Made by a program: the position numbers and the translations under genes | Part shown: piece by piece, positions 1-37,343 of the stretch | Layout of the letters: every line of letters begins with the position of its first letter | How positions within the stretch are numbered: the stretch's first letter is position 1 | Notes under the pieces: model-generated | The model's database searches: none | Told to the model about the DNA's origin: nothing | What the model saw: only the letters and a program-made list of their open reading frames with translations | Assembly: GCA_035256305.1 (NCBI GenBank) | Contig: DATEYH010000138.1 | Span: 1 to 37,343, forward strand | Reading direction: 5' to 3' | DNA length: 37,343 nt | Source of the DNA: Candidatus Nanoarchaeia archaeon | GTDB lineage: Archaea > Nanobdellota > Nanobdellia > Woesearchaeales > SM23-78

Positions 1-65
1 TTTCGTTCTTGACTGGACATTTGTTCGCGTGAAGCTTAAATACAACTATCAACAGCAAATATTCT

Positions 66-311
66 ATGAAGCAGGAATTCATAAGCATCAACAGCACAAT
101 CCAGGACTATGACGAGTACGTGAAGAACATCATCCTCCTAAAGAATTACCTGAAGAACAAGGTAAAGGAATTATTGTTTGAGGAGAATTTTGTGCTCACA
201 GAGAACCATAATGGCAGCTACCATGCCTCAAGCCTGGTGTTTTACAGCAAGGAAAAAGACTTGCAAGTTGAGATAAATATTAAAAAGAAAAATGAAGAAG
301 TTTTTGTCTAG
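66..311 (+). CDS. hypothetical protein (81 aa)
   Basis: ORF only; Lys/Glu/Asn-rich with no recognisable motif. Confidence 0.3.
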   Translation: MKQEFISINSTIQDYDEYVKNIILLKNYLKNKVKELLFEENFVLTENHNGSYHASSLVFYSKEKDLQVEINIKKKNEEVFV

Positions 312-357
312 CGCCACTTCACGTTAACAACAAAAATTAAGAATTTTTGAGTTTCCG

Positions 358-1350
358 TCATCGCCATTTGACAGAAACATCATCTGTTCTTTCATAAGGC
401 CTGATATCTGATTCTTCTACTTTTGCCTTCATGCCTGCCTTGTGCATCTCAATGCCTGTTATTGCTATCATAGCTGCATTGTCTATCAGGAACTGGTTAT
501 CAAGCACAAAGCTTTTGGCTCCTCTTTCCTCGCACATAATCCTGCACATCTCCTGCAAACGCTTGTTGCAAGCAACTCCTCCTCCAAGGAGCAATTCATT
601 CTTGCCTGTATGAGCCATTGCCCTCTCAGCAACCTCAACAAGCATTGCAAACACTGTTTCCTGCACGCTATAGCAAAGGTCTTCTTTTGAGTAATGCTTT
701 GAGCTTATCTTGCTTCGCAGGTTAGTCTCCATGCCTCCAAGGCTTATGTCCATTCCTTTAACGCTATATGGCAGCTTGATGTATTTCTTCCCTTGCTTTG
801 CGTATTCCTCAATCCTTGGGCCTCCTGGAAAGCCTAAGCCAAGCTCTCTTGCAAAGCTGTCAAGAAAATTTCCTGCTCCAAGGTCAAGGGTTTCCCCAAA
901 AACGCGGTACTTGCCTGCCTCGTAAGCAATCACCTGGGTGTTGGCTCCTGAAACATAAAGCAGGACAGGGTCTTTGGCTTTTGTCAAAAAGCGTCCAATC
1001 TCGAGGTGGGCTATGCAATGATTAACTCCTATGAGCGGCTTATTAAGAAGCAAGGCAAGGCTTCGGGCAACTCCTGCGCCTATCCTGAGGGCGTGCCCTA
1101 TGCCTGGGCCTTGGCTGAAAGCAATAAGGTCTATACTCTCTGGTTTTATGCCAGCCTTTTCCAAGGCTTTTTTCAAAGTCTCATCAAGAACCTCAACATG
1201 GTGCTCTGCAAGCTTTGCAGGGATTAATCCTCCGCTCTCTGTCTTGTAGGCATTGATTATGTTAGAAAGCACTTTATTATGAGAAAGCTTTAATTCTACA
1301 ATGCTTATTCCAAAGGTGTGGGCTGTGCTCTCTATTCCTAGGCATATCAT
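358..1350 (-). CDS. kae1: tRNA N6-adenosine threonylcarbamoyltransferase Kae1 (Kae1/TsaD ASKHA family), stand-alone form
   Basis: 330-aa ORF with GIESTAHTFG, NHCIAHLEIG and GGGVACN motifs typical of Kae1/Gcp; no Bud32 fusion. Confidence 0.9.
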   Translation of the reverse strand: MICLGIESTAHTFGISIVELKLSHNKVLSNIINAYKTESGGLIPAKLAEHHVEVLDETLKKALEKAGIKPESIDLIAFSQGPGIGHALRIGAGVARSLALLLNKPLIGVNHCIAHLEIGRFLTKAKDPVLLYVSGANTQVIAYEAGKYRVFGETLDLGAGNFLDSFARELGLGFPGGPRIEEYAKQGKKYIKLPYSVKGMDISLGGMETNLRSKISSKHYSKEDLCYSVQETVFAMLVEVAERAMAHTGKNELLLGGGVACNKRLQEMCRIMCEERGAKSFVLDNQFLIDNAAMIAITGIEMHKAGMKAKVEESDIRPYERTDDVSVKWR

Positions 1351-1384
1351 AATAAAAAAAGGATAGGAAGAAGGTTTATAAAGA

Positions 1385-2131
1385 TTATTCTCTCAGCACC
1401 GGCTCTGTCGCATTAACAAAGATTCCTTCACTAATCATCTTGTAAAAAGTCATGTACTCAACGCCTTTAAATTCTTTTGGCATGTAGAAGGACATCCTGT
1501 CAACATACCGGTTCCTGAAATAAATATCCGCTCCTTTCTCAACATAATGGAAGACTCTTAGCACTGAGACAAAGTCTTGGTAATCAGGCACGTCAAGCAA
1601 GTAATAGATTACTTCCTTGTCAATTCCTGTGCTGGTGTTTCCTTGCAGGTACTTATTGAAAGGGCTCTTGACAGTGATCCTGGTTACAGTATCATTCTCA
1701 AGATGAAAGCTGATTCCTGAAAGCTCGCCTCCAATGCCTATCTTATCCCTGTACTCCATGTTCTTGTAGCTCTCATCAGCAGGTATGAATAGCACGTCAG
1801 GGATGCCCAGCCCTTCAAGAACATATTCATAAGAGTCTCCGAGCATTATGCCTAAGAAGCTTATCTCTGCGCTGGTAAAGTTGCCCATTGAGAGTGTGAA
1901 GACATCATGCTCTGCAATCTCATACCTTGACCTGTTTGTAGGAGTGTAGTTATAGTAGAACTCAACAAAATCAGTTTCAGGGATGGTAAGGTTTTCTATC
2001 TGTTCGTTTATGCTCTGGTTGAACAAGGGAATTGTTATTTCTTGGGCTATTGGCGGCTTGCAGCCTGATAGCAGGATTAGGGCTATTGCTGTGAAAGCAG
2101 CGCACAAAAGCATAGTCTTCCTCATAATCAT
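1385..2131 (-). CDS. putative lipoprotein, unknown function
   Basis: Tracked ORF runs to 2236, but an internal Met (2131/2125) starts a signal peptide ending in lipobox LLSGC. A TATA-like TTTTATATAA lies about 35 nt upstream on the minus strand. Confidence 0.5.
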   Translation of the reverse strand: MIMRKTMLLCAAFTAIALILLSGCKPPIAQEITIPLFNQSINEQIENLTIPETDFVEFYYNYTPTNRSRYEIAEHDVFTLSMGNFTSAEISFLGIMLGDSYEYVLEGLGIPDVLFIPADESYKNMEYRDKIGIGGELSGISFHLENDTVTRITVKSPFNKYLQGNTSTGIDKEVIYYLLDVPDYQDFVSVLRVFHYVEKGADIYFRNRYVDRMSFYMPKEFKGVEYMTFYKMISEGIFVNATEPVLRE

Positions 2132-2256
2132 CACCCATAAAGTTGTACCCGCATGAAAAGCTTGGTTATATAAAAAGCTTTTCATAGGTTCCAGCAGGCT
2201 TGAAACCTTGGGAAAGCGAAAACTATTTATAAACAAAAAACATCACTTATTAATAG

Positions 2257-2349
2257 ATGGCAAAGAAAAACCAAAAGGAGTACAAGGATTTCTTATCAGC
2301 AGATGAGGAGGAGGAGCTGGAGGAAGAGTTATACGACGACTGGTTTTAG
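2257..2349 (+). CDS. small acidic protein (30 aa, MAKKNQKEYKDFLSADEEEELEEELYDDWF)
   Basis: Below the ORF-track cutoff. ATG lies 25 nt downstream of TATA-like TATTTATAAA (2223-2233), the leaderless spacing seen at other genes here. Confidence 0.3.
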   Translation: MAKKNQKEYKDFLSADEEEELEEELYDDWF

Positions 2350-2451
2350 GGCTTCTTTTCATAACCTCTTTTCTTAGGTTAAATAATATCATCTTGAAGA
2401 ATTGATTGAAAAAAATAGATTTATAAATTCTGGTAACAATTAATCATCTTT

Positions 2452-3057
2452 ATGAGCTGGTTCATTACTTTCGTGCTGTACATCTGGGAGCTTCTCAAGC
2501 TATGGTTCAACACAATGTTCCTCCTCCCTTTCCAGAACACTGACATGCTATGGATACTTGTGCCTGTCTGGCTTGGCTGGTTCTTTGCAGAGTTCTACCA
2601 GGAGAAGACAGGGACCTCAATGGGTAATGCAATGTCAAACGCTGTTATTGTTTTTTGGGGAAGCATTGACTGGTTCAGGCAGACCACAAGATTAATGGCT
2701 GAGAGGGTGATAACAGGATTCTGGAACATTGCTCCAAGGTTCTTCCTAGCATCAGTTGTGCTGATTTATGGCTTAATGATTATCATATTAGGAGTAAGAG
2801 GAAAAAAAGTAATCCAGTACGTAGGCAGGATAAGGGAAGTCACTTATGTCTTCGCCATGTTCACGCCAATATTCTATGGAGCAATAGAATTCTCTTTTGA
2901 GCACATCCTGGCTACCGTAATATTCTTTCCGCTATTCTACTATGTTGTAGAGCTCATAGACCGGTACACTCCAAATCCCAGGGCGTTGTTAGAGGATTCT
3001 GGCGTCAGCCAGCAGGTGAGCAGGCCTCCTCCCAGGATGGGTATGGTTAGGAGGTAA
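2452..3057 (+). CDS. integral membrane protein, unknown function
   Basis: 201-aa ORF with about 5 hydrophobic helices; TATA-like GATTTATAAATT about 25 nt upstream of the ATG. Confidence 0.55.
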   Translation: MSWFITFVLYIWELLKLWFNTMFLLPFQNTDMLWILVPVWLGWFFAEFYQEKTGTSMGNAMSNAVIVFWGSIDWFRQTTRLMAERVITGFWNIAPRFFLASVVLIYGLMIIILGVRGKKVIQYVGRIREVTYVFAMFTPIFYGAIEFSFEHILATVIFFPLFYYVVELIDRYTPNPRALLEDSGVSQQVSRPPPRMGMVRR

Positions 3058-3085
3058 GAATTTGAGTTGAGAGGCAAGCCAGGGC

Positions 3086-3853
3086 TTAGTTCTTAATCTT
3101 GCAGCCAGGAGGAAGAACGCGCATTATCTCGTCAAGCTCTCCTCCAATCCTTTTCTGCACCTGCTTTGCAACGTCACTAAGCTTTTCATCACCCTGGATA
3201 ATCTCAACAACCTCCTTGCAGTGCTTTTTAACAGCGCTCAAAGGACCACCCATAATTTTTTCATGGTACAATCCAATACCATAGCTCATAACAGGGTTAT
3301 AGAACTCTTTCTCCCCGTAAATCATAAAGGCACCCTTGGTCAGGTACTCTCCTGATTTTGCCTGCTTGCTCACCTGCTCAGGCTTTACCTGGAAGACTGG
3401 CAAGGTGCTCAACCCTTGCTTCCAGGCCTTTGAGAAGGCTGCTGTGAAAGCAGCTGCTTCCTCCCTGGTAAGTCCGGGCATATCTCCTGCTTTTCCCTCC
3501 TTCTTTACTACAACAAAGGGGCTGCCAGGAGCTTCTGTGTGAAACACTAGGTCATCCTTGTCAACATATTTCTTGATGATTACCTCATTAGTCGTGGCAT
3601 CCCTGCCGCCAATCACTAGGAAGCTGTCAGAGCTGATAAACCACCTGAACTTCTCGTACCACTCCTTCCTGGCCAAGGGCTTAATAACTGCTTTCTTCTG
3701 TGCTTTTTCCTCTTCAAGAGAGCTGAGCCTTTTCCTGTACTCTTCCACAATCCTTTTTGCTCCTTCGAGCTTCTTCTTCTCCTTCTTGGCCTTCTCAAAA
3801 TAAGAAGCAGCGTTCTCTTCCAATGATTTGCGTATGTCAAGGCTTATCTTCAT
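3086..3853 (-). CDS. NFACT-R (DUF814) domain protein, short form of the archaeal Rqc2/NEMF-like family
   Basis: N-terminal Lys/Glu coiled coil followed by FRWFISSDSFLVIGGRDATTNEVIIKKY...LVFHTEAPGSPFVVVK, the DUF814/NFACT-R signature. Confidence 0.75.
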   Translation of the reverse strand: MKISLDIRKSLEENAASYFEKAKKEKKKLEGAKRIVEEYRKRLSSLEEEKAQKKAVIKPLARKEWYEKFRWFISSDSFLVIGGRDATTNEVIIKKYVDKDDLVFHTEAPGSPFVVVKKEGKAGDMPGLTREEAAAFTAAFSKAWKQGLSTLPVFQVKPEQVSKQAKSGEYLTKGAFMIYGEKEFYNPVMSYGIGLYHEKIMGGPLSAVKKHCKEVVEIIQGDEKLSDVAKQVQKRIGGELDEIMRVLPPGCKIKN

Positions 3854-3901
3854 AACAAAAGGGAAGAAAAGGGCTATTAAAAAACTTTTTTATTAGGCGC
3901 T

Positions 3902-4363
3902 TTATTGGCAGTCAGGCAGATCAGCCAGATTAAGGGCAGGTTTTTCGCAAGGAATTGTTTTCTCGCCTAATTTCACGCTCGCTGTAAGAGAAACAGAAGC
4001 CATGCCTGTCTTAGCGTAAGTAATTTCTCTGTTAAGGAATTGGTTCTGATTAAGCTTTGAATCAGGCAATTCCCGTATGATAGGGCCTGTCTTGCTAGCG
4101 GTATCATCAACTATCTTCATGGTCACAGCCTCAACAGGCTCTCCTGTGTTCTTCACGCTCATCTTTATCATGTTATCAGCATAGCAAAGATAAGGGCTGA
4201 CAATCATCGTAATCTTAGAGCAGTCTGCTGACTTATCATCCCCGATTTTCAAGTTGATGATCATTGTGCCAAGGGCTACTGCAAAAGCGATCAATAGGAT
4301 AGTTGCTATTAGAGGGGACATGGCTTTCTTATCTGAAAGAACTCCGGCTAGCTCATTGCCCAA
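3902..4363 (-). CDS. archaeal type IV pilin-like protein (class III signal peptide)
   Basis: N-terminus ...SDKKAMSPLIATILLIAFAVALGTMI matches the archaeal prepilin/DUF1628-type hydrophobic N-terminal helix. Start codon uncertain (TTG 4363 or ATG 4321). Confidence 0.6.
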   Translation of the reverse strand: MGNELAGVLSDKKAMSPLIATILLIAFAVALGTMIINLKIGDDKSADCSKITMIVSPYLCYADNMIKMSVKNTGEPVEAVTMKIVDDTASKTGPIIRELPDSKLNQNQFLNREITYAKTGMASVSLTASVKLGEKTIPCEKPALNLADLPDCQ

Positions 4364-4412
4364 CTATGCACCTCTTTTATCCATAATACAAGCATAATTT
4401 ACTCAACACGGT

Positions 4413-5171
4413 TTATATATTTTTCCATTGGTTCAGTGCTTCTTCCTCTACAAAGTGTAGCTCTCCAGGAATGATAAGGCTGTGGAGAGGTTCTCCAAAG
4501 TCTGCTTTTAGAAGTTCCTCGGCTTTGCCGCTGATAATCCTTGGCTTTTCACTGCCTAGCCTTGCAATTCCGATGCACATGGTTTGTTTTGTGAACACCT
4601 TCTGCTTTTTCTTAGCCTCAATTCTTAGTAGGTACTCTATTGCTTCCTTTATTGTCATGAACCTGTTATTATCAGCATCAATATCCAGCAGGCATAAGGT
4701 GTGCAATTTGTTCTTCTTGTTATTCTTGATAACATCATAAGGAGCCTCGACATCCTTGTTGTGGAATGGTATCGAGGTGGTCTTGCCGTACTTGTAAAGC
4801 TCAAGCCCAACAATACTGATGGCATTGATTATGGAAGCATTATTAATAACAACAACATCGATCTTTTCTTGCTTAGCTCTTAAGTAAATGTCTGTATGAG
4901 TGGTCGCCCCAAACACATCACCAATCACGAGCAGGGCGACTGAGGATTTCCTGGCTGGCTCTAGGATTTGCTCAGCCTTTTTCTCAACCAGCTCCCTATT
5001 CGCAAGAAATATCTTCTTGCCATAGAATTTCTCAAGCTTGTCAACACTGATGCCTAGCTTTGAAGTGTAGCTCTCAAGAAAAATCTTGTCGCACTTCATA
5101 ACTGCTTCCAGTCCTTTGACTGTGATGTCCTTCTCATCCCATAATCCGATTCCTATCATGTAAAGCGTCAT
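4413..5171 (-). CDS. dph5: diphthine synthase
   Basis: 252 aa; MTLYMIGIGLWDEKDITVKGLEAV... and the overall tetrapyrrole-methylase-fold pattern of archaeal/eukaryotic Dph5. Confidence 0.9.
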   Translation of the reverse strand: MTLYMIGIGLWDEKDITVKGLEAVMKCDKIFLESYTSKLGISVDKLEKFYGKKIFLANRELVEKKAEQILEPARKSSVALLVIGDVFGATTHTDIYLRAKQEKIDVVVINNASIINAISIVGLELYKYGKTTSIPFHNKDVEAPYDVIKNNKKNKLHTLCLLDIDADNNRFMTIKEAIEYLLRIEAKKKQKVFTKQTMCIGIARLGSEKPRIISGKAEELLKADFGEPLHSLIIPGELHFVEEEALNQWKNI

Positions 5172-5207
5172 TTTATTGTTAGAGAAATAGTTCTTGTTTT
5201 AAAACTT

Positions 5208-6101
5208 TTATCTTCCCTGCTCTAGCCTTTGCAATACCAAAAGGTCTTCTGTTGTTAGCTTCATGCCTGTCTTCATCTTCTCGTCAATCTCTTTCTTCTT
5301 CTCGTCCAGGCTTTTCTTCTCATGCTCCCTGACGCTCTCCTCAAACTCTATCTTGTTCTCCTCAAGCTTGGTCTTGATAGCTCTTAATGCCTCGAGCTTC
5401 TGCTTTAGCTCCTCATTTACATCGTTGAACTCCTTCTTGTGCTCATCAAACTTGGTCCTAAGAGTTTCTTCTTCCTTCCTGAACTCGTCTATGCTCTTGG
5501 ATTTCTCAACCAGGGCTTCATGGTAGGACTGGCTCTGGGCAGCCTCTTCCTGCACCTGCCTGTGAACCTCATTTGCCCTTCTCTTGAGATCGTCAATCTC
5601 CCTTGACTTCTTCTTAAGGGCGTCTGCCTTGTCAGTCAGGACTTTTACTTCCTTGTACTTCTTGCTCAAGCCCTTTATCTGCTTTGTGAGCTTCTGCTCC
5701 TTCTCAAAGCTCATGGGCTCTGTCTGGATCTTGAACTCCATGCCGTCTATCTGCCTTCTGAGCTCTGAAGGGTCGTTCTTCACTCCCATGTCTTTCTTTA
5801 TGTTTTCGAACTCGTCCTTCATCTGCTTGATAAGAGCAACTTCCTTGTTGACCTGGGCGTTTAGCTCATCCCTGAGCTTTTTCTTCTCCTTTACTTCCTG
5901 GGTCAGGGTGTTTCTTTTCTCCTTAGAACCAGTGAGCTCCTTGATCCTGCCTTTAATGTCCTTGCCAAAGCCTTCTATCTTGTTGTAGAGCTCTTCCTTG
6001 TGCTTGTTGATTATGTTGAGCTTTTTTCGTAGCTCAAGTACTTCTTTCTCTGCCTTCTTCAGTTCCTCTAATAGTTCCTTGATCTCCTCTTCGTCCAGCA
6101 T
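5208..6101 (-). CDS. coiled-coil protein (COG1340-like), unknown function
   Basis: 297 aa, almost entirely Lys/Glu heptad-like sequence; no catalytic motif. Confidence 0.55.
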   Translation of the reverse strand: MLDEEEIKELLEELKKAEKEVLELRKKLNIINKHKEELYNKIEGFGKDIKGRIKELTGSKEKRNTLTQEVKEKKKLRDELNAQVNKEVALIKQMKDEFENIKKDMGVKNDPSELRRQIDGMEFKIQTEPMSFEKEQKLTKQIKGLSKKYKEVKVLTDKADALKKKSREIDDLKRRANEVHRQVQEEAAQSQSYHEALVEKSKSIDEFRKEEETLRTKFDEHKKEFNDVNEELKQKLEALRAIKTKLEENKIEFEESVREHEKKSLDEKKKEIDEKMKTGMKLTTEDLLVLQRLEQGR

Positions 6102-6167
6102 GTTTAGTTTTCACTACTTTGTTTTTATTTGCCCGGCTCATTGTTAATTTAAAAATATAAAAAGTTT

Positions 6168-6461
6168 TTAGCCGAACAATGCTCCTAGCCCTGCTGCTGC
6201 TTCCTCTGCTGAAGGCTTTTCCTCTTCCTTCTTCTTCTCTTCCTTCTTTGCTTCTGCAGGCGCTGCTGTTGCTGCTGCCGGAGCTATTGCTGCTGTCTTT
6301 ATGGCTTCGTCAATATTAACTCCTTCAAGCGCAGCTATCAAGGCCCTGATCCTTGTGTCATCAGCTTTTATGCTTGCTGACTCAAGCACTTTCTTCACAG
6401 AGCCTTCATCAATCTTTTGTCCTGCTTTGTGCAAAAGCATTGCCGCGTATATGTACTCCAT
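6168..6461 (-). CDS. rpl12: 50S ribosomal stalk protein P1 (L12)
   Basis: [14 protein letters not shown]..., Ala-rich hinge, acidic Lys/Glu tail and C-terminal GLGALFG. Start taken at the internal ATG with GGAGG 9 nt upstream, 1 nt after the P0 stop. Confidence 0.85.
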
Positions 6462-6462
6462 C

Positions 6463-7332
6463 TTATTCTGCCTCCGTTTTTGGTTGATTATTAGCTTCTT
6501 CATTTGCCTGGCTTGGCTTGGTTGTCTGTGCTTCTAATGCAACTGCCTCGTTATGAGCCTTGCCTAGCAATGAATTGATTATGTCCTTTGAAGGATAAGC
6601 TATGAATACTGCAAGGTTGAGTGCTTCAGCTGCTGCTGTTTTCAGGTTGTTAAGGAAGGCTTCCTCGTCAATGTCAAGCACTGCTCCTGTCAGTATTTCT
6701 CCGTTCTCAAATACAGCCACAAGGTCCAGTCCTATCTCCATTGGCTCAATGCCTAATCTTGTGAGTAATGCTGCTAATTTATCATTAATAACATCTCCTT
6801 CCTTTGCAACAACAGCATCATCCTTGATAACTACCTTGCCTGATTCTATGCCTGTTTTTATCTTGAGCATTCCTAATTCTCCGATTATTGGTCCTGGAGC
6901 AAAATTGGTCGGGCCTGCGCTCACTGTAATGTTTCTCGGAGCTTTCTGGCCAGGCCTTATAGGCGCATTTGACTTGTTCTTCTTTAATAATCTGAACAAT
7001 GCAAAAGGATTTTCGCTTGTGAACAGCAATGCAGGCATTCCTTTGACGTATTTCTCAAGCTCCTTTATGTTCTGCTTCTTGGATTGCTCTAATGCTAATC
7101 TTATGAACCTCTTCTTGGTCATTAGCAATAATACTTTGCCTCTAAGCTGGCTTCTCATGTTGCTTAATTGCTTTGCAGGAAGGTTTTCCATGTTAACAAT
7201 GCCGATTAACTGGCTCTTGTCCATGAGCTCAACTAACTGGTTGACTGCTTGCTTGTTGCGCTCAGGAACAGCCCTCTTAGCAGTAGTTTTCTTTGGCTTT
7301 TCCCCTTCTGAATCTATTGTTACGTCTACCAT
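6463..7332 (-). CDS. rplP0: 50S ribosomal stalk protein P0 (L10)
   Basis: 289 aa; position between L1 and P1 and the general L10/P0 pattern ([15 protein letters not shown]..., [15 protein letters not shown]). Confidence 0.85.
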
Positions 7333-7333
7333 T

Positions 7334-7987
7334 TTATTTCTCTAGCTTTACAGGCTTGCTCATGGTAAGCTTAAGATAAACATCCCTTATGTTCTGCCTC
7401 TCTCCAGGCATGTGATGAATTAATTGATCATAAATGAAGATGACATTATCAGCCACTTGCTCTGCAGGCATCTCCTCTGTGCCTACTCTTAACTGGATTA
7501 ATGGGACTTTCCTTGCGCTAATCTTAACGGTTTTTTGTAATCGGTCGTACAAAGGCTTAAGGTTAGCGCCCTTGGGAGGGACTACGCAGCCAGCCTTTGG
7601 GTTGGGCATTTTTCCTCTTACTCCTAGGTATCTTCCGAAGGCAGCTGCTACCTTGTTCATTATGTTAGCCTGGGCAACAAAGAAATCAAACTGCTGAGCA
7701 AGCTTTTTTGCTTTTGACTTGTCATACTTATTAAAATCATCCTGCATAATGACCATGTCAAACACCTTGATAGCTTCATCCCTGAGCTCAGGGCCTATTA
7801 AAGCGCAAACCTTAATCTTCTTGCCAGTGGTGTTGTGCATGGTAGTGAAGAACTCTATCTGCTGCTCTGTCTTCTTTAAATCCAAGTCCTTGAGAGTAAT
7901 GATTAAGTCGATTGACTGCTTGAACTTCCTCTGCTTGTCATCCTTCTTCAAAGCCTCTATTGCTTTTAGTACGCTAGCCTTATCCAT
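7334..7987 (-). CDS. rpl1: 50S ribosomal protein L1
   Basis: Sequence from MDKASVLKAIEALKK... has the L1 family pattern. GAGGT 8 nt upstream of ATG 7987. The tracked ORF carries 6 extra N-terminal codons. Confidence 0.85.
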   Translation of the reverse strand: MDKASVLKAIEALKKDDKQRKFKQSIDLIITLKDLDLKKTEQQIEFFTTMHNTTGKKIKVCALIGPELRDEAIKVFDMVIMQDDFNKYDKSKAKKLAQQFDFFVAQANIMNKVAAAFGRYLGVRGKMPNPKAGCVVPPKGANLKPLYDRLQKTVKISARKVPLIQLRVGTEEMPAEQVADNVIFIYDQLIHHMPGERQNIRDVYLKLTMSKPVKLEK

Positions 7988-8158
7988 GGAATATGACCTC
8001 AACACAAGCCCTACTACGCAAGGTAGTCAAGACGAAGATAGTGTTTCGTCCGGGCGATTGACTGATATGCTCAAGAAACAGGAAGTATTTATAAAGGTTA
8101 CGGAAGAATAGAATTAATTGGCTTCCGCATTTGACCCCGAAGAAGTTCAATAAGGAGA

Positions 8159-9331
8159 TCATCTCCTGTGATTATGCCTTCGCATCATGAACTCCCTTCT
8201 CTTATTTGGAGTCATGATTGCTCTTTGCAAATGAGGAGTTGCTTCCTCCCGGATTATGAAAGAGCGGTAATCATCAAGTATCCTTGAGAAGTTGTCATAG
8301 TCAAAGTCGCATAACAGGTTGATAACCTTCCCTTCCTCGCCAGCCCTTGCAGTCCTGCCAATCCTGTGGATGTAATCATTAGGGTTTTTGGGCAAGTCAT
8401 AATTATATATGTGAGAGACGTGCTCGATGTGAAGCCCCCTTGCAGCTACATCAGTGCAGACCAATACCTGAACTTTTGCTCCGTTGAACATGTCAATGGT
8501 TTTTGAACGCTTGTTCTGGGATAATCCTCCGTGAATAGCAATAGCGCTAATCCTGTTAAGCTTAAGGTTCTTTGCTACATAATCAGTGTTTCTCCTAGTA
8601 TTGCAGAAAACCATTACCAGGCCTGACTGCTCATGCTGGAGCAGATGAACAAGCAAGGATAACTTCATGTTCTTCTGAATGTTGTAATAGACTTGGTGTA
8701 ATTTATCAGGATCAACCATGTTCTGGGCAGAAGCCATTACCGGGTTTCTCATGTGCTTGTTAGCCAGTTGCTTGACCACAGGCTTGATAGTTGCTGAGAA
8801 GAACAAGGTCTGGCGATTAGTTGGGCAGGCTCTTATGATTCTTTCAACATCATCAATAAATCCCATGTCAAACATCCTGTCAGCCTCATCCAGGACTAAT
8901 ATGCTGATTCTTTCGGTGTGTATGGTGTTCCTCTTAAGATGATCCAATAATCTTCCTGGGGTGGCCACAACAACCTCTGCGCGCCTTAGTTCAGAGATTT
9001 GGTTGTTAATGGAAACTCCTCCGTAAACAGCTATAACCCTAAGATGCTTATTATACGCTAAAGAAGCCAGCATGTTCTTTACCTGCTCAGCAAGCTCCCT
9101 GGTAGGCGTGAGGACCAAAGCCTGCAATCCATTCCCCGGGATGACGTTATCTACAATCCCGCAGCCAAAAGCCAAGGTCTTGCCGCTGCCAGTCGCTGAT
9201 TCAGCAATGACATCCTTTCTTTCCATGACCAAAGGAATAGCTAATTCCTGGACCTGAGTAGGCGTTGAAAGTCTCAAGCCCTTTATCGCTGATATCAAAT
9301 TATTACTCAAATTAAATTCTTCAAATTTCAT
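8159..9331 (-). CDS. DEAD-box ATP-dependent RNA helicase
   Basis: Motifs AESATGSGKT (I), PTRELA (Ia), DEAD (II), SAT (III), ARGLHI (V), HRIGRTARAG (VI). Confidence 0.92.
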   Translation of the reverse strand: MKFEEFNLSNNLISAIKGLRLSTPTQVQELAIPLVMERKDVIAESATGSGKTLAFGCGIVDNVIPGNGLQALVLTPTRELAEQVKNMLASLAYNKHLRVIAVYGGVSINNQISELRRAEVVVATPGRLLDHLKRNTIHTERISILVLDEADRMFDMGFIDDVERIIRACPTNRQTLFFSATIKPVVKQLANKHMRNPVMASAQNMVDPDKLHQVYYNIQKNMKLSLLVHLLQHEQSGLVMVFCNTRRNTDYVAKNLKLNRISAIAIHGGLSQNKRSKTIDMFNGAKVQVLVCTDVAARGLHIEHVSHIYNYDLPKNPNDYIHRIGRTARAGEEGKVINLLCDFDYDNFSRILDDYRSFIIREEATPHLQRAIMTPNKRREFMMRRHNHRR

Positions 9332-9542
9332 TTTATTCTAACTCCAAAATGTTCACACATTTTAATCTTAATTAAGCACTTCCCTAGAAAAAGCGAAATG
9401 TCAGATAGCTGAGCAAGTGCTCTCTCATCAACAGTAATGCTATAATAAGAGGATAAGACACAGCTCCTGTTTATAAAGGTTTGCTTTTGTAAGTGCCTGT
9501 AATTTTTGTGCTTTTCACGTGTTCTTTGCGAAAATCTGTAGT

Positions 9543-9574
9543 AGCATCATATAAGCCAGCGCTTGAATGATGCT
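9543..9574. promoter_or_regulatory. 8-bp inverted repeat (AGCATCAT / ATGATGCT), putative operator just upstream of the Doc-cassette TATA box
   Basis: Perfect arms 16 nt apart. TATA-like TTTAAATA at 9585-9592, about 28 nt before the first codon of the Doc ORF. Confidence 0.35.
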
Positions 9575-9620
9575 AATCGCAAGCTTTAAATATTAGTTAT
9601 ACTTACTTATACTTATAAGT

Positions 9621-9968
9621 GTGTATAATATGATTAACAAAAAAGATGTTGTAAGGATTAACCAGGAGATAGGGGAAACAGGGGAGCTCCAGAACCAAGG
9701 CAGCCTGGACTACGCCCTCTCAACCCTGAAGCACAGGAAAAGCTGGCTCTACGAGCTAGCATACATCTCAAGAAGCCTCCTGGTAGACCATGCCTTTGTG
9801 GACGGCAACAAGAGGACTGCCCTGGCAATAATCCTCACATACCTTGAAGAGAAAAGCCAGGAATACGACAAGGAAAGACTGGTCAAGATAATGCTGCAAA
9901 TATCCAGGAAGAACATAAAAGACGTGAACAAGATAGCGAGGCTGATAAAAAGTGCAATCCTTTACTGA
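9621..9968 (+). CDS. doc: Doc (death-on-curing) / Fic-fold toxin
   Basis: Fic/Doc active-site motif HAFVDGNKRTALA. Start GTG 9621 or ATG 9630. Confidence 0.8.
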   Translation: MYNMINKKDVVRINQEIGETGELQNQGSLDYALSTLKHRKSWLYELAYISRSLLVDHAFVDGNKRTALAIILTYLEEKSQEYDKERLVKIMLQISRKNIKDVNKIARLIKSAILY

Positions 9969-10188
9969 GAAAGCAAAAAAGGTGATAAAGGAAAATCAGG
10001 ACATGTTCAACGTACTCGAAGAGCTTGACAGGACAGGCGCCTACAGGAAGGCATCATACAAGCAAAGAGTCAACTTCACAGTGGACGAGGAGCTGTTTAA
10101 CAAGTTCAGAAGCTACTGCAAGAAGAAAGGAATCAGCATGTCAGCAAGAGTAGAGGAATGCATGAGAAAGCAGCTGGAGAAAGCATAA
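9952..10188 (+). CDS. ribbon-helix-helix (CopG/Arc-like) protein, putative antitoxin of Doc
   Basis: RVNFTVDEELFNKFRSYCKKKGISMSARVEECMRKQL fits strand-helix-helix. Overlaps the Doc stop by 17 nt if the GTG start is used (alternative ATG 10003). Confidence 0.6.
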   Translation: MQSFTEKAKKVIKENQDMFNVLEELDRTGAYRKASYKQRVNFTVDEELFNKFRSYCKKKGISMSARVEECMRKQLEKA

Positions 10189-10326
10189 GAGTTCTTGAAT
10201 TATTTTCGTTTTTTTCCTGTTAATCACGAAAATTAATAATAGCATTATATAAATGAGTGGTTTGACATGGTTATTGACCAAAAAGCTTATATACTAAGCA
10301 TATATATCTATATATGTGATGTATAT

Positions 10327-10554
10327 ATGGTGCAGGCGATGATTAATATAAACGAGAACTCCAACCGCGTATTGAACATAGTCAAAGCCAAGTACGGGCT
10401 GAAAGATAAGTCTCAGGCTATAGACTTAGTTGTGTCTGAGTACGAGGAATCCTTCCTTGAGCCAGAGCTAAAGCCTGACTACAAGAAAAAGCTTGATAAG
10501 ATAATCAAAGGCAAGCACTTGTCCCGAAAGGAGTTTGAGAAAAGAGTGGGTTAG
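10327..10554 (+). CDS. putative antitoxin (small DNA-binding protein) of the RelE-like toxin
   Basis: MVQAMININENSNRVLNIVKAKYGLKDKSQAIDLVVSEY...; overlaps the downstream toxin by 20 nt. AT-rich TATA run ends about 20 nt upstream. The N-terminal 20 codons of the tracked ORF are AT-rich promoter-like sequence. Confidence 0.5.
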   Translation: MVQAMININENSNRVLNIVKAKYGLKDKSQAIDLVVSEYEESFLEPELKPDYKKKLDKIIKGKHLSRKEFEKRVG

Positions 10555-10819
10555 GTTGTACACAGACGAGTACAGCGATAAGATTAGTGATACCCTGGCC
10601 AAGCTGAAGAAGAGGGATCTCAAGCAATACCTAATCGTGCGCAAGAAGATGGACTGGATTCTTGAGAATCCAGGTCATAGCTACAAGTTCTTAAGCCAGG
10701 ACATGAAAGGTCTTAGCCGGATTCATTTAGGGCATTTTGTGCTGGTGTTTTCCATCAATCATAAGAAGAGGTTAGTATCTTTTGAAGATTACGACCACCA
10801 CGACAAGATATACTACTGA
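10535..10819 (+). CDS. RelE/ParE-superfamily toxin
   Basis: 94 aa, basic; ...LKGLSRIHLGHFVLVFSINHKKRLVSFEDYDHHDKIYY resembles the RelE/YafQ C-terminal core; paired with an upstream small ORF. Confidence 0.6.
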   Translation: MRKEWVRLYTDEYSDKISDTLAKLKKRDLKQYLIVRKKMDWILENPGHSYKFLSQDMKGLSRIHLGHFVLVFSINHKKRLVSFEDYDHHDKIYY

Positions 10820-10932
10820 ATAAGCCACTCCTCCTTCACAAAGCTGTCAGGCAATTGTTGCTCAAAGCAGAGAAAACCAGCTCTTCCAGTGATGAGTTAA
10901 ACAAATGAGAAAACTGAACTAAAATATTTTAG

Positions 10933-10975
10933 GGCTTCCACATTAAACTCTTACGAGGAAGGAGGTGGACAGCGG
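10933..10975 (+). repeat. dispersed intergenic repeat, copy A (GGCTTCCACA..CTTACGAGGAAGGAGGTGGACAGCGG)
   Basis: Near-identical to 12875-12917; partial copies at 8113-8135, 12839-12850 and 13948-13972. The ends form an imperfect inverted repeat (GCTTCCAC / GTGGACAGC). Confidence 0.7.
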
Positions 10976-10979
10976 ATAA

Positions 10980-11813
10980 TTATGTTAACCTTTTCCTCTT
11001 AGATTTTTCAGGCTCTGAAAGGTAGCTTTCTTTTGAGGTTATGGGTTTGCCTATTTCTTTCTCAGCATCTTTCCTGGCTTTTCCAGCAACCCTTCCCCCT
11101 CTTCTTGCTGAATCCTGGCATTGTTTGAGCCCTTGCGAGTCTTTTGTTTGAGTAATCTCAGTGGTTACTTTCTCACCAAGCATAGTAAATATTAATTCTA
11201 AATCATTCATATGATCTCTTAAGTTATGCCTTTTCAAGCCTTTGAACTGCTTGTATTCTTCAACAGTCTTTCCAAAAGTAGCCTTGCTAATATCGTTGGT
11301 TAATATCGCGAACTCAACATTCTCATCAACACCCCTGTTCTTCCACTCATCAGTCAGTTCCTGTCTTATAGCGATTCCCCTAACTCTCTTCTCAATCCAC
11401 TCATCAGAATAACCTTTGGCCCGGTAAAGCTCTTTCATTCTCTTCTGGGCTAACTCAGGATCCTGTATTTCCTGCACTCTTTCATAGCCAACCTTTGCAA
11501 GCCAAAGCTTGAAAGGCTCTGCCTTGGGTGATGGGATAGACTGGATAATCCTGAACATATTTTTGGTATTTGCGCAGTCAGTTTCCCTTAGTTTACCATC
11601 TTCTGCTGGTAATTTCAACTGTAAACAAAATGTTAACAGTTGAGGCTCTCGGCTCTTTAAAACGCCCCAATACTGTCTGGGACTAGGGCTATCAGTTAAA
11701 GCTTGCACAATATCAACAACTGAGAAATACCACTCATCATTATGCCAAACCCTTCTGATTTTCTTGTCCTGAAAAACAACCAGTGCCTTGTCTTGACTAA
11801 CATTTTCTGTCAT
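10980..11813 (-). CDS. Bro-N domain protein (phage antirepressor / DinD-like)
   Basis: N-terminus LVVFQDKKIRRVWHNDEWYFSVVDIVQALTDS is the Bro-N pattern; basic C-terminal tail. Confidence 0.7.
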   Translation of the reverse strand: MTENVSQDKALVVFQDKKIRRVWHNDEWYFSVVDIVQALTDSPSPRQYWGVLKSREPQLLTFCLQLKLPAEDGKLRETDCANTKNMFRIIQSIPSPKAEPFKLWLAKVGYERVQEIQDPELAQKRMKELYRAKGYSDEWIEKRVRGIAIRQELTDEWKNRGVDENVEFAILTNDISKATFGKTVEEYKQFKGLKRHNLRDHMNDLELIFTMLGEKVTTEITQTKDSQGLKQCQDSARRGGRVAGKARKDAEKEIGKPITSKESYLSEPEKSKRKRLT

Positions 11814-11940
11814 GGAATTATAGAAGAGAATGCAAGCTTATAAACCTTACGCGAAGATGTCCAGTGGAGAACGAAAGATTTGCGAATGTGTCCAGTGCCC
11901 TTGCACAACTTTTATAATCAATACATAATTACTTTCCTAT

Positions 11941-12819
11941 ATGAGAATCCTAGTGACAGGAGCAACAGGCTTTATTGGCAGTAATTTGGTTAAGGTTCTT
12001 AGGAAGAAGCATTCTGTTCGCGCTCTGGCTCGCCGCGAAGTAGCTATTCCTGGAGTGGAGGTTGCTATTGCTGACCTGAATGACAGGAAGGCGCTGGTTG
12101 AAGCCTTGAAAGGAATAGAAGTTGCTTATTATTTGGTGCATTCCATGAGCCAGACTTCTAAGTTTGAAGAGATGGAACTGGCTAGTGCAAAGAACTTTGC
12201 CAGTGCCTGTGACGCTAATAATGTTAAGAGAATAATCTATTTATCAGGCATAATACCCTCTGGAGAGCTGTCAAGGCACCTTCGGAGCAGGAAGAGAGTG
12301 GGTGATGCGCTTAGGAAGAGCACTGCAAAGGTTACTGAGCTCAGGGCTTCCATAATCGTTGGAGCTAACGGGAGCTCATACAAGATAATACAAGGACTGG
12401 TAGAGAAGATGCCTATCATGATATGGCCTTTTAAGGAAGCGCTGAACCAGCCAATAGCGCTCACAGATGCGCTGCATTACCTGGCTAAGAGCCTTGCAGA
12501 GAAGAAGACTATTGATAAGACCTACGACATAGGAGGGCCTGACGTGATAAGCTTTAAAGACATGCTAACAATATACGCAGAAGAGAAAGGATTGAAGAGG
12601 AAGATTGTGAAGGTTCCATTCTTCAACTCAAACATTTATTCCTTGATAGCAGCGAGAATAACAGGCCAGCCCAGGAACTTGATAAAAGCATTGATGGAAA
12701 GCTTAAAGCACGATGTAATCTGCAAAGAGAACAAGATAAGAAAGATAATTCCGAGAAGACTGCTGACGTATAGAGAAGCGGTGAGGCGAGTGATAAAGGA
12801 AGGCAAGACTGATTTCTGA
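11941..12819 (+). CDS. NAD(P)-binding Rossmann protein (atypical SDR / NmrA-like epimerase family)
   Basis: MRILVTGATGFIGSNLVKVL = TGxxGxxG dinucleotide-binding motif at the N-terminus. Confidence 0.75.
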   Translation: MRILVTGATGFIGSNLVKVLRKKHSVRALARREVAIPGVEVAIADLNDRKALVEALKGIEVAYYLVHSMSQTSKFEEMELASAKNFASACDANNVKRIIYLSGIIPSGELSRHLRSRKRVGDALRKSTAKVTELRASIIVGANGSSYKIIQGLVEKMPIMIWPFKEALNQPIALTDALHYLAKSLAEKKTIDKTYDIGGPDVISFKDMLTIYAEEKGLKRKIVKVPFFNSNIYSLIAARITGQPRNLIKALMESLKHDVICKENKIRKIIPRRLLTYREAVRRVIKEGKTDF

Positions 12820-12874
12820 ACGAAACGAGAAGATTAAGGGGCTTCCACACCGGTGACGAACGGGAAAATTAATT

Positions 12875-12917
12875 GGCTTCCACAACTATTTCTTACGAGG
12901 AGGGAAGTGGACAGCGG
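12875..12917 (+). repeat. dispersed intergenic repeat, copy B
   Basis: GGCTTCCACAACTATTTCTTACGAGGAGGGAAGTGGACAGCGG; see copy A. Both full copies sit between convergent gene ends. Confidence 0.7.
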
Positions 12918-13058
12918 AGGATGGATTTCCGAAGAAAGGATACAACCAGAAAAGGGAGAAGATAGTTTATCATATGTGAAGCAAATAAAACTTTAATTTT
13001 ATCCATTATGAAGAGTAAAATTAAAACAATGAAGGTATATAATTATATACTTTTAGAT

Positions 13059-13439
13059 TCAATTCTTGGATTTGCTAAAAGGGTGCCACTTCTTCCAAAC
13101 CAATTCAGAAAAGTAGAGAAGTCTATCAACAAATCTTACCAATTTTAATGATATCAGGATTACAATAAAGAAGAGCAGGGATATTGCGAATGCACCTAAA
13201 GGCACATCAATTAATAAATTTCCACTAAATGGATGCGCAGCGAAATCATATTTACTTAGAACCCATGAAGTGGCTCCTGAAAGCGTACTTGCAATTATTA
13301 TTGTAATGTAATCTTTACTTTTAACGAAATCTTTTTTTTCTTCACAGGAATACTTATATAACTCTTTTAAAGAAGGTTTATCCGATAATTTCATTAAAAT
13401 TGAGAATGCGCACTTATTTTTATTTTTTACTATTTTCAC
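13059..13439 (-). CDS. membrane protein, unknown function
   Basis: 126 aa with two clear hydrophobic helices. Confidence 0.4.
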   Translation of the reverse strand: MKIVKNKNKCAFSILMKLSDKPSLKELYKYSCEEKKDFVKSKDYITIIIASTLSGATSWVLSKYDFAAHPFSGNLLIDVPLGAFAISLLFFIVILISLKLVRFVDRLLYFSELVWKKWHPFSKSKN

Positions 13440-13566
13440 TACCCTAGAACTTCTTCAGAACATTCACTAGCGTTCCTTGTTCTTTCATCCGGGAGACTTG
13501 CATATCTTTTTCACTATCCTTCAGCGAGGCTCTTTCCGAGGGAAAAATAATAAAACCTGGTTATAT

Positions 13567-13935
13567 TCAATTCTTTTTAGAACGCAACTCAGAAATCCAC
13601 TTCTCAATTTCTTGAATTCGAACATCATATAATTTCTCTTTAGATTTCATAATCATTTGAACTCCTTGATAAGCAAGGCTGCCCACTAAAAAAGGAAGTC
13701 CAAAAATCAAAAGGATGAGCATAATTAATGCAACTATTACATTAAATTCTATAATCGCTTTTACAACAGAAGTGATGGTATTAGTAAAGGCATTAGCTAA
13801 AAAGCCCGTTGTAACCAAAAAAGTTAAGACTCCTGCCAAGATTGAAACAGCCAAAGAATGCAATTCTTTTTCTTTCTCAAGCTTTAATTCAATTTTCTTC
13901 AATTTTAACTCAAATATCTTCTCATCCTTATCCAT
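13567..13935 (-). CDS. membrane protein with N- and C-terminal coiled segments, unknown function
   Basis: 122 aa with two hydrophobic helices flanked by Lys/Glu-rich segments. Confidence 0.4.
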   Translation of the reverse strand: MDKDEKIFELKLKKIELKLEKEKELHSLAVSILAGVLTFLVTTGFLANAFTNTITSVVKAIIEFNVIVALIMLILLIFGLPFLVGSLAYQGVQMIMKSKEKLYDVRIQEIEKWISELRSKKN

Positions 13936-14114
13936 GTAATCAAGTAATTCATTCCACTATTTAACTCTTACGTTTCAAAAAGAACTCTTCGCTCACGAAT
14001 GCGCTGCACTTATTCTGTTCGCTCGTCGCCCCATCTCTCAGCCTCGCACCTCTCACTCACTTTCGTTCATGGAGGCTCAGCTGGAGAGATATCCCCTATA
14101 GCAATTGATAGTAC

Positions 14115-14612
14115 TTAGTTACACTGTTCTTCTTGTCTATATTTTGTTACTATTCGTGTTTCTTTTTTTGTTCCCGGAATAACTTGATATTGTACTGTGA
14201 AATCCTCTCCAGAGCTAATATCATATTCTTCTCTAAATTCTATAGCTTCTCCTGGCATGATATAATGTGCTGACTTTAATGAGGTTTCTCCATCTTCTAA
14301 GGTTTTAAAGATTTGAGTCACAGTAAATTCTCCGGTTTCCGAATCAACATTTTTTACTTTTACTATTCCAACTGCCCAAACGTCCAATATCCCTTTGAAT
14401 ATTGTTGTTTTTGTATCCTCAACAACTTCATATTTCAAGTCAACAGAGTATTCTTCAGTAGTTTCATAAGGAACGTCTACCATTTTACATTTTTGTATAG
14501 GGCTAGTAAACTTGATAGTAGACCGGTCTGACGAGCTACAAGCAGTTAACGCTAAGCTAAACATTATTAACAAAATAGAACTCACAATAAGGAAGTTATT
14601 CATTTTATGCAC
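14115..14612 (-). CDS. putative lipoprotein
   Basis: Signal peptide ending in lipobox LALTAC; beta-rich mature part. Confidence 0.5.
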   Translation of the reverse strand: MHKMNNFLIVSSILLIMFSLALTACSSSDRSTIKFTSPIQKCKMVDVPYETTEEYSVDLKYEVVEDTKTTIFKGILDVWAVGIVKVKNVDSETGEFTVTQIFKTLEDGETSLKSAHYIMPGEAIEFREEYDISSGEDFTVQYQVIPGTKKETRIVTKYRQEEQCN

Positions 14613-14703
14613 CCCCGCGTATTGTGTGTTTAGAATCCTGACTTTATTTAAAAAGAATGTGTTTTTTAAGAAGATTTAAATAGATAAAGTTCCTGTTATA
14701 TTA

Positions 14704-14937
14704 ATGACCGACATGGAACCTAAAAAAAGCATTCCTATTAAAGGTTGGAGATGGATATTCTTTATAATAGGGATTATTTTCGGAATATTGAATGTTGCCT
14801 TTTGGGTATATTACCTAATTTTACATTCAAAAATGAAAGATAAATGGGACACTCAAAAATACTTTGCCTTTTTTTGGTGGGGTGTTTTTGTAAGCGTTCT
14901 TTTAGGAATAGCCATTATTGTGAATATAATATTTTAA
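14704..14937 (+). CDS. small two-helix membrane protein
   Basis: 77 aa with two Trp/Phe-rich hydrophobic helices. Confidence 0.4.
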   Translation: MTDMEPKKSIPIKGWRWIFFIIGIIFGILNVAFWVYYLILHSKMKDKWDTQKYFAFFWWGVFVSVLLGIAIIVNIIF

Positions 14938-14969
14938 AAAAGATTTAAATAATATAATTAATTACAAGA

Positions 14970-17288
14970 TCATACTTCTCCTGGCTGTTCTCCAATTGTT
15001 TGCCAAAAAGCCAATCCTTCAGCTCCTGTAGTGCAGGGCCCTGCTCCTAATCCGTATGGATTATTATGAACTCCTATAAATGCACAGATGTGTTGATAAC
15101 ATCCAATTGCACCACTTTTATGTTCATAAAGAAGATTATAACGATGACCTCGGCTCGTCATCCAGGAATCAACTGCTTCTTTAGGACTTGTGCCGGCAAT
15201 CGGTTCACCACTTTCATAATAAGTCATTCCGCCGAGGTTTTCTGCGAGAATTTCGTTTTCACTAAAGCCGTATTCACTTTTCATATCCTTTACACAAGTA
15301 CCTTCTGGTGTTACGTGATCGAAATAATTTCTTTCAGTCAAATCTTTAGACCGTGCAACTGCTAATTTATAAGCCCTTTCATCCCAGTCAATTTCATTTT
15401 TACCGTTTTCTTCCCTTAGCTGATTGATATAATCAAAAGCTTCCAAGTCTTGAACTTTTTTACTCTCGATACAATCTCCTTTCCAAATTGAATAACCCCA
15501 TTTACATCCACATTTTTCTGCGAAGGGGATTAGCTCTCCTTCTTTACAGTAATACGGCTTGTTATCATTACATTGACCATATTCTGTTCTATCAGAGCAA
15601 CGCATAATCTTCTTACAAGAATTTCCGTCTTTTCGATAGTCTTCAGGGCAACCGCATTCATCTGCATTGTTAATTAATGTTCCGTTAATGCATTGCTTTG
15701 GTTTGTTTAGAGAGCATTCTGGAGAGAGTGTGTTATCTGAACATTTTATTATAACTATGCATTCCTTTTGATACTCCCTTTGCCCCCCAGGACATCCGCA
15801 TTTGACAGCATCTTTTTTTAAACCCGAATAAGAGCAAAAAAACGGTGGATTACTGGAACAATCATTCAGTTGGGTTCCATCGCTGCATGTTATTTCTTCA
15901 CCAAATAAATTAAATACGAAATTTCTAACGATAAGAAAACGAGGTTGCTTAACAGAGTAGTTAATCACCTCAATGTAACTAAAATTCTTCTGAACTAATA
16001 TTGTTCCCGAAATATCCCTTTCAGATTTTTTTATGCTCGAAACATTAATCTTTAAATCGTTATAACTTCTTTTAAACACTCCCGTTATCTCATAAATATC
16101 AGGAGACGTCCCTTTATTTAGGAAAAATGAAGAATATTCTGACTCCCTGTTGATAAAATCCAGAGTGTTCCCATCATCATCGGCGATGGCTTGAACATAA
16201 ACTCCGGAAGTACTGCTACCTTTAACATACCTTTGAAGAAAACCTTTCAGCGTTACCGGTTGATTATTATAAGCAGTTCTATTTGCCAAATATTTTGAAA
16301 ATGACATGTGGGAAGTAATTGTTTGATTTTCGTAAACGGTCCTTATTTTTGTAAGATTCTCTGTTACTTCTTGCGTTGTTGTACTAAACGTCAGGTATAG
16401 AATAATTATAAAAATGAGAATTATTGGCAGAAATATTTTTATCAGTCGAAGAATGATTTTTTTCTTTTTTACATTAGGTTTTTTATTTTCTGATTTGATT
16501 TCTTCTTTTTCATCTGGCTTAATCTTAGTCTCTTCAGTTTCTTTCTTCGTTTCTGTTTCTAGTTTAGCTTCTAATGACTTGGCAGGAGCCTTGCTCGGAG
16601 TTTCTTTTCGCGGTGACTTGATAACTAAGTCTAGTTTTTTCCTGTATTCCTCTTGTTTTCTTTTTTGTTCAGCTTCCCAGTACTCAACAAAGTCCGGGCA
16701 AGGATGTCCCCCCATTTTACGCCATTCTTCCATGAATATTTTATCTTCTGGCCTGTTACTTTTGAATCTAGGAGGCCCCGCTGGCTTAGGCCTAAGATGG
16801 AAGGTGCAGAAAAACTGTTTGCAGTAAGAGCATTTTTTTAATTCTGTTTTTTTCTTACAATAATAATAACTACATTCATGTTTATTCAATTTTTTCTTAA
16901 CAATTTTTTCATTTTCTTTATCTAAGTTTAAACCGCCGCCCAAGTATATCCCTCCGGGCGGCTTCCAGGTGCCTAATCGAGCATTGCTCTGGGTTGCATA
17001 AAAACTGCTTTCGTGGCTTGGGTTTACAAGATGTGTTACTTCATGAGAAGCAGCTTCTTCAATTTCTTCAAAAGTCATCTGTTTTAGCCTTCGTTTAGAA
17101 ACACAAATAATGCCAGTTTCAATGTGTATATGCGCCCATTCATCAGGTCCTTCATATGGACATCTATCTTCATGAAATTCAACTCTGGGAATTTCAACAT
17201 TAAGGAATTCGGCTGTCTTTTTAACTGTAGCTAGAAATCTTGCTTTTTTCTCTGTTAAAATTTTATCTTCAAACGCGTCAGGTTCCAT
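14970..17288 (-). CDS. multidomain membrane protein: WLM/SprT-like Zn-protease + AN1-like zinc finger (cytoplasmic), TM helix, 3 Cys-rich repeats + CAP/SCP/PR-1 domain (extracellular)
   Basis: HEVTHLVNPSH (HExxHx5H) at aa 82-92. C-x4-C-x9-C-x2-C-x4-C-x2-H ... H-x-C at aa 139-197. Hydrophobic helix at aa 279-301. Three ~45-aa repeats ending CGCP/CGCK at aa 468-606. CAP motifs (YFDHV, WMTSRGHRYNLL) at aa 615-745. Confidence 0.75.
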   Translation of the reverse strand: MEPDAFEDKILTEKKARFLATVKKTAEFLNVEIPRVEFHEDRCPYEGPDEWAHIHIETGIICVSKRRLKQMTFEEIEEAASHEVTHLVNPSHESSFYATQSNARLGTWKPPGGIYLGGGLNLDKENEKIVKKKLNKHECSYYYCKKKTELKKCSYCKQFFCTFHLRPKPAGPPRFKSNRPEDKIFMEEWRKMGGHPCPDFVEYWEAEQKRKQEEYRKKLDLVIKSPRKETPSKAPAKSLEAKLETETKKETEETKIKPDEKEEIKSENKKPNVKKKKIILRLIKIFLPIILIFIIILYLTFSTTTQEVTENLTKIRTVYENQTITSHMSFSKYLANRTAYNNQPVTLKGFLQRYVKGSSTSGVYVQAIADDDGNTLDFINRESEYSSFFLNKGTSPDIYEITGVFKRSYNDLKINVSSIKKSERDISGTILVQKNFSYIEVINYSVKQPRFLIVRNFVFNLFGEEITCSDGTQLNDCSSNPPFFCSYSGLKKDAVKCGCPGGQREYQKECIVIIKCSDNTLSPECSLNKPKQCINGTLINNADECGCPEDYRKDGNSCKKIMRCSDRTEYGQCNDNKPYYCKEGELIPFAEKCGCKWGYSIWKGDCIESKKVQDLEAFDYINQLREENGKNEIDWDERAYKLAVARSKDLTERNYFDHVTPEGTCVKDMKSEYGFSENEILAENLGGMTYYESGEPIAGTSPKEAVDSWMTSRGHRYNLLYEHKSGAIGCYQHICAFIGVHNNPYGLGAGPCTTGAEGLAFWQTIGEQPGEV

Positions 17289-17319
17289 TTTTTTATAGAG
17301 TGAAGATACATTTTGGCGT

Positions 17320-17340
17320 ATTAATGTTTTTCTGTTTTTT
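17320..17340 (-). promoter_or_regulatory. shared promoter module copy 1 (plus strand ATTAATGTTTTTCTGTTTTTT)
   Basis: One of four near-identical copies, each 22-29 nt upstream of a minus-strand start codon. On the minus strand it reads as a purine-rich BRE-like tract followed by an ATTAATA TATA-like box. Confidence 0.6.
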
Positions 17341-17363
17341 CATCAATCCCTGCAGAAGAATAG

Positions 17364-17666
17364 TTACCGCATCCGGAATGGAATGCCGTGCTCTTCCAAA
17401 AGCACTTTCCTTATCTTTTGACGAACCCAATGACCGCGTTTGCCTCTTCTCTTAATGATGTCATGGCTGGTCTTAATAACAAGCCGCATGAACTCATTTC
17501 TTGTAGGCTCTCTTTTATGCCTAAGCTTAAATTTCCTTAATCGCTTGTTTAAGTTCCTATGAGCTCTGGCTCTTAGCTTACGGGAAAGAAATGGTCTTCG
17601 CTTTTTTGGAGCTACTGGAGGAAAAAGCCATCTAAGAAATTTTTTAATCTTGGTAAATAAACTCAT
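17364..17666 (-). CDS. highly basic small protein (100 aa, about 40% Lys/Arg), unknown function
   Basis: ORF preceded by promoter module copy 2 at leaderless spacing; no recognisable domain. Confidence 0.45.
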   Translation of the reverse strand: MSLFTKIKKFLRWLFPPVAPKKRRPFLSRKLRARAHRNLNKRLRKFKLRHKREPTRNEFMRLVIKTSHDIIKRRGKRGHWVRQKIRKVLLEEHGIPFRMR

Positions 17667-17690
17667 ACATTCAACCTTAAGTTTCAGTAT

Positions 17691-17710
17691 ATTAATGTTT
17701 TTTCGTTTTT
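17691..17710 (-). promoter_or_regulatory. shared promoter module copy 2
   Basis: ATTAATGTTTTTTCGTTTTT; TATA-like box ends 22 nt upstream of ATG 17666. Confidence 0.6.
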
Positions 17711-17720
17711 ATTTAAATTA

Positions 17721-18416
17721 TTAATCTACAAATTTAGCTGTAAAAATAAGTTCCTTTGAGTCTCTTGTTGGCGTGATGTTACTATAGCAGGTTAAGTTAC
17801 AGAGATACCTCCCAATTTTTACTTCAGTGGGAAAATCAGTGAATTTTATGGTATAGCTTCCTCCACAATATTCTTGGGTTTTCATAAGAACAATTCTTGT
17901 TGTAGAGCCTAAATTTGGACTATCAGTTATGCAAGCAGTAGTAGGTCCTGCCATTCCAGACCAACCTCGTTGAATAATTTTACCAATATATTGTTCGCAA
18001 CTTGAATCGCAAAAAACATCTCTTAGTAACGTATTACCAGTGTTCACAACAGTAAAAGTAAATGCGAGATAGTTCAATTCACGGGATATGTCACAAAAAC
18101 CTATATAAGTGTCATTAGTTATTTTTTCAATGTTTGAACAAGGTGCAGGTCCTGGTCCAGGTCCTATATCAAGGCGACTGATTGATATTTCATTTTTTTC
18201 CACAGTTTCTTGTGAACATAAAATAGGATTATCTACCTCCCTCCCATCATCACAATAATAGGCAGTTTTTTCAGGTTCTGGCGTAGGTTGGGGGCATAAG
18301 GAAGGGTCTGAGACCGTTTGCCCATTTGAACAAACATATTTAGCTGGCTCTTTTGAACAACTCGTTAAGAGAACTAACAAGAAAACTAACAAGAGCGATA
18401 TTTGAATAAGTTTCAT
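17721..18416 (-). CDS. cysteine-rich lipoprotein
   Basis: MKLIQISLLLVFLLVLLTSC lipobox. Duplicated Y-x-C-x2-G-x2-V-x2-P-x-LC motif. Start taken at ATG 18416, 22 nt from the TATA-like box (tracked ORF starts at 18425). Confidence 0.55.
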   Translation of the reverse strand: MKLIQISLLLVFLLVLLTSCSKEPAKYVCSNGQTVSDPSLCPQPTPEPEKTAYYCDDGREVDNPILCSQETVEKNEISISRLDIGPGPGPAPCSNIEKITNDTYIGFCDISRELNYLAFTFTVVNTGNTLLRDVFCDSSCEQYIGKIIQRGWSGMAGPTTACITDSPNLGSTTRIVLMKTQEYCGGSYTIKFTDFPTEVKIGRYLCNLTCYSNITPTRDSKELIFTAKFVD

Positions 18417-18440
18417 CAAAAGCATTATTATTTATCCAAT

Positions 18441-18461
18441 ATTAATGTTTTTCTGTTTTTT
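18441..18461 (-). promoter_or_regulatory. shared promoter module copy 3
   Basis: ATTAATGTTTTTCTGTTTTTT. Confidence 0.6.
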
Positions 18462-18547
18462 CTGTGTTTTTGATGTTAAATCTTGCTTTTATAGACTATA
18501 AATAAGCCTTTGAAAATATAAGCTCTGAGTTTGCTTAACCTAAATCA

Positions 18548-19576
18548 CTAATTTCTAATTAGAACATCTCCATCAGAAATAGTTATTGCCTCCGCATCAT
18601 AATATGACCCATAAACATCTGAATAATACCTGAAATTAGGGTCAGAAACTAAAGTAGTTTCTATAGGACAATAAACTATATCCCCATACTTACGACCGCT
18701 TAAACATTTAACTCCTACAGAAGCATGGTCTGCTTCTTCAAACATAAGTAGAGCTGTTCCATAACCTAATTCTCTTAGAAGGTAAATAAGAAGCAGGCTT
18801 TTTTCTTCACACAAACCTCTTTGTTCATAAAGAACCTGGAAAGGATACTTTCTATCTAAAGAATAGTTTCCTTCATTCGTAAGCTCATTTTCTAAAATCA
18901 AAAGTTTCTTATAATCATAAGAAATATATTGCACTAGGTTAATTGCAATATCTGCTTGTTCGTCTCTATTTGGAGTCTGCTTTTTTATCTCGCTTAATAA
19001 TTCATTTAAAAATGGTCTTTGGGCTTCCTCATCAAGAAATTTATTATAAAAATTCCTTCCTTCCTCCTCAGAGTAACCTTCATAGAGGACAGGTCTACGT
19101 AACTGTTTTAAATATTCGTTTAACCCTCCATATACTGTGAAATTCATGTAATCCTTTTCACCCACACGCAATTTTATTGTTTTAGGATTCAATTTGAAAT
19201 TATACTCGCAGTTTTCACCAACTACAACCATTAAAGGAGGGCAACCACACTCGGAAGCTTTATTAACCAACCATCCATTTTCACAATATAAAGGCTTATT
19301 TCTTGAGCATTCTCCATATTTTGTTCCTTCTATTCTATACATAACATCATCAGCCCAATATACTACATCGTCAAGACATCTTTGACTTGAATAATACTCC
19401 TGTTGCTCAGTGATATTATCAGAAGAATTGTCTGTGCTTTCATTTTCAACATAAATTCCGTTTTGGCTATAATTTGTTGGCTTGGAATAATTATTAGTAA
19501 CAATTGTTCCTTGTAATGAAGGATTACATGAAGTAATAAAAAGAAGAATTACCAATAACAAAAACAGTTCTTTCAT
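18548..19576 (-). CDS. secreted transglutaminase-like cysteine protease-fold protein with N-terminal Cys-rich module
   Basis: Signal/lipobox MKELFLLLVILLFITSC. GECSRNKPLYCENGWLVNKASECGCPP is the same module as in 14970-17288. QRGLCEEKSLLLIYLLRELGY...HASVGV fits a transglutaminase-like Cys/His core. The tracked N-terminal 28 codons overlap the promoter module. Confidence 0.6.
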   Translation of the reverse strand: MKELFLLLVILLFITSCNPSLQGTIVTNNYSKPTNYSQNGIYVENESTDNSSDNITEQQEYYSSQRCLDDVVYWADDVMYRIEGTKYGECSRNKPLYCENGWLVNKASECGCPPLMVVVGENCEYNFKLNPKTIKLRVGEKDYMNFTVYGGLNEYLKQLRRPVLYEGYSEEEGRNFYNKFLDEEAQRPFLNELLSEIKKQTPNRDEQADIAINLVQYISYDYKKLLILENELTNEGNYSLDRKYPFQVLYEQRGLCEEKSLLLIYLLRELGYGTALLMFEEADHASVGVKCLSGRKYGDIVYCPIETTLVSDPNFRYYSDVYGSYYDAEAITISDGDVLIRN

Positions 19577-19604
19577 ATTATTGAATGTAAAGATAATCTT
19601 GAAT

Positions 19605-19624
19605 ATTAATGTTTTTTCGTTTTT
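19605..19624 (-). promoter_or_regulatory. shared promoter module copy 4
   Basis: ATTAATGTTTTTTCGTTTTT; TATA-like box ends 26 nt upstream of ATG 19576. Confidence 0.6.
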
Positions 19625-19628
19625 ACTC

Positions 19629-19802
19629 TTATTTTCTAGGTAATTGTATGGTTGGTTCAATTTCTTTAGCTTTTTTATAATCGTTCTCCGCGCCTTTTAA
19701 ATCGCCCATTCTTTGTTTTATGAGTCCTCTTTCAACATATGCATCAGCATAATCTGGCTTAATTTTTATACATTTATTTAGGTCCTTCAGATTATTCTTC
19801 AA
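19629..19802 (-). pseudogene. TPR-repeat fragment (about 57 codons, no ATG)
   Basis: Minus-strand frame reads ...LKDLNKCIKIKPDYADAYVERGLIKQRMGDLKGAENDYKKAKEIEPTIQLPRK*, a single TPR unit. An in-frame stop lies just upstream and only a TTG could start it. Confidence 0.35.
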
Positions 19803-20030
19803 ACTCCTATTAATTTCCTTATCAGTTTAATGCTTATTTCTTAATCTATGCTTTGTCAAGGACTTTTTGTAATGATTATTTGTCATTATGCTTTTCTCAC
19901 TTCAATAATCGTTATAAACAATATCATCTTTTTCTTTCTTTTATCGTCGAGTGTTCAAGAGGCAGCTTTGCAGGGTTCTAGCAATGTATGAATGTTAGCA
20001 TGGCTAGCCAGGGCCATGGAGGTTCGTATC

Positions 20031-20219
20031 ATGAAGAAGAAGGATATCATTAAGAAGTTGTGCTTGATTCAACGCCAGTTCAACAACGCAGTAGTCTTCC
20101 GCATCGGAATAAGGGACAACGGCAAGGTCATCGACATTATTAGCGCTGACAACACTTTCAGCAATAAGAATGAGCCTGAGCAGGAGCTTGAGCTCCAGCT
20201 GCCGGAATATATTGGGTGA
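20031..20219 (+). CDS. hypothetical protein (62 aa from ATG 20031)
   Basis: ORF only; competes with an antisense ORF (20004-20270). Confidence 0.3.
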   Translation: MKKKDIIKKLCLIQRQFNNAVVFRIGIRDNGKVIDIISADNTFSNKNEPEQELELQLPEYIG

Positions 20220-20429
20220 AACAATGAATAAGGAAGAAATACTCTGCAACAAGCTGTTCCTGGAGTTCACTAAGGAGTTATTGGAAGAATTGGAAGCGTA
20301 ATCCTTCCGCTTTTTGCTTTTCCTTTCCGAAAATTCATGATAGCATTATATAAAGGGGTTCTTTGATTAAGCCTGTATTAAGAATATTTAAAAACTGCGC
20401 TTCACTACAAGCAGTACAGAGGTGCTAGG

Positions 20430-20621
20430 ATGGATCAGAACTATGCCTTTTTCATGGAAACAGACATTTCTCCTTATGTTGGCAAGTGGATTGCCATTGC
20501 TGATGGAGAAATAGTTGCTTCTGGCGAGAATGTGAAGGAAGTCTTTAAGGAAGCTAGGAAAAAGACTAAGTCCAGGCCTCTCCTGACCAAGGTGCCAACG
20601 CAGGAAACCATGATTCTATAA
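20430..20621 (+). CDS. DUF5678-like small protein (partner of a retropepsin-like protease)
   Basis: VGKWIAIADGEIVASGENVKEV motif. GAGGTG 5 nt upstream of the ATG. Its stop lies 1 nt before the next gene's start. Confidence 0.6.
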   Translation: MDQNYAFFMETDISPYVGKWIAIADGEIVASGENVKEVFKEARKKTKSRPLLTKVPTQETMIL

Positions 20622-20622
20622 A

Positions 20623-21039
20623 ATGGCGCTTACCTTCAGGTATAAAGGTGTTAAGAGACCGCATGGAGTAGTCAAAACTCCAAGCATACCAATCACTTTT
20701 AAAGGCTTAACAGAAACAATCGAAGTAATTGCCTTGCTGGATTCAGGAGCTGACCTTTCTGCCATATCAAAAGACTTTGCTGAACTATTAGGGCTTGAGT
20801 TGACAGGCAAAAAAGAGCCTGTAAGAGGAATAGGCGGAGAAGTAGACGCTGTTGAGACTAAGACATGGATTTCTTTGGGCAAGGACAGGGAAAAATATAA
20901 CTTCCTCATACCGGTAAAGGTGCTTTTAACCAAGGATGATTTTGGCATCATTCTCGAAAGAGCAGGTTTCTTTGACAAGTTCCTGATAACCTTTGATGAA
21001 AGTAATGAAAAGGTAGTTCTGAAAAGAAGACAAGCATAA
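20623..21039 (+). CDS. retropepsin-like (clan AA) aspartic protease
   Basis: ALLDSGADLSAI contains the D-S-G-A active-site motif; size (138 aa) fits a single-lobe retropepsin that would dimerise. Confidence 0.7.
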   Translation: MALTFRYKGVKRPHGVVKTPSIPITFKGLTETIEVIALLDSGADLSAISKDFAELLGLELTGKKEPVRGIGGEVDAVETKTWISLGKDREKYNFLIPVKVLLTKDDFGIILERAGFFDKFLITFDESNEKVVLKRRQA

Positions 21040-21147
21040 GCAGAACGAGTTTGATTCTTAGTAAGAATTAGCCTCAAACTCCAATTAATTTTCTCGTAAA
21101 GTTTATATATCTGTATTACTCTTCGCTTCGTAACGGGGGTGTTTTGT

Positions 21148-21864
21148 ATGAATAAACTTGTTTTGTTCGGAGCATTTGTTCTTGCATTATTGTTCATTGG
21201 TGGTTGCGGTCAGAAGTCAACGACAGGCACATTGGTTCTTGAACTGACTGATGCACCAGCTAATTATGAGAAGGTTGAGGTCACGATTTCTAGCGTGATG
21301 GTTCACCTGGGCTCTGAGGATGAGAACTCTACGCAGGGCTGGTTCAGTGTTGTTGAGACGCCTCAGACTTTTGACTTGATAGCAGTCAAGGATGTGAATG
21401 CTTTCCTTGGAAGCACTGTATTGGAGCCTGGCAGGTATACTCAGGTCAGGCTTAGTGTTGACCAGGCAAAGGTCACTGTTGATGGCACAGAGTATGACGT
21501 TAAGGTTCCTTCTAAGATTGTGAAGCTTATCAGAGGCTTTACTATTGAGGCTAATAAGACAACCACCTTGACCCTTGACTTTGACGCTCAGAAGTCAGTG
21601 CATAAGACTAGCAAGGACAATTATAGCATGAGGCCTACGATAATGATACTGCAGGAAGGAGAAGAAGCTGTAGAGCCTGTATGCTTTGCAACTGTCAGCA
21701 CTTCAGCAGAAGCAGCTAATCATGTGCACGTGTGGTGCGAAGAAGACGAGTACACAGCTGATTATTGCAATGATGAAGAGGTATGCCATACCCACCTGTT
21801 GAACGAGGCAGGAAACCTTGCAGAAGCAGCAGGAGCAGGACCTCACACTCATGCGCTGAAATAA
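21148..21864 (+). CDS. DUF4382-like lipoprotein with His/Cys-rich C-terminal tail
   Basis: Lipobox FIGGCG. LVLELTDAP...FDLIAVKD...PGRYTQVRLSV...VKVPSKIVKL...LTLDFDAQKSV pattern. Tail HVHVWCEEDEYTADYCNDEEVCHTH...PHTH. GGGGGTG 7 nt upstream of ATG 21148. Confidence 0.6.
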   Translation: MNKLVLFGAFVLALLFIGGCGQKSTTGTLVLELTDAPANYEKVEVTISSVMVHLGSEDENSTQGWFSVVETPQTFDLIAVKDVNAFLGSTVLEPGRYTQVRLSVDQAKVTVDGTEYDVKVPSKIVKLIRGFTIEANKTTTLTLDFDAQKSVHKTSKDNYSMRPTIMILQEGEEAVEPVCFATVSTSAEAANHVHVWCEEDEYTADYCNDEEVCHTHLLNEAGNLAEAAGAGPHTHALK

Positions 21865-21942
21865 ATTTTTTTATTCTTTCTTTTTGCTAACATTTAAATA
21901 ATCAGAGCAATATTCTTTCTTTGCTTTTGCGAGGTGGTTTTT

Positions 21943-22152
21943 ATGGCAGCTAAGAAGGTTGTTAAGGAAGATAAGTGTTGCACAACAGGTGCTAGAATGC
22001 AGTGCGGCGGAGGCGCTGTTTACGGGCTTGGCTTTATTGGCGCAGCAATATATTACATCTCCACTGCCACTGGCTTCTGGATGGGAGTATTGGGCTTCTT
22101 GAAAGCGATTGTCTGGCCTGCCTTCCTGGTTTATCAGTTATTAGGCTTGTGA
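21943..22152 (+). CDS. small membrane protein with N-terminal CC..C motif
   Basis: MAAKKVVKEDKCCTTGARMQCGGG followed by two Gly/Ala-rich hydrophobic helices. Confidence 0.45.
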   Translation: MAAKKVVKEDKCCTTGARMQCGGGAVYGLGFIGAAIYYISTATGFWMGVLGFLKAIVWPAFLVYQLLGL

Positions 22153-22217
22153 GACTTCCGTAATCCTTCCGCCTTTTCATAACATTTAAATAGCAAGAAA
22201 ACTGCTTTTAACCTGAA

Positions 22218-22571
22218 ATGAGTTCAACCAAAGTGCAGGTTAAGAATTATCTTGGCAGCTCTTTTGTCACTCAGCACAGTGTTTACAAGATCTCTAAGGA
22301 CGGAAGGTTCGAGGGCAGGCCGAGCATTGAAGGAGCTGAGCTAGAGCTTATAGGAGGCCTTGAAAAAAAGTTTCGCGAAGCTGCTATTGAATACCTTAAC
22401 ACTTCAATGCCTGAGCTTAAGGAAAAACTTGACTTATTAATCAAGGAGAAAGGACAAAAGATTAAGCCAGGGCTTATAGTGGTGGCAAGCCTTACTTCTG
22501 AGTATGTTGAGAAGAAGCAAAGGCACGGGATTGTCACAAGCACTGTCAAGGATGTTTTTTATGTTAATTAG
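22218..22571 (+). CDS. hypothetical protein (117 aa)
   Basis: ORF only. Confidence 0.4.
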   Translation: MSSTKVQVKNYLGSSFVTQHSVYKISKDGRFEGRPSIEGAELELIGGLEKKFREAAIEYLNTSMPELKEKLDLLIKEKGQKIKPGLIVVASLTSEYVEKKQRHGIVTSTVKDVFYVN

Positions 22572-22836
22572 AAAGCTGGAGGCAAGGATAAACCTCAAAC
22601 TCCAATTAAAAAATATAACCAGCCAGGAAGAATAAACAAAAGCCAGTGGTACCATGCTGGAAAAGAACGCATAATCCTAGTCATGCTTAATAATCTGCAT
22701 ACTTAATGACCTGATGCCGGTTCCTCCTATGCATTTCCATTTTCCACCACCACTTATCCAGCCCGACATCACCCATTTTCATCACCTAACTTTTTCATCA
22801 CTTTCATACATATAATCTAATCTTGTTTTCCACATC

Positions 22837-22971
22837 TTAACTCACCTTAACATCTTTCTCAATCTTTCCGCTGCTATTCATCATCCTTGACCAAAAACTA
22901 TTGCAGACCTCCTCTCTATTAAAATAGGCCACTCCTAACTCAATTTCTCCTTGCTTCTTATCTTGTAACAT
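22837..22971 (-). CDS. micro-ORF (44 aa), first of three coupled micro-ORFs
   Basis: GAGGTGA 6 nt upstream of the ATG. Followed by a 17-codon ORF (22782-22835, AAGGTGA upstream) and a 31-codon ORF (22687-22782, TGATG stop/start overlap). Confidence 0.3.
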   Translation of the reverse strand: MLQDKKQGEIELGVAYFNREEVCNSFWSRMMNSSGKIEKDVKVS

Positions 22972-23007
22972 TTTCGTCACCTCTAATCACTCTAACTATT
23001 AATGGTT

Positions 23008-23031
23008 GGGGCAGGTTATTCTCTCTGCCCC
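23008..23031 (-). terminator. GC-rich hairpin (GGGGCAG-N10-CTGCCCC)
   Basis: 7-bp perfect stem, the only GC-rich hairpin in this AT-rich spacer, downstream of the zinc-ribbon ORF. Confidence 0.3.
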
Positions 23032-23104
23032 AAAATTTACTCAGTTCTAATCATTCAATCTCCTTCTATTCCTACCTCCTTTTCAAACAACGTCATTATA
23101 CGGG

Positions 23105-23230
23105 TCAAACAAAGTCCACGCACGGTCTTTCACAATAAGGGCATATGGGCGTAAGTCCAAGAATTTTTACCATACCTCCAATTTGCTTATTACAATGCTT
23201 ACAAATCATTGTCCTTGTTGTTTTAACCAT
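23105..23230 (-). CDS. zinc-ribbon mini-protein (41 aa, MVKTTRTMICKHCNKQIGGMVKILGLTPICPYCERPCVDFV)
   Basis: Two CxxC pairs; below the ORF-track cutoff. Confidence 0.4.
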   Translation of the reverse strand: MVKTTRTMICKHCNKQIGGMVKILGLTPICPYCERPCVDFV

Positions 23231-23389
23231 ATACTAACTTAGGATTAGCAAGTATAACTACCTGTGGTAGTAGAAATTATCTGAAAAGCCTTAAGGAGTA
23301 GTTATTTACCAAAAATCAAACAATACCTCTTAATTCAGTTTGAGGTTTTACTTCGCTTATTTGATTACAAAAAAAGCATACCTCGTTGT

Positions 23390-23612
23390 TTACAGCGAGG
23401 ATTGGTTTCCTTTTTTTGGATCAACAAAAGCTTTGCTTTTGAGCGCCAAAACAAAGTTTTGAGCGCAACAACCTCGCTTAATGCTTTTTTTGTACCAACA
23501 AAAGCTCTGCTTTTGAGTGCCAAAAAGCTTCGCTTTTTGAGCACAACATACCTTGCCCTTTAGGGCGAGGTTGTTGATTTTTGGAAATAATTCAGCCCGA
23601 AGGCCGAAATTA
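23390..23612 (-). repeat. cluster of four A/T-foot hairpin modules plus a 12-bp long-range inverted repeat and a UUCG-capped hairpin, in the 3' flank of the Lrp-like gene
   Basis: Units at 23424-23446, 23447-23466, 23499-23521 and 23521-23544 (minus-strand reading GCTCAAAAGC-loop-GCTTTTG-TTG). Inverted repeat 23466-23477 / 23565-23576. Hairpin 23586-23616. Confidence 0.7.
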
Positions 23613-24164
23613 TTTATCCAAGAAAAAATCATTTGATAAAGCTTCTTCAGGGTTAAGAATCGTGTTCAACAGGCCGATATGATTTGTTTTGATAATCCTA
23701 TCAACTGAAAAAGGGTAGACATTCACTATTTCAATCTCTTTTGAATATTTGCTTTGCAGCCTCATCAGGTACCTGTCCTTATCGTCAATATTCTTAAAGC
23801 CCATGACCAGCAAATGGGAGATTCTTGATTCAGGGACACGATACGCGATTATCACCTGCGGAATTTTTAGTATTTTTTCAGCGATCTCCTCCTCTGAATA
23901 CTTGTTCCAAATATACTGGGTAAACCTTACGCCTAAAACAACCAATGCCTCAATCCCAATTTTTTTATAATCAATGATAGGCATATACCCCCTTATTATC
24001 CCTACCTTCTCAAGCTTATGCCTGATCTTGAAGATTGCTTGCTGGGAGAGCCCCATCTTATGGGCGATTTCCAAATCAGGTATTTTGGCCTGCTCAATAA
24101 TCTTTTTCAGAACTTTTTGCTCGTTTCTTGTTAATTTAGGAAAGTTAACATCGGGCTTTTCCAT
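23610..24164 (-). CDS. Lrp/AsnC-like HTH transcriptional regulator
   Basis: N-terminal LTRNEQKVLKKIIEQAKIPDLEIAHKMGLSQQAIFKIRHKLEKVGIIRGY (winged-HTH AsnC type) plus a C-terminal alpha/beta domain. TTTATATA about 23 nt upstream of the ATG. Confidence 0.7.
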   Translation of the reverse strand: MEKPDVNFPKLTRNEQKVLKKIIEQAKIPDLEIAHKMGLSQQAIFKIRHKLEKVGIIRGYMPIIDYKKIGIEALVVLGVRFTQYIWNKYSEEEIAEKILKIPQVIIAYRVPESRISHLLVMGFKNIDDKDRYLMRLQSKYSKEIEIVNVYPFSVDRIIKTNHIGLLNTILNPEEALSNDFFLDK

Positions 24165-24230
24165 GCCAATAGTGAAGGCAGCATTCTATATAAATGTTCT
24201 TAATGCGGCAGTTAACCATAGAAGGAAAAG

Positions 24231-24359
24231 CGCCACGGCCCGGACTTTCAATGAAACTTAATCTCTCAGTTTCTTCTTTGAACCAGGAATTCCTTGCGGA
24301 ACCAGCTTTCCAGCTTAATGCCTCAAGGCTGGCGCACTACCAGATTATGCGACCGTGGC
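24231..24359 (-). tRNA. tRNA-Ser(UGA), class II, with two introns (14 nt at 37/38, 24308-24321; 32 nt in the T-loop at 59/60, 24245-24276)
   Basis: Hand fold: acceptor GCCACGG/CCGUGGC, discriminator G, D arm GCAU/GUGC, anticodon stem CCAGC/GCUGG, loop CUUGAG-A, long variable arm UUCC-GCAA-GGAA, T arm CCUGG/CCGGG with loop UUCAAA-U after splicing. Confidence 0.75.
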
Positions 24360-24540
24360 AAAAAAATTTTATTTTTTTGGACGTTCGCATACTCAAAAAT
24401 TGTAAATGAATTTTGTTGTACGCCTTTTTTAGGCGTGCTCAAAAATTGTGAAACAATTTTTGTTGTATGCGACCGTGGCACGAAGTGCTAGGTTGCATTC
24501 AGAAATTTGGAACAAATTTCTGTTATGCGACCGTGGCAAG
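24360..24540 (-). repeat. 5' leader of tRNA-Ser with two extra copies of tRNA nt 1-14 (GCCACGGUCGCAUA), one imperfect inverted copy and four hairpins
   Basis: Plus-strand TATGCGACCGTGGCA at 24346, 24466 and 24524. Hairpins CAGAAATTTG/CAAATTTCTG, CAAAAATTG/CAATTTTTG, ACGCC/GGCGT, CAAAAATT/AATTTTG. Inverted copy GGACGTTCGCATA at 24379-24391. Confidence 0.8.
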
Positions 24541-24594
24541 TCTGATAATATAACAGAACCATAACAACTTTTTAAATGTTTATCTTTTCTTGGC

Positions 24595-24927
24595 TCACCA
24601 CTCACCGACGCGGACATTAGCATATATCGAGCTTATTCCTTTCTTCCTGAAGGCTCTAAGCCTCGATATGCCGTCCTCAACCCTGAACTCCTCTCTTTGG
24701 GCGTGAAGCACAATCCTGATAGGGGGTATAGAAAACGGGTTTTTGCCTGCATCAAGCCAAGAAAGCACTTTTTTCTCCTTTGCATCCTGCCAGTCATTCG
24801 ACCTGTAAACTTTGTCCAAGTCATATTTTCCAAGATGATGTAAAATGTAGCTAACACTCATCTTAAAAGTGACAGACTTGTAGTTTCGCCTTAACCATGG
24901 CTTTCTCATGTAAGTGAATAATCCCAT
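24595..24927 (-). CDS. ParB N-terminal-like (sulfiredoxin-fold) domain protein
   Basis: IPPIRIVLHAQREEFRVEDGISRLRAFRKKGISSIYANV resembles the ParB-N nuclease/NTPase core (PPI..., DGxxR, G...I.A.V). Confidence 0.5.
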   Translation of the reverse strand: MGLFTYMRKPWLRRNYKSVTFKMSVSYILHHLGKYDLDKVYRSNDWQDAKEKKVLSWLDAGKNPFSIPPIRIVLHAQREEFRVEDGISRLRAFRKKGISSIYANVRVGEW

Positions 24928-24936
24928 TTTTAGAAC

Positions 24937-25443
24937 TCACACAGCATACTTGAACATGTTAAGGTAAGATTTTATCTCTTCCTGGACTTCCTGGGCGTCC
25001 TTGACAAGCTCTGCCTCGTACCTGTCAGTGTAAGACCTGTAAATGAACTTGTCAACAATAGCCCTGTAGAAGAAATAAGCAGGGCGGGATTCCCATCTTC
25101 CCTCATAATCAGTCACGAGTATGGCGTCAAAGGTGAAGTTCGCGCTGCCCTTGAGAAGCTTTTGCTTTACCCCTTGCAGCTCAACCTCAACCTCTTTAAG
25201 GTTTTCAAAAACAACAAAAACCCTCATCTCTAGCTTGTAATAATCACTAACCTTCTTATAAGGAATCAGCTCAAAAATTATCTTTTTGCCGTCCTCATAA
25301 ACCTCCTCGTAGTTCTTGTTCTCCCACATGTCATAGCCGTGCTCATTGAACCATTTAACAATAGTCCTGAACAAGTCTTTCAGATTAAACAAGCCCTCAA
25401 AGGAGACGAACTTGTCCTGGTAAACAATCTTCTTCTCAGCCAT
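24937..25443 (-). CDS. uncharacterised protein, paralog B
   Basis: 168 aa from ATG 25443 (GAGG about 8 nt upstream). Colinear similarity to the 25505-26029 product (F-x-G-L-[FY]...W..., K-x-V-x-[DE]-Y-Y, C-terminal acidic helix). Confidence 0.5.
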   Translation of the reverse strand: MAEKKIVYQDKFVSFEGLFNLKDLFRTIVKWFNEHGYDMWENKNYEEVYEDGKKIIFELIPYKKVSDYYKLEMRVFVVFENLKEVEVELQGVKQKLLKGSANFTFDAILVTDYEGRWESRPAYFFYRAIVDKFIYRSYTDRYEAELVKDAQEVQEEIKSYLNMFKYAV

Positions 25444-25504
25444 GGCAAACCTCTTTTTGTTGGAGTATTTATACTCCAATTCAAAAATCTTTAGTTTTTG
25501 TTAA

Positions 25505-26029
25505 CTAGCCTACTCCACTAGCATCTGCTTCTATTTTTAAAAACTTTTTTATTTCTGCCTCAAGCCTGTGCAAGTCCTTGTCAAAAGGGTCAATATAATT
25601 TATCTCCAGCTCATTCTTCAAGACGACCTTGCTAAGGAACATCTCCATGAGCTTGTGCACAGTATTATCTGGCTTGTAACGCTTCTGCCAGTCAGTTATG
25701 ACCGCGCCCTCTATCTTGATATCAATCCTTCCGTGCATCTTCATCACCTGGCGGCCATTCTCCACCACAGGCACCTCCCTTGACTCCCACAAATGATAAT
25801 GCACTTCCGCCCTGTACTGATAGTACTCTGTGACCTCCTTCTCCCCCCAGACATCCACCTCAAGCTCATTCCCAAGCGCAGTGTCTATCTTGTCCTTGTA
25901 GCGCTTCTCATGCACCCTGAACTGGCGCTTCAGCATCCAATTCCAGACAAAGCGATAAAGCCCTTCCCAGTCAAAATAGCCCTTGTAGCGAATCTTCAGT
26001 GGAGCTGGAAAAACATCCTTTTTATTCAT
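25505..26029 (-). CDS. uncharacterised protein, paralog A
   Basis: 174 aa; see paralog B. No signal peptide and no known motif. Confidence 0.5.
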   Translation of the reverse strand: MNKKDVFPAPLKIRYKGYFDWEGLYRFVWNWMLKRQFRVHEKRYKDKIDTALGNELEVDVWGEKEVTEYYQYRAEVHYHLWESREVPVVENGRQVMKMHGRIDIKIEGAVITDWQKRYKPDNTVHKLMEMFLSKVVLKNELEINYIDPFDKDLHRLEAEIKKFLKIEADASGVG

Positions 26030-26091
26030 AATAATATTCCTCTGCCAAGATGATTATTTAAAGGTTGCGCTTAAAACTTTCATAAGCTTGC

Positions 26092-27240
26092 TTATTCTGG
26101 CTTTGCCAGCTTCCATAACAAGTCAAAATACTTCCTGTAACCATCGGCTATTGCTTTCTTGTCTATTATTATTGTTGTAATTGGTTCTGTCCAGTCAATG
26201 ATTACAACCTTATCATCATATATCTCCATGTGCAAAGGGCTAAAGTATTCTTCAGGCAAAAACCTTATTTGTGCAAGCTCTGCTTTTCTTTTGATTTTTG
26301 AACCTTTTTTGAAAAGTAACCTCTCATGAATAGCTCTTTTATTCTCTATGTCTATTAGTTCGTCCAGTTCCCTGGTCAGTTTTTCCTGAAGCTTGGATTC
26401 TTCAAGCCCGAATGCAAGTATTTCCCTGTTTGTCTGCGCCATGTCCTTAAGAGCAAACCTTAGCCCATCCAGTCCTATGAATGTTTTTGTCTGCTGATTC
26501 CAGAGCAGCTCGAACTGTTTTAGGAAAGAAGCCGCGACTTCCTTGTTATCAATCACTATGAGCAATGGCTGTTTTTCTGTTTCAGAGGGAAAAATAAGAA
26601 CTCTGTCGTGGAAGATGTTTATTCCTGCAGGCATGGCTTGTTCATTCTGCATAAACCTTATCTCTGATAACGGATTATTTTCTGGAAGTGCTTGTAATTC
26701 TCCTCTTGCGCTTTCATTGAATAACTGCCTTGCCTCCACACCTCGCCTTGCTCTTTCAGCATTCCATTTCACAAAGAAGAGGTTGACTTTGTCTGAGCGC
26801 TGAGGAATTCCGTATACATAAAAGGTTTCGCCTTTCTTCATTAGCTTGAGGGCATCATAAAAAGCAGTTTCAATTCCTCGCATTCCCCTGTAAATCGTTG
26901 CTTCCTGCTTATACTTGGCCATCTCTTTTTTTAGCACTAGTTGAGGGAGCAGTTGCTCAACTTCTTTTTTCTGAGTTGCAAGTTCCTCTTCTCTTTCCTT
27001 AAGGTAGTCAAGTATTCTTTCAGGGGGTGCTGCTTCAAAGTATTTTGTGCTGCCTTTCATCACATGGCTCGCCATTCCTTTGTGTATTAGCCGGTCAAGT
27101 ATCTCATAAATTTTTGAGCTGGCTGCTCCTGATTTATCAACGATTGGGCCTGTTGTGGAGGAGCCTAGCTCCAGGAGTGCAAGGTAGACTTTTATCTCTG
27201 ATTTGGTCAGGCCTATTTGTTCTAGTATTTCTAGGTTCAT
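26092..27240 (-). CDS. TrmB-family transcriptional regulator
   Basis: From MNLEILEQIGLTKSEIKVYLALLELGSSTTGPIVDKSGAASSKIYEILDRLIHKGM (TrmB wHTH), then a coiled coil and a C-terminal domain. The tracked 45-codon N-terminal extension covers the promoter. Confidence 0.75.
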   Translation of the reverse strand: MNLEILEQIGLTKSEIKVYLALLELGSSTTGPIVDKSGAASSKIYEILDRLIHKGMASHVMKGSTKYFEAAPPERILDYLKEREEELATQKKEVEQLLPQLVLKKEMAKYKQEATIYRGMRGIETAFYDALKLMKKGETFYVYGIPQRSDKVNLFFVKWNAERARRGVEARQLFNESARGELQALPENNPLSEIRFMQNEQAMPAGINIFHDRVLIFPSETEKQPLLIVIDNKEVAASFLKQFELLWNQQTKTFIGLDGLRFALKDMAQTNREILAFGLEESKLQEKLTRELDELIDIENKRAIHERLLFKKGSKIKRKAELAQIRFLPEEYFSPLHMEIYDDKVVIIDWTEPITTIIIDKKAIADGYRKYFDLLWKLAKPE

Positions 27241-27285
27241 AGGATAATCATTATTTTGCTTATTTATATTCTTTTCTAATTTCTC

Positions 27286-27297
27286 CCCCTTAAGGGG
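27286..27297. promoter_or_regulatory. perfect 12-nt palindrome CCCCTTAAGGGG between divergent TATA boxes
   Basis: Lies between the TATA-like box of the TrmB gene (about 27260-27270) and GTTTATATAG (27306-27315) of the divergent 27366 gene. Confidence 0.35.
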
Positions 27298-27365
27298 TAG
27301 GTAATGTTTATATAGTATATCTACTAAATAGTGGTTACAAGATAACAGAAAGAGGTGAAACAAAA

Positions 27366-28022
27366 ATGAAAACATTCATGCAAAAAATCAGGGAGAAAGC
27401 AAAGAAGGCAATAGTGGGCGCTGCAATAGCAGGCACGCTGGCTATGCCAATGAAAGCCAAGGCTGATATGAACGGAAGCCTGGAAGCAATAGCAGGACCA
27501 ACTAAGCAGAGTACTTACCTAAGAGGTAACGCATTCTACCAACTGCCTGGAAAGATTGGAGGCTACACCTTCATAGAACTCTACCAAGGAGGCAATGGCT
27601 ACTTTGGAAAGAGCATGTTAGGAAGGGAAATAAAAGGAGGAATATTAGCAAAAGGAGAGATAGTTCACTGCAACGAGCCTTTCAGCGAAGCAAGGCTTGG
27701 TCTAGAAGCCAAGTTGCCAACTCCAAAAGGCACCACGCTCCAAGTAAAAGCTCTTCCTGTCTGCGTAGATAAAGACGGAAAAATCGTGCCCAGAAAAGTG
27801 ATGGTAGGCTACTTTGCAGATGTACAGCTAGGCAAAGGATGGAGCATAAGCAGCTTCGGAGATTTCAACGCCCTGCAAGGAGGGCAATGGGAGTACGGGG
27901 AAGTCAGCCTGAAAAAATACGTTTGGGACGGAGTGTCGGTGGCATATAACCCAGCGCTAAAGGCAAGTGGAAAGCTAGCGCCCATAATAGAGCACAGAGT
28001 GACCTTAGGCATAGACTTCTAG
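27366..28022 (+). CDS. secreted beta-rich protein with an outer-membrane-protein-like C-terminus
   Basis: Signal peptide ...AIAGTLAMPMKAKA, alternating hydrophobic beta-strand pattern, C-terminal ...RVTLGIDF. GAGGTGA 8 nt upstream of the ATG. Confidence 0.55.
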   Translation: MKTFMQKIREKAKKAIVGAAIAGTLAMPMKAKADMNGSLEAIAGPTKQSTYLRGNAFYQLPGKIGGYTFIELYQGGNGYFGKSMLGREIKGGILAKGEIVHCNEPFSEARLGLEAKLPTPKGTTLQVKALPVCVDKDGKIVPRKVMVGYFADVQLGKGWSISSFGDFNALQGGQWEYGEVSLKKYVWDGVSVAYNPALKASGKLAPIIEHRVTLGIDF

Positions 28023-28555
28023 TTAAGAATAAAACAAAAATTCTTTTTTATATTTAATTTTGAAACATAATTTCTTAGAAATAATAAATTAATGATAGCT
28101 GTTCATAGGAATCAACAACCAAGGTTGTTGAGCCAAAAATTCTGAGGAATTTTTGTGCATCATAGTCTTTGCTTCTCAGAGCCAATTCTCTGATTTGATT
28201 GTTAAATGAGAGATTGGACTTATTAGTGGCTGCATGCTGAGCACCTTGTTGCCTTGGTGCGTACACACCAGCTCTATCAACCCGATCTTCTATCGGCGTC
28301 CATGAGCGTCTCTTTTCAAGGATGGCTTCATACTTAGATGCTTTCAGTATTTATCCATGTAAAGCGTAGCTGCCCGGCCTACCCTGTCGGATAACCGGTC
28401 GACCAGAGGCTTCGGGCCCTCGTTCCTCTCGTACTAAAGGTCCCTTCCTTTCAGACACCCAACACTTCCAGTAGATATCAAACAAACTGCCTCGCAGCGT
28501 TCTGAACCCAGCTCACGATCCCTTTTGATAGGTGAACACCCTCACCCTTGGCCGC

Positions 28556-28588
28556 ATACAGTACCTTCTTACTTTCGCAAAAAGGTTA
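28556..28588 (-). other. 33-nt BHB-type mini-intron in 23S domain V (hairpin after GAUGUCGGCU)
   Basis: Outer helix GGCCG/CGGCC, central helix GCAG/CUGU, bulges AAU and AUG, inner helix ACCUU/AAGGU. Removal gives CCGUGCAGAAGCGGCC, the conserved archaeal LSU sequence as I recall it. Confidence 0.6.
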
Positions 28589-28852
28589 TTCTGCACGGCC
28601 AGGATAGGAAGAGCCGACATCTATGTAGCAAACCGCGCCGTCGATAGGAGCTCTCGGGCGCGACAACTCTGTTATCCCCGGAGTAACTTTTCGGTCGGTA
28701 CCGTCCCCCATTCAAGGAGGAACGGCAGTTCGTTAGGCCCAACTTTCGTTTCTGGTATTCTTCTTATTCAAATACCAGTCAGGCTGGCTTTTGCCCTTAC
28801 ACTCAACATCGGATTTCTGACCCGACTGAGCCAACCTTGGGGCGCCACTGAT

Positions 28853-28897
28853 ATAAAGCGAGCATAGACAAGCTTTATCAAGCAATCTATTGCTCAT
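28853..28897 (-). other. 45-nt BHB-type mini-intron in 23S domain V
   Basis: Textbook helix-bulge-helix-bulge-helix: GCCGCUGA/UCAGUGGC, central AAAG/CUUU, two AUA bulges, inner helix UGAGCA-UAGA/UCUAUGCUCG. Removal gives GCUGAAAAGAUAUCAGUGGC. Confidence 0.75.
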
Positions 28898-29233
28898 ATC
28901 TTTTCAGCGGCGTGCCACCCCAGCCAAACTGTCCACCTGCCGGTGTCCAAGTCACAAGGACTTGTGAGCAGCGTAAAACCAGATGAGTAGTGTTACATCG
29001 ACGTCTAAACCTGCACTTGCATGCAAGCCTCAAACAACTCCTACTTACTCTATACACCCGGTCTCACGTTGCAGCAACAGGCTACAGTAAAGTTTCACGG
29101 GGTCTTCGCTTCCCACTGGAAGTCTCTGGTCTTTGCACCAGAACAAAATTTTCAGAGGGTTCCGGTTGGGGACAGTGGAGATCTCGTTACGCCATTCATG
29201 CAGGCCGTCAATCAAACGGCAAGGCATTTCGCT

Positions 29234-30005
29234 CACATCTGTTACTTCCCTTAAAATTTAAGGTACTGACCTTCTCTTTAAGGCGGACAAGCATTTCTAC
29301 TAGTTGCTCAAAAATCTCAAATGATTTTTGGCAACCCCAAAACCACATGGTTTTGATGTCTCCTCACATCGCTATGAGGGTCGGACTATATCTTAACACT
29401 CATCAAAGAGTGTTTTTGGCGTATAGTCTCTGAGGATTCTAGACGCCTTATGACTTTTCGGTTCATCTCAGAAGCAAGTTCAGCTATTTTCTCTAAGCCT
29501 GCTCTTGACAAGTGCTCCTTTTTATTCATAATCCCTAATATTTGTGCAAAGAGTTCAAAGCTATTCTTCTTAGAAGTTTGAAGAGGATTTTCATTTATGA
29601 ACTGAACTATACGGTTCAGGTTGTCTAATCCTCTCACTCGGAACTCTTTCCTATCTCCGTTATTCACAGTTACGCTTCCAAAACCAAAATATGACTTGAT
29701 TCTGTGAAGTACTGCTTCATCGCGTTGATGTTGCACTATCCTTAATTCAGGGAGTACCTGCCATTTTAAGGTCATTTTCTCTAATCTATTAATAGACACA
29801 TGAAAACAACCTTCTCCATCAATGAATCCGACAATCCACTTAGCATCCAGTCTTTCCTGCTGATTATCTGCACCTATCACTTTTTCACCCTGACAACATA
29901 TAAACGTTTTAATTTAAATAGCTCACGTTAATATGTCCAGTGGTAGTGTAGGACTCTCAGACGTCCCAGCATATAGCCAGATTGTTTAAGGCAACTTCTG
30001 TGCTT
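29234..30005 (-). mobile_element. group I intron (772 nt) in 23S domain IV, carrying a LAGLIDADG homing endonuclease ORF
   Basis: Interrupts CUUAAGGU|AGCGAAAUGCC. The 5' exon ends in U, paired as U.G in a 7-bp P1 with internal guide GCCUUAA 13 nt into the intron. The intron ends in G. AAGAUAUAGUCCGACC (the classical S/P7 3' element) follows the ORF, with candidate P7 partner GGACAUAU. Confidence 0.75.
29386..29880 (-). CDS. LAGLIDADG homing endonuclease (single-motif type)
   Basis: KWIVGFIDGEGCFHVSI motif near the N-terminus; 164 aa; GTG start; sits inside the intron and its stop codon lies within the AAGAUAUAGUCC core element. Confidence 0.85.
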   Translation of the reverse strand: MIGADNQQERLDAKWIVGFIDGEGCFHVSINRLEKMTLKWQVLPELRIVQHQRDEAVLHRIKSYFGFGSVTVNNGDRKEFRVRGLDNLNRIVQFINENPLQTSKKNSFELFAQILGIMNKKEHLSRAGLEKIAELASEMNRKVIRRLESSETIRQKHSLMSVKI

Positions 30006-30837
30006 ACCTTAAGAGAGTTATAGTTACTCCCGCCGTTTACCTGTCCTTCGTTCCCTTGGATGGGATTTTCAGATACAGGCACTGGGCAGACGTCACCGAC
30101 TATTCTAGCCCTTACGGGTTGGCAGTCGGTTAAGTTTTTGTTAAACAGTCGGACCTCCTTTGTTACTGTGCCTTACACTCGCATTCTTATGAATACAAGT
30201 GTAGGGACCCCTTAGACCGAAGGCTTGGGGCTAATTTGCCGAATTCCCTCAACCAGATTGTCCCTTCTCGCCGTGGGCTTCTCACCCAGGGGCACCTGTG
30301 CCGGTGCTGGGTATAGACATAAAGGATTTTTCCCTGTTCCCTTTTCAAGGGCTCCGGGTATTAGCTGAACAATACTTAAGTACTGCTGTTCTAAGAGTTG
30401 ACCAGGTTCTCATCGTTACGATACTCCCCTGACCTGCCCTTATTAACAATCCCGACGGGGATTGTCAGCCTAACCAGAAGCGTCAGGAACAAGGCTTGCG
30501 TTACCGCACATACCAATATGGTACAGGAATATTAACCTGTTTCCCTTTCCTCTACTAGCTCAAGTTATGAGCTGAGTTAGGACTAACTTACCCTTGGCTG
30601 ATCTGCATTGCCAAGGAACCCTTGCCCTTTCAGCGACACTGATTCTCACAGTGCTAAGTTCTTACTATTACCAGGATTCTCATTCCTGCAAGATTGACCT
30701 CTCCTCTCGGAGAAGCTTCTGCTCTAGCAGGACGCCTACCTACCGCAACGCTTGCGCGTGCCAGCGGTCTCGGTGACTGATTTAGCCCCGTCCATCTTAG
30801 GCGCTCATAACCTCGAAGAGTAAGCTGTTACGCACTT

Positions 30838-30870
<33 letters not shown>

Positions 30871-32235
30871 CGCTGTCTTTGGTTATGAACAACCTTCACC
30901 CTTTCACACTTAACCAATGCTTAGGGACCTTAACCGCTGTCTGGGTTGTTCCCCTCTCGCGCATCACCCTTACGACGATGCGCCGTCTCCTGAGGTCTAC
31001 AGTGCATGGGACTTTGGAGTTGGACAAAGAACCGACCACTTTCGCGGCCTAAATCCTAAATCCGTAGCTCTACCTCCCAGGCAACCTCGCTCAGGGCTTG
31101 ACTGCAGCCAACTTCGGTAGGAACCAGCTATCGCCGAACTCGATTGGCTTTTTACCCCTACGCTCAAGTTAGAAGAACATTTGTACATAGAACCTCTGCA
31201 GGCCTCCACCCTTCTTTAGAAGGGCTTCACCTTACCCAAGTGTAGTTCGTCCGGCTTCGGGTCTGGTCCGAGTGACTAAAGGCGCTTTCACACCTCTCCC
31301 CTCGCATGCTGCGGGATATTGCTTTCGCTTTGGATGCCCATTGATTAATGGTTATCCTTGCCACTCAGACAAACTCCCTGGCTCGTTATTCTAAACGCAC
31401 GATACACAGCCGAAGCTGCGTATCCCGCTGTATCTACTAGGTTTCAAGTTCTATTTGACTCTCTGTCAAGAGTTCTTTTCAGCTTTCCCTCACGGTACTG
31501 GTTCGCTATCGGACTCAAAACGTGTTTAGGGTTAGGAGTTGATGCCTCCTAGCTTCGCACCTAGTATCCAGTAGGTGCTACTCAAGATACTGCCACGCCT
31601 CCCTGACTCCCTCTACGGGACTATCACCCTCTATGGTACTTCTTTCCAGAAGACTTTGAGTCATCAGGGTAAGGTCTAAAAGACAGTCTTACAAATCCAC
31701 ATCCCATCTCATTTTTCAATGAAAGGTTCAGATTGCCCTTTGCTGCTTTCGCTCTCTGCTAATAACAGCATCCTTAGTTTAGTTTCTCTTCCTGCAGGTA
31801 CTAAGACGTTTCAGTTCCCTGCGTATAGCTAGCCTTTCGGCTTCAAAGCGAAGTCGCATTCAGAAATCCCTGGTTCAACCCCTGCGTGCGGGTCGCCAAG
31901 GCTTTTCGTGGCTTGCCACGTCCTTCTTCGCCGTCTTGAGCCAAGCTATCCTCCTAGTAGAGTATTTTCTCTCAGAACTTAGCAATCATTTCAGAGACTT
32001 ATCTCTGTGTTGCAAAGACCAATAATTTCCTATGAACAGCCTTCATTAAACATGAGTAAATGAATATTGGTCGACATGAAAAAGCATGTCTTCTCGTGTT
32101 CTGAGCTTCTTCACCCAGCAAGTCTTAGTTGCCGAGCTGCTAATAAAAAATTGAATATGAAATGTAAGTGGACTCTGCGACAACAAAAATCGCGAAGCGA
32201 TTTTTGAGTCCTCGAGTCCATCTCACTTCGTTCGA

Positions 32236-32377
32236 TGGACTCTGCGGGAATTGCGTCCTCAGAGTTTATGTAATAAACTCTGATGTTGTATTCGCACCCG
32301 CGGCCCCCACCTCTCTCAAGCAAAAGCTCTTGCCTTTTGCATGCAAGGGTGGTGCTCTACTACTGAGCTAAGAGCCC
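32236..32377 (-). tRNA. tRNA-Ala(UGC) in the 16S-23S spacer, with two introns (29 nt at 37/38, 32313-32341; 41 nt in the T-loop at 59/60, 32250-32290)
   Basis: Acceptor GGGCUCU/AGAGUCC with the G3:U70 Ala identity pair, D arm GCUC/GAGC, anticodon stem CCACC/GGUGG, loop CUUGCA-A, variable GGGCC, T stem GCGGG/CCCGC. T-loop intron flanked by central helix UGCG/CGCA and bulges AAU/AUU. The mature T-loop UGCGAAU and D-loop AGUAGUA are atypical. Confidence 0.75.
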
Positions 32378-33224
32378 ATGCCGGGGGTATAATCCCCTTT
32401 TGCTCCTGTGAATAGCAAAAAAATAATGTGGTAGGAGAAGAACTAGCCTAACAAGATTCTAATATTTATATAAAAAATTATAGGAGGTGATCCCACCGCA
32501 GGTTCCCCTACGGTGACCTTGTGACGACTTAACCCATCTCACTGAACTCAGGTTCAACACAACCAAGAAAGCTGTGTTTCACCTAAACCCTGCTCGATTG
32601 GTTTGACGGGCGGTGTGTGCAAGAGACAGGGACATATTCACCGGACTATGCTAAAATCCGATTACTAGGGATTCCATCGTCACGAGGCTGAGTTACAAGC
32701 CTCGATCTGAACTAAGATATGGTTTAGAGGTTTAGCTCCCCCTTTCGGGGTGGCATCCCATTGTCCATACCATTGTTGCGCGCGTGTAGCCTAGAGCATT
32801 CGGAGCATACAGACCTACCGTAGCCTGCACCTTCCTCCCTGTTTCCAGGGCAGTCCCCTCAAAGTGCTCAATCCATCCGTGGATGTTGTTAGCAATAGAG
32901 GGTACAGGTCTCGCTCGTTGCCAGACTTAACTGGACGCTTCACAGCACGAGCTGGCGACGGCCATGCACTACCTCTCGGCTTGTCAGGTAATGTCTTCAG
33001 CATGACCTTCATTCTGCCGTCGGCTCTAGTGAGGTTCTCTGCGTTGAGTTAGATTGAACCGCACGCCGCACCCCTTGTGGTGTCTCCCCGCCAATTCCTT
33101 AAAGTTTCAGCCTTGCGACCGTACTTCCCTGGTGGCGAGCTTAACGACTTCTCTTCGACACTGCGCATCCTCGTGGGGTGCGCAATACCTTGCTCGCAGC
33201 GTTTACAGCTAGGACTACTCGGGT

Positions 33225-33368
33225 AATTAGCACCTTTATTTCCATAACGTATCAGAATTTGCAATGGATTGTAGTAATTTTTTCTTGGCAAAAACAAATC
33301 GTTCAGTGGGTTTTAACGAAGTTAAAATCCCACATTGCATTTTTTGGTACAGCTTTGATTAAAGGTGT
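33225..33368 (-). other. 144-nt BHB-type intron in 16S, inside the GGAUUAGAUACCC block
   Basis: Central helix UUAG/CUAA, bulges AUA and UUA, 8-bp inner helix CACCUUUA/UAAAGGUG. Cutting after the 2nd bulge nt restores GGAUUAGAU|ACCCGAGUAGUCC. Contains a 12-bp UUCG-capped hairpin. Confidence 0.8.
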
Positions 33369-33852
33369 ATCTAATCCGTTTTGCTCCCCTAGCTTTCGTT
33401 CCTCACAGTCGGACCCGTCCTGGCCAGATGCCTTCGCCATTGGTAGTCCTCCCTGGATTAACCCATTTTACCGGTACCCAAGGAATACTTCTGACCTCTT
33501 CCGGTCCCGAGTCTTGTAGTGTCCTCTGCACGCCGACAGGTTAAGCCTGCCGATTTCACAAAGGATTTTCAAGACCTGCTACGAACGCTTTAGACCCAAT
33601 AATCGTGATGACCACTTGGGGCGCTGGGGTTACCGCGGCGGCTGGCACCAGTCTTGCCCACCCCTTATTCGCCAAGCTTTTTACACATGGCAAAAGCCTA
33701 TCAATGATAAGCACTTGGGATCCCCTTCTCACACTTGCGTGCATTGGAAAGGTTTCGCGCCTGCTGCACCCCGTGGGGCTGGGACCAGTATCTCAGTGTC
33801 CCTCTCCGGGCTCCCACTCTCATGGCCCGTACGGATCCTAGGTTTGGTGGTC

Positions 33853-33896
33853 TTGTAAGCGCCAGCTTACAACCCAAAAGGGTTAGCTTTTGCGTG
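33853..33896 (-). other. 44-nt BHB-type mini-intron in 16S (helix equivalent to E. coli ~255-270)
   Basis: Outer helix UUGGCGGU/ACCACCAA, central helix GUAA/UUAC, bulges UGC and AAG. Removal gives UUGGCGGUGUAAUGGACCACCAA, colinear with the conserved UUGGUGGGGUAACGGCCCACCAA. Confidence 0.65.
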
Positions 33897-34391
33897 CATT
33901 ACACCGCCAACAGCCTAATCCGCCGCCAGTCCATCCTATGGCACGAGTTTAAGGAAGAGCCCATTCCAGGGCTTGTTCCCTATCAGGTATTACCCTCACT
34001 TTCGCGAAGCTATCCCCGACCATAGGGCAGGTTACCGACGTGTTACTGAGCCTTTCGCCTCCATTGCTGGATGACTTGCATGGCTTAATCGGATCCCAAT
34101 AGCAGCAATCTCCCGCAGGATCAACGGGAACTGATTATTTGATTATTCGGCTAAAACTTTAATGAAACTTTATTAGAATTCTGCTAAACAGGATTCTTTC
34201 TCCTACCAGTATACTTGAATAGCTAGTTCAAGCATGAAACAAACTTTTCGAGTTATGCTGATGCAAAAGATGCTTAATCCAGACTTTCGTCGAGATGTTT
34301 TTAATTCTGCATAACTATGGCGCTGATCGCTTGTAGAGAATCAGTGTTTAGATCCTCGCCTGAAAATGCGTGTTTTCAGAGAGTTATAGGG

Positions 34392-34400
34392 TATTTATAA
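34392..34400 (-). promoter_or_regulatory. candidate rRNA operon TATA box (minus strand TTATAAATA)
   Basis: Best TATA-like element upstream of the 16S 5' processing stem. Other AT-rich candidates lie at 34430-34440 and 34507-34518; the last probably serves the plus-strand patatin gene. Confidence 0.35.
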
Positions 34401-34542
34401 GCTTTTCGGTATTACAAAAATCTATGATTTTTGTATATAAAATTCATTTTTAGTGAATTTTGTTTTAATATTTTGCGGTTTCAACCAGTAAATTGGTTCA
34501 GCAGAAAAATTTATAACCCTGCACATTGAATGGAGTGTTGTT

Positions 34543-35337
34543 ATGTCAAGAATCGGCTTGGTGCTTAGCGGAGGAGGAGTGAACGGTCTGGCTCATATCG
34601 GCGCCTTGAAAGTGCTGGATAAGCTGGGTGTGAAATTCAGCGCAATAGCTGGCTGCAGCATGGGCAGCATTATCGGGGCATGTTACGCTGCTGGCAGAAC
34701 GCCTCAGGAGATAGAAGATTTTATTTTAAAGTACAAGCTGGTTCAGCTCCTGGATTTATCCATTTACGCTATTTCAAAGCTCGGCATTACAAAAACAAAC
34801 AAGCTGAAGAAGGCACTGGATGATTTCATGGGTGTGAACAAGTTTGAGGAGCTGAAAATTCCGATGTATATCAATGCGACTGACCTTAGCAAGGGCAAGG
34901 AAGTGGTTTTCTGCTCAGGAGAACTCTTCAAAGCCATACGTGCTAGCATTGCCATTCCAGGAGTGTTTGCTCCGCCCATCATCCACAAAGACTATTATGT
35001 CGACGGAGGCGTATTAGACAATGTCCCATTCTCCATCCTGCCGAGCCAGATAAAAAAGTACATTATTATCGACGCAGTGCCTTATGAGCCTCTGAAAACC
35101 AGTAAGAAGCCGAGCTTGGTAAAGCTCCTGGAGACCAGCGGCAGGGCAGCCATGGATGAGATTATAAGGTTACGCCTGAAAGACATTCCTGACAAGAATT
35201 ATGTGCTGGTTAAGCCGCGGATTCCGGAATACAAGTTTATAATTCACAGGGAGAAGTCTTTGGAAATAATAAGGAGCGGCGAGCTTGCTACGCAAAGGAA
35301 GATTCCGGAGATTAAGCATAAATTTAAAGTTAAATAA
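34543..35337 (+). CDS. patatin-like phospholipase
   Basis: GLVLSGGGVNGLAHIG (oxyanion GGG), GCSMGS (GxSxG nucleophile), DGGVLDNVP (catalytic Asp). Confidence 0.85.
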   Translation: MSRIGLVLSGGGVNGLAHIGALKVLDKLGVKFSAIAGCSMGSIIGACYAAGRTPQEIEDFILKYKLVQLLDLSIYAISKLGITKTNKLKKALDDFMGVNKFEELKIPMYINATDLSKGKEVVFCSGELFKAIRASIAIPGVFAPPIIHKDYYVDGGVLDNVPFSILPSQIKKYIIIDAVPYEPLKTSKKPSLVKLLETSGRAAMDEIIRLRLKDIPDKNYVLVKPRIPEYKFIIHREKSLEIIRSGELATQRKIPEIKHKFKVK

Positions 35338-35373
35338 TCGATTCTAATATTTAAATAAGAAATAAGAACAAGC

Positions 35374-35478
35374 CTACTGGCTAGCCTTCCTTCTCCTCTT
35401 TTCCCTCTTCATCCTCTTGCGCTGCCACTTCCAGCGCATCTGCCTTTTCTTTTTCCAGCGTCGGCTGCTTCTCTTCAT
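35374..35478 (-). CDS. rpl41e: 50S ribosomal protein L41e (34 aa)
   Basis: Untracked ORF MKRSSRRWKKKRQMRWKWQRKRMKREKRRRKASQ, extremely Arg/Lys-rich with the RWKKKR..MR..KRxRR pattern of L41e. Confidence 0.6.
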   Translation of the reverse strand: MKRSSRRWKKKRQMRWKWQRKRMKREKRRRKASQ

Positions 35479-35538
35479 GTTTAAACACTGAGTTTTATTT
35501 CGTTTTATAAATCTTTTTAAAAATTAAAAAATAATTCA

Positions 35539-35702
35539 TGCCCCGAACGGGATTTGAACCCGTGTCCTCGGATGTTTTCGGCGTGAGGCAAAAACCTCAG
35601 CAACTTTGTTGCTCGCCGCGAAAATCCGAGATGATTGTTCCCGCAAGGGAACCAAGGAAACAGCTTCCTTGTTTCCTTTGGACCGGACTACACCATCGGG
35701 GC
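35539..35702 (-). tRNA. tRNA-Glu(UUC) with two introns (about 43 nt in the D-loop, 35635-35677; 45 nt at 37/38, 35574-35618)
   Basis: Acceptor GCCCCGA/UCGGGGC, D region GUGUAGUCCGGUCCAA..UCAU typical of archaeal tRNA-Glu, anticodon stem UCGGA/UCCGA, loop UUUUCG-A, variable GGAC, T arm ACGGG-UUCAAAU-CCCGU. D-loop intron ends are ambiguous by about 2 nt. Confidence 0.8.
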
Positions 35703-35705
35703 AAG

Positions 35706-35906
35706 TGGGCCCACAGGGACTTTCACCAGATATTTGCACCTTCGGTAACGCGGAGGACTTAACGAAGTTAATGTCCTCCTTGCTTGCTTTTTACCAGATT
35801 TTTCGGCAAAAATCTGTTTTGAACCCCAGACCCCCGGCTGTCCTATTCAGTGTTCGAAGCACTGCCTTATAAGACCGGTGCTCCAGCCAGGCTAAGCTAT
35901 GGGCCC
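35706..35906 (-). tRNA. tRNA-Ile(UAU) with two introns (28 nt at 37/38, 35840-35867; 98 nt in the T-loop at 59/60, 35720-35817)
   Basis: Acceptor GGGCCCA/UGGGCCC, D arm GCUU/GAGC, anticodon stem CCGGU/GCCGG, loop CUUAUA-A, variable GGGUC, T stem UGGGG/CCCUG. T-loop intron has a canonical BHB: central UUCA/UGAA, bulges AAA and AGU, inner helix CAGAU/AUCUG. Only 3 nt separate it from tRNA-Glu. Confidence 0.85.
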
Positions 35907-35992
35907 AACTTATAATGTCCTGTGGTTATAGTATGTTTAAAAACTTTTTTGTTATAGAAACAGCCAGAAAACTTAGCCCTAGGAGAACAGGT

Positions 35993-37240
35993 TCAATCTT
36001 CTTCTTGCGTTTCTTTTTCTTCAACGACTTCTACCTTTGAACGCCAATTCCAGAACCCGTGGAAGTGATTCCTGTTAGTAAGGAATACGAGGAATACGCA
36101 GGCAAAGATGCTGAAGGCAATCGCTGAGAATACCAATGTTGAGAAATCTTCTGCATAAGGAAGGTTGTATTGGAATAGGAGCAGCACCAGCACTGCCGCA
36201 GCAGTTCCTTTAGGGTTCAATATCTCAACATAAACCCTGTCCTTGTCATTCACGATTTTGCCGATGCCGCTGAGCTTAACAGCAAGCGGCCTGATTAACA
36301 TTATGAGGATTGACAAGGCAATTCCTGCTAAGATGATGTTTATGTTCTCCAAGTTGATGCTTAGCCCAAGATAGACGAAAAAGAATGATTTTACAAAGAA
36401 AGATATTTCTGCATAGAAGAACTTTGCACCAGGAGCAATCTCTTCCCCGCCATCCTTGTGGAAAGCTGCAAAGATCTGCTTTGTATTCGCATATATGACT
36501 GCAAAGGCAAGGCAGGCAATAGCTCCGTTGGCTCCCATATACTCGACTCCGCTGTAGAGCAAAAGAAGCGCCCCTATCGTAGTCATGTAAGACTTGGCGA
36601 ATGTGTCCATCCTTTTTTGCAAAGCAGACCATAAGAACCCGCCAAGTATTCCAAGGAAGATTGATACGCTTAAGGTGTATAGGAGCTTCTGGCCGACCTC
36701 GGCGAAGCTTGTGCTCTGCATGAGGATTATGTTGATGACAGTAATAGCCCCTACTATTCCAAATACGTCGCTGATTGCTGACTCAAATGTTAATGTTGAA
36801 TAAGCCTCTTTGCTAATCTTAAGCCTTTTCATGATTGGAATGATTACTGTCTGGGCAGAATCAGTCAGTATAATCCCAAGCAGCAAGCCCTCTAGCAGCC
36901 CCCAGCCGAATAACTTCATGAAACCAACTGTCACAGCAACCGTTAGGATGAAATGAAGTATAGAAACCTCGCTTCCCTTTATCACTCCCTGGAAAAAGCT
37001 TTTAAGGTCAGTGTTGAGCAAGCCCTCGAAAAGGATGTAAATCAGTGCGAAAACAGTGAATACGGCGCCTATCTGCGTGAATGCTTCATAATCAGAAATA
37101 GGGTAGAACTTGCCAAGCACAATACCAAAAATCATAAGCCATATCGGATCGGGGATTCCTGTCTTCTCAAAAATCCACTCGCCTATAAAACCTAGCAGGA
37201 TGACTGCTCCTCCAATGGCAAAAACAACGAAAGGCTCCAT
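35993..37240 (-). CDS. monovalent cation/H+ antiporter (CPA-family Na+/H+ exchanger)
   Basis: 415 aa, about 11-12 hydrophobic helices, general Na_H_Exchanger pattern; acidic C-terminal tail. Confidence 0.7.
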   Translation of the reverse strand: MEPFVVFAIGGAVILLGFIGEWIFEKTGIPDPIWLMIFGIVLGKFYPISDYEAFTQIGAVFTVFALIYILFEGLLNTDLKSFFQGVIKGSEVSILHFILTVAVTVGFMKLFGWGLLEGLLLGIILTDSAQTVIIPIMKRLKISKEAYSTLTFESAISDVFGIVGAITVINIILMQSTSFAEVGQKLLYTLSVSIFLGILGGFLWSALQKRMDTFAKSYMTTIGALLLLYSGVEYMGANGAIACLAFAVIYANTKQIFAAFHKDGGEEIAPGAKFFYAEISFFVKSFFFVYLGLSINLENINIILAGIALSILIMLIRPLAVKLSGIGKIVNDKDRVYVEILNPKGTAAAVLVLLLFQYNLPYAEDFSTLVFSAIAFSIFACVFLVFLTNRNHFHGFWNWRSKVEVVEEKETQEED

Positions 37241-37343
37241 GATAATCTTCCATTACCTCTTTTTAATATTCCATTATGCCTTATAGTTAAAAATATTTTC
37301 TTTTTTTGTTAGTACCAGAAAAGAAAGAAGGATGCGCCGACCG

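Follow-up and report, generated by a model that had tools for sequence, protein, structure and literature searches.

Four consecutive genes on the minus strand of the window analysed here, a 37,343-nt stretch of a Candidatus Nanoarchaeia genome, are each preceded by a copy of one short sequence. The locus raises the question whether this sequence is a promoter element or a repeat of some other origin, and whether it joins the genes behind it into one regulated set. The genome is archaeal, with Kae1, L10P with its insert, Dph5 and NFACT-R all present.

Copies of the module and the genes behind them

On the coding (minus) strand the module is composed, in this order, of AAAAAC, RR, AAAAAC and ATTAATA, with a total length of 21-23 bases. 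Within the whole window the sequence ATTAATGTTTTT occurs exactly four times on the plus strand, at 17320, 17691, 18441 and 19605, as listed in the first-pass annotation, and one further site with a single mismatch is located at 26477. With up to one mismatch allowed, about 0.78 matches are expected by chance, and the observed total of five was reached in 0 of 100 shuffles. Throughout the 1.18-Mb genome, the 19-mer ATTAATGTTTTTYNKTTTT was detected only at the four cluster sites and, with one mismatch, on C45 and C101, and its reversed control gave 0 matches. Full copies of the module number five in the genome, four within 2.3 kb and the fifth on another contig (reversed control, 0), indicating that the module is specific and is not the generic, common AT-rich repeat that the annotation had considered as its counter-case.

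Two sequence types were distinguished on the coding strand. Type A, GAAAAAACAGAAAAACATTAATA, is identical at g1 (17319-17341) and g3 (18440-18462), and type B, TAAAAACGAAAAAACATTAATAT, at g2 (17689-17711) and g4 (19603-19625); copy 3, ahead of g3, as a whole spans 18439-18462 and has a third A5C unit (18463-18475) in front of it. The identity within each pair is 23 of 23 nt, closer than that between the variants of different species, and suggests recent local copying. The types alternate B-A-B-A along the cluster. Beyond the 23 nt the flanks of the cluster copies show no similarity on either side, and the information content of the aligned modules is limited to 21 nt. Neither an inverted repeat nor a hairpin was found in the module repeats; no RNA structure and no Rfam match were detected, the spacers folding no better than shuffles.

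The first gene, g1 (14970-17288, minus strand; 772 aa), has no SD sequence ahead of it and encodes a single-pass membrane protein. The N-terminal part of the protein combines a HExxH zincin-like domain with an AN1-like zinc finger, both at sub-threshold scores, and continues into a linker rich in Lys. The single TM helix (about aa 281-300) comes next, and beyond it lie an OB-like domain, three CGCP Cys modules and, at the C-terminus, the CAP/SCP domain. Of the earlier label "WLM-CAP protein" the CAP half holds, the C-terminus matching PF00188 above threshold (E=5.6e-10; 40.5 bits, cut-off 21.1 bits) and the SCP domain matching PDB 4ifa (E=4.8e-7). The WLM half is a sub-threshold label, PF08325 being matched over the HExxH stretch only (E=0.014; 15.9 bits, cut-off 26 bits); zf-AN1 was matched with E=0.14. 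Within the order, 12 of 301 genomes retain the HExxH/AN1 domain pair.

The product of g2 (17364-17666, minus strand) is a small basic helical protein of 100 aa, the length annotated, with 35% Lys+Arg instead of the about 40% given there. It belongs to a conserved family, usually encoded beside g1-like genes, and its confident AlphaFold model (pLDDT 87.7) consists of an N-terminal helix and three more helices (aa 29-92), with no structural match, DNA-binding folds included. The Cys-rich lipoprotein annotated for g3 (17721-18416, minus strand; 231 aa) was confirmed, with 13 Cys and the lipobox LLTSC. The product of g4 (18548-19576, minus strand; 342 aa) is a lipoprotein with the lipobox ITSC and one CGCP Cys module, and this type of module is indeed common to g4 and g1; the transglutaminase-like assignment of its C-terminal half remained below threshold (Transglut_core PF01841; E=0.0015; 19.2 bits, cut-off 23 bits), and the g4 homologue P0017 has a precomputed PF01841 match. 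No orthologue of g3 was detected in the family genomes searched, and none of g4 in the family, both being accessory genes. The description of all four as surface proteins is too strong, since g2 carries no signal peptide and the HExxH/AN1 part of g1 is predicted to be cytoplasmic.

The cluster lies within a low-GC island (12850-19950; GC 0.29-0.39, against 0.41-0.47 in the flanks and 0.426 in the genome), which also holds four more small membrane/lipoprotein genes without the module. A TPR fragment of 57 aa (19629-19802, minus strand; TTG start, about 1.5 repeats), whose frame can be followed upstream through a single TAA stop as far as an ATG, is probably a remnant; copy 4 was thought to lie inside it, and begins instead 3 nt past its stop codon. 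A T6 run (14936-14941, minus strand), 29-34 nt after the g1 stop, forms a terminator-like end of the cluster. No other coding-strand run of five or more T was found in the cluster spacers, and no oligo-T lies between the four genes.

Probable promoter architecture and distance to the start codons

The distance between the end of ATTAAT and the ATG is 31 nt for g1 (ATG 17288), 24 nt for g2 (17666) and 28 nt for g4, the start of the last being taken as ATG 19576 and not TTG 19660. For g3 it is 15 nt to the first ATG (18425) or 24 nt to the second (18416), and a start at the second yields a proper lipoprotein signal, MKLIQISLLLVFLLVLLTSC. With the g3 start at 18416 and the g4 start at 19576, the 8-nt box ATTAATAT ends 22-29 nt from the ATG in all four cases, and the spacing given in the annotation therefore holds. 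The end of TTAATA lies 30 nt from the ATG of g1 and 27 nt from that of g4, and 23 nt from the ATG in g2, g3 (second ATG), the C45 copy and the C31 copy. The value of 23 nt is also the modal distance of the generic TTTAWAW boxes of this genome, the boxes of g1 and g4 being 4-7 nt farther from the ATG than this mode.

In archaeal core promoters of leaderless genes, the TATA box is centred about 26-28 nt upstream of the start, with an A-rich BRE (PMC8553660, PMC5316973; reviewed in PMC7289017). The genome examined here follows this arrangement: of about 1080 ORFs, 223 have a TTTAWA that starts between -34 and -28 relative to the ATG, where such starts concentrate, with an A-rich BRE upstream, and the proximal A5-6C of the module agrees with the BRE profile of the genome (A at -6 to -3). 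The module is thus placed where this genome sets BRE and TATA ahead of leaderless genes, in agreement with the BRE/TATA unit proposed in the annotation. Like known archaeal promoters, it has an A-rich element directly upstream of an 8-nt AT box, and like the TTTAWAWA promoters of its own genome, it has this box ending 22-23 nt ahead of the ATG in the modal copies. Unlike these ordinary promoters, it carries an [A/T]TTAATA box, and a second A5C extends the conserved block to 21 nt. Of 1081 genes, 10 (about 1%) have TTAATA at a distance of 21-26 nt from the ATG, compared with 161 (15%) for TTTAWAW. Among 238 promoters, the pairing of distal and proximal AAAAC was restricted to the module copies, and after clustering of all upstream regions no promoter family other than the module had all its members side by side. 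In kind, it is an ordinary archaeal promoter plus an upstream element.

Each copy is probably the core promoter of the gene behind it, belonging to a BRE/TATA class with a conserved upstream A5C. The proximal A5-6C would act as the TFB-recognition element (BRE), and [A/T]TTAATA(T) as an uncommon TATA-box variant at the standard distance of the genome, from which transcription is expected to start at the ATG or a few bases before it. The predicted mRNAs of g2 and g3 would be leaderless, that of g4 would carry a leader of about 4 nt and that of g1 one of about 7 nt; with the second A4-5C unit, which precedes the BRE by 2-3 nt, the module would reach its full 21 nt. A leadered g2 transcript is also possible, because a canonical TTTAAATA lies 14 nt farther upstream of module copy 2 and a weak AGGT is present at -13. 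The four consecutive genes of the island would each receive their own near-leaderless transcript; leaderless translation would need a separate promoter for each gene, since neither SD sequence nor oligo-T terminator is present between the genes. As to the basal factors, a single TFB gene was found in the assembly, which is 83.6% complete, and TBP was not found in it.

The module in related species

Variants of the type C[A/T]TTAATA were detected in at least six species of the genus and in two metagenome contigs, usually 23-25 nt ahead of an ATG and frequently clustered. Two variants lie 1.4 kb apart in G002, three within 10 kb in G005, one of them ahead of a g1-like gene, and two in G006; G007 and G013 also carry variants. 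Two copies, in G005 and G006, are located 44-46 nt from the ATG together with an SD sequence, indicating that the module is not tied to leaderless starts. Besides g1-like genes, the module genes of the genus encode a lipoprotein family, a 50-aa zinc-ribbon protein and an Mth938-like protein. Many members of the genus, such as G001 (92% complete), are without any copy.

Six orthologues of the CEEWA lipoprotein were chosen by protein similarity only, blind to the motif. In all six, a distal A4(C/G/A) is separated by 1-4 nt from a proximal A-run, the TATA box lies 22-24 nt from the ATG, and the sequence on both flanks is unrelated; the box is TTAATA in five and TTTAAAA in that of G011. Over 17 aligned instances the distal A4-5C lies 1-4 nt, and mostly 2-3 nt, upstream of the proximal A-run. 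The promoter of a g2 orthologue with 80% identity retains the module as AAAAAACGAAAAAACATTAAAA (contig L221), and in g2 and zinc-ribbon orthologues the distal unit is kept while spacer and flanks vary. In metagenomes the exact 21-mer gave 89 single matches, scattered except for one, on L160, which lies ahead of the gene immediately upstream of a g1 homologue. The short core (14-mer) was found 9 times in 40 relatives, against 8 for the reversed control, and the case for conservation rests on context and clustering and not on counts. As judged from this distribution, the module is a genus-level promoter class, older than this cluster and not invented in it.

The g2-g1 spacer measures 32 nt in G001 and 12 nt in a marine relative, and in both g1 is SD-led without the module. 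In this genome the g2-g1 spacer is 75 nt long and holds the module (copy 1), and g1 is without SD. A switch of g1 is therefore suggested, from an SD-led operon with g2 in the relatives to its own module promoter here. Related species place the module ahead of a small and partly overlapping set of often adjacent genes, among them genes for g1-like membrane proteins with the genes beside these, for one family of lipoproteins and for a small zinc-ribbon protein. Since a rare promoter type serves such an overlapping set, the module probably marks a co-regulated group, mostly of membrane and lipoprotein genes.

Alternative readings and meaning of the module

We infer promoter activity, start sites, co-regulation and the recent copying of the identical pairs from the sequence, and other readings of the same observations were weighed. 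A functionless, AT-rich low-complexity repeat would be in line with the A-rich composition and with single exact matches in unrelated bacteria (34 in the genome contig collection, 89 in metagenomes), but is effectively refuted by the shuffles, the reversed control, the fixed strand and distance to the start codon and the conservation ahead of orthologues; moreover, no other contig in either collection carries two copies. It is highly improbable that the repeats are recombination sites, either attC-like as in integrons or microhomologies, delimiting mobile cassettes, even though g3 and g4 are accessory, the cluster sits in a low-GC island and the types alternate. Unlike integron cassette arrays, the repeats have no attC-like imperfect inverted repeats, and no integrase or recombinase was found in Pfam scans of the larger ORFs of the window; one copy splits the conserved g2-g1 pair, and the conserved position is relative to the ATG and not to gene ends. 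Distinctly unlikely, too, is the local spread of a constitutive promoter by duplication or gene conversion, with no shared regulation and with a likeness to relatives that reflects no more than general BRE/TATA preferences. The identical pairs speak for it, as do the core counts at control level and the other recurrent near-identical promoters of the genome, such as CGAAAGATTTATAAAT (8-12 copies) and GAAACATTTAAAT (9 copies). Against it, the dissimilar flanks leave no whole-segment duplication visible, the same unusual architecture precedes orthologues in six species with diverged flanks, and the exact 21-mer stands beside a g1 homologue in an independent metagenome contig. The promoter duplication proposed in the annotation thus fits as some recent local copying, but not as the origin of the module.

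We consider it a tentative possibility that a dedicated activator or repressor docks on the distal A5C, set at a fixed 2-3 nt from the BRE, together with the weak TATA box of non-canonical sequence, the module genes being a true regulon. Activator-dependent archaeal promoters whose upstream site abuts the BRE include those of Ptr2 of M. jannaschii, of TFB-RF1 of P. furiosus and of the Sulfolobus ara-box. A published archaeal precedent for such an operator is the GvpE UAS of haloarchaeal gas-vesicle promoters, a distance-sensitive element of 20 nt with two 8-nt portions directly upstream of the BRE (PMC2241852). Like UAS of the GvpE/Ptr2 type, the two-portion repeated element of the module abuts the BRE at a nearly fixed distance and serves a handful of genes; unlike them, it is only an A-tract of about 5-6 nt plus C, has no linked regulator, and belongs to a DPANN lineage. 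An operator would account for the retention of the distal unit ahead of the g2 and zinc-ribbon orthologues and of all six lipoprotein genes picked without bias, for the rare TATA variant, typical of factor-dependent promoters, and for member genes that cluster and overlap between species. Several observations weaken it: no regulator gene shows consistent linkage, and the window's TrmB-like and MarR-like genes lie 4-7 kb away; the basic protein g2 has no fold match to DNA-binding proteins; only a single TFB was found; ordinary promoters of this genome also show a mild preference for A-tracts ahead of the BRE; and the module of G006 heads apparently cytoplasmic nuclease/helicase-like genes (two proteins). 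An operator of this kind refines the core-promoter interpretation and does not exclude it.

A wider proposal, which we regard as rather doubtful, is that the operator-promoter of some regulator switches, in this Woesearchaeota-like genus, a small set of envelope and host-contact genes that is fluid in evolution, its short, near-identical copies wiring newly acquired genes of the variable island into the set and replacing SD-dependent operons by leaderless single-gene units. Very little work exists on gene regulation in DPANN archaea, as these organisms are uncultured episymbionts. Interpreted as a specialised core promoter, the module singles out a few genes for membrane proteins, lipoproteins and small zinc-ribbon proteins, and a promoter class so short, sharply bounded and shared across species offers a testable way into a regulon that may serve the envelope or the interaction with a host. 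The locus also illustrates how neighbouring genes may be expressed in an organism with leaderless translation, with one promoter copy per gene in place of the SD-led operon of its relatives.

Copies of the proposed promoter module

The proposed promoter module is an element of 21-23 nt which reads AAAAAC-RR-AAAAAC-ATTAATA on the coding (minus) strand, with a distal A5C unit, a proximal A5-6C unit (BRE-like) and a TTAATA box. A copy precedes each of four consecutive minus-strand genes, g1 (14970-17288), g2 (17364-17666), g3 (17721-18416) and g4 (18548-19576). At the four positions reported in the first-pass annotation, 17320, 17691, 18441 and 19605, the plus-strand 12-mer ATTAATGTTTTT was detected as an exact match; the expectation by chance in the window is about 0.78 at one mismatch or fewer, and the observed count was reached in 0 of 100 shuffles. 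Across the genome assembly containing the window (G000; 1.18 Mb, 165 contigs, 83.6% complete, 42.6% GC), the extended pattern was found only at the four window sites and two one-mismatch sites, and its reversed control gave 0 matches.

The copies before g1 and g3 are identical (type A, GAAAAAACAGAAAAACATTAATA), as are those before g2 and g4 (type B, TAAAAACGAAAAAACATTAATAT), and no similarity among the four was seen beyond the 23 nt. Contig C45 of the same genome carries a fifth full copy, GAAAAACCCGAAAAACATTAATA followed by 23 nt and ATG, which heads the gene for a 67-aa membrane protein; the gene for a 176-aa Cys-rich lipoprotein comes after it. A weaker copy is present on C31. The genes g1-g4 are housed in a 7-kb low-GC island (12850-19950; GC 0.29-0.39 versus 0.41-0.47 in the flanks), and the C45 copy is also within low-GC DNA. 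The island contains nearly exclusively genes for small membrane proteins, lipoproteins and Cys-rich proteins. No relation was seen between the module and the hairpin insertion modules at 23390-23612.

Specificity against the ordinary promoters of the genome

The genome is archaeal, because the window encodes Kae1, ribosomal protein L10P with the archaeal insert, a diphthine-synthase-like methylase and NFACT-R; the sigma-70 and terminator scan employs bacterial models and is not meaningful for an archaeon. In the upstream regions of about 1080 called ORFs of G000, TTTAWA starts were concentrated at −34 to −28 from ATG (223 genes), behind an A-rich BRE with A at −6 to −3 relative to the box, and therefore leaderless mRNAs, with about 23 nt between the TATA box and ATG, are the main arrangement. 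A distinct subset of genes carries a G-rich signal of the Shine-Dalgarno (SD) type at −12 to −8. A single TFB gene (C64) and no TBP gene (PF00352) were detected in this assembly, but the latter may simply be unassembled since the assembly is 83.6% complete.

The distance from the end of the TTAATA box to ATG is 23 nt for g2, for g3 (at its second ATG, 18416, which gives the lipoprotein signal MKLIQISLLLVFLLVLLTSC), for the C45 gene and for the weaker C31 copy, 27 nt for g4 and 30 nt for g1. The first value is the generic mode, and the other two exceed it by 4-7 nt. Because the box stands at or near the modal position and the proximal A5-6C agrees with the generic BRE, the earlier reading of a BRE/TATA unit driving leaderless mRNAs is consistent with the promoter statistics of the genome itself. 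The module is nevertheless distinct from the generic promoter. TTAATA was found 21-26 nt from ATG in 10 of 1081 genes, versus 161 genes for TTTAWAW, and among 238 promoters at the leaderless position, a distal AAAAC is present in 16 and a proximal one in 13, the two occurring together only in module copies. The module is thus specific and not a common AT-rich repeat. After all-against-all comparison of the upstream regions of G000, other recurrent promoters were identified, such as CGAAAGATTTATAAAT, AATAATCTTTATAAACC and the CACTGGACAT...CGCGTAAGG block before eight Bro-N paralogues, but the module family is the sole one with all members adjacent and the sole one with a non-canonical box. The idea of a general promoter for the secretome was also rejected, since no k-mer was clearly enriched at −48 to −18 before genes with N-terminal hydrophobic segments (best p about 2e-3 over thousands of k-mers).

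Several other repeats were observed in the genome. Eight paralogues of about 230-284 aa, the window copy having a Bro-N domain, have in common a long block, CACTGGACATCT..CGCGTAAGG, with a TATA box behind it, on their upstream side, and a related ACTGGACATTTGTTCGCGTGAA block is common to two 82-aa genes. The loci are 10980-11813 (minus) and 65-311 (plus) of the window and C73, C76, C78, C99, C149, C155, C157 and C105. These blocks appear to be either a multi-copy element or a second promoter/operator family that is larger than the first. An extended promoter of about 38 nt, ACTACTWCTWAGTGRYTAMAAAAMCGAAAGATTTATAAA, occurs in six copies on C6, C77, C106, C118 and C128 (two copies), and since several of these lack an ATG at the leaderless distance, their targets may be RNA genes; ARAGORN found only 4 tRNAs in all of G000. 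A dispersed repeat of about 150 nt containing GGCCTTTAGGCCGAAG hairpins is present in about eight copies (C22, C29, C53, C62, C63, C79, C86 and C164; partial at about 23339 in the window), and the palindrome CAAAAGCAAAGCTTTTG occurs 12 times.

Products and neighbours of the four genes

The g1 product spans the membrane once. The N-terminal part, predicted to lie inside, bears an HExxH motif together with an AN1-like zinc finger, and outside there is an OB-like domain along with three CGCP Cys modules and a CAP/SCP domain. Of its earlier description as a WLM-CAP protein, the CAP part holds (E=5.6e-10; PDB 4ifa, E=4.8e-7), whereas the WLM match is sub-threshold (E=0.014), as is zf-AN1 (E=0.14). 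The g2 protein (100 aa) contains 35% Lys+Arg and not about 40% as first estimated; its family has no Pfam match, and its confident AF2 model (pLDDT 87.7), an N-terminal helix plus three more helices, gave no structural match, so that g2 as the DNA-binding factor of the module gained no support. Both g3 and g4 encode lipoproteins. The sharing of the CGCP Cys module between g1 and g4 was seen as proposed; the g4 product, described as a secreted transglutaminase-like protein, is a lipoprotein, but its transglutaminase-core match is sub-threshold. Judged from the predicted products, g3, g4 and the outer half of g1 merit the label of surface-protein genes, and g2 does not. The CGCP module recurs in several other large proteins, on C78 (839-aa ORF), on C160 (732-aa ORF) and in the same-genus genomes G005 and G011, and none of these is preceded by the promoter module.

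Copy 4 was thought to have been placed into the end of a TPR gene remnant. The TPR ORF (57 aa, TTG start) ends 3 nt before copy 4, and its frame (minus strand, 19629-19870) extends upstream to an ATG only through a single TAA stop (MTNNHYKKSLTKHRLRNKH*TDKEINRS...). It thus lies beside the module and is not interrupted by it, and is probably a remnant, if not a pseudogene with a single stop in frame.

Relatives share the g2-g1 pair, with a spacing of 32 nt in G001 (same genus) and 12 nt in a marine relative (P0004/P0001; 46% and 49% identity). In both, an SD-like GAGGG/GGGAG precedes g1 and the module is absent, whereas the 75-nt spacer of the window contains a module copy and no SD. Genes for g2 and g1-like HExxH/AN1 membrane proteins are adjacent in at least five lineages (the window, L009, L038, L221 and L222), in tandem in four and divergent in L221, and g2 may act together with the protease-like protein that is anchored in the membrane. 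An identical pair of 127 and 669 aa (P0004/P0001) is present on marine metagenome contigs L007-L012 with differing neighbours (DEAD/RecQ helicase, exonuclease VII, HTH protein, Yip1), which suggests that the two genes move as a unit or that the strains have been heavily rearranged relative to one another. No orthologues of g3 and g4 were found in the family genomes searched.

Conservation and interpretation of the module

The count of the 14-mer core alone is uninformative, because its 9 matches in 40 relatives are at the level of the reversed control (8); the context of the matches tells more. The exact 21-mer gave scattered single matches in unrelated organisms in genome_contigs and metagenome_contigs, and no contig there has two copies. 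The exception among the scattered matches is L160, one of 89 in the metagenomes, where AAAAACGGAAAAACATTAATAT and, after 26 nt, a gene for a 148-aa membrane protein are immediately followed by a homologue of the g1 N-terminal domain. With two mismatches allowed, the variant AAAACAGAAAAACTTTAATA was clustered in same-genus genomes: three copies within 10 kb in G005 (before a g1-like AN1-TM protein, a lipoprotein and a small ORF), two 1.4 kb apart in G002 (before the orthologous lipoprotein and a 50-aa zinc-ribbon protein), two inside a 55-nt duplication in G006, and one each in G007 (before an Mth938-like protein) and G013 (before the zinc-ribbon orthologue). A metagenome g2 orthologue (80% identity) retains AAAAAACGAAAAAACATTAAAA in its promoter. 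In an alignment of 17 instances, information is confined to a 21-nt block, in part by ascertainment since most instances were found by pattern. The CEEWA lipoprotein set is not subject to this bias, all six family orthologues having been gathered by protein similarity. All six promoters have a distal A4(C/G/A), a spacer of 1-4 nt, a proximal A-run and then a box 22-24 nt before ATG (TTAATA in five, TTTAAAA in one), with both flanks unalignable. Outside the genus, AAACATTAATA precedes a 276-aa WLM-AN1-TM protein in two species from another family, and the distal unit is missing there. Most WLM-AN1 homologues in the order, and g4 homologues (up to 42% identity), have canonical TATA boxes without the module.

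The proposal that the cassette was built by promoter duplication stands in part. The 23/23 identity within both pairs exceeds the similarity of variants between species and points to recent copying or conversion at the locus, though no duplication can be seen in the flanks of the identical copies. Plain duplication of a constitutive promoter is an improbable account, since the module is conserved across species. The distal A5C and the weak box might form the site of a putative dedicated regulator. A precedent is the UAS of GvpE, 20 nt with two 8-nt portions abutting the BRE (PMC2241852); on the other hand, no linked regulator gene was found, the candidates in the window, a TrmB-like gene (26092-27375) and a MarR-like gene (23610-24164), lying 4-7 kb away, and only one TFB gene was detected in G000. 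The latter count, with no TBP found in the 83.6%-complete assembly, also leaves recognition by an alternative TBP/TFB paralogue unsupported. A cassette-recombination site is disfavoured by the absence of inverted repeats, and chance by the constant spacing from the start codon. An RNA element is likewise disfavoured, and with it a terminator was rejected: there is no Rfam match, spacer folds are no better than those of shuffles, and on the coding strand the module is rich in A.

We consider it likely, from the arrangement of the sequence, that the module represents a specialised core-promoter class, each gene having its own near-leaderless transcript. The motif itself is previously undescribed; as a promoter it would belong to a known kind, in which an archaeal BRE/TATA unit is combined with an upstream element common to a small set of genes. 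Since no run of five or more T was found on the coding strand in the spacers between g1-g4, the only such run (T6) following g1, read-through from upstream is possible; the internal genes, without SDs, would rely on their own promoters for leaderless translation.

Follow-up and report, generated by a model that had tools for sequence, protein, structure and literature searches.

Among the closest described counterparts of the hairpin module reported here are the bacterial REP/BIME sequences, which go with RAYT Y1 transposases, and the REPINs. The module shares with them short imperfect palindromes that are numerous and almost always intergenic, tandem and mosaic clusters with other hairpins, a strand asymmetry with an unpaired base in the foot of the stem, and a copy number that varies by species. 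Imperfect palindromes of 20 to 40 nt that are repeated (16 in the window against 0.6 expected) and intergenic (62 of 64 copies) are also what we found, the window being the whole stretch of DNA that was analyzed (37,343 nt). REPs are described as having a conserved GTAG or CGTC tetranucleotide at one end (PMC3733652). The module carries no such tag and has CTC and GTTG as its invariant flanks; only a 15-nt core is conserved, and both the inner and the outer stems differ between copies. It departs from REPs also in that direct and inverted duplications of the target flank its copies and the same core spans very distant lineages, whereas REPs are species-specific; the 30 proteins of the window include no RAYT. 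MITEs, which derive from DDE transposons, have terminal inverted repeats and duplicate a set length of their target site, and an autonomous element is related to them. In the module, by contrast, the direct repeats measure 10 to 20 nt and are not fixed, an inverted copy of the target is present, and no transposase occurs among the window proteins.

Also among the closest are hairpin repeats reported from organelles, namely sponge mitochondrial RHEs, the palindromes of Volvox and Lobosphaera, fungal double-hairpin elements and GC clusters; in these accounts they are tiny and noncoding, lie in spacers, introns and rRNA or tRNA flanks of compact, AT-rich genomes, and are absent at the orthologous sites of relatives (PMC2800124, PMC2670323, PMC4524435). 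The module has the same traits and differs in its host (archaeal chromosomes) and in its core sequence, which is invariant. Template switching, for its part, is reported to create perfect hairpins and apparent compensatory changes without selection (PMC7954356, PMC5728401). The module has in common with the products of template switching, snap-back synthesis and tandem inversion duplication a 10- to 20-nt copy of adjacent sequence, first inverted and then direct, at the hairpin junctions; its arms are such copies and show no wobble bias. Template switching, however, uses any local microhomology, whereas the junction of the module is always the same asymmetric sequence of 22 to 28 nt, missing at the empty site, and the origin of this conserved core is left unexplained by that process.

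Sites that work as folded single strands (integron attC, the attP of CTX phage, the end hairpins of IS200/IS605) offer a further likeness: they are recognized by structure and not by sequence, their active strand is marked by unpaired bases, the stem sequence varies, and strand polarity is strict. In attC, complementary R'' (RYYYAAC) and R' (GTTRRRY) boxes close the hairpin, and the sites are spaced by gene cassettes; in the module, CTC and GTTG are noncomplementary, modules lie 20 to 70 nt apart, and there are no cassettes. IS200/IS605 elements insert 3' of a fixed target of 4 to 5 nt without duplicating it and have subterminal hairpins at both ends. From the elements derived from them (PATEs), the module is set apart by duplications at 24 of 62 copies and by the lack of a common tetranucleotide before the upstream repeat. 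DPANN archaea have tiny, compact genomes, and their mobile DNA and repair have been little studied. A full-text search of the literature returned no description of the hairpin module in DPANN or other archaea; it is apparently undescribed, and REP/MITE-like is apparently its best reading.

The hairpin module and its copies

The window belongs to an AT-rich archaeal contig (41.6% G+C), and contigs nearly identical to it occur in several assemblies, including GCA_964514695.1. Rfam searches of the whole window in gathering and E-value modes returned the rRNAs, a weakly scoring group I intron and a spurious match to tmRNA, and nothing else. ARAGORN and Rfam made no tRNA call in the window; the tRNAs, recognized by visual inspection, contain introns, which is why ARAGORN misses them. 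The host genes that matter below are the following.

23610 to 24164, minus: Lrp-like gene with a weak MarR/winged-helix match, adjoining the hairpin cluster
24231 to 24359, minus: tRNA-Ser(UGA), whose anticodon loop and T-loop are both interrupted by introns, read from the sequence and missed by ARAGORN and Rfam
28202 to 31977, minus: 23S rRNA of the rRNA operon
32236 to 32377, minus: intron-bearing tRNA-Ala(UGC) in the 16S-23S spacer
32482 to 34131, minus: 16S rRNA of the same operon

Hairpins with a CAAAA/TTTTG foot are far more frequent in the window than chance allows. We counted hairpins without mismatches, with stems of 6 bp or more and loops of 9 nt or fewer, and compared the count with 300 dinucleotide-preserving shuffles; there were 16 where the shuffles gave 0.62 ± 0.82 (maximum 5), and 9 CTC-flanked hairpins where 0.07 were expected; other 5-mer feet occurred in 0 to 4 hairpins each, except for the overlapping AAAAA foot. 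The first-pass annotation of this DNA, which had proposed such a comparison with shuffled sequence, had claimed at least ten copies of one form. The family is indeed enriched, but the literal form CTC...TTTTGTTG occurs in only six copies, the others being variants. A second check that it had proposed, a covariance model, also came out in its favor: a model (R1) built from 57 copies outside the window, from other genomes alone, recovered seven full-length copies in the window with E-values from 8e-9 to 1e-3, one strand scoring far above the other. In three unselected relatives, 45 kb in all, the same model gave no hit below E=0.05, as against seven in the 37-kb window, and the density of the module is lineage-specific. 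The copies and related hairpins of the window are listed here.

319 to 360, minus: module 6 nt past the stop codon of kae1/tsaD and followed by a diverged copy of the gene's last 15 nt (R1 43.1 bits, E=8e-9)
23425 to 23441, 23447 to 23461, 23499 to 23515 and 23521 to 23539, CTC on minus: four hairpins of the cluster, two ending in TTTTGTTG and two in TTTTGGC(R) with a longer stem and a bulged U
24360 to 24540, plus: leader array of tRNA-Ser, with CTC on the plus strand, antisense to the tRNA
24383 to 24427, 24429 to 24474 and 24489 to 24534, plus: the three leader modules, the last a CAGAAA/TTCTG variant
24359 to 24379: A/T hairpin of the leader array
25481 to 25502, plus: degenerate copy TTCAAAAATC...TTTTTGTTA between two minus-strand genes
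28134 to 28155, no strand assigned: related hairpin with the foot CAAAAATTC/GAATTTTTG in the 23S 3' trailer, beside a CAACAACC-ttg-GGTTGTTG hairpin
29298 to 29340, plus: weak GGC-type copy in the 3' part of a 773-nt insertion in the 23S rRNA, antisense to the rRNA (R1 18.2 bits, E=0.04)
29338 to 29355: hairpin neighboring that copy
32172 to 32217, minus: module at the 3' end of the spacer tRNA-Ala(UGC) (R1 36.8 bits), with the last 12 to 13 nt of the tRNA as its target and TCGAACGAAGTGAGA as its segment x, defined below
34415 to 34433, no strand assigned: CAAAAATC-tat-GATTTTTG, a symmetric form that lies upstream of the 16S rRNA at a distance of about 285 nt and lacks the asymmetric flanks

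One further copy with the same layout lies in the same genome just beyond the edge of the window. The four minus-oriented copies of the cluster (two of them GGC type), the three oppositely oriented ones in the tRNA-Ser leader and the one in the 16S-23S spacer are located where the first-pass annotation had placed them; the one that it had placed in the 23S intron is present as well, though weak, and the tRNA-Ile and tRNA-Glu intron hairpins that it had counted as relatives are ordinary intron hairpins and not this module.

Read on the CTC strand, the module has an outer helix that varies in sequence and is closed by a G·T pair. Inside it come CTC, a stem of A-tract against T-tract whose inner part is variable, a short loop and GTTG. 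Its core of about 22 to 28 nt can be written (R)-CTC-A4-5-N0-5-loop-N'0-5-T4-5-G-TTG-(T). The outer helix abuts the motif directly, the 10 nt on each side pairing in archaeal matches, and the unconstrained interior also forms a hairpin. Among the matches listed, positions 2 to 6 of the outer helix are Watson-Crick in 41 to 46 of 64 archaeal copies and in 5 to 15 of 36 bacterial controls; at position 1, the 64 archaeal copies have G·T in 32 and A·C in 2. When the 57 copies from outside the window are aligned, 86.6% of the cells are paired, compared with 46 to 55% after the partners are slid. The inner stems vary from copy to copy, and the copies are therefore not simple recent products of one master element. 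The hairpin of the first-pass annotation thus stands, but the module is larger and more asymmetric than was described, with a variable outer helix, a conserved G·T pair, a duplication of the target and a tie to the ends of genes and tRNAs that had all escaped notice.

Scanning one genome per prokaryotic species for the pattern CTCAAAAAT-N3-13-ATTTTTGTTG gave at least 120 loci. Among the matches listed, about 52 are archaeal and bear mostly DPANN labels (Woesearchaeota, Nanoarchaeota, Pacearchaeota, Aenigmatarchaeota), the remainder of the archaeal ones being labeled "uncultured Methanosarcinales," "archaeon" or similar; the archaeal share of the matches listed is far above the share of such genomes in the collection. 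An outer stem with at least 5 of 6 pairs is present in 28 of the 55 archaeal pattern matches listed, with G..T at the junction in 26, and each of the two features occurs in only 2 of the 67 bacterial matches listed. Among the matches listed, the composite structure is restricted to archaeal, mostly DPANN-labeled ones. A viral origin was considered and rejected: 29 pattern matches were obtained from IMG/VR, and the outer stem of at least 5/6 and the G..T junction were each found in 0.

The insertion at the Lrp-like stop codon

The Lrp-like protein has 214 homologues with identities of 70 to 95%, and those whose source is named are labeled Woesearchaeota, Nanoarchaeota or Nanoarchaeia, from which we take the host to be a Woesearchaeote and hence a DPANN archaeon. 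The hairpin cluster on the 3' side of its gene is absent at five orthologous loci (L126 to L130; 85 to 95% protein identity). Alignment with these loci delimits an insertion of 308 nt, listed here with its parts and the adjoining gene end in minus-strand order.

23302 to 23609, minus: whole lineage-specific insertion, 308 nt, between the Lrp-like stop codon and the conserved block "CTACTCCTTAAGGC..."; it holds the reported cluster
23610 to 23627, minus: E_up, the copy of the target that is continuous with the gene, made up of the gene's final 18 nt, stop codon included, TTTTTCTTGGATAAATAA
23591 to 23609, minus: x, a GC-rich mini-hairpin CGGCC-ttcg-GGCTG immediately past the stop codon
23574 to 23590, minus: E', the inverted copy of the gene end, in minus sense TTATTTCCAAAAATCAA, which pairs with E_dn
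23544 to 23576, minus: accessory hairpin with arms of the CAACAACC.../...GGTTGTTG type, whose 5' arm also matches 23466 to 23477
23521 to 23539, minus: GGC-type hairpin CTCAAAAAGC-gaa-GCTTTTTGGCA, first of tandem pair 1
23487 to 23526, minus: canonical module CTCAAAAGC-aga-GCTTTTGTTG with flanks, second of pair 1 (R1 26.6 bits, E=2e-4)
23447 to 23461, minus: GGC-type hairpin CTCAAAAC-ttt-GTTTTGGCG, first of pair 2
23413 to 23452, minus: canonical module CTCAAAAGC-aaa-GCTTTTGTTG with flanks, second of pair 2 (R1 29 bits, E=5e-5)
23302 to 23319, minus: E_dn, a diverged direct copy of the gene end, TTGATTTTTGGTAAATAA, after which the ancestral downstream flank CTACT... comes next

The empty site is preserved in L127, L128 and L129 (85, 89 and 95% protein identity), where TTTTTCTTGGATAAATAA is joined directly to CTACTTTTTAAGGC..., the flank that leads into the promoter of a small zinc-ribbon gene. 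The order gene end, mini-hairpin, E', hairpin nest, E_dn and CTACT flank on the minus strand indicates that the 308-nt block is one insertion with the layout of the family. We read 23390 to 23612, the region to which attention was first drawn, as the inner part of this one insertion, which then grew through a 74-nt tandem duplication (pairs 1 and 2, 90% identical over 42 nt) and through extra palindromes. Tandem Repeats Finder reported nothing within the cluster. L130 and L126 have short duplications of the gene end (37 and 12 nt) at the same site, with no modules, and for this reason the 3' site of the Lrp-like gene is regarded as a hot spot.

A quite different reading would make the Lrp-like 3' flank a conserved structured noncoding RNA of about 220 to 300 nt, or else an array of binding sites through which the Lrp-like protein regulates its own gene. 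The cluster does fold far better than its shuffles (z = -7.6), it contains nested long-range inverted repeats, among them the 12-bp repeat 23466 to 23477/23565 to 23576 of the first-pass annotation, whose arms match exactly, and the regulator gene has a hairpin array on either side. The opposite strand, however, folds equally well (z = -8.0), so that folding cannot assign a strand to the cluster, and Rfam 15 covariance models gave no match at E≤1 in the cluster region or in any copy of the module. The absence of the block at five orthologous loci, one of them at 95% protein identity, largely refutes this reading; the same module also stands at unrelated genes in many genomes, and its inner and outer stems vary with a freedom that a protein operator could not tolerate. 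We therefore hold a conserved RNA or operator here to be very improbable, and the idea that the flank is one structured RNA of about 220 nt finds no support as far as conservation is concerned. The inverted arrangement of the two arrays around the Lrp-like gene is real as geometry but incidental: one array goes with the 3' end of the Lrp-like gene, its counterpart with the 5' end of tRNA-Ser. From these comparisons, the cluster reads as a young, lineage-specific pile-up of modules and not as a conserved RNA.

Target duplication, polarity and the tRNA-Ser leader

The typical layout on the CTC strand is [E]-x-E'-module-[E]. Here E stands for a target segment of 10 to 20 nt, in most cases taken from the very start or end of a tRNA or protein gene. 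E' repeats E in inverted orientation and pairs with the downstream E to give the outer stem, and between the upstream E and E' lies x, which is either a short loop or a stable mini-hairpin. To our knowledge, neither this layout nor its polarity toward gene ends has been described for organelle hairpin repeats. The target is duplicated: with at least 9 of 10 matches required, and repeats of 10 to 20 nt in length, the 10 nt 3' of TTG recur directly within 100 nt upstream in 24 of 62 copies, compared with 3 to 5 of 62 in three mirror controls. The full three-part layout is likewise found in only 24 of 62 copies. At the 3' ends of tRNAs, x contains a GCGAAG-type motif in four genomes and can form the GCGAAGC mini-hairpin, which is very stable. 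The duplicated targets that we could recognize are as follows.

First 15 nt of tRNA-Ser: the window, L126 and L130
Last 12 to 14 nt of tRNA-Ala: the rRNA spacer of the window
Last 12 to 14 nt of tRNA-Ser: L126 and L130; in L126, ARAGORN calls an intact tRNA that ends in the upstream copy
Last 12 to 14 nt of tRNA-Thr: L110
Start-codon regions: L064, L074, L079 and L105
Last codons: kae1 in the window and one gene in L052

In all nine cases with a recognizable gene or tRNA end, the functional E contiguous with the gene is the upstream copy, which leaves the TTG side of the module pointing outward from the gene.

The leader of tRNA-Ser differs between strains. Its array duplicates the first 15 nt of the tRNA, with two extra copies of the 5' end TATGCGACCGTGGCA. 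Three contigs that are 99.6 to 99.9% identical to the window (L001, L002 and L004) lack 24400 to 24516 and have a single different unit, CAGAAAC-tgcg-GTTTCTG, in its place; relative to them, the leader in the window has three modules and 117 extra nt. Across loci, L128 and L129 are without an insert at the 5' end of tRNA-Ser, and there the promoter TTTAAAAA is separated from the tRNA by about 27 nt. L126 and L001 have a single unit at this end and L130 has two, compared with the three modules of the window. Copies are thus present or absent even between close relatives. BLAST of the cluster and the leader against all collected sequences returned self matches and short tRNA-end matches only, with no longer homologue.

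Direct repeats around an insert, targets at tRNA 5' and 3' ends and at gene 3' ends, and restoration of the gene call to mind the classic integrase pattern of tRNA and gene-end targeting with gene restoration. The copies could accordingly be remnants or miniatures of site-specific integrative elements (tyrosine-recombinase, casposon-like or circular single-stranded), the E repeats being attL and attR cores. The tandem units of the tRNA-Ser leader share the repeat, as such elements would, and by analogy with CTX phage and integron attC, strand exchange in one hairpin arm of a circular single strand might yield E-loop-E'-rest-E. Against this, the inserts are just 50 to 310 nt long and contain no genes, and one conserved module abuts unrelated cores. 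E differs from copy to copy and is matched to its own site in every one, so that no pre-formed attachment hairpin can have been carried in from elsewhere; a site-specific recombinase would account for the direct repeats and the choice of tRNA ends, but not for the inverted copy of the local target in every module. The repeats vary in length, whereas casposons make a fixed 14- to 15-bp repeat; the window has no integrase, and paired R''/R' boxes of the attC kind are missing from the module. An integrative-element origin is on this evidence improbable, though less so than the structured RNA or operator discussed above.

Proposed insertion at the DNA level and possible signals in RNA

The evidence from both sites bears on what the hairpins are. 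The first-pass annotation had left three options: REP/MITE-like elements, bidirectional oligo-T terminators or an RNA-processing signal. The first is favored by the five orthologous loci without the cluster, by the leader copy number that differs between strains, and by the target duplications that flank the copies. We lean, by a modest degree of confidence, toward reading the hairpins as a short, strand-asymmetric insertion module, common in Woesearchaeota and other DPANN archaea, that inserts at the DNA level.

The inner stems of the copies stay complementary while their sequences change, and the first-pass annotation had taken this as selection on a hairpin. That conclusion does not follow, because the copies are not orthologous and each is an independent palindrome. 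Beyond the junction, the outer stems contain 32 G·T or T·G pairs and 22 A·C or C·A pairs, so that wobble does not clearly exceed A·C; the lack of a strand-specific wobble excess fits palindromes that were made as DNA and then decayed. For RNA discovery in general, this is a caution that perfect "covariation" in repeated hairpins need not mean selection on RNA.

A function in RNA nevertheless has points in its favor. The hairpins might be bidirectional transcript ends, terminators or signals for processing or stability, the copies being selected for hairpin and U-run, and the arms derived from the target would then let mRNAs, tRNA precursors and rRNA spacers end in a strong stem. Every copy has a run of T4 to T7 on both strands, and T-runs are the kind of signal at which archaeal RNA polymerase terminates. 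Several copies stand directly past stop codons or tRNA 3' ends, ahead of a native T-run, and others lie in regions of processing, namely the rRNA spacer, the trailer and the tRNA leader. The conserved junction G·T can pair on the CTC strand only, and the core is kept across DPANN lineages. Orientation, however, tells against a terminator. Of the copies, 62 of 64 are intergenic; in codirectional spacers, 25 are antisense and 9 sense, and 12 lie in divergent spacers, where there is nothing to terminate, as against only 8 in convergent ones. An archaeal oligo-T or intrinsic terminator would be expected downstream of genes, co-oriented with them and depleted between divergent genes, which is not the distribution found. 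Mixed orientation and copies between divergent genes argue against a dedicated terminator and also against any single role at the RNA level. At 5' ends the transcripts would read CAAC...GAG, the reverse complement, in which A·C is a mismatch, so that one RNA-binding factor could not serve both contexts. In the tRNA-Ser leader, T5 to T7 runs between the ancestral promoter and the tRNA body would impede expression and not aid it, and orthologous genes in relatives manage without the module. The outer stem without wobble excess, the lack of bulge-helix-bulge geometry and the absence of an Rfam family match add to this, and we judge an RNA-level function unlikely. Were it correct all the same, the module would be a new archaeal transcript-end signal.

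Several named RNA motifs were compared directly. A bulge-helix-bulge has two 3-nt bulges on opposite strands with a 4-bp helix between them; in the module, the unpaired CU and UUG are directly opposite each other, with no register that has a 4-bp central helix, and this assignment was rejected. Kink-turn, C/D box and Sm-site readings were rejected as well, on geometry or sequence, when set against the consensus.

For the DNA-level insertion that we prefer, a mechanism can be sketched. The module would insert as DNA, probably folded as a single strand, and fold-back or template switching during synthesis around the hairpin might produce the copies E' and E. Arms that consist of adjacent sequence copied inverted and then direct, at the hairpin junctions, are the signature of such synthesis. 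A simple copy-back origin of the core itself was rejected, as CTC faces GTTG and not GAG. Fold-back or template switching leaves the invariant asymmetric core unexplained, and the core is absent at empty sites; a trans-acting enzyme that acts on the folded single strand, in the manner known for REP/RAYT, IS200/IS605 ends or attC sites, is for these reasons the most economical addition, and the core could be the recognition site of such a conserved enzyme. Any effects on transcripts, through the T-runs and stable 3' hairpins, would then be secondary. In its strongest form, which we offer only tentatively, the proposal is of a new insertion pathway in DPANN archaea, in which an enzyme would recognize the folded asymmetric hairpin (G·T, CTC/GTTG) on single-stranded DNA, insert it at gene and tRNA ends and copy 10 to 20 nt of the target, inverted and then direct. 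Some features sit badly with insertion in general. The repeats of 10 to 20 nt are unlike the fixed duplication of a classical transposase, the asymmetry of the core is not explained by simple cut-and-paste or fold-back models, and the appearance of the conserved core at a new site fits no model that we considered. It is unusual for selfish repeats to keep one core over DPANN lineages that lie so far apart, and this conservation could be a sign of a function for the host.

If the insertion reading is right, a widespread module of 25 nt that repeatedly lands on tRNA and gene termini and copies its target in both orientations would be a record of insertion or repair activity and would explain the hypervariable tRNA leaders and trailers seen between strains; an enzyme-inserted module would be a new kind of mobile element or a repair scar with a protein of its own. 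Of all the features, the layout with its copied target, and the polarity of that layout, most deserve further work. Blocks of modules also matter for annotation: they affect the calling of tRNA and rRNA genes and yield false ORFs and apparent "structured RNAs."

The 30 proteins of the window include no transposase, RAYT, integrase or Cas1 and no match to Y1_Tnp, and a metagenome scan with the neighboring TrmB-like protein as the query found no relatives. A match to HTH_OrfB_IS605 (E=8e-4) in the ORF at 25505 to 26029 is a weak hint only of a mobility gene in the window.

The 3' end of the Lrp-like gene and module arrays elsewhere

Two orthologs of the Lrp-like gene carry short duplications of the gene end without any copy of the module, the strand-asymmetric hairpin unit that occurs four times in the window's 308-nt insertion. 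The final codons and stop codon are tandemly duplicated at both loci, over 37 nt in L130 (947-1010) and over 12 nt in L126 (10538-10570), and these duplications lie at the exact site of the insertion. An 80-aa ORF that runs across the hairpin cluster (23390-23632, minus strand) is placed wholly inside this lineage-specific insertion and is almost certainly spurious.

On further contigs from Woesearchaeota and Nanoarchaeia, modules and a second hairpin alternate along arrays, indicating that the array architecture is recurrent.

Alternating arrays in other genomes
L111, 2880-3060: three 53-nt units
L118, 4680-4800, minus strand
L058, 3110-3230
L059, about 720-800, minus strand: tandem pairs of a GGC-type module (the variant ending TTTTGGC(R)) and a TTG-type module, resembling the window's two pairs

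Sequences that adjoin the modules

A GCGAAG(C/T) motif repeatedly adjoins modules and also forms the loop region that separates E, the 10 to 20 nt of a gene or tRNA end, from its inverted copy E'. It is found in the window at 23525-23533, 23345-23353, and 32222-32235, and among relatives in the tRNA-Ser trailers of L126 and L130 and in the T-loop intron of L129. In sequence the motif corresponds to the GCGAAGC mini-hairpin, a very stable DNA structure, and it may represent a second sort of hairpin "cap" used by the same process as the modules.

A second type of palindrome, with arms CAACAACC / GGTTGTTG, has one site in the 23S 3' trailer (28110-28131) and three in the cluster (23544-23576 / 23466-23477); an A/T-foot hairpin adjoins it at every occurrence.

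tRNA genes with introns

Four tRNA genes in the window, each with one or two introns, some of them in the T-loop, are called by neither ARAGORN nor Rfam.

tRNA genes missed by ARAGORN and Rfam
24231-24359, minus strand: tRNA-Ser-UGA
32236-32377, minus strand: tRNA-Ala-UGC with G3:U70, in the 16S-23S spacer
about 35703-35905, minus strand: tRNA-Ile
35546-35703, minus strand: tRNA-Glu

A weak Rfam "tmRNA" match at 35546-35631 is spurious and covers the T-arm region of tRNA-Glu. The anticodon of the syntenic tRNA-Ser upstream of the Lrp-like gene varies: the window and L128 have UGA, L126 and L130 have GGA, and L129 has GCU. The T-loop insertion of this tRNA gene is wholly unlike between relatives in both length and sequence.

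Insertions in 23S and probably 16S rRNA, and hints of mobile DNA

The 23S rRNA gene contains a 773-nt insertion (about 29237-30009, minus strand) at model position about 2030, within which lies a LAGLIDADG endonuclease ORF (29386-29880). Its only match to a group I intron is subthreshold (31 bits versus a gathering score of 50). The 16S gene exceeds the model length by about 170 nt and thus probably contains an insertion too. Elsewhere in the window, a 174-aa ORF (25505-26029, minus strand) has a weak match to the IS605 OrfB/TnpB helix-turn-helix that fails the cutoff (E=8e-4), and an ORF at 10980-11813 (minus strand) encodes a Bro-N domain, which is typical of viruses and mobile DNA.

Follow-up and report, generated by a model that had tools for sequence, protein, structure and literature searches.

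Predicted T-loop introns in doubly interrupted tRNA genes of a Woesearchaeota-like DPANN archaeon

Three tRNA genes in the 37,343-nucleotide stretch of DNA analysed here (the window) carry additional nucleotides between positions 59 and 60 of the T-loop. Are these introns of working genes or insertions into defunct ones? We consider the former highly probable: judging from sequence and predicted pairing, tRNA-Ser, tRNA-Ala, and tRNA-Ile appear to be functional, doubly interrupted archaeal genes, in which EndA would remove two bulge-helix-bulge (BHB) introns from each pre-tRNA and an RNA ligase would join the exons. The host is, by its gene content, a DPANN archaeon resembling Woesearchaeota. 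An earlier note on this DNA had thought the genome DPANN-like, and the best named matches of the neighboring NhaP and Lrp-like genes, which are to Woesearchaeota/Nanoarchaeota MAGs, bear it out.

The tRNA genes of the window and their introns

Neither ARAGORN nor Rfam finds any tRNA in the raw window. When the three T-loop insertions are deleted, ARAGORN reports tRNA-Ala(TGC), tRNA-Ile(TAT), and a class II tRNA, each with a further intron at 37/38. Intron deletion restores the cloverleaves, and for ARAGORN excision is both required and sufficient. The program miscalls the excised class II tRNA as Thr, an assignment that we reject on the basis of the long variable arm, G73, and 14-nt intron, which identify tRNA-Ser(UGA). 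Excision of 19,693 BHB-like segments across the whole window yielded tRNAs at only four loci (Ser, Ala, Ile, and Glu), in a screen that would miss tRNAs carrying two or more non-canonical introns. The same approach applied to 131 kb of bacterial control loci gave three poor matches, each requiring an extra "intron" of 95–110 nt in the anticodon loop. Because it contains two introns, each tRNA gene of the 37-kb window escapes both ARAGORN and the Rfam tRNA model. The features are as follows.

24231..24359, minus strand (24359 to 24231): tRNA-Ser(UGA) gene, class II, G73, no encoded CCA
24359-24322, 24307-24277, and 24244-24231, minus strand: the three tRNA-Ser(UGA) exons
24308..24321, minus strand: Ser 37/38 intron, 14 nt, GCATTAAGCTGGAA, from the BHB scan
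24245..24276, minus strand: Ser T-loop 59/60 intron, 32 nt, GAAG...TGAAAG, near-strict hBHBh'
32236..32377, minus strand (32377 to 32236): tRNA-Ala(UGC) gene, inside the 16S-23S spacer
32313..32341, minus strand: Ala 37/38 intron, 29 nt, from ARAGORN and the BHB scan
32250..32290, minus strand: Ala T-loop 59/60 intron, 41 nt, relaxed BHB
35706..35906, minus strand (35906 to 35706): tRNA-Ile(UAU) gene
35840..35867, minus strand: Ile 37/38 intron, 28 nt, from ARAGORN and the BHB scan
35720..35817, minus strand: Ile T-loop 59/60 intron, 98 nt, with several hairpins
35539..35702, minus strand: tRNA-Glu(UUC) gene, beginning 4 nt past the end of tRNA-Ile
35681-35638, minus strand: Glu D-loop intron (about 20/21)
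35618-35574, minus strand: Glu 37/38 intron

The coordinates that the earlier note gave for the T-loop insertions in Ser, Ala, and Ile are exact, and all three lie on the minus strand. Its count of exactly two introns for each of the four tRNAs agrees with both the BHB scan and the excision screen; this includes tRNA-Glu, which has its introns in the D-loop and at 37/38 and none in the T-loop. The load is therefore eight introns in four genes (Ser, Ala, Ile, and Glu), two in each. Exons of the window genes are all colinear and contiguous within 129–201 nt, with no split or permuted gene among them. An Rfam scan of 23500-37343 at E<=10 matched no intron family, group I or II, in the tRNA genes; its sole group I match lies within the LSU rRNA. 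The tRNA-Ala(UGC) has G3:U70, the D-loop AGUAGUA, and a spliced T-loop reading UGCGAAU, and its T-loop intron boundary can also be read as 60/61 because of a repeated flanking T. At position 55 of this T-loop, where U is near-universal, stands a G, an oddity that relatives keep, even in genes that are free of introns.

BHB geometry and predicted splicing

The BHB reading of the 59/60 introns, with nucleotides 54–57 as the central helix, had also been proposed in the earlier note, and the pairing is found in all three tRNAs. In each, the T-stem (h) is paired at 5/5 positions, and nucleotides 54–57 pair 4/4 with the four intron nucleotides that precede the last two. One 3-nt bulge on each strand flanks this 4-bp helix; the 5' bulge consists of nucleotides 58 and 59 and the first intron nucleotide, and the 3' bulge of the last two intron nucleotides and nucleotide 60. 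The same pairing (T-stem 5/5, central helix 4/4) occurs in 10/10 T-loop introns, three from the window and seven from relatives, each of which fits the BHB geometry exactly and lies at the same, precise phosphodiester bond. Minimum free energy folds of the isolated Ala and Ile T-arms likewise yield the T-stem, a 3-nt bulge, and a 4-bp helix.

Beyond this common core the motifs differ. The Ser T-loop intron has h 5/5, H 4/4, and h' 7/8. In Ile, h' is shifted by one unpaired nucleotide, and in Ala it is absent beside the bulge; both T-loop motifs are relaxed BHBs without a proper h' next to the 5' bulge. At 37/38, the central helix is 4/4 in Ala (where h is 5/5), Ile, and Glu, but the Ser motif is relaxed, its central helix pairing at 3/4 with a U-U mismatch.

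How might such introns be removed? As paired here, the T-arm mimics the anticodon arm, making 59/60 structurally equivalent to 37/38, with the T-stem serving as outer helix and nucleotides 54–57 plus the 3' end of the intron as central helix. EndA, the protein tRNA-splicing endonuclease, would then cut once in each bulge, and RtcB-type ligation would restore a T-loop of 7 nt, reading UUCAAAU in Ser and Ile and UGCGAAU in Ala. In the unspliced transcript nucleotides 54–57 would be sequestered by the intron, so that the T-loop/D-loop elbow, and any modification at 54 or 55, could presumably form only after splicing. The relaxed Ala and Ile motifs imply an EndA of broad specificity; a strict enzyme might not cut these T-loop motifs or the Ser 37/38 motif. 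Neither an EndA nor an RtcB gene is present in the window or the relatives' loci retrieved. Among the scanned window ORFs no Pfam endonuclease match was found, and tblastn with an approximate M. jannaschii EndA query gave no match in the window or the relatives' loci.

Intron turnover and alternative origins

Comparison with relatives shows that the predicted T-loop introns are quickly gained, lost, and replaced among close relatives, whereas the exons are nearly invariant. Loss or gain is seen in tRNA-Ser(UGA), whose orthologue in contig L045 (2905-2809; 45 bits with the Rfam tRNA model) has an identical 14-nt 37/38 intron and an uninterrupted T-loop, TTCAAAT. It is also seen in tRNA-Ala, which has an uninterrupted TGCGACT loop in L052 (65 bits) and L040 (52 bits, same model), whereas in L042-45, L048, and L057 it carries at the same site a T-loop intron of other sequence. 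The predicted mature Ala of the window matches that of L043 at 72/72 positions. Its 37/38 intron is 93% identical to that of L049 and missing from L043, L044, and L045, and its T-loop intron is 48% identical to a relative's. For Ile, exons match the L036 orthologue at 74/75 positions, the 37/38 introns are 74% identical, and the L036 T-loop intron, 111 nt long at the same site, is ~52% identical to the window's; its h' has the same one-nucleotide offset, with an A-U to U-A change. The Glu exons match those of L036 at 68/75 positions, with compensatory stem changes, and the two introns occupy the same positions with diverged sequences (71% and 58% identity). Overall, exon conservation is 91–100% while introns drift, and in this small sample nearly every non-canonical intron lies at 59/60.

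Three other origins of the T-loop sequences can be weighed. First, they could be copies of one mobile intron transposed between tRNA genes, as in Thermoproteales, a reading that we regard as improbable. The earlier note took the shared UGAAAG/U as a sign of homology between the Ser and Ile introns, and they do share their position and the AG/U 3' bulge with each other and with L036 Ile and L048 Gln. But UGAA is the complement of U54–A57 (UUCA) that a BHB requires, which leaves only the 2-nt AG free, and the window Ala intron ends in CGCAAU, matching its own UGCG loop. With the first nucleotide and the last six removed, the Ser, Ala, and Ile interiors are no more alike than shuffled sequences: scores of 11–13 compare with shuffle means of 10–12 and were reached by 149–234 of 500 shuffles. 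Nor is there any paralogue of a window T-loop intron in the window or the relatives' loci compared. What favors mobility comes from the relatives, in which the T-loop introns of L036 Ile and L057 Ala(CGC) have a block of ~64 nt in common (score 60 versus a shuffle maximum of 25, n=500) and in which presence or absence varies between close relatives. The proposed spread of introns between tRNA genes is thus unsupported for the introns of the window, but the shared block and the polymorphism show that introns turn over, and that intron sequence moves to some extent, within the clade.

Second, the insertions could be small mobile hairpin elements and the tRNA genes unspliced pseudogenes, with functional copies elsewhere. 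Standard tRNA finders do reject these genes, an A/T-rich palindrome (CAAAA-N5-17-TTTTGAG) abounds in the window, with 11 copies versus 0.46 expected, and similar hairpins occur within the long introns. This reading is nonetheless very unlikely, as it sits poorly with exact BHB geometry at a single bond in all ten insertions and with conserved exons and compensatory stem changes beside drifting introns. Further, a relative with an NhaP of just 79% identity retains the Ile T-loop intron in the same position, and tRNA-Ala lies in the rRNA operon spacer in both the window and relatives.

Third, an assembly artefact or chimera, with the extra T-loop sequence absent from the organism, would be conceivable for an uncultured source, one of whose related public contigs (L036) ends in Illumina adapter sequence, but its probability is negligible given that the Ile/Glu locus recurs without a single difference in L001, an independent Logan assembly, and that introns occupy this T-loop site in seven further contigs, drawn from different samples.

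Flanking modules, implications, and known systems

Duplicated copies of tRNA ends, together with hairpin modules, flank several of the intron-bearing tRNA genes.

24360..24539, minus strand: array upstream of tRNA-Ser, tRNA-end copies and hairpins
32169..32235, minus strand: module downstream of tRNA-Ala, hairpin and tRNA-end copy

The Ser array contains two extra copies of tRNA-Ser nucleotides 1–15 (24480-24466 and 24539-24524), as well as imperfect inverted copies of them and A/T-rich hairpins. A reading of it as a BHB intron was rejected. L045 has a homologous array, and L058 has one unit. The Ala module consists, in order, of a GAACGAAGUGA loop, an inverted copy GATGGACTC, a hairpin ACTCAAAAAT..ATTTTTGTTGT, and a second tRNA 3' end, CGCAGAGTCCA (32179-32169); it forms a BHB in no register and is missing from the orthologous spacers of L043, L044, and L045. 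Small hairpin modules in which the terminal 11–17 nt of a tRNA gene, from its 5' or its 3' end, are exactly repeated may form a previously undescribed class in these genomes.

Splicing of functional, doubly interrupted genes remains the reading that we favor. A broader and more doubtful one would join all of these observations: a lineage with the densest tRNA-intron load yet (eight in the four window genes versus 0.84 introns per tRNA gene in Thermoproteales (PMC8450103)), a fast-turnover hot spot at 59/60, new hairpin modules at tRNA ends, and one insertion process behind them. If one DNA- or RNA-level process, directed at tRNA arms, inserted both introns and modules, the gain of BHB introns could be accounted for. 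So could the tRNA shortfall in Nanobdellota, where just 96/208 complete genomes yield tRNAs for all 20 amino acids with tRNAscan-SE (10.64898/2026.05.13.725050). "Missing" tRNAs, inferred splits, or losses in surveys of Woesearchaeota/Nanobdellota may be unseen multi-intron genes, and DPANN examples may have to be added to the BHB models, whose training drew on Crenarchaeota and Thaumarchaeota. The relatives, in turn, offer clean cases of T-loop intron gain, loss, and replacement with invariant exons, useful for the mechanism of BHB intron gain.

T-loop introns at 59/60 are themselves established biology. The site is listed among known non-canonical intron positions (PMC4090602), multiple and non-canonical tRNA introns are on record for N. 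equitans and ARMAN (PMC4033280), and a DPANN survey with one Woesearchaeota and one Pacearchaeota genome found marked tRNA gene disruption (PMC5829648), its authors noting that incomplete DPANN tRNA sets suggest undetected disrupted genes. The novelty implied by the earlier note, which had multiple and non-canonical introns documented mainly in Thermoproteales, was therefore overstated.

Several known systems invite comparison. In Cyanidioschyzon merolae and nucleomorphs, as in the window, tRNA-Ile(UAU) is interrupted by introns in several of its arms, the T-arm among them, and excision in those systems is BHB-dependent (PMC3728597, PMC9602550); their hosts and enzymes are eukaryotic, and the resemblance is one of analogy only. 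The large-scale intron transposition of Thermoproteales (Fujishima et al. 2010, as cited in PMC4033280 and PMC4090602) resembles this clade in rapid gain and loss and in the one similarity across tRNA identities (L036 Ile versus L057 Ala), but differs in that the introns of different window tRNAs are unrelated in sequence. The non-canonical archaeal BHB introns of Marck & Grosjean 2003 and Sugahara et al. 2007-2009 (reviewed in PMC4090602) share with the window two 3-nt bulges and a 4-bp helix, the 59/60 site, more than one intron per gene, and no encoded CCA; they belong to Crenarchaeota, whereas the window's host appears to be a mesophile-like, ~42% GC, Woesearchaeota-like DPANN archaeon. 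Finally, disrupted tRNA genes accompany an epsilon2 EndA in ARMAN-1/2 (PMC3239211) and occur in N. equitans as well, and DPANN lineages with an L3-loop alpha4 EndA have been surveyed (PMC5829648). Although the window has no split or permuted genes and a link to an L3-loop enzyme is for its host conjectural, it shares with these DPANN genes the superphylum, the multiple and non-canonical introns, and the relaxed BHB motifs.

Doubly interrupted tRNA genes in the window

Neither ARAGORN (with or without its intron search, -i) nor Rfam (at the gathering score and at E<=10) finds a tRNA in the raw window. Read by eye, the minus strand carries four cloverleaves, one with an intron in its D-loop.

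24359-24231, minus strand, tRNA-Ser(UGA)
32377-32236, minus strand, tRNA-Ala(UGC) with G3:U70, within the 16S-23S spacer
35906-35706, minus strand, tRNA-Ile(UAU)
35702-35539, minus strand, tRNA-Glu(UUC)
35681-35638, minus strand, 44-nt D-loop intron of tRNA-Glu, at about 20/21

The earlier note placed insertions between T-loop nucleotides 59 and 60 of tRNA-Ser, tRNA-Ala, and tRNA-Ile, and excising exactly these segments (24245-24276, 32250-32290, and 35720-35817) indeed makes ARAGORN call tRNAs: Ala(TGC) and Ile(TAT), whose 37/38 introns are 29 and 28 nt long, respectively, and, at the Ser locus, a class-II tRNA mislabelled Thr. Minus a 14-nt intron, GCATTAAGCTGGAA, the class-II tRNA is Ser(UGA), with a 14-nt variable arm and G73; the ARAGORN reading, Thr(TGT) with a 6-nt intron, is contradicted by the long variable arm, by G73, and by comparison with tRNA-Ser in the related contigs L058 and L045. 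tRNA-Glu is detected when both its 44-nt D-loop intron and a 45-nt 37/38 intron are removed.

[quoted passage not shown] The T-stem pairs 5/5, nucleotides 54-57 are fully paired (4/4), as had been proposed, their partners being the four intron nucleotides before the last two, and the bulges in Ser, Ala, and Ile are 58-59-i1 and i(n-1)-i(n)-60. Here the T-arm takes the role of the anticodon arm, and position 59/60 is therefore the structural twin of 37/38.

Because a purely geometric 59/60 finder gives about one false hit per 25 kb, we added ARAGORN after excision as a filter. When all BHB-like segments of 10-130 nt in the entire window (19,693 candidates) were excised and each product was passed to ARAGORN, tRNAs emerged at the Ser, Ala, Ile, and Glu loci only. 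The same screen of 131 kb of bacterial control loci gave only three poor hits, each requiring an extra 95-110-nt anticodon-loop "intron." The count of two introns in each of the four window tRNAs is thereby upheld, for a screen that genes with at least two non-canonical introns would escape.

The gap between tRNA-Ile and tRNA-Glu (35702-35706) is only about 3-4 nt, too short for Glu to have a promoter of its own, and the two genes are probably co-transcribed. In L036, a related ENA contig, the Ile-Glu spacer is about 90 nt and contains one of the tRNA-end modules described below. The anticodon of tRNA-Ile is UAU in both contigs (L036:1381-1594). The usual archaeal counterpart is tRNA-Ile CAU, modified to agmatidine; UAU is otherwise known from a few archaea, e.g. 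N. equitans and K. cryptofilum.

The window DNA (GC about 42%) is archaeal. It carries a minus-strand rRNA operon (SSU 34131-32482, LSU 31977-28202) and genes that include Kae1, the ribosomal proteins P0, L1, and P1, and NFACT. The best named relatives of its NhaP antiporter (35993-37240) and Lrp-like regulator (23610-24164) lie in Woesearchaeota/Nanoarchaeota MAGs, so the guess of a DPANN-like host was right. GTDB contigs with NhaP relatives at 45-48% identity (L002-L006) show no synteny and no detectable tRNAs.

Conserved exons and variable introns in relatives

L036, whose NhaP is 79% identical to that of the window, has orthologues of tRNA-Ile and tRNA-Glu in which all four intron positions are the same. 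The Ile exons are identical at 74/75 nucleotides, the sole change being U49-G65 to C49-G65, and the introns are 74% (37/38) and 52% (T-loop) identical. The L036 T-loop intron is 111 nt long, versus 98 nt in the window, and it retains the one-nt offset of the intron-side helix (h'), within which an A-U pair has become U-A. For tRNA-Glu, 68 of 75 exon nucleotides are identical, the acceptor and T stems show compensatory changes, and the introns are 71% and 58% identical. The end of this public contig (2424-2453) is an Illumina adapter, AGATCGGAAGAGCACACGTCTGAACTCCAGT, directly after the 16S gene start.

Further tRNA-Ala genes of the clade were gathered by one metagenome scan with an Ala exon-1 pattern. 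In L040 (Ala CGC) and L052 (Ala GGC), the T-loop is intact (GCGGG-TGCGACT-CCCGC), and the Rfam tRNA model scores 52 and 65 bits, respectively. In L042, L043/44/45, L048, L049, and L057, the T-loop of tRNA-Ala is interrupted precisely at 59/60. The rRNA-spacer tRNA-Ala of L043/L044/L045 has no 37/38 intron. Its T-loop intron, 32 nt long, is unrelated to that of the window (48% identity), yet the mature tRNA matches the window prediction at 72/72 positions. L045 is syntenic with the window (LSU 94-97% identical); its tRNA-Ser(UGA) has the identical 14-nt 37/38 intron and an intact T-arm (CTCGG-TTCAAAT-CCGGG), and its Rfam score is 45 bits. Intron-free counterparts thus match the predicted splice products: the Ser match is exact, and for Ala the only difference is at position 59.

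Across all fetched loci, the excision screen found ten distinct T-loop introns, every one in Woesearchaeota-like contigs and every one with a 5/5 T-stem and a 4/4 central helix. They extend to tRNA-Gln(CUG) of L048 and to a 19-nt minimal case in L047. Viral contigs scanned with tRNA exon patterns gave only unrelated giant-virus or phage tRNAs.

All tRNA-Ala of the clade (window 32377-32236, L040, L042, L043-45, L048, L049, L052, and L057) share the D-loop AGUAGUA, which lacks G18-G19, and the T-loop UGCGA(A/C)U with G55, the intron-free genes included; U55 is near-universal in T-loops. The same D-loop is paired with the T-loop UGCAAUC in the giant-virus contigs L029, L030, L032, and L033, and in L047 with a normal UUCAAAU loop.

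Intron relatedness and neighboring, possibly mobile sequences

The shared UGAAAG end of the Ser and Ile T-loop introns had been taken as a sign of their homology. That argument does not hold, as pairing with U54-A57 (UUCA) requires UGAA; the window Ala intron, whose loop is UGCG, ends in CGCAAU. With the first nucleotide and last six nucleotides trimmed, the observed scores for Ser/Ile, Ser/Ala, and Ala/Ile are matched by 149-234 of 500 shuffles, giving no sign that the three are related, and paralogues of the window T-loop introns are absent from the window and the fetched sequences. Ser, Ile, L036 Ile, and L048 Gln do all have AG in the 3' bulge; two nucleotides cannot support homology.

The broader idea of intron mobility is, on comparative grounds, not empty. 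First, a block spanning about 64 nt (score 60 versus a shuffle maximum of 25), which includes CAGGCGACTCCTAG..CCGGAGTCCCCT, is common to the T-loop introns of L036 Ile (1490-1555) and L057 Ala(CGC) (2555-2620). Second, part of this block is also present between genes in L052, following tRNA-Ala (about 470-510). Third, intron presence or absence differs between close relatives. A long T-loop intron has the appearance of a short BHB intron that has received nested hairpin insertions.

Short modules also flank several tRNA genes of the clade. In them, one end of the tRNA (11-17 nt, beginning at +1 or finishing at the discriminator) recurs without change at a distance of 45-120 nt.

Window 24360-24539, Ser 5' array, upstream of tRNA-Ser
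Window 32235-32169, Ala 3' module, downstream of tRNA-Ala
L036:1622-1684 and 1849-1917, modules on both sides of tRNA-Glu
L045:2906-3035, Ser module
L058:9747-9794 and 9878-9936, Ser modules
L048:5838-5943, Gln module

The stretch separating the repeats has three parts: their imperfect inverted copy, a loop with abundant CGAAG motifs, and a hairpin of A/T-rich sequence (ACTCAAAAAT..ATTTTTGTTGT or CAGAAA..TTTCTG). Up to three copies follow one another in tandem, and from genome to genome their sequence changes along with that of the tRNA; the orthologous sites at Ala in L043-45 and at Glu in the window are without modules. The modules are not themselves BHB introns, as the Ala module forms no BHB in any register and those of L058 yield only GC-palindrome artefacts. 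Our best guess is a small mobile or recombination-derived element. TATA-like boxes, placed by eye upstream of the outermost copy, suggest that the modules are transcribed as leaders.

A REP-like family of palindromic hairpins, CAAAA-N5-17-TTTTGAG, has 11 copies in the window versus 0.46 expected from shuffles. They are intergenic, beside tRNA genes, and within the LSU intron.

331-351, one copy
14852-14876, one copy
23425-23541, four copies
24392-24462, two copies
25270-25288, one copy
29307-29330, one copy
32184-32208, one copy

The LSU intron, a 772-nt insertion in the 23S rRNA (30005-29234, minus strand), comes after the U in AAGGU|AGCGAAAU (E. coli about 1930/1931), and its last nucleotide is G. 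An ORF within it (29386-29880) matches LAGLIDADG_1 (E=1.6e-25), Rfam gives a group I hit below threshold (31 bits), and the L045 LSU has no such insertion. Group I introns at LSU/1931 have been described in Woesearchaeota before (PMC6125680), and this insertion agrees with them.

About 16 kb of the window (8130-24230) is missing from L045, where the L1 gene region adjoins the 3' side of tRNA-Ser. GC in this segment falls to 0.32, and it encodes a DEAD helicase, Fic, Bro-N (phrog_15286), a CAP-domain protein, and many ORFs without a family. An integrated element bounded by a copy of the tRNA-Ser 3' end was considered; there is no second copy and no integrase by Pfam/PHROGs, and we therefore call the segment a variable island.

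Splicing and relation to known tRNA introns

From established archaeal biology, both bulges would be cut by the splicing endonuclease EndA, the exons joined by an RtcB-type ligase, and the intron set free, probably as a circle. With nucleotides 54-57 tied up in the central helix, neither the T-loop/D-loop elbow nor a modification of 54/55 would be possible before splicing. The Ser motif is a near-strict hBHBh' (h, exon-side helix; H, central helix), the Ile motif has one extra unpaired nucleotide between h' and H, and in Ala the 5' cut site lies inside a larger internal loop. These relaxed Ala and Ile motifs imply an EndA of broad specificity. A search with an approximate M. jannaschii EndA sequence found no EndA gene in the window or any fetched locus. 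Alpha4 EndAs with an "L3" insertion are reported across DPANN and are associated with markedly increased tRNA gene disruption (Kaneta et al., PMC5829648).

The practical relevance of doubly interrupted tRNA genes is annotation. The BHB models of tRNAscan-SE 2 were trained on Crenarchaeota/Euryarchaeota and Thaumarchaeota (PMC8450103). Among 208 complete Nanobdellota genomes, tRNAs for all 20 amino acids are found in only 96, and the preprint reporting this (2026, 10.64898/2026.05.13.725050) discusses split genes or loss, not introns.

Multiple and non-canonical introns had been thought to be documented mainly in Thermoproteales, for which intron transposition has been described (work cited in PMC4033280 and PMC4090602). 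The record is wider: multiple-intron tRNAs are known from Crenarchaeota, N. equitans, Korarchaeum, and ARMAN (PMC4033280), tRNA disruption in DPANN is such that full tRNA sets are not predicted (PMC5829648), and 59/60 is among the listed non-canonical sites (PMC4090602). Thus, the T-loop introns of the window belong to an already known type of intron.

What the first reader, a model, noticed from the sequence alone, without database searches (positions are those of the whole stretch)
24360..24540. Triplicated 5' end of tRNA-Ser interleaved with hairpins in its own leader
The first 14 nt of tRNA-Ser (GCCACGGUCGCAUA) occur three times in direct orientation: the gene itself plus copies 58 and 120 nt further upstream. 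An imperfect inverted copy (UAUGCGAACGUCC) can pair with the middle copy and enclose three hairpins in a cloverleaf-like fold. In the distal copy GCAU-AA-[hairpin]-A-AUGC mimics a D arm with an inserted hairpin. This could reflect repeated insertion of a small hairpin element with target duplication, remnants of integration (att-like) events at the tRNA, or a decoy or processing structure in the pre-tRNA leader. I know of no described equivalent.
Basis: seen in the sequence. Interest (0 to 1): 0.7.

Follow-up and report, generated by a model that had tools for sequence, protein, structure and literature searches.

The report
Duplicated tRNA ends flanking hairpin modules
The three copies of the start of this archaeal serine tRNA gene are real. 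They look like the footprint of small hairpin-bearing DNA modules that repeatedly insert at tRNA gene ends in DPANN archaea, each time rebuilding the gene and stranding the old end, a miniature form of mobile-element integration that does not seem to have been described.

Summary
GCCACGGTCGCATA occurs exactly three times on the minus strand (0.02 expected). The proximal copy starts a genuine tRNA-Ser(UGA) gene with two introns. The three-copy leader appears in an independent assembly, and a two-copy haplotype coexists in the same species.

Each upstream unit has the same layout: a copy of tRNA nt 1-14, a perfect A/T-rich hairpin, an imperfect inverted copy of the 14-mer, then a spacer. The only promoter-like motif lies upstream of the distal copy, so the units are probably transcribed as a long leader.

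Relatives show clean presence or absence of units. A second species has the same three-copy arrangement, and a Micrarchaeota genome has arrays of up to four units. Mirror-image units occur at tRNA 3' ends, including tRNA-Ala in this window's rRNA spacer. A spacer motif is shared between units at different tRNAs and genomes.

Best reading (0.55): miniature palindromic insertion modules that duplicate the tRNA terminus. This would be a new variant of the known pattern of a regenerated tRNA gene plus a displaced fragment at integration sites. No recombinase was found. A selected RNA role, such as sequestering the decoy 5' ends, remains possible.

The parts
24231..24359 (-). tRNA-Ser(UGA) gene, 129 nt. 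Exons are at 24359-24322, 24307-24277 and 24244-24231. Intron 1 (37/38, 14 nt) is at 24321-24308. Intron 2 (T-loop 59/60, 32 nt, good bulge-helix-bulge motif) is at 24276-24245. No CCA is encoded.
   Evidence: The in-silico spliced sequence is called tRNA-Ser(tga) by ARAGORN. The unspliced gene is missed by ARAGORN and Rfam. The same gene, with other intron sets, occurs in L006-L012 and L073.
24346..24359 (-). Proximal 14-mer GCCACGGTCGCATA. This is nt 1-14 of the functional tRNA (acceptor 5' strand, U8, C9, D-stem 5' strand, A14).
24360..24378 (-). Spacer of the proximal (A-type) unit, AAAAAAATAAAATTTTTTT. With the flanking C and G1 it forms a 9-bp A/T hairpin. It ends in a T7 run directly before tRNA nt 1.
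   Evidence: The loop varies in strain contigs L003 and L005.
24379..24391 (-). Imperfect inverted copy ('anti') of the 14-mer, TATGCGAACGTCC. It pairs with nt 4-14 of the middle copy, with a G7.A mismatch.
   Evidence: Local alignment to the reverse complement of the copy gives 10/11 identity, shuffle p<0.0005. It is paired in the MFE fold.
24392..24465 (-). Hairpin block of the A-type unit. It reads CAA, then hairpin CAAAAATTGT/ACAATTTTTG, then a GC hairpin GCACGCCT..AGGCGT, then a degenerate third hairpin, then AG. It can also fold as one 32-nt-arm palindrome. In the two-copy haplotype a single hairpin, CAGAAAC TGCG GTTTCTG, takes its place.
24466..24479 (-). Middle 14-mer copy (displaced tRNA 5' end, unit A).
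   Evidence: Also present in the independent contig L064.
24480..24490 (-). Spacer of the distal (B-type) unit, TAGCACTTCGT. It contains CACTTCGT, the same motif in the same register as the reverse complement of the spacer in the tRNA-Ala 3' unit.
   Evidence: 8/8 match, shuffle p about 0.002
24491..24498 (-). B-type inverted copy ATGCAACC. It pairs with nt 6-13 of the distal copy, with a C9.A mismatch. The same octamer (RTGCAACC) occurs in L009, L010, L058, L073 and L083.
24499..24523 (-). B-type hairpin CAGAAATTTG TTC CAAATTTCTG, a perfect 10-bp stem, with one flanking nt on each side.
24524..24537 (-). Distal 14-mer copy. It sits where the tRNA start would be relative to the promoter.
24568..24580 (-). 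Promoter-like BRE/TATA motif AACATTTAAAAAG, with 31 nt between TATA and the distal copy. No comparable motif lies before the functional copy.
   Evidence: The same motif type precedes three other starts. It lies 21 nt before the ATG of the downstream gene (D3). It lies 32 nt before tRNA-Gly in the same genome. It lies 25-26 nt before tRNA-Ser in relatives that have no insert (L008, L082). Its promoter function is inferred, not shown.
32169..32235 (-). Second instance in this window: a mirror-image unit after the 3' end of tRNA-Ala(UGC) in the 16S-23S spacer. It reads spacer TCGAACGAAGTGAGA, inverted copy TGGACTCGAGGA, CT, hairpin CAAAAATCGC TTC GCGATTTTTG, TTG, then copy TCGCAGAGTCCA of the tRNA 3' end.
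   Evidence: An exact 11-nt direct repeat lies at 32169-32179 and 32236-32246. The tRNA-Ala gene is confirmed by in-silico splicing. The spacer is 15/15 identical to the one after tRNA-Ser(CGA) in L058.

Best explanation
**What it is.** The upstream copies are displaced 5' ends of the tRNA-Ser gene. They were left by two duplicative insertions of a small non-coding palindromic DNA module into the gene near nt 14/15.

Each insertion regenerates an intact tRNA 5' end next to the rest of the gene. It strands the previous 5' end, still attached to the original promoter, on the far side of the module.

**The module.** Read outward-in, a module is:
- the displaced copy;
- a perfect A/T-rich hairpin;
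- an imperfect inverted copy of the same tRNA terminus;
- a short spacer;
- the functional tRNA end.

The same module family inserts in mirror orientation at tRNA 3' ends.

**Shown.**
- The anatomy of the units.
- Their gain or loss as whole units bounded by the repeats.
- Matching of the copies to the resident tRNA allele.
- Occurrence at both ends, at different tRNAs and in different genomes, with a shared spacer motif.
- Tandem arrays of units.

**Inferred.**
- An unidentified site-specific recombinase or transposase (or a comparable targeted process) makes the insertions.
- Transcription starts at the old promoter and reads through the modules. RNase P then cuts at the proximal G1.
- Pairing of each displaced copy with its inverted copy keeps the decoy 5' ends from pairing with the tRNA's 3' acceptor strand. 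This would explain why the modules are tolerated and why copy and inverted copy stay matched.
For: **1. The promoter-like motif keeps tRNA-start geometry relative to the distal copy.** The spacing is 31 nt here. It is 32 nt for tRNA-Gly in the same genome, and 25-26 nt for insert-free tRNA-Ser genes in relatives. Nothing promoter-like lies before the functional copy in any module-bearing gene.

**2. Units are cleanly present or absent.**
- L040 (no unit) and L009 (one 68-nt unit) have near-identical promoter regions.
- The window and L001 are 99.95% identical over 9.7 kb except for 117 nt versus 6 nt in the leader.
- L081 and L082 lack units, whereas the more distant L073 species has the same B-then-A three-copy leader.

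**3. Copies match the resident acceptor allele.** The alleles GCCACGG, GCCGTGG, GCCGCGG and GCCGAGG are each matched by their own upstream copies. The inverted copy covaries with the allele as well.

**4. Mirror-image units sit at 3' ends.** They occur in L010, L024 (two units), L040 and L058, and at tRNA-Ala in this window.

**5. A spacer motif is shared.**
- TCGAACGAAGTGAGA is 15/15 identical after tRNA-Ala (window) and after tRNA-Ser(CGA) (L058).
- It matches 11/13 in L024.
- Its reverse complement matches 8/8, in register, in the window's distal 5' unit.

**6. Arrays and frequency.**
- There are four units in the Micrarchaeota locus L052 and two in L034.
- Of 65 distinct tRNA-Ser loci, 14 have an upstream 9-mer copy, against 1 in the reverse-strand control.

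**7. Relatives carry cassettes at the tRNA-Ser 3' end.** These 0.5-1.1 kb cassettes encode Fic, ParE-like, Phd/YafQ-like and nucleotidyltransferase proteins. Each is bounded by a copy of the tRNA 3' end. The same cassette occupies different array positions in L006 and L012.

**8. The central hairpins point to DNA-level palindromes.** All are perfect Watson-Crick stems without G.U pairs, although their sequences differ between loci. They are swapped wholesale between near-identical haplotypes.

**9. A known principle fits.** Integration into tRNA genes regenerates the target and leaves a displaced fragment, sometimes at the 5' end and sometimes in tandem (PMC4383910, PMC3293823).
Against: - No integrase, transposase or casposase gene was found in the window or next to any module. 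Two viral-contig scans found nothing.
- Classical target-site duplication does not explain the inverted copy of the target inside the module.
- The duplicated length is not constant. It is 9-10 nt in Micrarchaeota, 11 nt at tRNA-Ala and 14 nt here, and it reaches 29-34 nt including flank in L024 and L027.
- The B-then-A arrangement, the octamer RTGCAACC with its C.A mismatch, and the CAA/AG flanks are conserved between species whose neighbouring protein is only 67% identical. This points to selection, not to neutral scars.
- T5-T7 runs in the leader might terminate archaeal transcription before the tRNA, which would sit badly with read-through from the distal promoter.
Confidence: 0.55

Rival explanations
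1. The units are a selected RNA element of the pre-tRNA leader or trailer. The copy-hairpin-inverted-copy stem-loops would act in the transcript. They might attenuate or pause transcription at their T-runs, guide or time RNase P or RNase Z processing, or buffer folding of the tRNA. Their tRNA-derived sequence would then be required for function.
For: - The architecture recurs in Woesearchaeota, Micrarchaeota and possibly Aenigmatarchaeota.
- The two-unit order is conserved between two species. So are the exact upstream 14-mers, RTGCAACC with its C9.A mismatch, and the CAA/AG flanks, while spacers and hairpin sequences drift with complementarity kept.
- The upstream copy is paired within its own unit in the MFE fold of all ten units. 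In 6 of the 10, at most 8 of 200 shuffles reached the observed pairing.
- The inverted copy covaries with acceptor-stem alleles.
Against: - The units are absent from close relatives with the same gene neighbourhood: L008, L040, L081 and L082. L083 carries a decayed copy.
- Unit number differs within one species.
- The hairpin sequence is replaced wholesale between haplotypes that are 99.95% identical.
- There are no G.U pairs in roughly 100 hairpin base pairs.
- The same hairpin class lies on either strand relative to transcription elsewhere in the window.
- No Rfam family matches.
Confidence: 0.2
2. The units arise locally, with no mobile element. Replication or repair template switching (fold-back priming at an A/T-rich palindrome, then a switch back) at the heavily transcribed tRNA gene would produce an inverted triplication of the form S - hairpin - inverted S - spacer - S in one step. 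Unequal recombination between the repeats would then add or remove units.
For: - This mechanism yields a direct copy and an inverted copy of the local sequence in one event, which fits the allele matching of both.
- The duplicated segment has a variable outer boundary and includes 15-20 nt of upstream flank in L024, L027 and L052.
- Two L052 units are near-identical tandem copies.
- The A-type hairpin block in the window is itself a nested palindrome.
Against: - The spacer motif is shared between units at different tRNAs and in different genomes. It is 15/15 between tRNA-Ala here and tRNA-Ser(CGA) in L058.
- Hairpin flanks recur (CAA..AG or CT..TTG), and stems of the CA[AG]AA type recur at unrelated loci.
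- The inner boundary after nt 14 is the same in three tRNA-Ser isoacceptor genes: UGA, CGA and GCU.
Confidence: 0.15
3. The upstream copies are alternative or split 5' exons. Either the splicing endonuclease removes the segment between two copies as a bulge-helix-bulge (BHB) intron, or the copies are trans-spliced to other tRNA-Ser bodies.
For: - This genome does splice non-canonical tRNA introns. The T-loop intron of this gene forms a good BHB (from the sequence).
- For the GCCGCGG and GCCGTGG alleles (L024, L058), two copies can pair with each other into an hBHBh' motif. The cuts would fall after nt 8 and would restore the tRNA.
Against: - For the window's allele the central 4-bp helix would be CACG/CACG, with only 2 of 4 pairs. 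No BHB joining congruent positions of two copies was found.
- The BHB scan is noisy, and as filtered it missed the known T-loop intron.
- Relatives carry complete genes for tRNA-Ser(UGA), (CGA) and (GCU).
Confidence: 0.04
4. The triplication is an assembly artefact caused by mis-joined or duplicated reads.
For: Several short-read contigs break inside the palindromic leader: L003, L005 and L064.
Against: - An independent assembly reproduces the distal and middle copies with the same hairpins.
- A second species shows a three-copy leader that is identical in eight loci shown, out of 21 contigs read.
- The units differ from each other in sequence, so they are not collapsed or duplicated reads.
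Confidence: 0.01

Closest known systems
Displaced tRNA-gene fragments at integration sites of genomic islands, plasmids and viruses (tyrosine-integrase attL/attR; the 'Islander' principle; the Caldiarchaeum tRNA-Thr 5' fragment)
   Same: - A direct repeat of a tRNA terminus.
- The gene is regenerated next to the insert and the old end is displaced.
- 5'-end cases and tandem arrays exist: 159 of 3919 islands have a 5' fragment, and 125 are tandems (PMC4383910).
- Population heterogeneity at one tRNA locus is documented (PMC3293823).
- Relatives here carry gene cassettes bounded by copies of the tRNA-Ser 3' end.
   Different: - The inserts are only 41-106 nt, non-coding and palindromic.
- No integrase lies in or near them.
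- Each insert contains an inverted copy of the target.
- The repeat is short (9-14 nt).
- The same module is used in mirror orientation at both tRNA ends.
Folded-hairpin recombination sites: integron attC sites and the CTX-phi attP(+) hairpin
   Same: - An imperfect palindrome whose two arms pair into a duplex resembling the double-stranded target.
- A constant defect in the middle of that duplex (C9.A, G7.A or U8.C).
- A highly variable apical hairpin.
- The order copy - loop - inverted copy - body - copy is what integration of such a folded site predicts (my own derivation).
- Cassette arrays rich in toxin-antitoxin genes, and attC clusters lacking an integrase, are reported in archaea including Nanoarchaeota (PMC9668308).
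   Different: - There are no GTTRRRY / RYYYAAC core sites.
- No IntI or Xer gene was seen.
- The 'attI' would be a tRNA end.
- Nothing here shows single-stranded recombination.
Casposons (Cas1-solo transposons)
   Same: A target-site duplication of 14-15 bp, and a preference for tRNA gene ends in archaea (PMC5137440, PMC4779613).
   Different: - There are no terminal inverted repeats of the casposon type.
- There is no casposase or PolB gene.
- Elements are 40-110 nt instead of kilobases.
- The duplication length varies between 9 and 34 nt among relatives.
REP/REPIN, MITE and other small dispersed palindromic repeats
   Same: - Short imperfect palindromes that are over-represented in intergenic DNA. 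The window holds 21 perfect hairpins of 8 bp or more, against 4.1 expected, and 8 belong to one sequence class, against 0 expected.
- They sit mostly at gene 3' ends.
- Their content varies between strains.
   Different: - The outer arms are locus-specific, being copies of the adjacent tRNA end, instead of conserved termini.
- No associated RAYT or TnpA gene was seen.
- The insertions are tied to tRNA termini and regenerate the gene.
Archaeal bulge-helix-bulge tRNA introns and split or tri-split tRNA genes
   Same: - Short hairpin-containing inserts inside tRNA genes of the same genomes, including one at 59/60 in this very gene.
- The literature proposes that mobile elements create introns and fragments (PMC3293823).
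   Different: - The units lie outside the mature tRNA because the terminus is duplicated.
- No BHB joins the copies for this allele.
- No trans-splicing partner is needed.

Membership tests
tRNA-targeted integrative element junctions (attL/attR) | Direct repeat made of a tRNA gene terminus, with the gene regenerated at one junction | tested here: met
   There are three exact 14-mers, and only the proximal one continues into the tRNA. The same holds at 3' ends in relatives and at tRNA-Ala here.
tRNA-targeted integrative element junctions (attL/attR) | Empty-site alleles in related genomes that differ by exactly one repeat plus the insert | tested here: met
   L040 versus L009. Two-copy versus three-copy haplotypes. 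L008, L081 and L082 have no insert.
tRNA-targeted integrative element junctions (attL/attR) | An element body with an integrase gene between the repeats | tested here: not met
   The inserts are 44 and 106 nt. No integrase-like Pfam hit was found among 30 window ORFs. The 3' cassettes in relatives encode Fic or toxin-antitoxin proteins, and none of the cassette proteins scanned was an integrase. ORFs flanking the modules in six relatives were listed but not scanned against Pfam.
Casposon | 14-15 bp target-site duplication | tested here: inconclusive
   The duplication is 14 nt here (15 nt with the T at -1). It is 9-10, 11 or 29-34 nt in other loci.
Casposon | Terminal inverted repeats plus casposase (Cas1) and PolB genes | tested here: not met
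   No such genes were found in the window. The insert is too small to encode anything.
Integron attC / cassette array | Imperfect palindrome with paired R/L boxes, an unpaired central spacer and a variable terminal structure | tested here: inconclusive
   The copy:inverted-copy helix always has a central defect, and the apical hairpin is variable. This is a resemblance only.
Integron attC / cassette array | Conserved core sites (GTTRRRY and its inverse) and an IntI integrase | tested here: not met
   No such cores are visible in the units. No integrase was found in the window.
MITE / transposon insertion | Conserved terminal inverted repeats, a fixed-length target duplication and many near-identical copies | tested here: not met
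   The arms are target-derived, not conserved. The duplication length varies. Only the hairpin class and a spacer motif are shared.
Archaeal BHB intron / split tRNA | A bulge-helix-bulge motif whose two cuts restore the mature tRNA | tested here: not met
   No congruent BHB was found for the GCCACGG allele. The motif is met only for the GCCGCGG and GCCGTGG alleles of L024 and L058. The scan is noisy.
Any curated RNA family (Rfam 15) | A match at or above the gathering score | tested here: not met
   Only the rRNAs pass in the window. In 24100-24700 the best E-value is 0.36, far below the cut-offs.
Functional pre-tRNA leader element | The units are transcribed with the tRNA and affect its maturation | not testable with these tools
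   The promoter position is inferred from motif spacing only. No expression data were available.

The most novel reading that the evidence does not exclude
DPANN archaea may harbour an undescribed family of miniature mobile modules that target tRNA ends. Their attachment site would be a folded hairpin in which an inverted copy pairs with a copy of the tRNA terminus to mimic the target duplex, as in integron attC or CTX-phi attP. On this reading the tRNA 5' or 3' end acts as the acceptor site. The same recombination system would stack toxin-antitoxin cassettes behind tRNA-Ser. It would also seed hairpin inserts inside tRNA genes, giving a concrete route to archaeal tRNA intron gain and gene fragmentation.
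Probability: 0.25. Interest if true: 0.8.

Novelty: new variant of a known kind. Interest (0 to 1): 0.62.

Why it matters
How archaeal tRNA genes acquire introns, split and fragment is a long-standing open question. The favoured idea, damage and repair by integrating mobile elements, rests on few natural snapshots. These loci provide many snapshots:
- the same tRNA gene with zero, one, two, three or four stranded 5' ends;
- mirror-image events at 3' ends;
- coexisting haplotypes within one species;
- cassette arrays at the same sites in relatives.

If the modules are mobile, they define a new class of very small elements that are specific for tRNA ends, and they imply a recombinase yet to be found. 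If they are selected RNA structures instead, they would be the first pre-tRNA leaders built from copies of the tRNA itself.

There is also a practical consequence. These genes are invisible to standard tRNA finders, and the palindromes break short-read assemblies.

Tried and rejected
**RNA family searches.**
- Rfam found nothing in the region beyond noise.
- ARAGORN with intron options does not find the gene.

**BHB scan for splicing between copies.**
- No congruent motif was found for this allele.
- The scan gave many chance hits, and as filtered it missed the true T-loop intron. It is therefore weak negative evidence.

**Is the post-hairpin segment a direct copy of the tRNA body (D-stem 3' strand onward)?** I rejected this in favour of an inverted copy of nt 1-14. 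The inverted-copy alignment was significant in 6 of 9 units. The direct-copy alignment was significant only in L039.

**Search for a recombinase.**
- Pfam scans of 30 window ORFs found none.
- ORF listings around the modules in six relatives showed no obvious candidate.

**Search for free elements.** Two pattern scans of viral contigs gave no hits.

**K-turn reading of the conserved CAA/AG internal loop.** I rejected this by inspection, because the tandem G.A pairs are missing.

**The A/T-rich spacer as a promoter for the functional copy.** I rejected this on geometry. A TATA box there would place the start inside the tRNA.

**Literature searches.** They found no description of such leaders.

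**Other tRNA types.** Their generality could not be tested properly. About a dozen ARAGORN calls in the fetched loci were typed as non-Ser and lay at positions separate from the tRNA-Ser genes. Several further non-Ser labels were mistyped intron-bearing tRNA-Ser genes. None of the separate genes has a duplicated end. tRNA-Gly next to the window has none either.
Full report
**1. Observation**

The window is archaeal. The 23S and 16S rRNA genes lie on the minus strand.

GCCACGGTCGCATA occurs exactly three times, all on the minus strand, at 24359-24346, 24479-24466 and 24537-24524. Shuffles expect 0.02 matches even with two mismatches allowed.

The proximal copy begins a tRNA-Ser(UGA) gene (24359->24231). 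ARAGORN and Rfam miss it because it has two introns: 14 nt at 37/38 and 32 nt in the T-loop at 59/60. After in-silico splicing, ARAGORN returns a canonical class II tRNA-Ser(tga).

In the MFE fold, each upstream copy pairs with the imperfect inverted copy that follows its hairpin.

**2. Not an artefact, and polymorphic**

Contigs that encode exactly the same neighbouring proteins come from several independent assemblies.
- L001, L002, L004 and L065 carry a two-copy leader: 14-mer, CAA, CAGAAAC TGCG GTTTCTG, AG, TATGCGAACGTCC, A/T spacer, tRNA.
- L064 carries the distal and middle copies of the three-copy form and ends inside the palindrome.
- L003 and L005 begin in the A/T spacer.

The window and L001 are 99.95% identical over 9.7 kb. 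The exception is the leader, where 117 nt correspond to 6 nt. Two haplotypes of one species therefore coexist, and the hairpin part is exchanged wholesale rather than changed by point mutation.

**3. Anatomy**

Read in the direction of the tRNA, the region runs as follows:
- a promoter-like motif AACATTTAAAAAG (24580-24568), followed by 31 nt;
- unit B: 14-mer, A, hairpin CAGAAATTTG TTC CAAATTTCTG, A, ATGCAACC, TAGCACTTCGT;
- unit A: 14-mer, CAA, hairpin block, AG, TATGCGAACGTCC, A7-TAAAA-T7;
- the tRNA.

The same promoter motif type precedes three other starts:
- the ATG of the downstream gene, by 21 nt;
- tRNA-Gly just beyond the window's end, by 32 nt;
- insert-free tRNA-Ser genes of relatives, by 25-26 nt.

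No such motif lies in front of the functional copy in any module-bearing gene. I infer that the distal copy marks the original gene start and that the units are transcribed as a leader. This inference is not shown by expression data. The T5-T7 runs in the leader are a caveat.

**4. Relatives**

Pattern scans with the tRNA's 5' part returned 7 metagenome loci and 51 representative-genome loci. Most are Woesearchaeota. Others are Micrarchaeota, Aenigmatarchaeota, Nanoarchaeota and Nitrososphaerales.

Upstream copies with the same layout occur in L009, L010, L011, L024, L027, L039 and L058. These include the UGA, CGA and GCU isoacceptor genes. In each locus the copy carries the resident acceptor allele (GCCACGG, GCCGTGG or GCCGCGG).

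With a 9-mer seed, 14 of 65 distinct tRNA-Ser loci have an upstream copy, against 1 in the reverse-strand control.

The Micrarchaeota locus L052 has four tandem 52-nt units, each made of flank, GCCGAGGTCA, a hairpin and CCCTCGTC. L034 has two units.

Homologues of the adjacent 110-aa protein led to a second species (67% identity; the leader is identical in the eight loci shown, out of 21 contigs read). It has three exact 14-mers and the same B-then-A order. Two other species (76% and 69% identity) have none, and one locus has a decayed copy. L040 and L009 share a near-identical promoter region but differ by exactly one 68-nt unit.

**5. The inverted copy**

In 6 of 9 units, the segment after the hairpin aligns significantly to the reverse complement of the 14-mer (p<0.05). 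It does not align to the tRNA body.

It covaries with the acceptor allele: ..ACCGT, ..ACCAC, ..CCGC.

The helix always has a defect around nt 6-9. This is a C9.A mismatch in five lineages with RTGCAACC, a G7.A mismatch here in unit A, and a U8.C mismatch in L024.

In all ten units the MFE fold pairs the upstream copy within its own unit.

The apical hairpins differ between loci, yet they are perfect Watson-Crick stems without G.U pairs. This suggests maintenance as DNA palindromes.

**6. Both ends, other tRNAs, shared sequence**

Mirror-image units follow the 3' end of tRNA-Ser in L010, L024 (two units), L040 and L058. Their order is tRNA, spacer, inverted copy, hairpin, then a copy of the last 12-14 nt.

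The same structure follows tRNA-Ala(UGC) in this window's 16S-23S spacer. That gene (32377->32236, minus strand) has two introns and is confirmed by in-silico splicing. An exact 11-nt repeat lies at 32169-32179 and 32236-32246.

Its spacer TCGAACGAAGTGAGA is 15/15 identical to the spacer after tRNA-Ser(CGA) in L058. It matches 11/13 in L024. Its reverse complement (CACTTCGT) sits in register in the spacer of the window's distal 5' unit.

The modules at 5' and 3' ends therefore form one family. They are always oriented as displaced copy, hairpin, inverted copy, spacer, functional tRNA end.

**7. Context**

Other relatives carry cassettes of 0.5-1.1 kb after the tRNA-Ser 3' end. These encode Fic, ParE-like and Phd/YafQ-like proteins and a nucleotidyltransferase with a partner. 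Each cassette ends in a copy of the tRNA 3' end.
- L012 has one cassette.
- L006 has the same cassette preceded by a Fic cassette and a mini-unit.

The ends of tRNA-Ser genes are thus recombination hot spots in this clade.

No integrase or transposase was found in the window or near the modules. Two viral-contig scans also found nothing.

The leader hairpins belong to a genome-wide class, CA[AG]AA..TT[CT]TG, often flanked by CAA..AG. The window holds 21 perfect hairpins of 8 bp or more, against 4.1 +/- 1.8 in shuffles. Eight belong to this class, against none in shuffles. Most lie at gene 3' ends and in rRNA spacers.

**8. Interpretation**

The best-supported reading is a DNA-level one. Small palindromic modules insert at tRNA termini with duplication of the terminus. 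This regenerates the gene and strands the old end. It is the known principle of 'regenerated target plus displaced fragment' (PMC4383910; a 5' case in Caldiarchaeum, PMC3293823), here in a miniature, non-coding, tandem form.

The window's triplication corresponds to two such units. A second species shares them, so they are probably old. The two-copy haplotype is probably a derived loss or rearrangement.

Three things remain unknown:
- the enzyme;
- how the inverted target copy arises;
- whether the modules still move.

Conservation of the copies and of RTGCAACC argues for selection. A simple rationale (inferred) is that a stranded 5' end would compete for the tRNA's 3' acceptor strand, and a free inverted copy would pair with the real 5' end. 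Each therefore keeps the other under constraint, and only whole-unit loss between repeats is tolerated, which matches what the polymorphisms show.

The rivals are a selected RNA role, local template-switch origin, and splicing between copies. Splicing is not supported for this allele. All rivals are listed with their tests.

**9. Verdict**

The phenomenon is wider than the finding: it involves both tRNA ends, at least two tRNA types, and several DPANN phyla.

I rate it a new variant of a known kind, with interest 0.62.

Noticed in passing
window 32236-32377 (-) and 32169-32235: A tRNA-Ala(UGC) gene with G3:U70 and two introns lies in the 16S-23S spacer. ARAGORN and Rfam miss it. A 3' unit of the same family follows it: an exact 11-nt repeat of the tRNA 3' end, a hairpin at 32184-32206, and the spacer TCGAACGAAGTGAGA.
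   Followed up: yes
window 331-349, 23425-23539, 28134-28155, 29309-29355, 32184-32206, 34413-34435, 35795-35816: A genome-wide class of perfect A/T-rich hairpins (CA[AG]AA..TT[CT]TG) occurs here. Many are flanked by CAA..AG and topped by short GC-rich outer stems. Most lie at gene 3' ends or in rRNA spacers. The window holds 21 perfect hairpins of 8 bp or more against about 4 expected. Their function is unknown; they could be terminators, processing signals or a REP-like repeat.
   Followed up: partly
window 23404-23548: Two tandem units of about 74 nt, each with two hairpins of that class, lie in a roughly 1-kb stretch (22572-23609) between convergent genes. That stretch has no convincing ORF.
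   Followed up: no
L006 (and L060), L012, L033, L057: Small cassettes follow the 3' end of tRNA-Ser. They encode Fic, ParE-like toxin with a partner, Phd/YafQ-like proteins, and a nucleotidyltransferase with a partner. Each cassette ends in a copy of the tRNA 3' end, and none carries an integrase. L006 equals L012 plus an extra Fic cassette at the tRNA-proximal position, an accretion pattern resembling an integron.
   Followed up: partly
L024 and L058, upstream copy plus tRNA start: For the acceptor alleles GCCGCGG and GCCGTGG, the two copies (with flank AT/GT) can pair with each other into a helix-bulge-helix-bulge-helix motif. The cuts would fall after nt 8 of each copy and would excise the unit as an intron. 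This does not work for the window's GCCACGG allele.
   Followed up: partly
L052 (Micrarchaeota MAG 297), about 210 nt upstream of tRNA-Ser; also L034: Four tandem 52-nt units lie between the promoter and the tRNA. Each holds a copy of tRNA nt 1-9/10, a different perfect hairpin, and CCCTCGTC. Two of the units are nearly identical. L034 has two degenerate units.
   Followed up: partly
L073 versus L079, directly after tRNA-Ser nt 73: In the second species, two contig types are identical up to the last tRNA nucleotide and unrelated afterwards. The tRNA 3' end is therefore a rearrangement or insertion breakpoint in that population.
   Followed up: no
window 28202-31977 (23S) and 32482-34131 (16S): Both rRNA genes are longer than their models: 3776 versus 2987 nt, and 1650 versus 1478 nt. 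The 23S insert carries a LAGLIDADG homing-endonuclease ORF (29386-29880, minus strand; Pfam hit listed for the same gene in L001).
   Followed up: no
window about 9400-11813 and 13000-20000: Small ORFs lie between core genes. The contig annotation lists weak Fic and RepB-regulator hits for some, and a Bro-N domain protein sits at 10980-11813. A low-GC stretch follows (0.31-0.38 versus about 0.43), with a 772-aa CAP-domain protein. This may be acquired DNA.
   Followed up: no
window 24595-26029 (-) and homologous loci: A conserved trio of uncharacterised genes (174 aa, 180 aa, 110 aa) lies directly upstream of tRNA-Ser(UGA) in the window's species and in L040, L073, L081 and L083, whether or not modules are present. 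L082 shows the 110-aa gene and part of one upstream gene. The two larger proteins look like paralogues by eye. Pfam gives no family above its cut-off for any of the three.
   Followed up: no

Follow-up and report, generated by a model that had tools for sequence, protein, structure and literature searches.

A candidate BHB mini-intron in the helix 91 loop of 23S rRNA and its predicted same-site family in Woesearchaeota

Introduction

Does a 33-nt insert in the loop of helix 91 (H91) of an archaeal 23S rRNA stay in the mature ribosome, or is it removed from the transcript, and if so by which machinery? The question is raised by a stretch of 37,343 nucleotides from Candidatus Nanoarchaeia archaeon (assembly GCA_035256305.1, contig DATEYH010000138.1), which we refer to as the window and which carries an archaeal rRNA operon on its minus strand. 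The genome from which it comes, referred to here as G000, comprises 1.18 Mb in 165 contigs and is 84% complete, and its kin are Woesearchaeota/Nanoarchaeota MAGs.

Kjems and Garrett reportedly described two short 23S introns of Staphylothermus marinus in 1991. Small (<50 nt) hairpin BHB introns are known from the rRNA genes of Thermoproteales and Desulfurococcales, where they make up the 'HP' class (Jay & Inskeep, 2015, PMC4496867). [quoted passage not shown] A review covers non-canonical archaeal tRNA introns and 'intron transposition' (PMC4090602), and the substrate range of the splicing endonuclease EndA has also been treated (PMC5829648). The initial annotation of the window, made from the sequence without database searches, had proposed a slightly relaxed, BHB-like mini-intron at the H91 site; here we follow this proposal through the fold of the insert, its relatives at the same site and the gene content of its host.

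Results

A single 23S rRNA gene was found in the assembly (one match), with a length of 3776 nt against the 2987 positions of the Rfam LSU_rRNA_archaea model (RF02540). Alignment of the minus strand of the window to this model leaves 35 nt between GCAG and GCGG where the consensus has 2 (GCAG, in upper case and thus conserved, and gcgg), which amounts to 33 extra nucleotides in the H91 loop. The gap opened in a MAFFT alignment with three intronless relatives spans the same 33 positions, and the coordinates given in the initial annotation are thus exact. On the RNA strand the context reads GAUGUCGGCUCUUCCUAUCCUGGCCGUGCAGAA, then the insert, then GCGGCCAAGGGU. In standard E. coli numbering, which was checked on the RefSeq rrl copy (that copy runs one lower than standard), the insert separates the homologues of A2534 and G2535, and it comes after the sixth base of the loop, with the whole of the H91 loop GCAGAA preserved on its 5' side. 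Removal of the 33 nt gives GUGCAGAAGCGG, which is both the Rfam archaeal consensus and the sequence of the intronless relatives, and so bears out exactly the archaeal consensus that had been given in the annotation; at the H91 site the intronless relatives read GUGCAGAAGC. A shift of the boundaries by one nucleotide in either direction loses the consensus GCAGAAGCGG, and the limits of the insert are therefore unambiguous. The 23S of this organism has flanking variants of its own, for example GGGUGAGGGUGUUCACCUAUC. Because this is the sole 23S copy and the insert interrupts a core helix next to the peptidyl-transferase centre, the gene would need the insert to be removed.

Table 1. Positions of the features discussed in the text. 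An arrow marks a predicted cut; positions are those of the window unless a contig is named.
Feature	Position	Strand	Basis or remark
Archaeal rRNA operon	window	minus	23S and 16S genes
23S rRNA gene	28202..31977	minus	full-length cmscan match to RF02540, 2393.8 bits
Complete helix 91; its outer helix, CC..GGCCGU / GCGGCC..GG, surrounds the putative intron	28545..28603	minus	Rfam structure line <<--<<<<<____>>>>>---->>
Putative 33-nt mini-intron UAACCUUUUUGCGAAAGUAAGAAGGUACUGUAU	28556..28588	minus	Rfam alignment and MAFFT gap
Exon strand of the central 4-bp helix, GCAG	28591..28594	minus	partner CUGU 28558-28561, minimum-energy fold
Intron strand of the central helix, CUGU	28558..28561	minus	sole conserved element of the intron family
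5' bulge, A-A↓U	28588..28590	minus	unpaired in the fold
3' bulge, A-U↓G	28555..28557	minus	fold; junction deduced from homologues
Inner hairpin, 10-bp stem ACCUUUUUGC/GUAAGAAGGU with GAAA loop	28563..28586	minus	minimum-energy fold
Putative second mini-intron, 45 nt	28855..28899	minus	MAFFT gap and context fold; boundary ambiguous within repeated AUAU
772-nt intervening sequence	29234..30005	minus	MAFFT gap; homologue of LSU/1931
LAGLIDADG_1 ORF in the 772-nt insert	29386-29880		PF00961, E = 1.6e-25
EndA gene, 239 aa	G000:C15:3347-4063 (L062 1474-2193, -)		PF01974 and PF02778
AACCUUUUUGCGAAAAGGUU repeat copies	C25:3810-3829, C59:2997-3016, C61:17739, C62:3888-3907		
AACCUUUUUGCGAAAAGGUU repeat copies, continued	C64:11561-11580, C79:14718, C72:2345-2359		

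A canonical BHB is cut behind the second nucleotide of each 3-nt bulge, which puts the cuts two nucleotides 3' of the strands of a 4-bp helix. On the minus strand, the minimum-energy fold of positions 28540-28606 reaches -32.7 kcal/mol (z = -6.2), and none of 200 shuffled sequences folded as well. In this fold the exon GCAG, with which the mature H91 hexaloop GCAGAA begins, pairs with CUGU near the 3' end of the insert through one G.U, one C-G, one A-U and one G-C pair. The cut sites follow from the intronless homologues: the position deduced for the 5' cut is between 28589 and 28588, and that for the 3' cut is between 28556 and 28555. These junctions, placed by homology only, read GCAG-AA↓ and CUGU-AU↓, each two nucleotides 3' of a strand of the central helix. 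The alternative registers UGCA/UGUA and, with five pairs, UGCAG/CUGUA were rejected, as the fifth position varies across the family of inserts described below.

The fold departs from the strict hBHBh' form at both bulges. Next to the 5' bulge, an A.A mismatch (28587/28562) separates the inner hairpin from the central helix, and opposite the 3' bulge stands an exon U. The minimum-energy fold closes a pair between this base and the exon G (U28595.G28555), the U.G pair by which the H91 loop is closed in the mature rRNA, and so reduces the 3' bulge to 2 nt; the bulge has 3 nt (AU↓G) only when this pair is open. The relaxed features on which the initial annotation had remarked, a G.U pair in GCAG/CUGU and an A.A mismatch beside the inner helix, are both present in the fold, so that this part of its description stands, to which the flaw at the 3' bulge and the extension of the inner helix to 10 bp are additions. 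On the modelled structure, the H91 insert is best described as a slightly relaxed BHB motif.

We scanned 185,579 species genomes in two passes with exon bases only, requiring CCTGGNNGTGCAGAA and GCNNCCAAGGGTG to be separated by a gap of 12-42 or of 43-73 nt and leaving CUGU unspecified. The two passes found 28 and 20 loci. One of these (L043, JACPBU010000163.1, a Woesearchaeota 23S) has the segment from GCGGCCAAGGGU to GGGGCAGAA duplicated around helices 91-92; it is probably an assembly artefact and was left out of the counts. Together with the relatives, the scan loci yield 48 distinct inserts, 22-153 nt in length, every one of them at the same phosphodiester bond; their interiors cannot be aligned with one another. 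The six nucleotides before the 3' junction are nevertheless shared in form, with CUGU in 43 inserts, UUGU in three and AUGU in two at positions -6 to -3, followed in every case by two variable bases and then the exon G. YUGU, which forms four pairs with the exon GCAG, is thus kept in 46 of the 48. The first base of the insert may be any of the four nucleotides, and the complete loop sequence GCAGAA↓G is intact at every insert. Of the 30 variants in a first set, the inner helix abuts a clean 3-nt 5' bulge in 14, and the others are relaxed. The conservation of CUGU followed by two free bases is indicative of a splice signal, since neither an expansion segment nor a random insertion has any reason to keep such an element.

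The records behind the scan loci carry the labels Woesearchaeota, Nanoarchaeota/Nanoarchaeia, 'uncultured Methanosarcinales' or, unclassified, 'archaeon'. Since three are single-cell genomes, the inserts are not an artefact of binning. Ten loci (L032, L033, L046, L052, L057, L058, L076, L078, L090 and L092) are from ENA 'TPA_asm' MAGs titled 'uncultured Methanosarcinales archaeon' and have a Woesearchaeota-like 23S; L052 is the same contig as that of genome G003, which belongs to the GTDB genus of the window. The Methanosarcinales titles look like mislabels. These observations suggest that the H91 insert belongs to a family of introns that occupies one site in many Woesearchaeota.

The insert comes and goes among close relatives. 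Within the genus, four genomes carry inserts at the H91 site, of 43 nt (G014), 30 nt (G002), 32 nt (G003) and 153 nt (G005), and the site is empty in two others (G001 and G010), as it is in about 14 genomes from other families of the order. We also scanned metagenome and genome contigs for joined exons with genus-specific flanks; the matches are intronless relatives, some of them short, of which two metagenome contigs (L066 and L070) are the closest and the others more distant. These two contigs, at 11 and 246 kb, are hence genomic. They lack all three of the inserts found in the 23S of the window, with which they share 97% identity across its first 1973 nt and 97.4% in the 390 nt surrounding the site. 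The 33-nt insert is thus dispensable, given that the site is empty in both same-genus genomes and in both contigs. In a tree of the flanks (392 aligned rRNA columns) G000 is sister to L066/L070 with support of 99/93, and the genus clade mixes carriers and non-carriers. The tree is poorly resolved and its sampling is biased to intron carriers; the supported branches force at least three changes, and parsimony gives 12. A lineage-wide helix extension shared with relatives that lack the bulges, named at the outset as what would speak against an intron, was looked for in the same-genus genomes and the 97% identical relative and was not found, as these include genomes without an insert at the H91 site. 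One further genome, G015, has two different 23S genes (L011 and L029, on contigs C35 and C31), only one of which has an H91 intron, of 59 nt; they fall in different parts of the flank tree and represent either two divergent operons or contamination of the bin.

With respect to the machinery that would be needed, G000 encodes a single EndA of the simple alpha type, with no beta subunit detected in this 84% complete MAG. Its best match in the PDB is 3IEY_A, the catalytic subunit of Nanoarchaeum equitans (E = 4.7e-41). A tblastn search of the genome with EndA, run to look for a second subunit, returned the gene itself and a low-complexity 52-aa copy on contig C18 only. The protein has an N-terminal extension of about 70 aa, rich in Lys/Glu, ahead of both Pfam endonuclease domains, and it is a 52-aa stretch of this extension that recurs with 94% identity at C18:2291-2446. 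An RtcB ligase (PF01139, E = 1e-173) is encoded on contig C66, and no RNase III domain was found in the 84% complete genome. EndA enzymes of the alpha4 type are classically the strict ones. Several DPANN lineages, on the other hand, have been reported to combine an alpha4-type EndA with many disrupted tRNA genes (PMC5829648), and in view of this report a single-subunit EndA is no strong argument against the cutting of a relaxed BHB.

Two more intervening sequences interrupt the same 23S gene, and the inserts of 772, 45 and 33 nt agree with the view put forward earlier that it contains three such elements of two mechanistic classes. On its modelled structure the 45-nt insert is a textbook BHB, with a central helix AAAG/CUUU and cuts at AAAG-AU↓ and CUUU-AU↓, two nucleotides past each strand; that it obeys the same cutting rule supports a BHB reading of the 33-nt insert. 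The 772-nt insert is probably a group I intron, as it encodes a LAGLIDADG_1 protein and occupies the homologue of LSU/1931, where IB4 introns are listed for Woesearchaeota. Its match to the Intron_gpI model (31.3 bits, E = 5.8e-6) lies below the gathering score of 50, and an Rfam scan at the gathering threshold found no group I intron; a direct reading of the sequence gives a P1 in which GCCUUAA of the intron can pair with UUAAGGU of the 5' exon and places U.G at the splice site, and an intron-terminal G. The 16S gene (32482-34131, minus strand) has 1650 nt against a 1478-position model, with about 170 nt of inserts.

Over its first 15 nt, AACCUUUUUGCGAAA, the intron hairpin is identical to a hairpin repeat, AACCUUUU-UGCG-AAAAGGUU, that is found at six other loci of G000 (on contigs C25, C59, C61, C62, C64 and C72), to which a mismatch-tolerant scan adds one on C79. 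At several loci the AACCUUUUUGCGAAAAGGUU repeat is often followed by a second conserved hairpin, UAYCAAAAAAYUUAAGGAGGA...UCCUCCGAACUA. Among the copies of the repeat, one immediately precedes a dnaK-like start and another is situated within a tRNA gene on C72. The 153-nt insert of G005 (L006/L094, G005:C13:7914-8066) has the same ends as the 33-nt insert, UAACCUUUUUG...AGGUACUGUAU, and from about nt 14 to 121 it consists of a dispersed repeat that has 18 other matches across G005, which makes it a nested insertion. The H91 intron of this genus therefore appears to contain mobile hairpin modules and to have accepted them repeatedly.

Discussion

We read the 33-nt insert as an ORF-less archaeal BHB intron in the H91 loop of 23S rRNA that is spliced out of the transcript, with a probability of roughly 0.8. 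Before splicing, GCAG at the start of the loop would pair with CUGU near the 3' end of the intron; the resulting 4-bp helix would have the bulges AA↓U and AU↓G on either side, with the hairpin of the intron as the inner helix. EndA would then cut after the second base of each bulge, and RtcB would join the exons to give GUGCAGAA-GCGG, thereby freeing the conserved H91 hexaloop; RtcB would probably also circularise the 33-nt intron. That the intron is cut out and its exons ligated, and what becomes of it, we infer from the fold, the pattern across relatives and the genes that the host encodes. The proposal of a BHB mini-intron has gained from the comparison: removal restores the consensus, a 4-bp helix is present with both cuts two nucleotides 3' of its strands, the presence of the insert varies among close relatives, and the 3' element that pairs with the exon is kept in 48 inserts that share the site but are unrelated in other respects. 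Against a strict reading of the motif stand its relaxed form at both bulges, as modelled, and an EndA of the alpha type alone.

The insert might be cut out and the exons never rejoined, leaving a 23S rRNA in two pieces held together in the ribosome. Parallels for cutting without ligation are found in bacterial intervening sequences and in the processed 23S of some Thermococcales, and the evidence for cleavage fits this account equally well, as sequence cannot separate ligation from non-ligation. Processed or permuted archaeal 23S rRNAs exist according to a preprint (bioRxiv 10.64898/2026.03.23.713588). We nevertheless hold this account to be improbable, since the genome encodes RtcB and since the GCAGAA↓G sequence is intact at every insert, which is expected if a continuous hexaloop must be rebuilt. 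The products of BHB cleavage are normal substrates of RtcB. Nor does the insert resemble a bacterial-type intervening sequence, as it has a BHB at its base and no long duplex, and no RNase III gene was found in the 84% complete MAG.

If the hairpin were instead retained in mature ribosomes and extended helix 91 in certain lineages, this would account for a stable hairpin on top of an rRNA helix and for variation in length between lineages, the latter being typical of expansion segments. H91 is not known as an expansion site. The position of the insert is asymmetric, after the sixth loop base and with the full loop kept 5' of it, and same-genus genomes and a 97% identical 23S contig do entirely without it; moreover, the conserved CUGU and its two following bases would sequester the loop bases GCAG, which fits a splice signal and not a functional loop, so that an expansion segment seems highly improbable. 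The resemblance to a BHB could also be incidental, in a recent and damaging insertion of a MITE-like hairpin repeat or in an assembly artefact. The identity of the first 15 nt to a dispersed hairpin repeat of the genome, and the dispersed repeat with 18 other matches inside the 153-nt insert of G005, would agree with such an event. It is scarcely credible, however, for a gene with no other copy in the assembly, and in the face of 48 distinct forms at one bond in independent assemblies and single-cell genomes; random insertions, moreover, would not preserve a CUGU complementary to the exon. BHB splicing remains our preferred reading.

On this sequence-based reading the kind of intron is already known, both as small hairpin BHB introns of rRNA genes and as BHB introns in DPANN LSU genes, and it is the site and the host group that appear to be new. 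The insert resembles the 'HP' class (PMC4496867) in being ORF-less and tens of nucleotides long, in its BHB-framed hairpin with exon bases in the central helix, in its location within a highly conserved rRNA segment and in being present or absent among relatives. It differs from that class in its host, a mesophile-like DPANN archaeon (Woesearchaeota) rather than a hyperthermophilic crenarchaeon, in its relaxed motif, in its site in the H91 loop (2534/2535) and in a hairpin related to a dispersed repeat. With the genes covered in PMC6125680 it shares the host group, the combination of BHB and group I introns in one 23S, and an intron, here of 772 nt, at LSU/1931; that paper centres on group I introns, with BHB introns only in a figure schematic and no H91 mini-intron family described in the accessible text. 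The likeness to non-canonical tRNA introns lies in the proposed use of EndA and RtcB, in relaxed BHBs and in related introns at different sites of one genome, whereas the host gene here is an rRNA gene; kinship with the insert in the C72 tRNA gene consists of the 15-nt identity and nearby similarity only. In the literature searched we found no description of an intron at H91 or LSU/2534, or of this intron family or its hosts.

The link to the dispersed repeat invites a broader and more speculative idea, which we think has a minor chance of being right: that the ORF-less mini-introns of Woesearchaeota rRNA and tRNA genes are carriers or derivatives of a mobile hairpin repeat and not decayed homing-endonuclease introns. 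The repeat would insert into structured RNA genes and survive where a BHB permits its removal by the tRNA-splicing enzyme, and the H91 loop would be a recurrent landing site for it. If true, this would provide a concrete mechanism for the gain and spread of protein-less archaeal introns, and the repeat link is a testable lead on their origin.

In these organisms, inserts of this kind defeat rRNA-based primers and probes as well as the automated annotation of rRNA. The candidate intron would add an insertion site, the H91 loop next to the peptidyl-transferase centre, and the DPANN Woesearchaeota as hosts to what is known of archaeal rRNA introns, and its 48 variants may represent a natural series which suggests that the splicing enzyme needs only a 4-bp helix between exon and intron together with the spacing of the cuts.

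What the first reader, a model, noticed from the sequence alone, without database searches (positions are those of the whole stretch)
28853..28897. Textbook 45-nt BHB mini-intron in 23S domain V
It folds as 8-bp outer helix GCCGCUGA/UCAGUGGC, 4-bp central helix AAAG/CUUU, two symmetric AUA bulges and a 10-bp inner helix. Excision yields GCUGAAAAGAUAUCAGUGGC. Its loop, GAAAAGAUAUC, matches what I recall from haloarchaeal 23S at this hairpin. This is the cleanest BHB in the window and supports the weaker calls.
Basis: partly seen in the sequence, partly recalled or inferred. Interest (0 to 1): 0.7.

Follow-up and report, generated by a model that had tools for sequence, protein, structure and literature searches.

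The report
45-nt BHB mini-intron in archaeal 23S
A 45-base insertion in the large ribosomal RNA gene of an uncultured DPANN (Woesearchaeota-like) archaeon folds into the textbook signal for the archaeal tRNA-splicing enzyme, so it is almost certainly an intron; this is a real but fairly ordinary new example of a known kind.

Summary
Window 28853..28897 (minus strand) is a 45-nt insertion in the apical loop of helix 81, domain V, of an archaeal LSU rRNA gene (28202..31977). It folds as a canonical helix-bulge-helix-bulge-helix: a 9-bp outer helix, a 4-bp central helix AAAG/CUUU, two AUA bulges and an 11-bp inner helix. Cutting after the second nucleotide of each bulge gives CUGAAAAGAUAUCAG. That matches the Rfam archaeal consensus and is the exact H81 loop sequence found in DPANN relatives that lack the insertion.

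Fifteen public loci carry an insertion at the same site. Their interiors differ, but the BHB core is kept. Ten of 23 pairs show double changes, and 90.7% of cells are paired against 31-44% for slid controls. The only invariant intronic bases are those of the BHB core.

A BHB pattern match alone is not significant in this window. The case rests on boundary coincidence, covariation and patchy presence.

The same operon also holds three more BHB introns in rRNA hairpin loops, a two-intron tRNA-Ala, and a group I intron with a LAGLIDADG gene.

Splicing itself is inferred; I had no RNA data. Verdict: a new member, at an apparently undescribed site, of the known archaeal BHB rRNA intron class. Interest is modest.

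The parts
28202..31977 (-). Host gene: archaeal LSU (23S) rRNA. It is 3776 nt in the DNA and about 2926 nt once the three insertions are removed.
   Evidence: Rfam RF02540 at 2393.8 bits, covering model positions 1-2987. Insertions were mapped by MAFFT against six related LSUs.
28843..28912 (-). The complete helix-bulge-helix-bulge-helix element (hBHBh') built on helix 81.
   Evidence: MFE fold and z-score. The fold persists in a 271-nt context. The strict BHB scanner reports outer 9 / inner 6 here.
28904..28912 (-). Outer helix, 5' strand CGCCGCUGA (exon). It is the native H81 stem plus the first two loop bases.
   Evidence: It is 100% paired in 10 homologues, with 3 covarying pairs.
28900..28903 (-). 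Central 4-bp helix, 5' strand AAAG (exon, H81 loop bases).
28897..28899 (-). 5' bulge AUA. The predicted cleavage is between 28898 and 28897, after the second bulge base.
   Evidence: Sequence. The cleavage position follows the established rule for archaeal splicing endonuclease on BHB motifs. It coincides with the Infernal insertion boundary.
28853..28897 (-). The 45-nt intron: AUGAGCAAUAGAUUGCUUGAUAAAGCUUGUCUAUGCUCGCUUUAU.
   Evidence: It is absent from intron-less relatives.
28859..28896 (-). Intron interior. The inner helix is UGAGCA/UGCUCG, a bulged A, then UAGAU/GUCUA. The apical stem is GCUU/AAGC with a GAUA loop.
   Evidence: Seven of 10 inner-helix pairs show changes on both sides across homologues.
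28855..28858 (-). Central helix, 3' strand CUUU (intron). It is invariant in 8 of 10 homologues; the other two have CUUG.
28852..28854 (-). 3' bulge AUA. The predicted cleavage is between 28853 and 28852.
28843..28851 (-). Outer helix, 3' strand UCAGUGGCG (exon).

Best explanation
This is an ORF-less archaeal bulge-helix-bulge (BHB) intron in the apical loop of helix 81 of 23S rRNA. That loop corresponds to E. coli positions about 2265-2275, and the intron sits after about 2272.

What the sequence shows: in the pre-rRNA, the native H81 stem is extended by pairing of exon loop bases (GA, then AAAG) with the 3' end of the intron (CUUU) and with the 3' exon (UC). This creates two 3-nt bulges exactly 4 bp apart.

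What is inferred: the tRNA-splicing endonuclease EndA cuts after the second base of each bulge. RtcB-type ligase then joins the exons to give the normal loop GAAAAGAUAUC. The 45-nt intron is released, probably as a circle. The organism is an uncultured DPANN archaeon of the Woesearchaeota / Nanoarchaeia type.
For: (1) Infernal places a 45-nt net insertion exactly in the H81 loop.

(2) The geometry is a canonical 3-4-3 BHB. The fold has dG -32.7 kcal/mol, z = -4.9, and it is stable in a 271-nt context.

(3) Applying the BHB cleavage rule gives CUGAAAAGAUAUCAG. This is the exact H81 loop sequence of intron-less DPANN LSU genes retrieved without regard to H81: L024 and L027 (CUGAAAAGAUAUCAG) and L031 (AUGAAAAGAUAUCAU). 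L033 and L034 also lack the insertion but differ by one or two loop bases.

(4) Pattern scans found 4 genome loci and 11 metagenome loci with a 34-47 nt insertion at the same site. The inner helices have unrelated sequences: UGAGCA.., UGAGU.., UCGA.., CGAG...

(5) Covariation on 10 distinct variants: 90.7% of cells are paired against 31-44% for slid controls. Ten pairs show changes on both sides. No shuffle out of 500 reached the observed covariation score.

(6) The invariant intronic bases in that alignment all lie in or beside the BHB core: the first base (A), CUU of the central helix, the first base of the 3' bulge, plus three interior bases at positions forming or adjoining inner-helix pairs. 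Across the eight family-1 variants the whole 3' end CUUUAU is identical.

(7) Presence is patchy. Lineages at about 72-75% LSU identity either have the insertion (L009, L011) or lack it (L024, L031, L033).

(8) The same primary transcript encodes a tRNA-Ala(UGC) that ARAGORN recognises only after two BHB introns are removed in silico. The cell must therefore run BHB cleavage and ligation on this RNA.

(9) Three further rRNA insertions in the operon obey the same cleavage rule.
Against: There is no RNA-level evidence: no junction reads and no circular intron reads. EndA and RtcB genes are not in the 37-kb window, so their presence rests on the fact that they are universal in archaea. A BHB pattern by itself occurs by chance at about the observed window-wide rate. 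The outer helix and the 5' strand of the central helix are exonic and are conserved anyway, so only the inner helix and the intronic core carry independent covariation signal. The loci used for covariation were selected by a pattern that fixed the flanks.
Confidence: 0.86

Rival explanations
1. It is a retained expansion segment. The 45 nt stay in the mature 23S rRNA as an extension of helix 81, and the BHB-like shape is incidental.
For: The insertion sits in an apical hairpin loop and coaxially extends a native stem, as expansion segments do. DPANN rRNAs are variable in length. No RNA data are available.
Against: An expansion segment has no reason to keep two 3-nt bulges exactly 4 bp apart while its interior is replaced by unrelated sequence. 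The loop bases AAAG, which are conserved across archaea, would be locked into a helix. The insertion differs at 13% between genomes whose LSU is 97% identical. It is absent from many relatives.
Confidence: 0.06
2. It is an excised spacer without exon ligation. EndA removes the 45 nt but the exons are not rejoined, so the mature 23S is split at H81. This would resemble bacterial intervening sequences or fragmented rRNAs.
For: The BHB guarantees cleavage only; ligation is inferred. Unusual LSU topologies exist in archaea, for example permuted or circular 23S rRNA in Thermococcales (PMC7758197, listed, abstract only).
Against: The tRNA-Ala on the same transcript needs ligation after BHB cleavage to be functional, so a ligase acts on these ends. 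In every studied archaeal rRNA BHB intron the exons are ligated (established knowledge; Kjems and Garrett and later work, not re-read here).
Confidence: 0.05
3. It is a chance hairpin, an assembly artefact or a pseudogene copy of the rRNA operon.
For: Strict BHB pattern matches are about as common in the window as in shuffled sequence.
Against: The same insertion is found in three other assemblies from different sources (ENA, NCBI, Logan). Homologues exist in 15 further loci. The boundaries coincide with the LSU model to the nucleotide. The LSU scores 2394 bits full length with conserved functional centres.
Confidence: 0.01

Closest known systems
BHB introns of crenarchaeal rRNA genes (Desulfurococcus mobilis 23S; 16S introns of Pyrobaculum, Thermoproteus and Caldivirga; Jay and Inskeep 2015, PMC4496867)
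   Same: An insertion in an rRNA gene whose exon-intron junctions form a bulge-helix-bulge core. These are excised by the tRNA-splicing endonuclease, and removal restores the conserved rRNA sequence.
   Different: Those introns are often more than 700 nt and frequently carry homing-endonuclease ORFs (PMC4496867). They occur in hyperthermophilic Thermoproteales and Desulfurococcales, and at other sites. The 16S loci listed in that paper are 374, 548, 722, 781, 803, 901 and so on. From memory, the known 23S sites cluster around positions 1927-1952 and 2550-2600. The element here is 45 nt, has no ORF, lies in the H81 apical loop, and belongs to a 42% GC DPANN archaeon.
BHB introns that co-occur with group I introns in DPANN rRNA genes (Nawrocki, Jones and Eddy 2018, PMC6125680, Figure 1)
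   Same: The same host group (Woesearchaeota, Pacearchaeota, Micrarchaeota). The same situation of a group I intron at LSU/1931 with a LAGLIDADG gene plus BHB introns in one gene. The window's LAGLIDADG protein is 73% identical to the one in their intron IB4.12 (AQRL01000028.1).
   Different: That paper is about the group I introns. The text and the supplement I could read give no positions or structures for the BHB introns. Their AQRL01000028 LSU has no H81 intron.
Canonical archaeal pre-tRNA introns (37/38, hBHBh')
   Same: Identical motif geometry, size range and predicted enzymology: two 3-nt bulges, a 4-bp helix, cleavage after the second bulge base. An example sits in the same operon, the tRNA-Ala intron at 32313..32341.
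   Different: The host RNA is 23S rRNA, and the outer helix is a native rRNA stem rather than the anticodon stem.
Insertion sequences in rRNA genes of CPR bacteria (PMC11270868, abstract only)
   Same: Ultra-small uncultured groundwater organisms whose rRNA genes carry many insertions, some encoding homing endonucleases.
   Different: The CPR hosts are bacteria, which as established knowledge have no EndA-type tRNA-splicing endonuclease and therefore no BHB splicing. I did not read that paper beyond its abstract, so the nature of its insertion sequences is not characterised here.

Membership tests
Archaeal BHB (splicing-endonuclease-dependent) intron | Two 3-nt bulges on opposite strands separated by exactly 4 bp | tested here: met
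   AUA / AAAG:CUUU / AUA in the sequence and in the MFE fold.
Archaeal BHB (splicing-endonuclease-dependent) intron | Flanking helices on both sides of the core (hBHBh') | tested here: met
   Outer helix of 9 bp and inner helix of 11 bp.
Archaeal BHB (splicing-endonuclease-dependent) intron | Interrupts a conserved RNA gene, and excision at the bulges restores the uninterrupted sequence | tested here: met
   Infernal shows a 46-versus-1 insertion in the H81 loop. The product CUGAAAAGAUAUCAG is identical to intron-less L024 and L027.
Archaeal BHB (splicing-endonuclease-dependent) intron | Motif maintained by selection in homologous introns (covariation, conserved core) | tested here: met
   10 variants: 90.7% paired against 31-44% for slid controls, 10 pairs with double changes, 0 of 500 shuffles reaching the covariation score. 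Invariant intronic bases lie in or beside the BHB core.
Archaeal BHB (splicing-endonuclease-dependent) intron | Host encodes EndA and an RtcB-type ligase | tested here: inconclusive
   Neither gene is in the 37-kb window (Pfam scans). Indirect support comes from the tRNA-Ala in the same operon, which needs BHB splicing.
Archaeal BHB (splicing-endonuclease-dependent) intron | Intron absent from mature RNA; exons ligated; intron circularised | not testable with these tools
   No transcriptome data were available.
Group I intron | Catalytic core (P3-P9) of about 200 nt or more, a U before the 5' splice site and a terminal G | tested here: not met
   The element is only 45 nt, gives no Rfam hit, and ends in U. 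By contrast, the 772-nt insertion at 29234..30005 does meet these features.
rRNA expansion segment (retained) | Present in the mature rRNA | not testable with these tools
   There is only indirect evidence against it: the BHB core is conserved while the interior is replaced.

The most novel reading that the evidence does not exclude
DPANN archaea of the Woesearchaeota / Nanoarchaeia type may carry a largely undescribed repertoire of 30-50 nt ORF-less BHB mini-introns. These would be planted specifically in apical hairpin loops of functional rRNA regions: H81, H91, other domain V loops, SSU h11 and the 790 loop. They could move between lineages without a homing endonuclease. A weak hint is that the window's H81 intron is 93% identical to that of L007 (LSU 88%) but 87% identical to that of L010 (LSU 97%). 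Alternatively, they could be kept because splicing acts as an obligatory checkpoint in ribosome assembly.
Probability: 0.12. Interest if true: 0.6.

Novelty: new member of a known kind. Interest (0 to 1): 0.33.

Why it matters
The finding adds a well-supported example of an archaeal rRNA BHB intron outside the hyperthermophilic Crenarchaeota. It is unusually small, and it sits at a site (the H81 loop, next to the P-loop helix H80) that I could not find described.

Together with its neighbours, one rRNA operon of a DPANN archaeon would need seven splicing events: four rRNA BHB introns, two tRNA BHB introns and one group I intron.

Practical consequences:
- rRNA gene length and universal-primer sites are disrupted. 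The SSU 790-loop intron splits the 785F/806R target, so such organisms are under-counted in amplicon surveys.
- Standard tRNA finders miss the tRNA-Ala.

Conceptually it is one more data point for how far EndA-dependent splicing is used beyond tRNA. It does not change the known picture.

Tried and rejected
I used a single gap N{31,61}, so insertions under 25 nt or over 55 nt at this site were not sampled.
- A cmscan of 15 loci at once failed. It worked with 8 loci.
- An exact-protein look-up of the TrmB-like neighbour found nothing. The DEAD helicase and the LAGLIDADG ORF did locate source contigs.
- My first regular expression for intron-less H81 was wrong and returned nothing. I corrected it and then replaced it with blastn.
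- ARAGORN found no tRNA in the window or in related loci. The tRNA-Ala only appeared after manual BHB removal.
- A strict BHB scan of the 16S and 23S processing stems gave only weak candidates. Cofolding shows long flanking stems, but I did not resolve a BHB there.
- Window-wide BHB pattern counting showed no enrichment over shuffles. I therefore rejected a pattern match as evidence in itself.
- Group I identity for the 45-nt element was rejected because of its size and the absence of any Rfam hit.
- The literature searches found no description of an H81 BHB intron or of DPANN mini-introns. That is absence in an open-access subset only.
- I considered horizontal transfer of the intron, based on intron-versus-host identity. 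With 3 versus 6 differences in 45 nt this is not significant.

Full report
**Context.** The window carries an archaeal rRNA operon on the minus strand. The SSU lies at 32482..34131 (1650 nt against a 1478-position model). The LSU lies at 28202..31977 (3776 nt against 2987). The LSU is 97.1% identical to that of a metagenome contig (L010). It is about 88% identical to a MAG labelled Candidatus Woesearchaeota (L003). Identical copies of parts of the operon occur in a Rifle-aquifer assembly (ENA ERZ28563994), in NCBI GCA_964514695.1 and in a Logan assembly. The host is therefore an uncultured DPANN archaeon of the Woesearchaeota / Nanoarchaeia type, with about 42% GC.

**Step 1, the observation.** Read on the minus strand, the sequence is ...C-GCCGCUGA-AAAG-AUA-UGAGCA-A-UAGAU...GUCUA-UGCUCG-CUUU-AUA-UCAGUGGC-G....
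- The structure survives in a 271-nt context.
- My strict BHB scanner reports intron 28853..28897 with outer helix 9 and inner helix 6 (then a bulged A and 5 more pairs). It is the only strictly canonical BHB inside the rRNA genes.
- Infernal, which knows nothing about BHBs, aligns the flanks to the archaeal LSU model. It leaves a 46-versus-1 nt insertion in the loop of the hairpin after H80, at consensus C-g-C-cccc-GAAAAgaUAu-n-gggg-G-c-G. That hairpin is helix 81 of domain V.
- I numbered the site against an E. coli sequence that I recalled from memory. Its landmarks (G2251, D2449, A2503, A2602) come out right. On that numbering the H81 loop is 2265-2275 and the intron follows about 2272.

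**A caution on chance.** A formal BHB match is not in itself significant. With outer and inner helices of at least 5 bp, the 37-kb window has 23 matches on both strands. Dinucleotide shuffles average 18.7. What is improbable is that the match sits in a homology-defined insertion with the cleavage sites on the insertion boundaries, and that relatives keep it.

**Step 2, what it is.** The established rule is that archaeal splicing endonuclease cuts after the second base of each bulge. Applying it gives ...GCCGCUGAAAAGAU + AUCAGUGGC.... The restored loop GAAAAGAUAUC matches the Rfam consensus.

To obtain relatives chosen without regard to H81, I used the LAGLIDADG protein encoded in a neighbouring intron. 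I found its homologues and fetched the contigs that encode them.
- These are DPANN LSU genes and include AQRL01000028.1, which is listed by Nawrocki et al. 2018.
- Their H81 reads CUGCUGAAAAGAUAUCAGCAG (L024)...GAAAAGAUAUCAGUAG (L027) and CAUGAAAAGAUAUCAUGAG (L031), with no insertion.
- The predicted ligation product is therefore the real sequence of intron-less relatives.

Conversely, I scanned public collections with a pattern that fixes only the exon flanks and requires 31-61 nt between them.
- It found 4 genome contigs and 11 metagenome contigs with an insertion at the same site.
- These collapse to 10 distinct variants.
- Eight variants share the core AAAG/CUUU with AUA bulges. Their inner helices are UGAGCA/UGCUCG, UGAGU/ACUCG, UGAGU/GCUCG or UCGA/UCGG, with unrelated apical parts.
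- Two variants (L001-type and L004) have another interior and a relaxed core: CUUG, one A-G mismatch, and an extra A opposite the 5' bulge.

On the alignment, 90.7% of cells are standard pairs against 31-44% when partners are slid by 1-3 columns. Ten of 23 pairs show changes on both sides, seven of them in the intron-internal helix. No shuffle out of 500 reaches the observed covariation score. The invariant intronic bases all lie in or beside the BHB core: the first base, CUU of the central helix, the first base of the 3' bulge, and three interior bases at positions forming or adjoining inner-helix pairs. Within the eight family-1 variants the whole 3' end CUUUAU is identical. That is the signature expected if selection acts on recognition by the endonuclease and not on the insert as part of the ribosome.

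Presence is patchy.
- At about 72-75% LSU identity to the window, some lineages have the insertion (L009, L011) and others do not (L024, L031, L033).
- Two NCBI labels look wrong. 'Euryarchaeota SM23-78' and a 5.6-kb 'Methanosarcinales' contig are 88-89% and 99% identical, in the adjacent exon, to Woesearchaeota-type and Nanoarchaeia loci. All carriers seen here therefore appear to be DPANN.

**Surroundings.** Comparison with six related LSUs shows three insertions in the window's LSU.
- A 772-nt element lies at 29234..30005, after the equivalent of E. coli U1931. Its 5' exon ends in U and the insert ends in G. It encodes a LAGLIDADG_1 protein (E = 1.6e-25). It has a sub-threshold group I hit (RF00028, 31 bits, E = 5e-6). 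Its endonuclease is 73% identical to the one in Nawrocki's group I intron IB4.12 at LSU/1931. It is a group I intron, not a BHB intron.
- The second insertion is the H81 intron itself.
- A 33-nt insert lies at 28556..28588 in the H91 loop. It is absent from L010, L009 and L011 and is present at 30-43 nt in L003, L005 and L007. It has a relaxed BHB (central helix GCAG/CUGU), and its rule-based cleavage restores GCAGAA|GCGGCC.

The SSU has two insertions.
- A 44-nt insert lies at 33853..33896 in the h11 loop. Its central helix is GUAA/UUAC, its bulges are UGC and AAG, and it is absent from L011.
- A 144-nt insert lies at 33225..33368 in the 790 loop. Its central helix is UUAG/CUAA, its bulges are AUA and UUA, and its inner helix has 8 bp. 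Excision restores GGAUUAGAU|ACCCGAGUAGUCC.

The 16S-23S spacer holds a tRNA-Ala(UGC) at 32236..32377 that both Rfam and ARAGORN missed.
- It has a canonical 29-nt BHB intron at 37/38 and a 41-nt BHB intron in the T-loop.
- After both are removed in silico, ARAGORN calls tRNA-Ala with the G3:U70 pair.

The tRNA shows that this very transcript must be a substrate for BHB cleavage and ligation.

**Step 3, mechanism.**
- Shown: the insertion, its BHB fold, its exact boundaries, the conservation of its core, and its optional presence.
- Inferred from established knowledge of archaeal splicing: EndA cleaves at both bulges, leaving 2',3'-cyclic phosphate and 5'-OH ends. RtcB joins the exons and circularises the intron.
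- EndA and RtcB are not in the window.
- Kaneta et al. 2018 (PMC5829648) report that many DPANN EndAs carry the L3 insert, which is associated with disrupted tRNA genes and relaxed substrates. That would also accommodate the less canonical neighbours.

Rival explanations are a retained H81 expansion segment (about 6%), cleavage without ligation giving a split 23S (about 5%), and chance or artefact (about 1%).

**Step 4, comparison with what is known.**
- The element works like, and passes every testable membership criterion for, an archaeal BHB intron.
- rRNA BHB introns have been known since the 1980s in Desulfurococcales and Thermoproteales. There they are usually long and often encode homing endonucleases (PMC4496867).
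- Nawrocki et al. 2018 noted BHB introns next to group I introns in DPANN rRNA genes. They give no sites or structures in the text or in the supplement I could read.
- As late as 2022, a PNAS paper listed 16S insertions only for Crenarchaeota, Aigarchaeota and Micrarchaeota (PMC8784108).
- I found no description of an H81 intron or of 30-50 nt rRNA mini-introns in DPANN. That is a search of open-access text only.

**Steps 5 and 6, verdict.** The finding is real and its interpretation is supported. It is a new member, at an apparently undescribed site and unusually small, of a known class. A specialist would find it tidy rather than surprising. The more notable fact is the total intron load of this one operon. 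Interest is 0.33, and confidence in the BHB-intron explanation is 0.86.

Noticed in passing
window 29234..30005 (-), ORF 29386..29880: A 772-nt insertion in the LSU after the equivalent of E. coli U1931. It encodes a LAGLIDADG_1 homing endonuclease. The 5' exon ends in U and the insert ends in G. It has a sub-threshold RF00028 hit (31 bits, E = 5e-6). The endonuclease is 73% identical to the one in Nawrocki's group I intron IB4.12. This is a group I intron, absent from the 97%-identical LSU of L010.
   Followed up: partly
window 28556..28588 (-): A 33-nt insertion in the LSU H91 loop (about E. coli 2534) with a relaxed BHB: central helix GCAG/CUGU, 5' bulge AAU plus an A-A mismatch, 3' bulge AU(G). 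Rule-based excision restores GCAGAA|GCGGCC, as in L010. It is present at 30-43 nt in L003, L005 and L007 and absent in L009, L010 and L011.
   Followed up: partly
window 33853..33896 (-): A 44-nt insertion in the SSU h11 loop (about E. coli 265). The central helix is GUAA/UUAC, the bulges are UGC and AAG, and the inner side is relaxed. Excision restores GUAAUG|GACCACC, as in intron-less L011.
   Followed up: partly
window 33225..33368 (-): A 144-nt BHB insertion in the SSU 790 loop (after about E. coli U793). The central helix is UUAG/CUAA, the bulges are AUA and UUA, and the inner helix has 8 bp. It splits the GGATTAGATACCC target of the 785F/806R 'universal' primers, so this organism would probably be missed by V4 amplicon surveys. 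L010 and L011 also have an insert at this site.
   Followed up: partly
window 32236..32377 (-): A tRNA-Ala(UGC) in the 16S-23S spacer with two BHB introns: 32313..32341 at 37/38, and 32250..32290 in the T-loop at about 59/60. ARAGORN and Rfam do not detect it until both introns are removed in silico. The T-loop reads UGCGAAU, with an unusual G at position 55.
   Followed up: yes
L002/L012 and L004: The NCBI labels 'Euryarchaeota archaeon SM23-78' and 'uncultured Methanosarcinales' sit on LSU sequences that are 88-89% and 99% identical to Woesearchaeota-type and Nanoarchaeia loci. This looks like a mislabel and a mis-binned contig.
   Followed up: partly
L003 LSU 2394..2434 and 3294..3386; L009 LSU 2553..2593; L011 LSU 2681..2720: Relatives carry further 40-93 nt insertions with BHB-like folds in other domain V hairpin loops. 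Mini-introns in rRNA loops therefore seem general in this clade.
   Followed up: partly
window 28853..28897 compared with L007 and L010: The window's H81 intron is 93% identical to that of L007 (LSU about 88%) but only 87% identical to that of L010 (LSU 97%). This could hint at intron exchange or uneven rates. With 3 versus 6 differences it is not significant.
   Followed up: partly
window about 13000..20000: A low-GC stretch (31-38% against about 42-44% elsewhere). It encodes a 772-aa protein with a C-terminal CAP domain and several ORFs without Pfam hits. It may be an acquired island.
   Followed up: no
window about 9600..11800: A cluster of small genes with Fic, RepB-RCR_reg (weak) and Bro-N domains, according to the gene calls on the identical contigs L016 and L017. 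It may be a mobile-element or toxin-antitoxin remnant next to the ribosomal protein L1-L10-P1 operon.
   Followed up: no
window 17744..17907 (+): A strict BHB pattern match (outer 9, inner 6, 164 nt) in the AT-rich island, opposite a protein ORF. It is most likely chance, since shuffles give comparable counts.
   Followed up: no

Follow-up and report, generated by a model that had tools for sequence, protein, structure and literature searches.

The window, a 37,343-nt stretch of archaeal DNA, contains a 23S rRNA gene interrupted by a large insertion with a homing-endonuclease gene, and the question raised by this locus is by which route such an insertion leaves the rRNA. An earlier note, made from the sequence alone, had proposed that an archaeal 23S rRNA gene with BHB introns also holds a group I intron, and that this intron carries a LAGLIDADG gene. 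The core covariation, the covariance-model matches and the four BHB inserts reported below bear out this description. With high confidence, we read the insertion as a member of the L1931 family of mobile group I introns, hosted by the 23S rRNA gene of a DPANN-like archaeon that has not been cultured. The assignment of the intron to subgroup IB4 of the GISSD/Nawrocki scheme is made by analogy, according to the site, the P7 sequence and the lack of P2 that are found in the published archaeal IB4 set.

The host gene, an archaeal 23S rRNA gene at 28202..31977(-), matched the Rfam model LSU_rRNA_archaea with 2393.8 bits over model positions 1-2987 and forms one minus-strand archaeal rRNA operon with the 16S rRNA gene at 32482..34131(-). 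Alignment of the 23S gene to the archaeal LSU covariance model left a single large gap of 773 positions between ...GGGAGUAACUAUAACUCUCUUA and AGCGAAAUGCCUUGCCG. Read on the minus strand, the sequence permits no mature junction other than ...CUUAAGGU|AGCGAAAU and its equivalent moved by the shared A; therefore, the insertion is exactly 29234..30005(-), 772 nt in length, and the coordinates given previously are correct. The 5′ exon ends in ...CUCUUAAGGU, the mature rRNA reads ...UUAAGGU|AGCGAAAU, and the intron is delimited by the junctions U|AAGCAC...GAUGUG|AGCG; intron position n is window position 30006-n. By the numbering of helix 69, the intron follows what we take to be the equivalent of E. 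coli 23S U1931 and precedes that of A1932. The LSU/1931 assignments of published archaeal introns agree with this numbering (PMC6125680), and bacterial homologous introns occur in the exon context GGUCCUAAGGU|AGCGAAAUUCC, also given as GGUCCUAAGGU|AGCGAAAUUCCUUGUCGGG. The site AAGGU|AGCGAAA, which had been called a known LSU intron site, is indeed that of L1931.

One answer to the question is that the insertion is an archaeal BHB intron with a homing-endonuclease gene, of the I-DmoI/I-PorI type, which is excised by the tRNA splicing endonuclease and in which the group I motifs are coincidental or vestigial. Among archaeal rRNA introns, those of the BHB type with LAGLIDADG genes are the classical ones (PMC6125680), and the host does use the BHB pathway, as is indicated by four BHB inserts in the operon. 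We scored a BHB as a 4-bp central helix with a 3-nt bulge in each strand, cut after its second base, and flanking helices. At the junctions of the 772-nt intron, in both registers that fit the mature rRNA, two of the four central pairs formed, the outer run comprised 0-1 pairs and the inner run 0, and no BHB was found, in agreement with the failed attempt of the earlier note to build one. The four other inserts, which were revealed by the covariance-model alignments and scored in the same manner as positive controls, all have four of four central pairs with 3-nt bulges. The 45-nt insert of the 23S gene at 28853..28897(-) has an 8-bp outer and a 6-bp inner helix, and the flanking helices of the 33-nt insert at 28556..28588(-) are interrupted; we take these two inserts to lie, approximately, in the loops of helices 81 and 91, respectively. 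In the 16S gene, the 144-nt insert at 33225..33368(-) has an 8-bp inner helix and lies presumably near the equivalent of E. coli position 793 (approximate), and the 44-nt insert at 33853..33896(-), which we place in the 5′ domain, has a 3-bp outer helix. The operon contains five introns in total, one group I and four BHB, and both splicing routes would be used by the host within this one operon.

The other answer, a group I ribozyme, requires a catalytic core, and the P, Q, R and S elements are present in the intron in canonical order, with the P3/P7 pseudoknot located. The 5′ exon strand of P1, UUAAGGU (30006..30012(-)), pairs with GCCUUAA at G14-A20, and its last base, U-1, forms a U.G pair at the 5′ splice site, precisely the 7-bp P1 that had been proposed; two further pairs join intron A1A2 to U12U13. 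The internal guide sequence, which is the 3′ strand of P1, extends over intron 12-20 (UUGCCUUAA; 29986..29994(-)), and a 3-bp P10 between G11-U13 and the AGC of the 3′ exon appears possible from the sequence. P2 is absent. The 5′ strand of P3 (UCUGGC, intron 25-30; 29976..29981(-)) pairs with 586-591 and includes one C26.A590 mismatch in the window copy where relatives have C-G. The P element, AUAUGCUGGGA at intron 32-42, contains the 5′ strand of P4 (UGCUGG, 35-40; 29966..29971(-)), which pairs with UCAGCA at 143-148.

The P5 domain (29867..29961(-)) consists of P5 (45-48/136-139), P5a (54-60/126-133, with A129 bulged) and the long P5b hairpin (61-120), all of which were recovered by the unconstrained MFE fold of 41-142 (z -3.5). 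The Q element (29847..29863(-)) comprises the 3′ strand of P4 (143-148), the 5′ strand of P6 (149-150) and the 5′ strand of P6a (156-159). The 3′ strands of P6a (564-567) and P6 (571-572), at 29434..29442(-), close a loop that holds the body of the ORF. The R element (29415..29430(-)) carries the 5′ strand of P7, G576(A577)GACUA582, in which the second base is bulged and which pairs with U618AGUCC623, followed by the 3′ strand of P3 (586-591). The earlier note had taken GGACAUAU at intron 68-75 for the 5′ strand of P7; this segment is part of the P5b extension hairpin in the MFE fold, and the true strand is GAGACUA (576-582), the R/S pairing of which covaries. The P8 hairpin (intron 593-610, ACACUC UUUGAU GAGUGU; 29396..29413(-)) was found by MFE folding, and a hairpin of differing sequence occupies this place in every homologue. 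The S element, AAGAUAUAGUCCGACC at intron 612-627 (29379..29394(-)), includes J8/7 and the 3′ strand of P7, U618-C623; it had been recognized previously, as had the ORF stop codon that lies within it, a UAG at 618-620 in the P7 strand itself. Two extra P7 pairs, 583-584/616-617, were considered and dropped in favour of the published six-pair P7, as they did not covary and one of them mismatched in up to 7 sequences.

Downstream of the core, the P9 hairpin (627-633/638-644; 29362..29379(-)) is capped by a GCGA (GNRA) tetraloop, L9. The P9 peripheral extension and the 3′ tail GUAACAGAUGU (29235..29361(-)) include three further hairpins, to about position 760; the AGUAACA of the tail is conserved in the alignment, and the P9 domain as a whole (623-772) has an MFE of -47.6 kcal/mol (z -4.1). 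The intron ends, as had been stated, in a G: the terminal guanosine (omega G), G772, lies at 29234(-), at the 3′ splice site, and the corresponding base is a G in 27 of 31 aligned homologous introns.

Evidence for this fold comes from the aligned cores of 30 distinct homologous introns, of which 8 have archaeal and 22 bacterial hosts. With the splice sites and the elements P, Q, R and S as anchors, their segments were aligned with MAFFT and otherwise not fitted to the structure. Across the 52 proposed pairs, 96.0% of 1559 cells were standard, compared with 31-43% when the 3′ partners were slid by 1-3 columns; changes on both sides of the pair, that is, compensatory changes, were observed in 28 of the 52 pairs, and none of 500 column shuffles equalled the observed value on any of five measures. 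Compensatory changes occurred in five of the six pairs of P3, in P5 and P5a (six of seven pairs in the latter), in all four pairs of P6a, in six of the seven pairs of P9, and between R and S in loci L004, L006 and L008. P4 and P6 are invariant in all homologues and hence uninformative on covariation. The U.G pair of P1 was retained in 30 of 30 homologues, and the GCGA loop of P9 is invariant in the 30 sequences. Exon position -7 and the end of the guide covary: the pair is C-G in bacterial hosts and U-A or U.G in archaeal hosts, such that the last guide base is an A or a G opposite the archaeal exon U and a G opposite the bacterial C. For P8 and the P9 extension, in which no column-by-column alignment is possible, the support consists of the hairpins in the individual sequences and the MFE z-scores.

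These results bear directly on the BHB explanation. A complete group I core has been kept by compensatory changes, and homologous introns reside in bacteria. To our knowledge, bacteria do not have the BHB splicing endonuclease. Together with the junctions, at which two of four central pairs and no outer and inner helix were found at both admissible registers, these observations leave excision as a BHB intron very improbable, and we regard this explanation as already close to refuted.

A covariance model of the 5′ half, built from 21 relatives with the window left out, gave a single match in the 37 kb, 29844..30014(-), with 121.1 bits and an E value of 8e-27; this match starts with the exon strand of P1, and all of its pairs are standard. 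The scan with Rfam Intron_gpI that the earlier note had suggested gave a mixed outcome: the window intron was matched with an E value of 6.4e-6 in a 1-kb scan, although its 31.3 bits are below the gathering score of 50. The Rfam model aligned the 3′ core well, from UCAGAGACUAUACGCC ... AAGAUAUAGUCCGACC with the P9 hairpin, and this alignment spans the R element. Its placement of the 5′ half, in which P3-P6 were squeezed into the ORF with many mismatches, was rejected, and the placement derived from locus L011 was adopted. At the gathering threshold, no match to Intron_gpI was obtained in the entire 37-kb window because the ORF splits the core. L011, a bacterial locus, has an ORF-less intron of 435 nt at the same site, and this homologue passed the gathering score of Rfam Intron_gpI with 65.7 bits. 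It shares with the window intron the 5′ region, the 3′ core, and the 29-nt stretch GAUAGGUGCAGAUAAUCAGCAGGAAAGAC, which corresponds to the classical Q element and covers the 3′ strand of P4 and the start of P6. The practical consequence is that the general Rfam model, used at its gathering threshold, misses ORF-interrupted introns of the L1931 family.

The homing-endonuclease ORF (29386..29880(-)) encodes 164 aa, from a GUG at intron 126 to the UAG at 618-620. The protein contains a single LAGLIDADG motif, IVGFIDGEG, with the acidic residue present, and its residues 16-114 matched Pfam LAGLIDADG_1 (PF00961) with 90.4 bits (cut-off 23.1; E 1.6e-25). More than 2200 homologues were found at E <= 1e-10. 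Among PDB entries, the protein aligned with each half of the two-domain enzymes of the I-OnuI family (best E 6e-43) and, from end to end, with the 170-aa single-domain chain 5gkk (E 1e-36), for which a literature search found no paper. Matches to the I-CvuI/I-CreI type (E 2e-8) and to I-Vdi141I (3e54; E 2.2e-10) were much weaker.

The same note had assigned the ORF to the P8 region. The distance between Q and R is 43-60 nt in the shortest, ORF-less relatives and mostly about 440-500 nt in relatives with an ORF; therefore, the body of the ORF resides in the P6/P6a loop, not in P8. The ORF body fills the P6a loop, closed by P6/P6a, and both ends of the gene run into the core. The first 12 codons, within which the Q element falls, double as P5a, P5, J5/4, the 3′ strand of P4, P6 and P6a, an overlap of ~35 nt with the core, and the last 19 codons together with the stop codon traverse the 3′ strands of P6a and P6, P7, the 3′ strand of P3, P8 and the 3′ strand of P7, an overlap of ~57 nt.

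The beginning of the ORF is likewise embedded in helices. A Shine-Dalgarno-like GGUGA (29885..29889(-); intron 117-121) lies 4 nt upstream of the GUG and forms the 3′ strand of the base of P5b, opposite UACC at 61-64; this sequence upstream of the start is conserved in L004-L007, and its pairing is seen in the MFE fold. The AUG with which the relatives start is AUA in the window copy, a G-to-A change that is compensated in P5a by the change of C56 to U. The adjacent in-frame GUG, behind the conserved GGUGA, is likely the start codon. In the folded intron, GGUGA and the start codon are both engaged in base pairs, which suggests that folding of the intron may limit translation of the ORF. A more far-reaching proposal, which we advance tentatively and consider doubtful, is that the ribosome-binding site and the start codon are built into the helices of the ribozyme, GGUGA in the base of P5b and the start in P5a, where C-G covaries with GUG and U-A with AUG; that the change from C-G to U-A in P5a destroyed the usual AUG in this copy and moved the start one codon upstream; and that folding and translation are mutually exclusive, a switch conserved in archaeal and bacterial members of the L1931 family. 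If this proposal were correct, the endonuclease would be translated only from unfolded RNA.

Three observations count against a mobile L1931 intron: the sub-threshold score with Intron_gpI, the C26.A590 mismatch in P3, and the loss of the AUG to AUA. The last two could be expected of a decaying group I intron that can splice only with help from a protein (a host factor, or the intron's own LAGLIDADG protein acting as a maturase) or that stays in a non-functional rRNA copy; some rDNA group I introns do not self-splice in vitro. However, all other core pairs of the window copy are standard, the GNRA loop L9, the bulged P7 and the terminal G are intact, and the ORF remains open, keeps its motif and has a GUG behind the conserved GGUGA. 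Moreover, the surrounding 23S gene scores 2393.8 bits over its full length, and identical copies are present in three assemblies. We consider decay unlikely.

The relatives of the intron bear on its origin. In species-representative genomes, related loci were found in MAGs of Micrarchaeota and Methanosarcinales, with 63-70% protein identity, and in CPR and other bacterial genomes, with 30-42%. The sequence GGUGCAGAYAAUCAGCAGGAAAG of the Q element has exact matches in at least 120 metagenome loci; among the matches listed, P lies upstream of Q in almost all, and most have R and then S downstream. Introns related to this one occupy the site in CPR bacteria from similar kinds of samples, and an assembly artefact could be imagined in which a bacterial (CPR) 23S fragment with its intron was chimerically joined to an archaeal contig. 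However, both exons are archaeal and continuous with the archaeal 23S and 16S genes, and the guide fits the archaeal exon, as A20 faces U-7, whereas in bacteria a G faces a C. The protein is 58-70% identical to the endonucleases of other archaeal-host L1931 introns versus 40-46% to those of the aligned bacterial-host introns, and the same intron, in the same exons and with an identical sequence, occurs in three independent assemblies, one of which is a groundwater-style metagenome scaffold. The three assemblies, the higher identity to archaeal-host copies and the guide adapted to the archaeal exon argue against a chimera, to which we give almost no credence, and for spread of the intron mainly within archaea. 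The host is probably a DPANN-type archaeon. For the Kae1 gene of the window, the best named relative is that of 'Euryarchaeota archaeon SM23-78' (84% identity), and similar proteins are labelled Nanoarchaeota archaeon.

From the reading as a mobile L1931 group I intron, we infer self-splicing, guanosine dependence and an endonuclease that is active, dimerises and promotes homing. In the pre-rRNA, the intron would fold into a ribozyme of P1 and P3-P9, with the guide GCCUUAA paired to UUAAGGU. An exogenous guanosine bound in P7 would attack after the U of the U.G pair, and the freed 3′-OH of the exon would then attack after the terminal G, which would join ...AAGGU to AGCGAAA... and release the intron; the predicted ligated exons read ...CUUAAGGUAGCGAAAU. 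The 164-aa LAGLIDADG_1 protein, probably as a homodimer, would cut intron-less 23S rDNA at the same site, with the predicted target ACUCUCUUAAGGU|AGCGAAAUGCCUUGCC, and repair would then copy the intron into the cleaved gene. The expected dimerisation and cleavage lean on relatives such as I-ShaI, an enzyme of the corresponding CPR 23S insertion cluster, 23IS7, that cuts the intron-less site and forms an active homodimer (Tsurumaki et al., 2024; PMC11270868). [quoted passage not shown] By description, the window enzyme resembles it, as both are single-domain LAGLIDADG_1 proteins, although the host of I-ShaI is bacterial.

According to Nawrocki, Jones and Eddy (2018; NAR 46:7970; PMC6125680), who ran subtype models on all archaeal GenBank sequence, this sequence yielded 39 group I introns, 15 of which are IB4 introns at LSU/1931, from Woesearchaeota, Pacearchaeota, Micrarchaeota, Thaumarchaeota, Nanohaloarchaeota and Euryarchaeota. 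Seven of these 15 introns carry LAGLIDADG_1 genes, and it is stated explicitly that one host gene can contain introns of both the group I and the BHB type (PMC6125680). The rarity of group I introns in archaea, as claimed by the earlier note, is out of date after that survey of many archaeal phyla, and the novelty had been overstated. The window intron is like the archaeal IB4 LSU/1931 introns (for example, IB4.12, IB4.15, IB4.23, IB4.25 and IB4.27) in host domain, host gene, site and family of the homing-endonuclease gene, and its P7, GAGACUA/UAGUCC, is identical to theirs letter for letter (PMC6125680). Both are found in DPANN-type metagenome contigs, and the archaeal IB4 introns with LAGLIDADG_1 measure 681-743 nt compared with 772 nt for the window intron. 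Compared by the listed features (length, site and P7), none of the 39 catalogued introns has 772 nt at LSU/1931, and the window copy is an additional member that is absent from the 2018 catalogue.

In the bacterial L1917/L1931 introns, an ORF that runs from a peripheral loop into the catalytic core was already described in 2007 (PMC1995217), and Thermotoga introns are cited as actively self-splicing, to go by the title of the reference. The bacterial L1931 introns (PMC1995217) share with the window intron the site, the absence of P2, a complex P5 and a single-motif endonuclease, which is 143-167 aa in length in the bacterial introns and 164 aa in the window. The window intron differs from them in its archaeal host, in the last base of its guide, which is not a G but an A that matches the archaeal exon U at -7, and in its length, which exceeds theirs by 70-120 nt, most of them located in P5b and the P9 extension. 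The archaeal BHB rRNA introns, such as that of I-Vdi141I (3e54), share the type of host and a LAGLIDADG protein of similar size; unlike them, the window intron has no BHB and has a ribozyme core, and the splicing mechanism differs.

This kind of element, including its coexistence with BHB introns, was already described in 2018; the window intron is a new example and not a new discovery, and it changes nothing in what is known. It adds to the published archaeal group I introns one well-resolved example, whose secondary structure is described in full and backed by covariation. Furthermore, one small rRNA operon would require two unrelated splicing routes, one for a ribozyme and one for four BHB introns, which makes this operon a handy natural substrate on which the descent of BHB introns from group I introns, an idea attributed to Tocchini-Valentini et al. 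(2011) as cited in PMC6125680, could be tested.

In the 16S rRNA gene, an intron of 144 nt (positions 33225..33368 of the window, minus strand) lies between GGAUUAGAU and ACCCGAG, at a site that we take to be approximately E. coli 793. [quoted passage not shown] The second BHB-type insertion of this gene is 44 nt long (33853..33896, minus strand) and occupies a hairpin loop, presumably in the 5′ domain, with the central helix GUAA/UUAC and the bulges UGC and AAG.

In the 23S rRNA gene, a 45-nt insertion (28853..28897, minus strand) in the hairpin loop of what is presumably helix 81 presents a textbook BHB, with the central helix AAAG/CUUU, two AUA bulges, an outer helix of 8 bp and an inner helix of 6 bp, and its removal restores GCUGAAAAGAU joined to AUCAGUGGC in the mature 23S rRNA. 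A further insertion of 33 nt (28556..28588, minus strand), in a loop that we assume to be approximately that of helix 91, has a fully paired 4/4 central helix (GCAG/CUGU) but interrupted flanking helices; this insertion resembles a relaxed BHB mini-intron. Neither the spacer between the 16S and 23S genes (31978..32481) nor the rest of the 37 kb contains a tRNA gene according to ARAGORN, and Rfam found no 5S rRNA adjoining the 23S gene; therefore, the operon consists of 16S and 23S only.

Relatives of the group I intron at L1931 include copies without an ORF. One of these (locus L011, 793..1227), from a gammaproteobacterial (Arenicellales) MAG, retains the AUG and the first ~11 codons of the endonuclease and appears to be a copy whose ORF was lost by deletion. 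Its Q stretch of 29 nt is identical to that of the window intron. It is unusually near to this archaeal copy. Four other ORF-less L1931 introns (L023, L026, L042 and L046) are flanked by archaeal-type exons (CUUAAGGU), and in these a hairpin of ~40 nt, which is a P2-like element, separates P1 from P3, whereas the window intron lacks such an element.

Adjacent 23S sites also hold introns with the same Q/R/S core (metagenome loci L095 and L112; L009 and L012-L014): that of L095 follows AACGGU(C) and is of the L1923 type, and that of L112 follows AACUAUA and is of the L1917 type. Several CPR loci carry two R or S elements less than 300 nt apart, which suggests tandem or nested introns.

When the whole window was scanned, the L1931 intron produced no match at the Rfam gathering threshold, and Rfam detected it only in an E-value scan of the short stretch 29100..30150. 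ORF-interrupted introns of the L1931 family would stay unlabelled under routine annotation.
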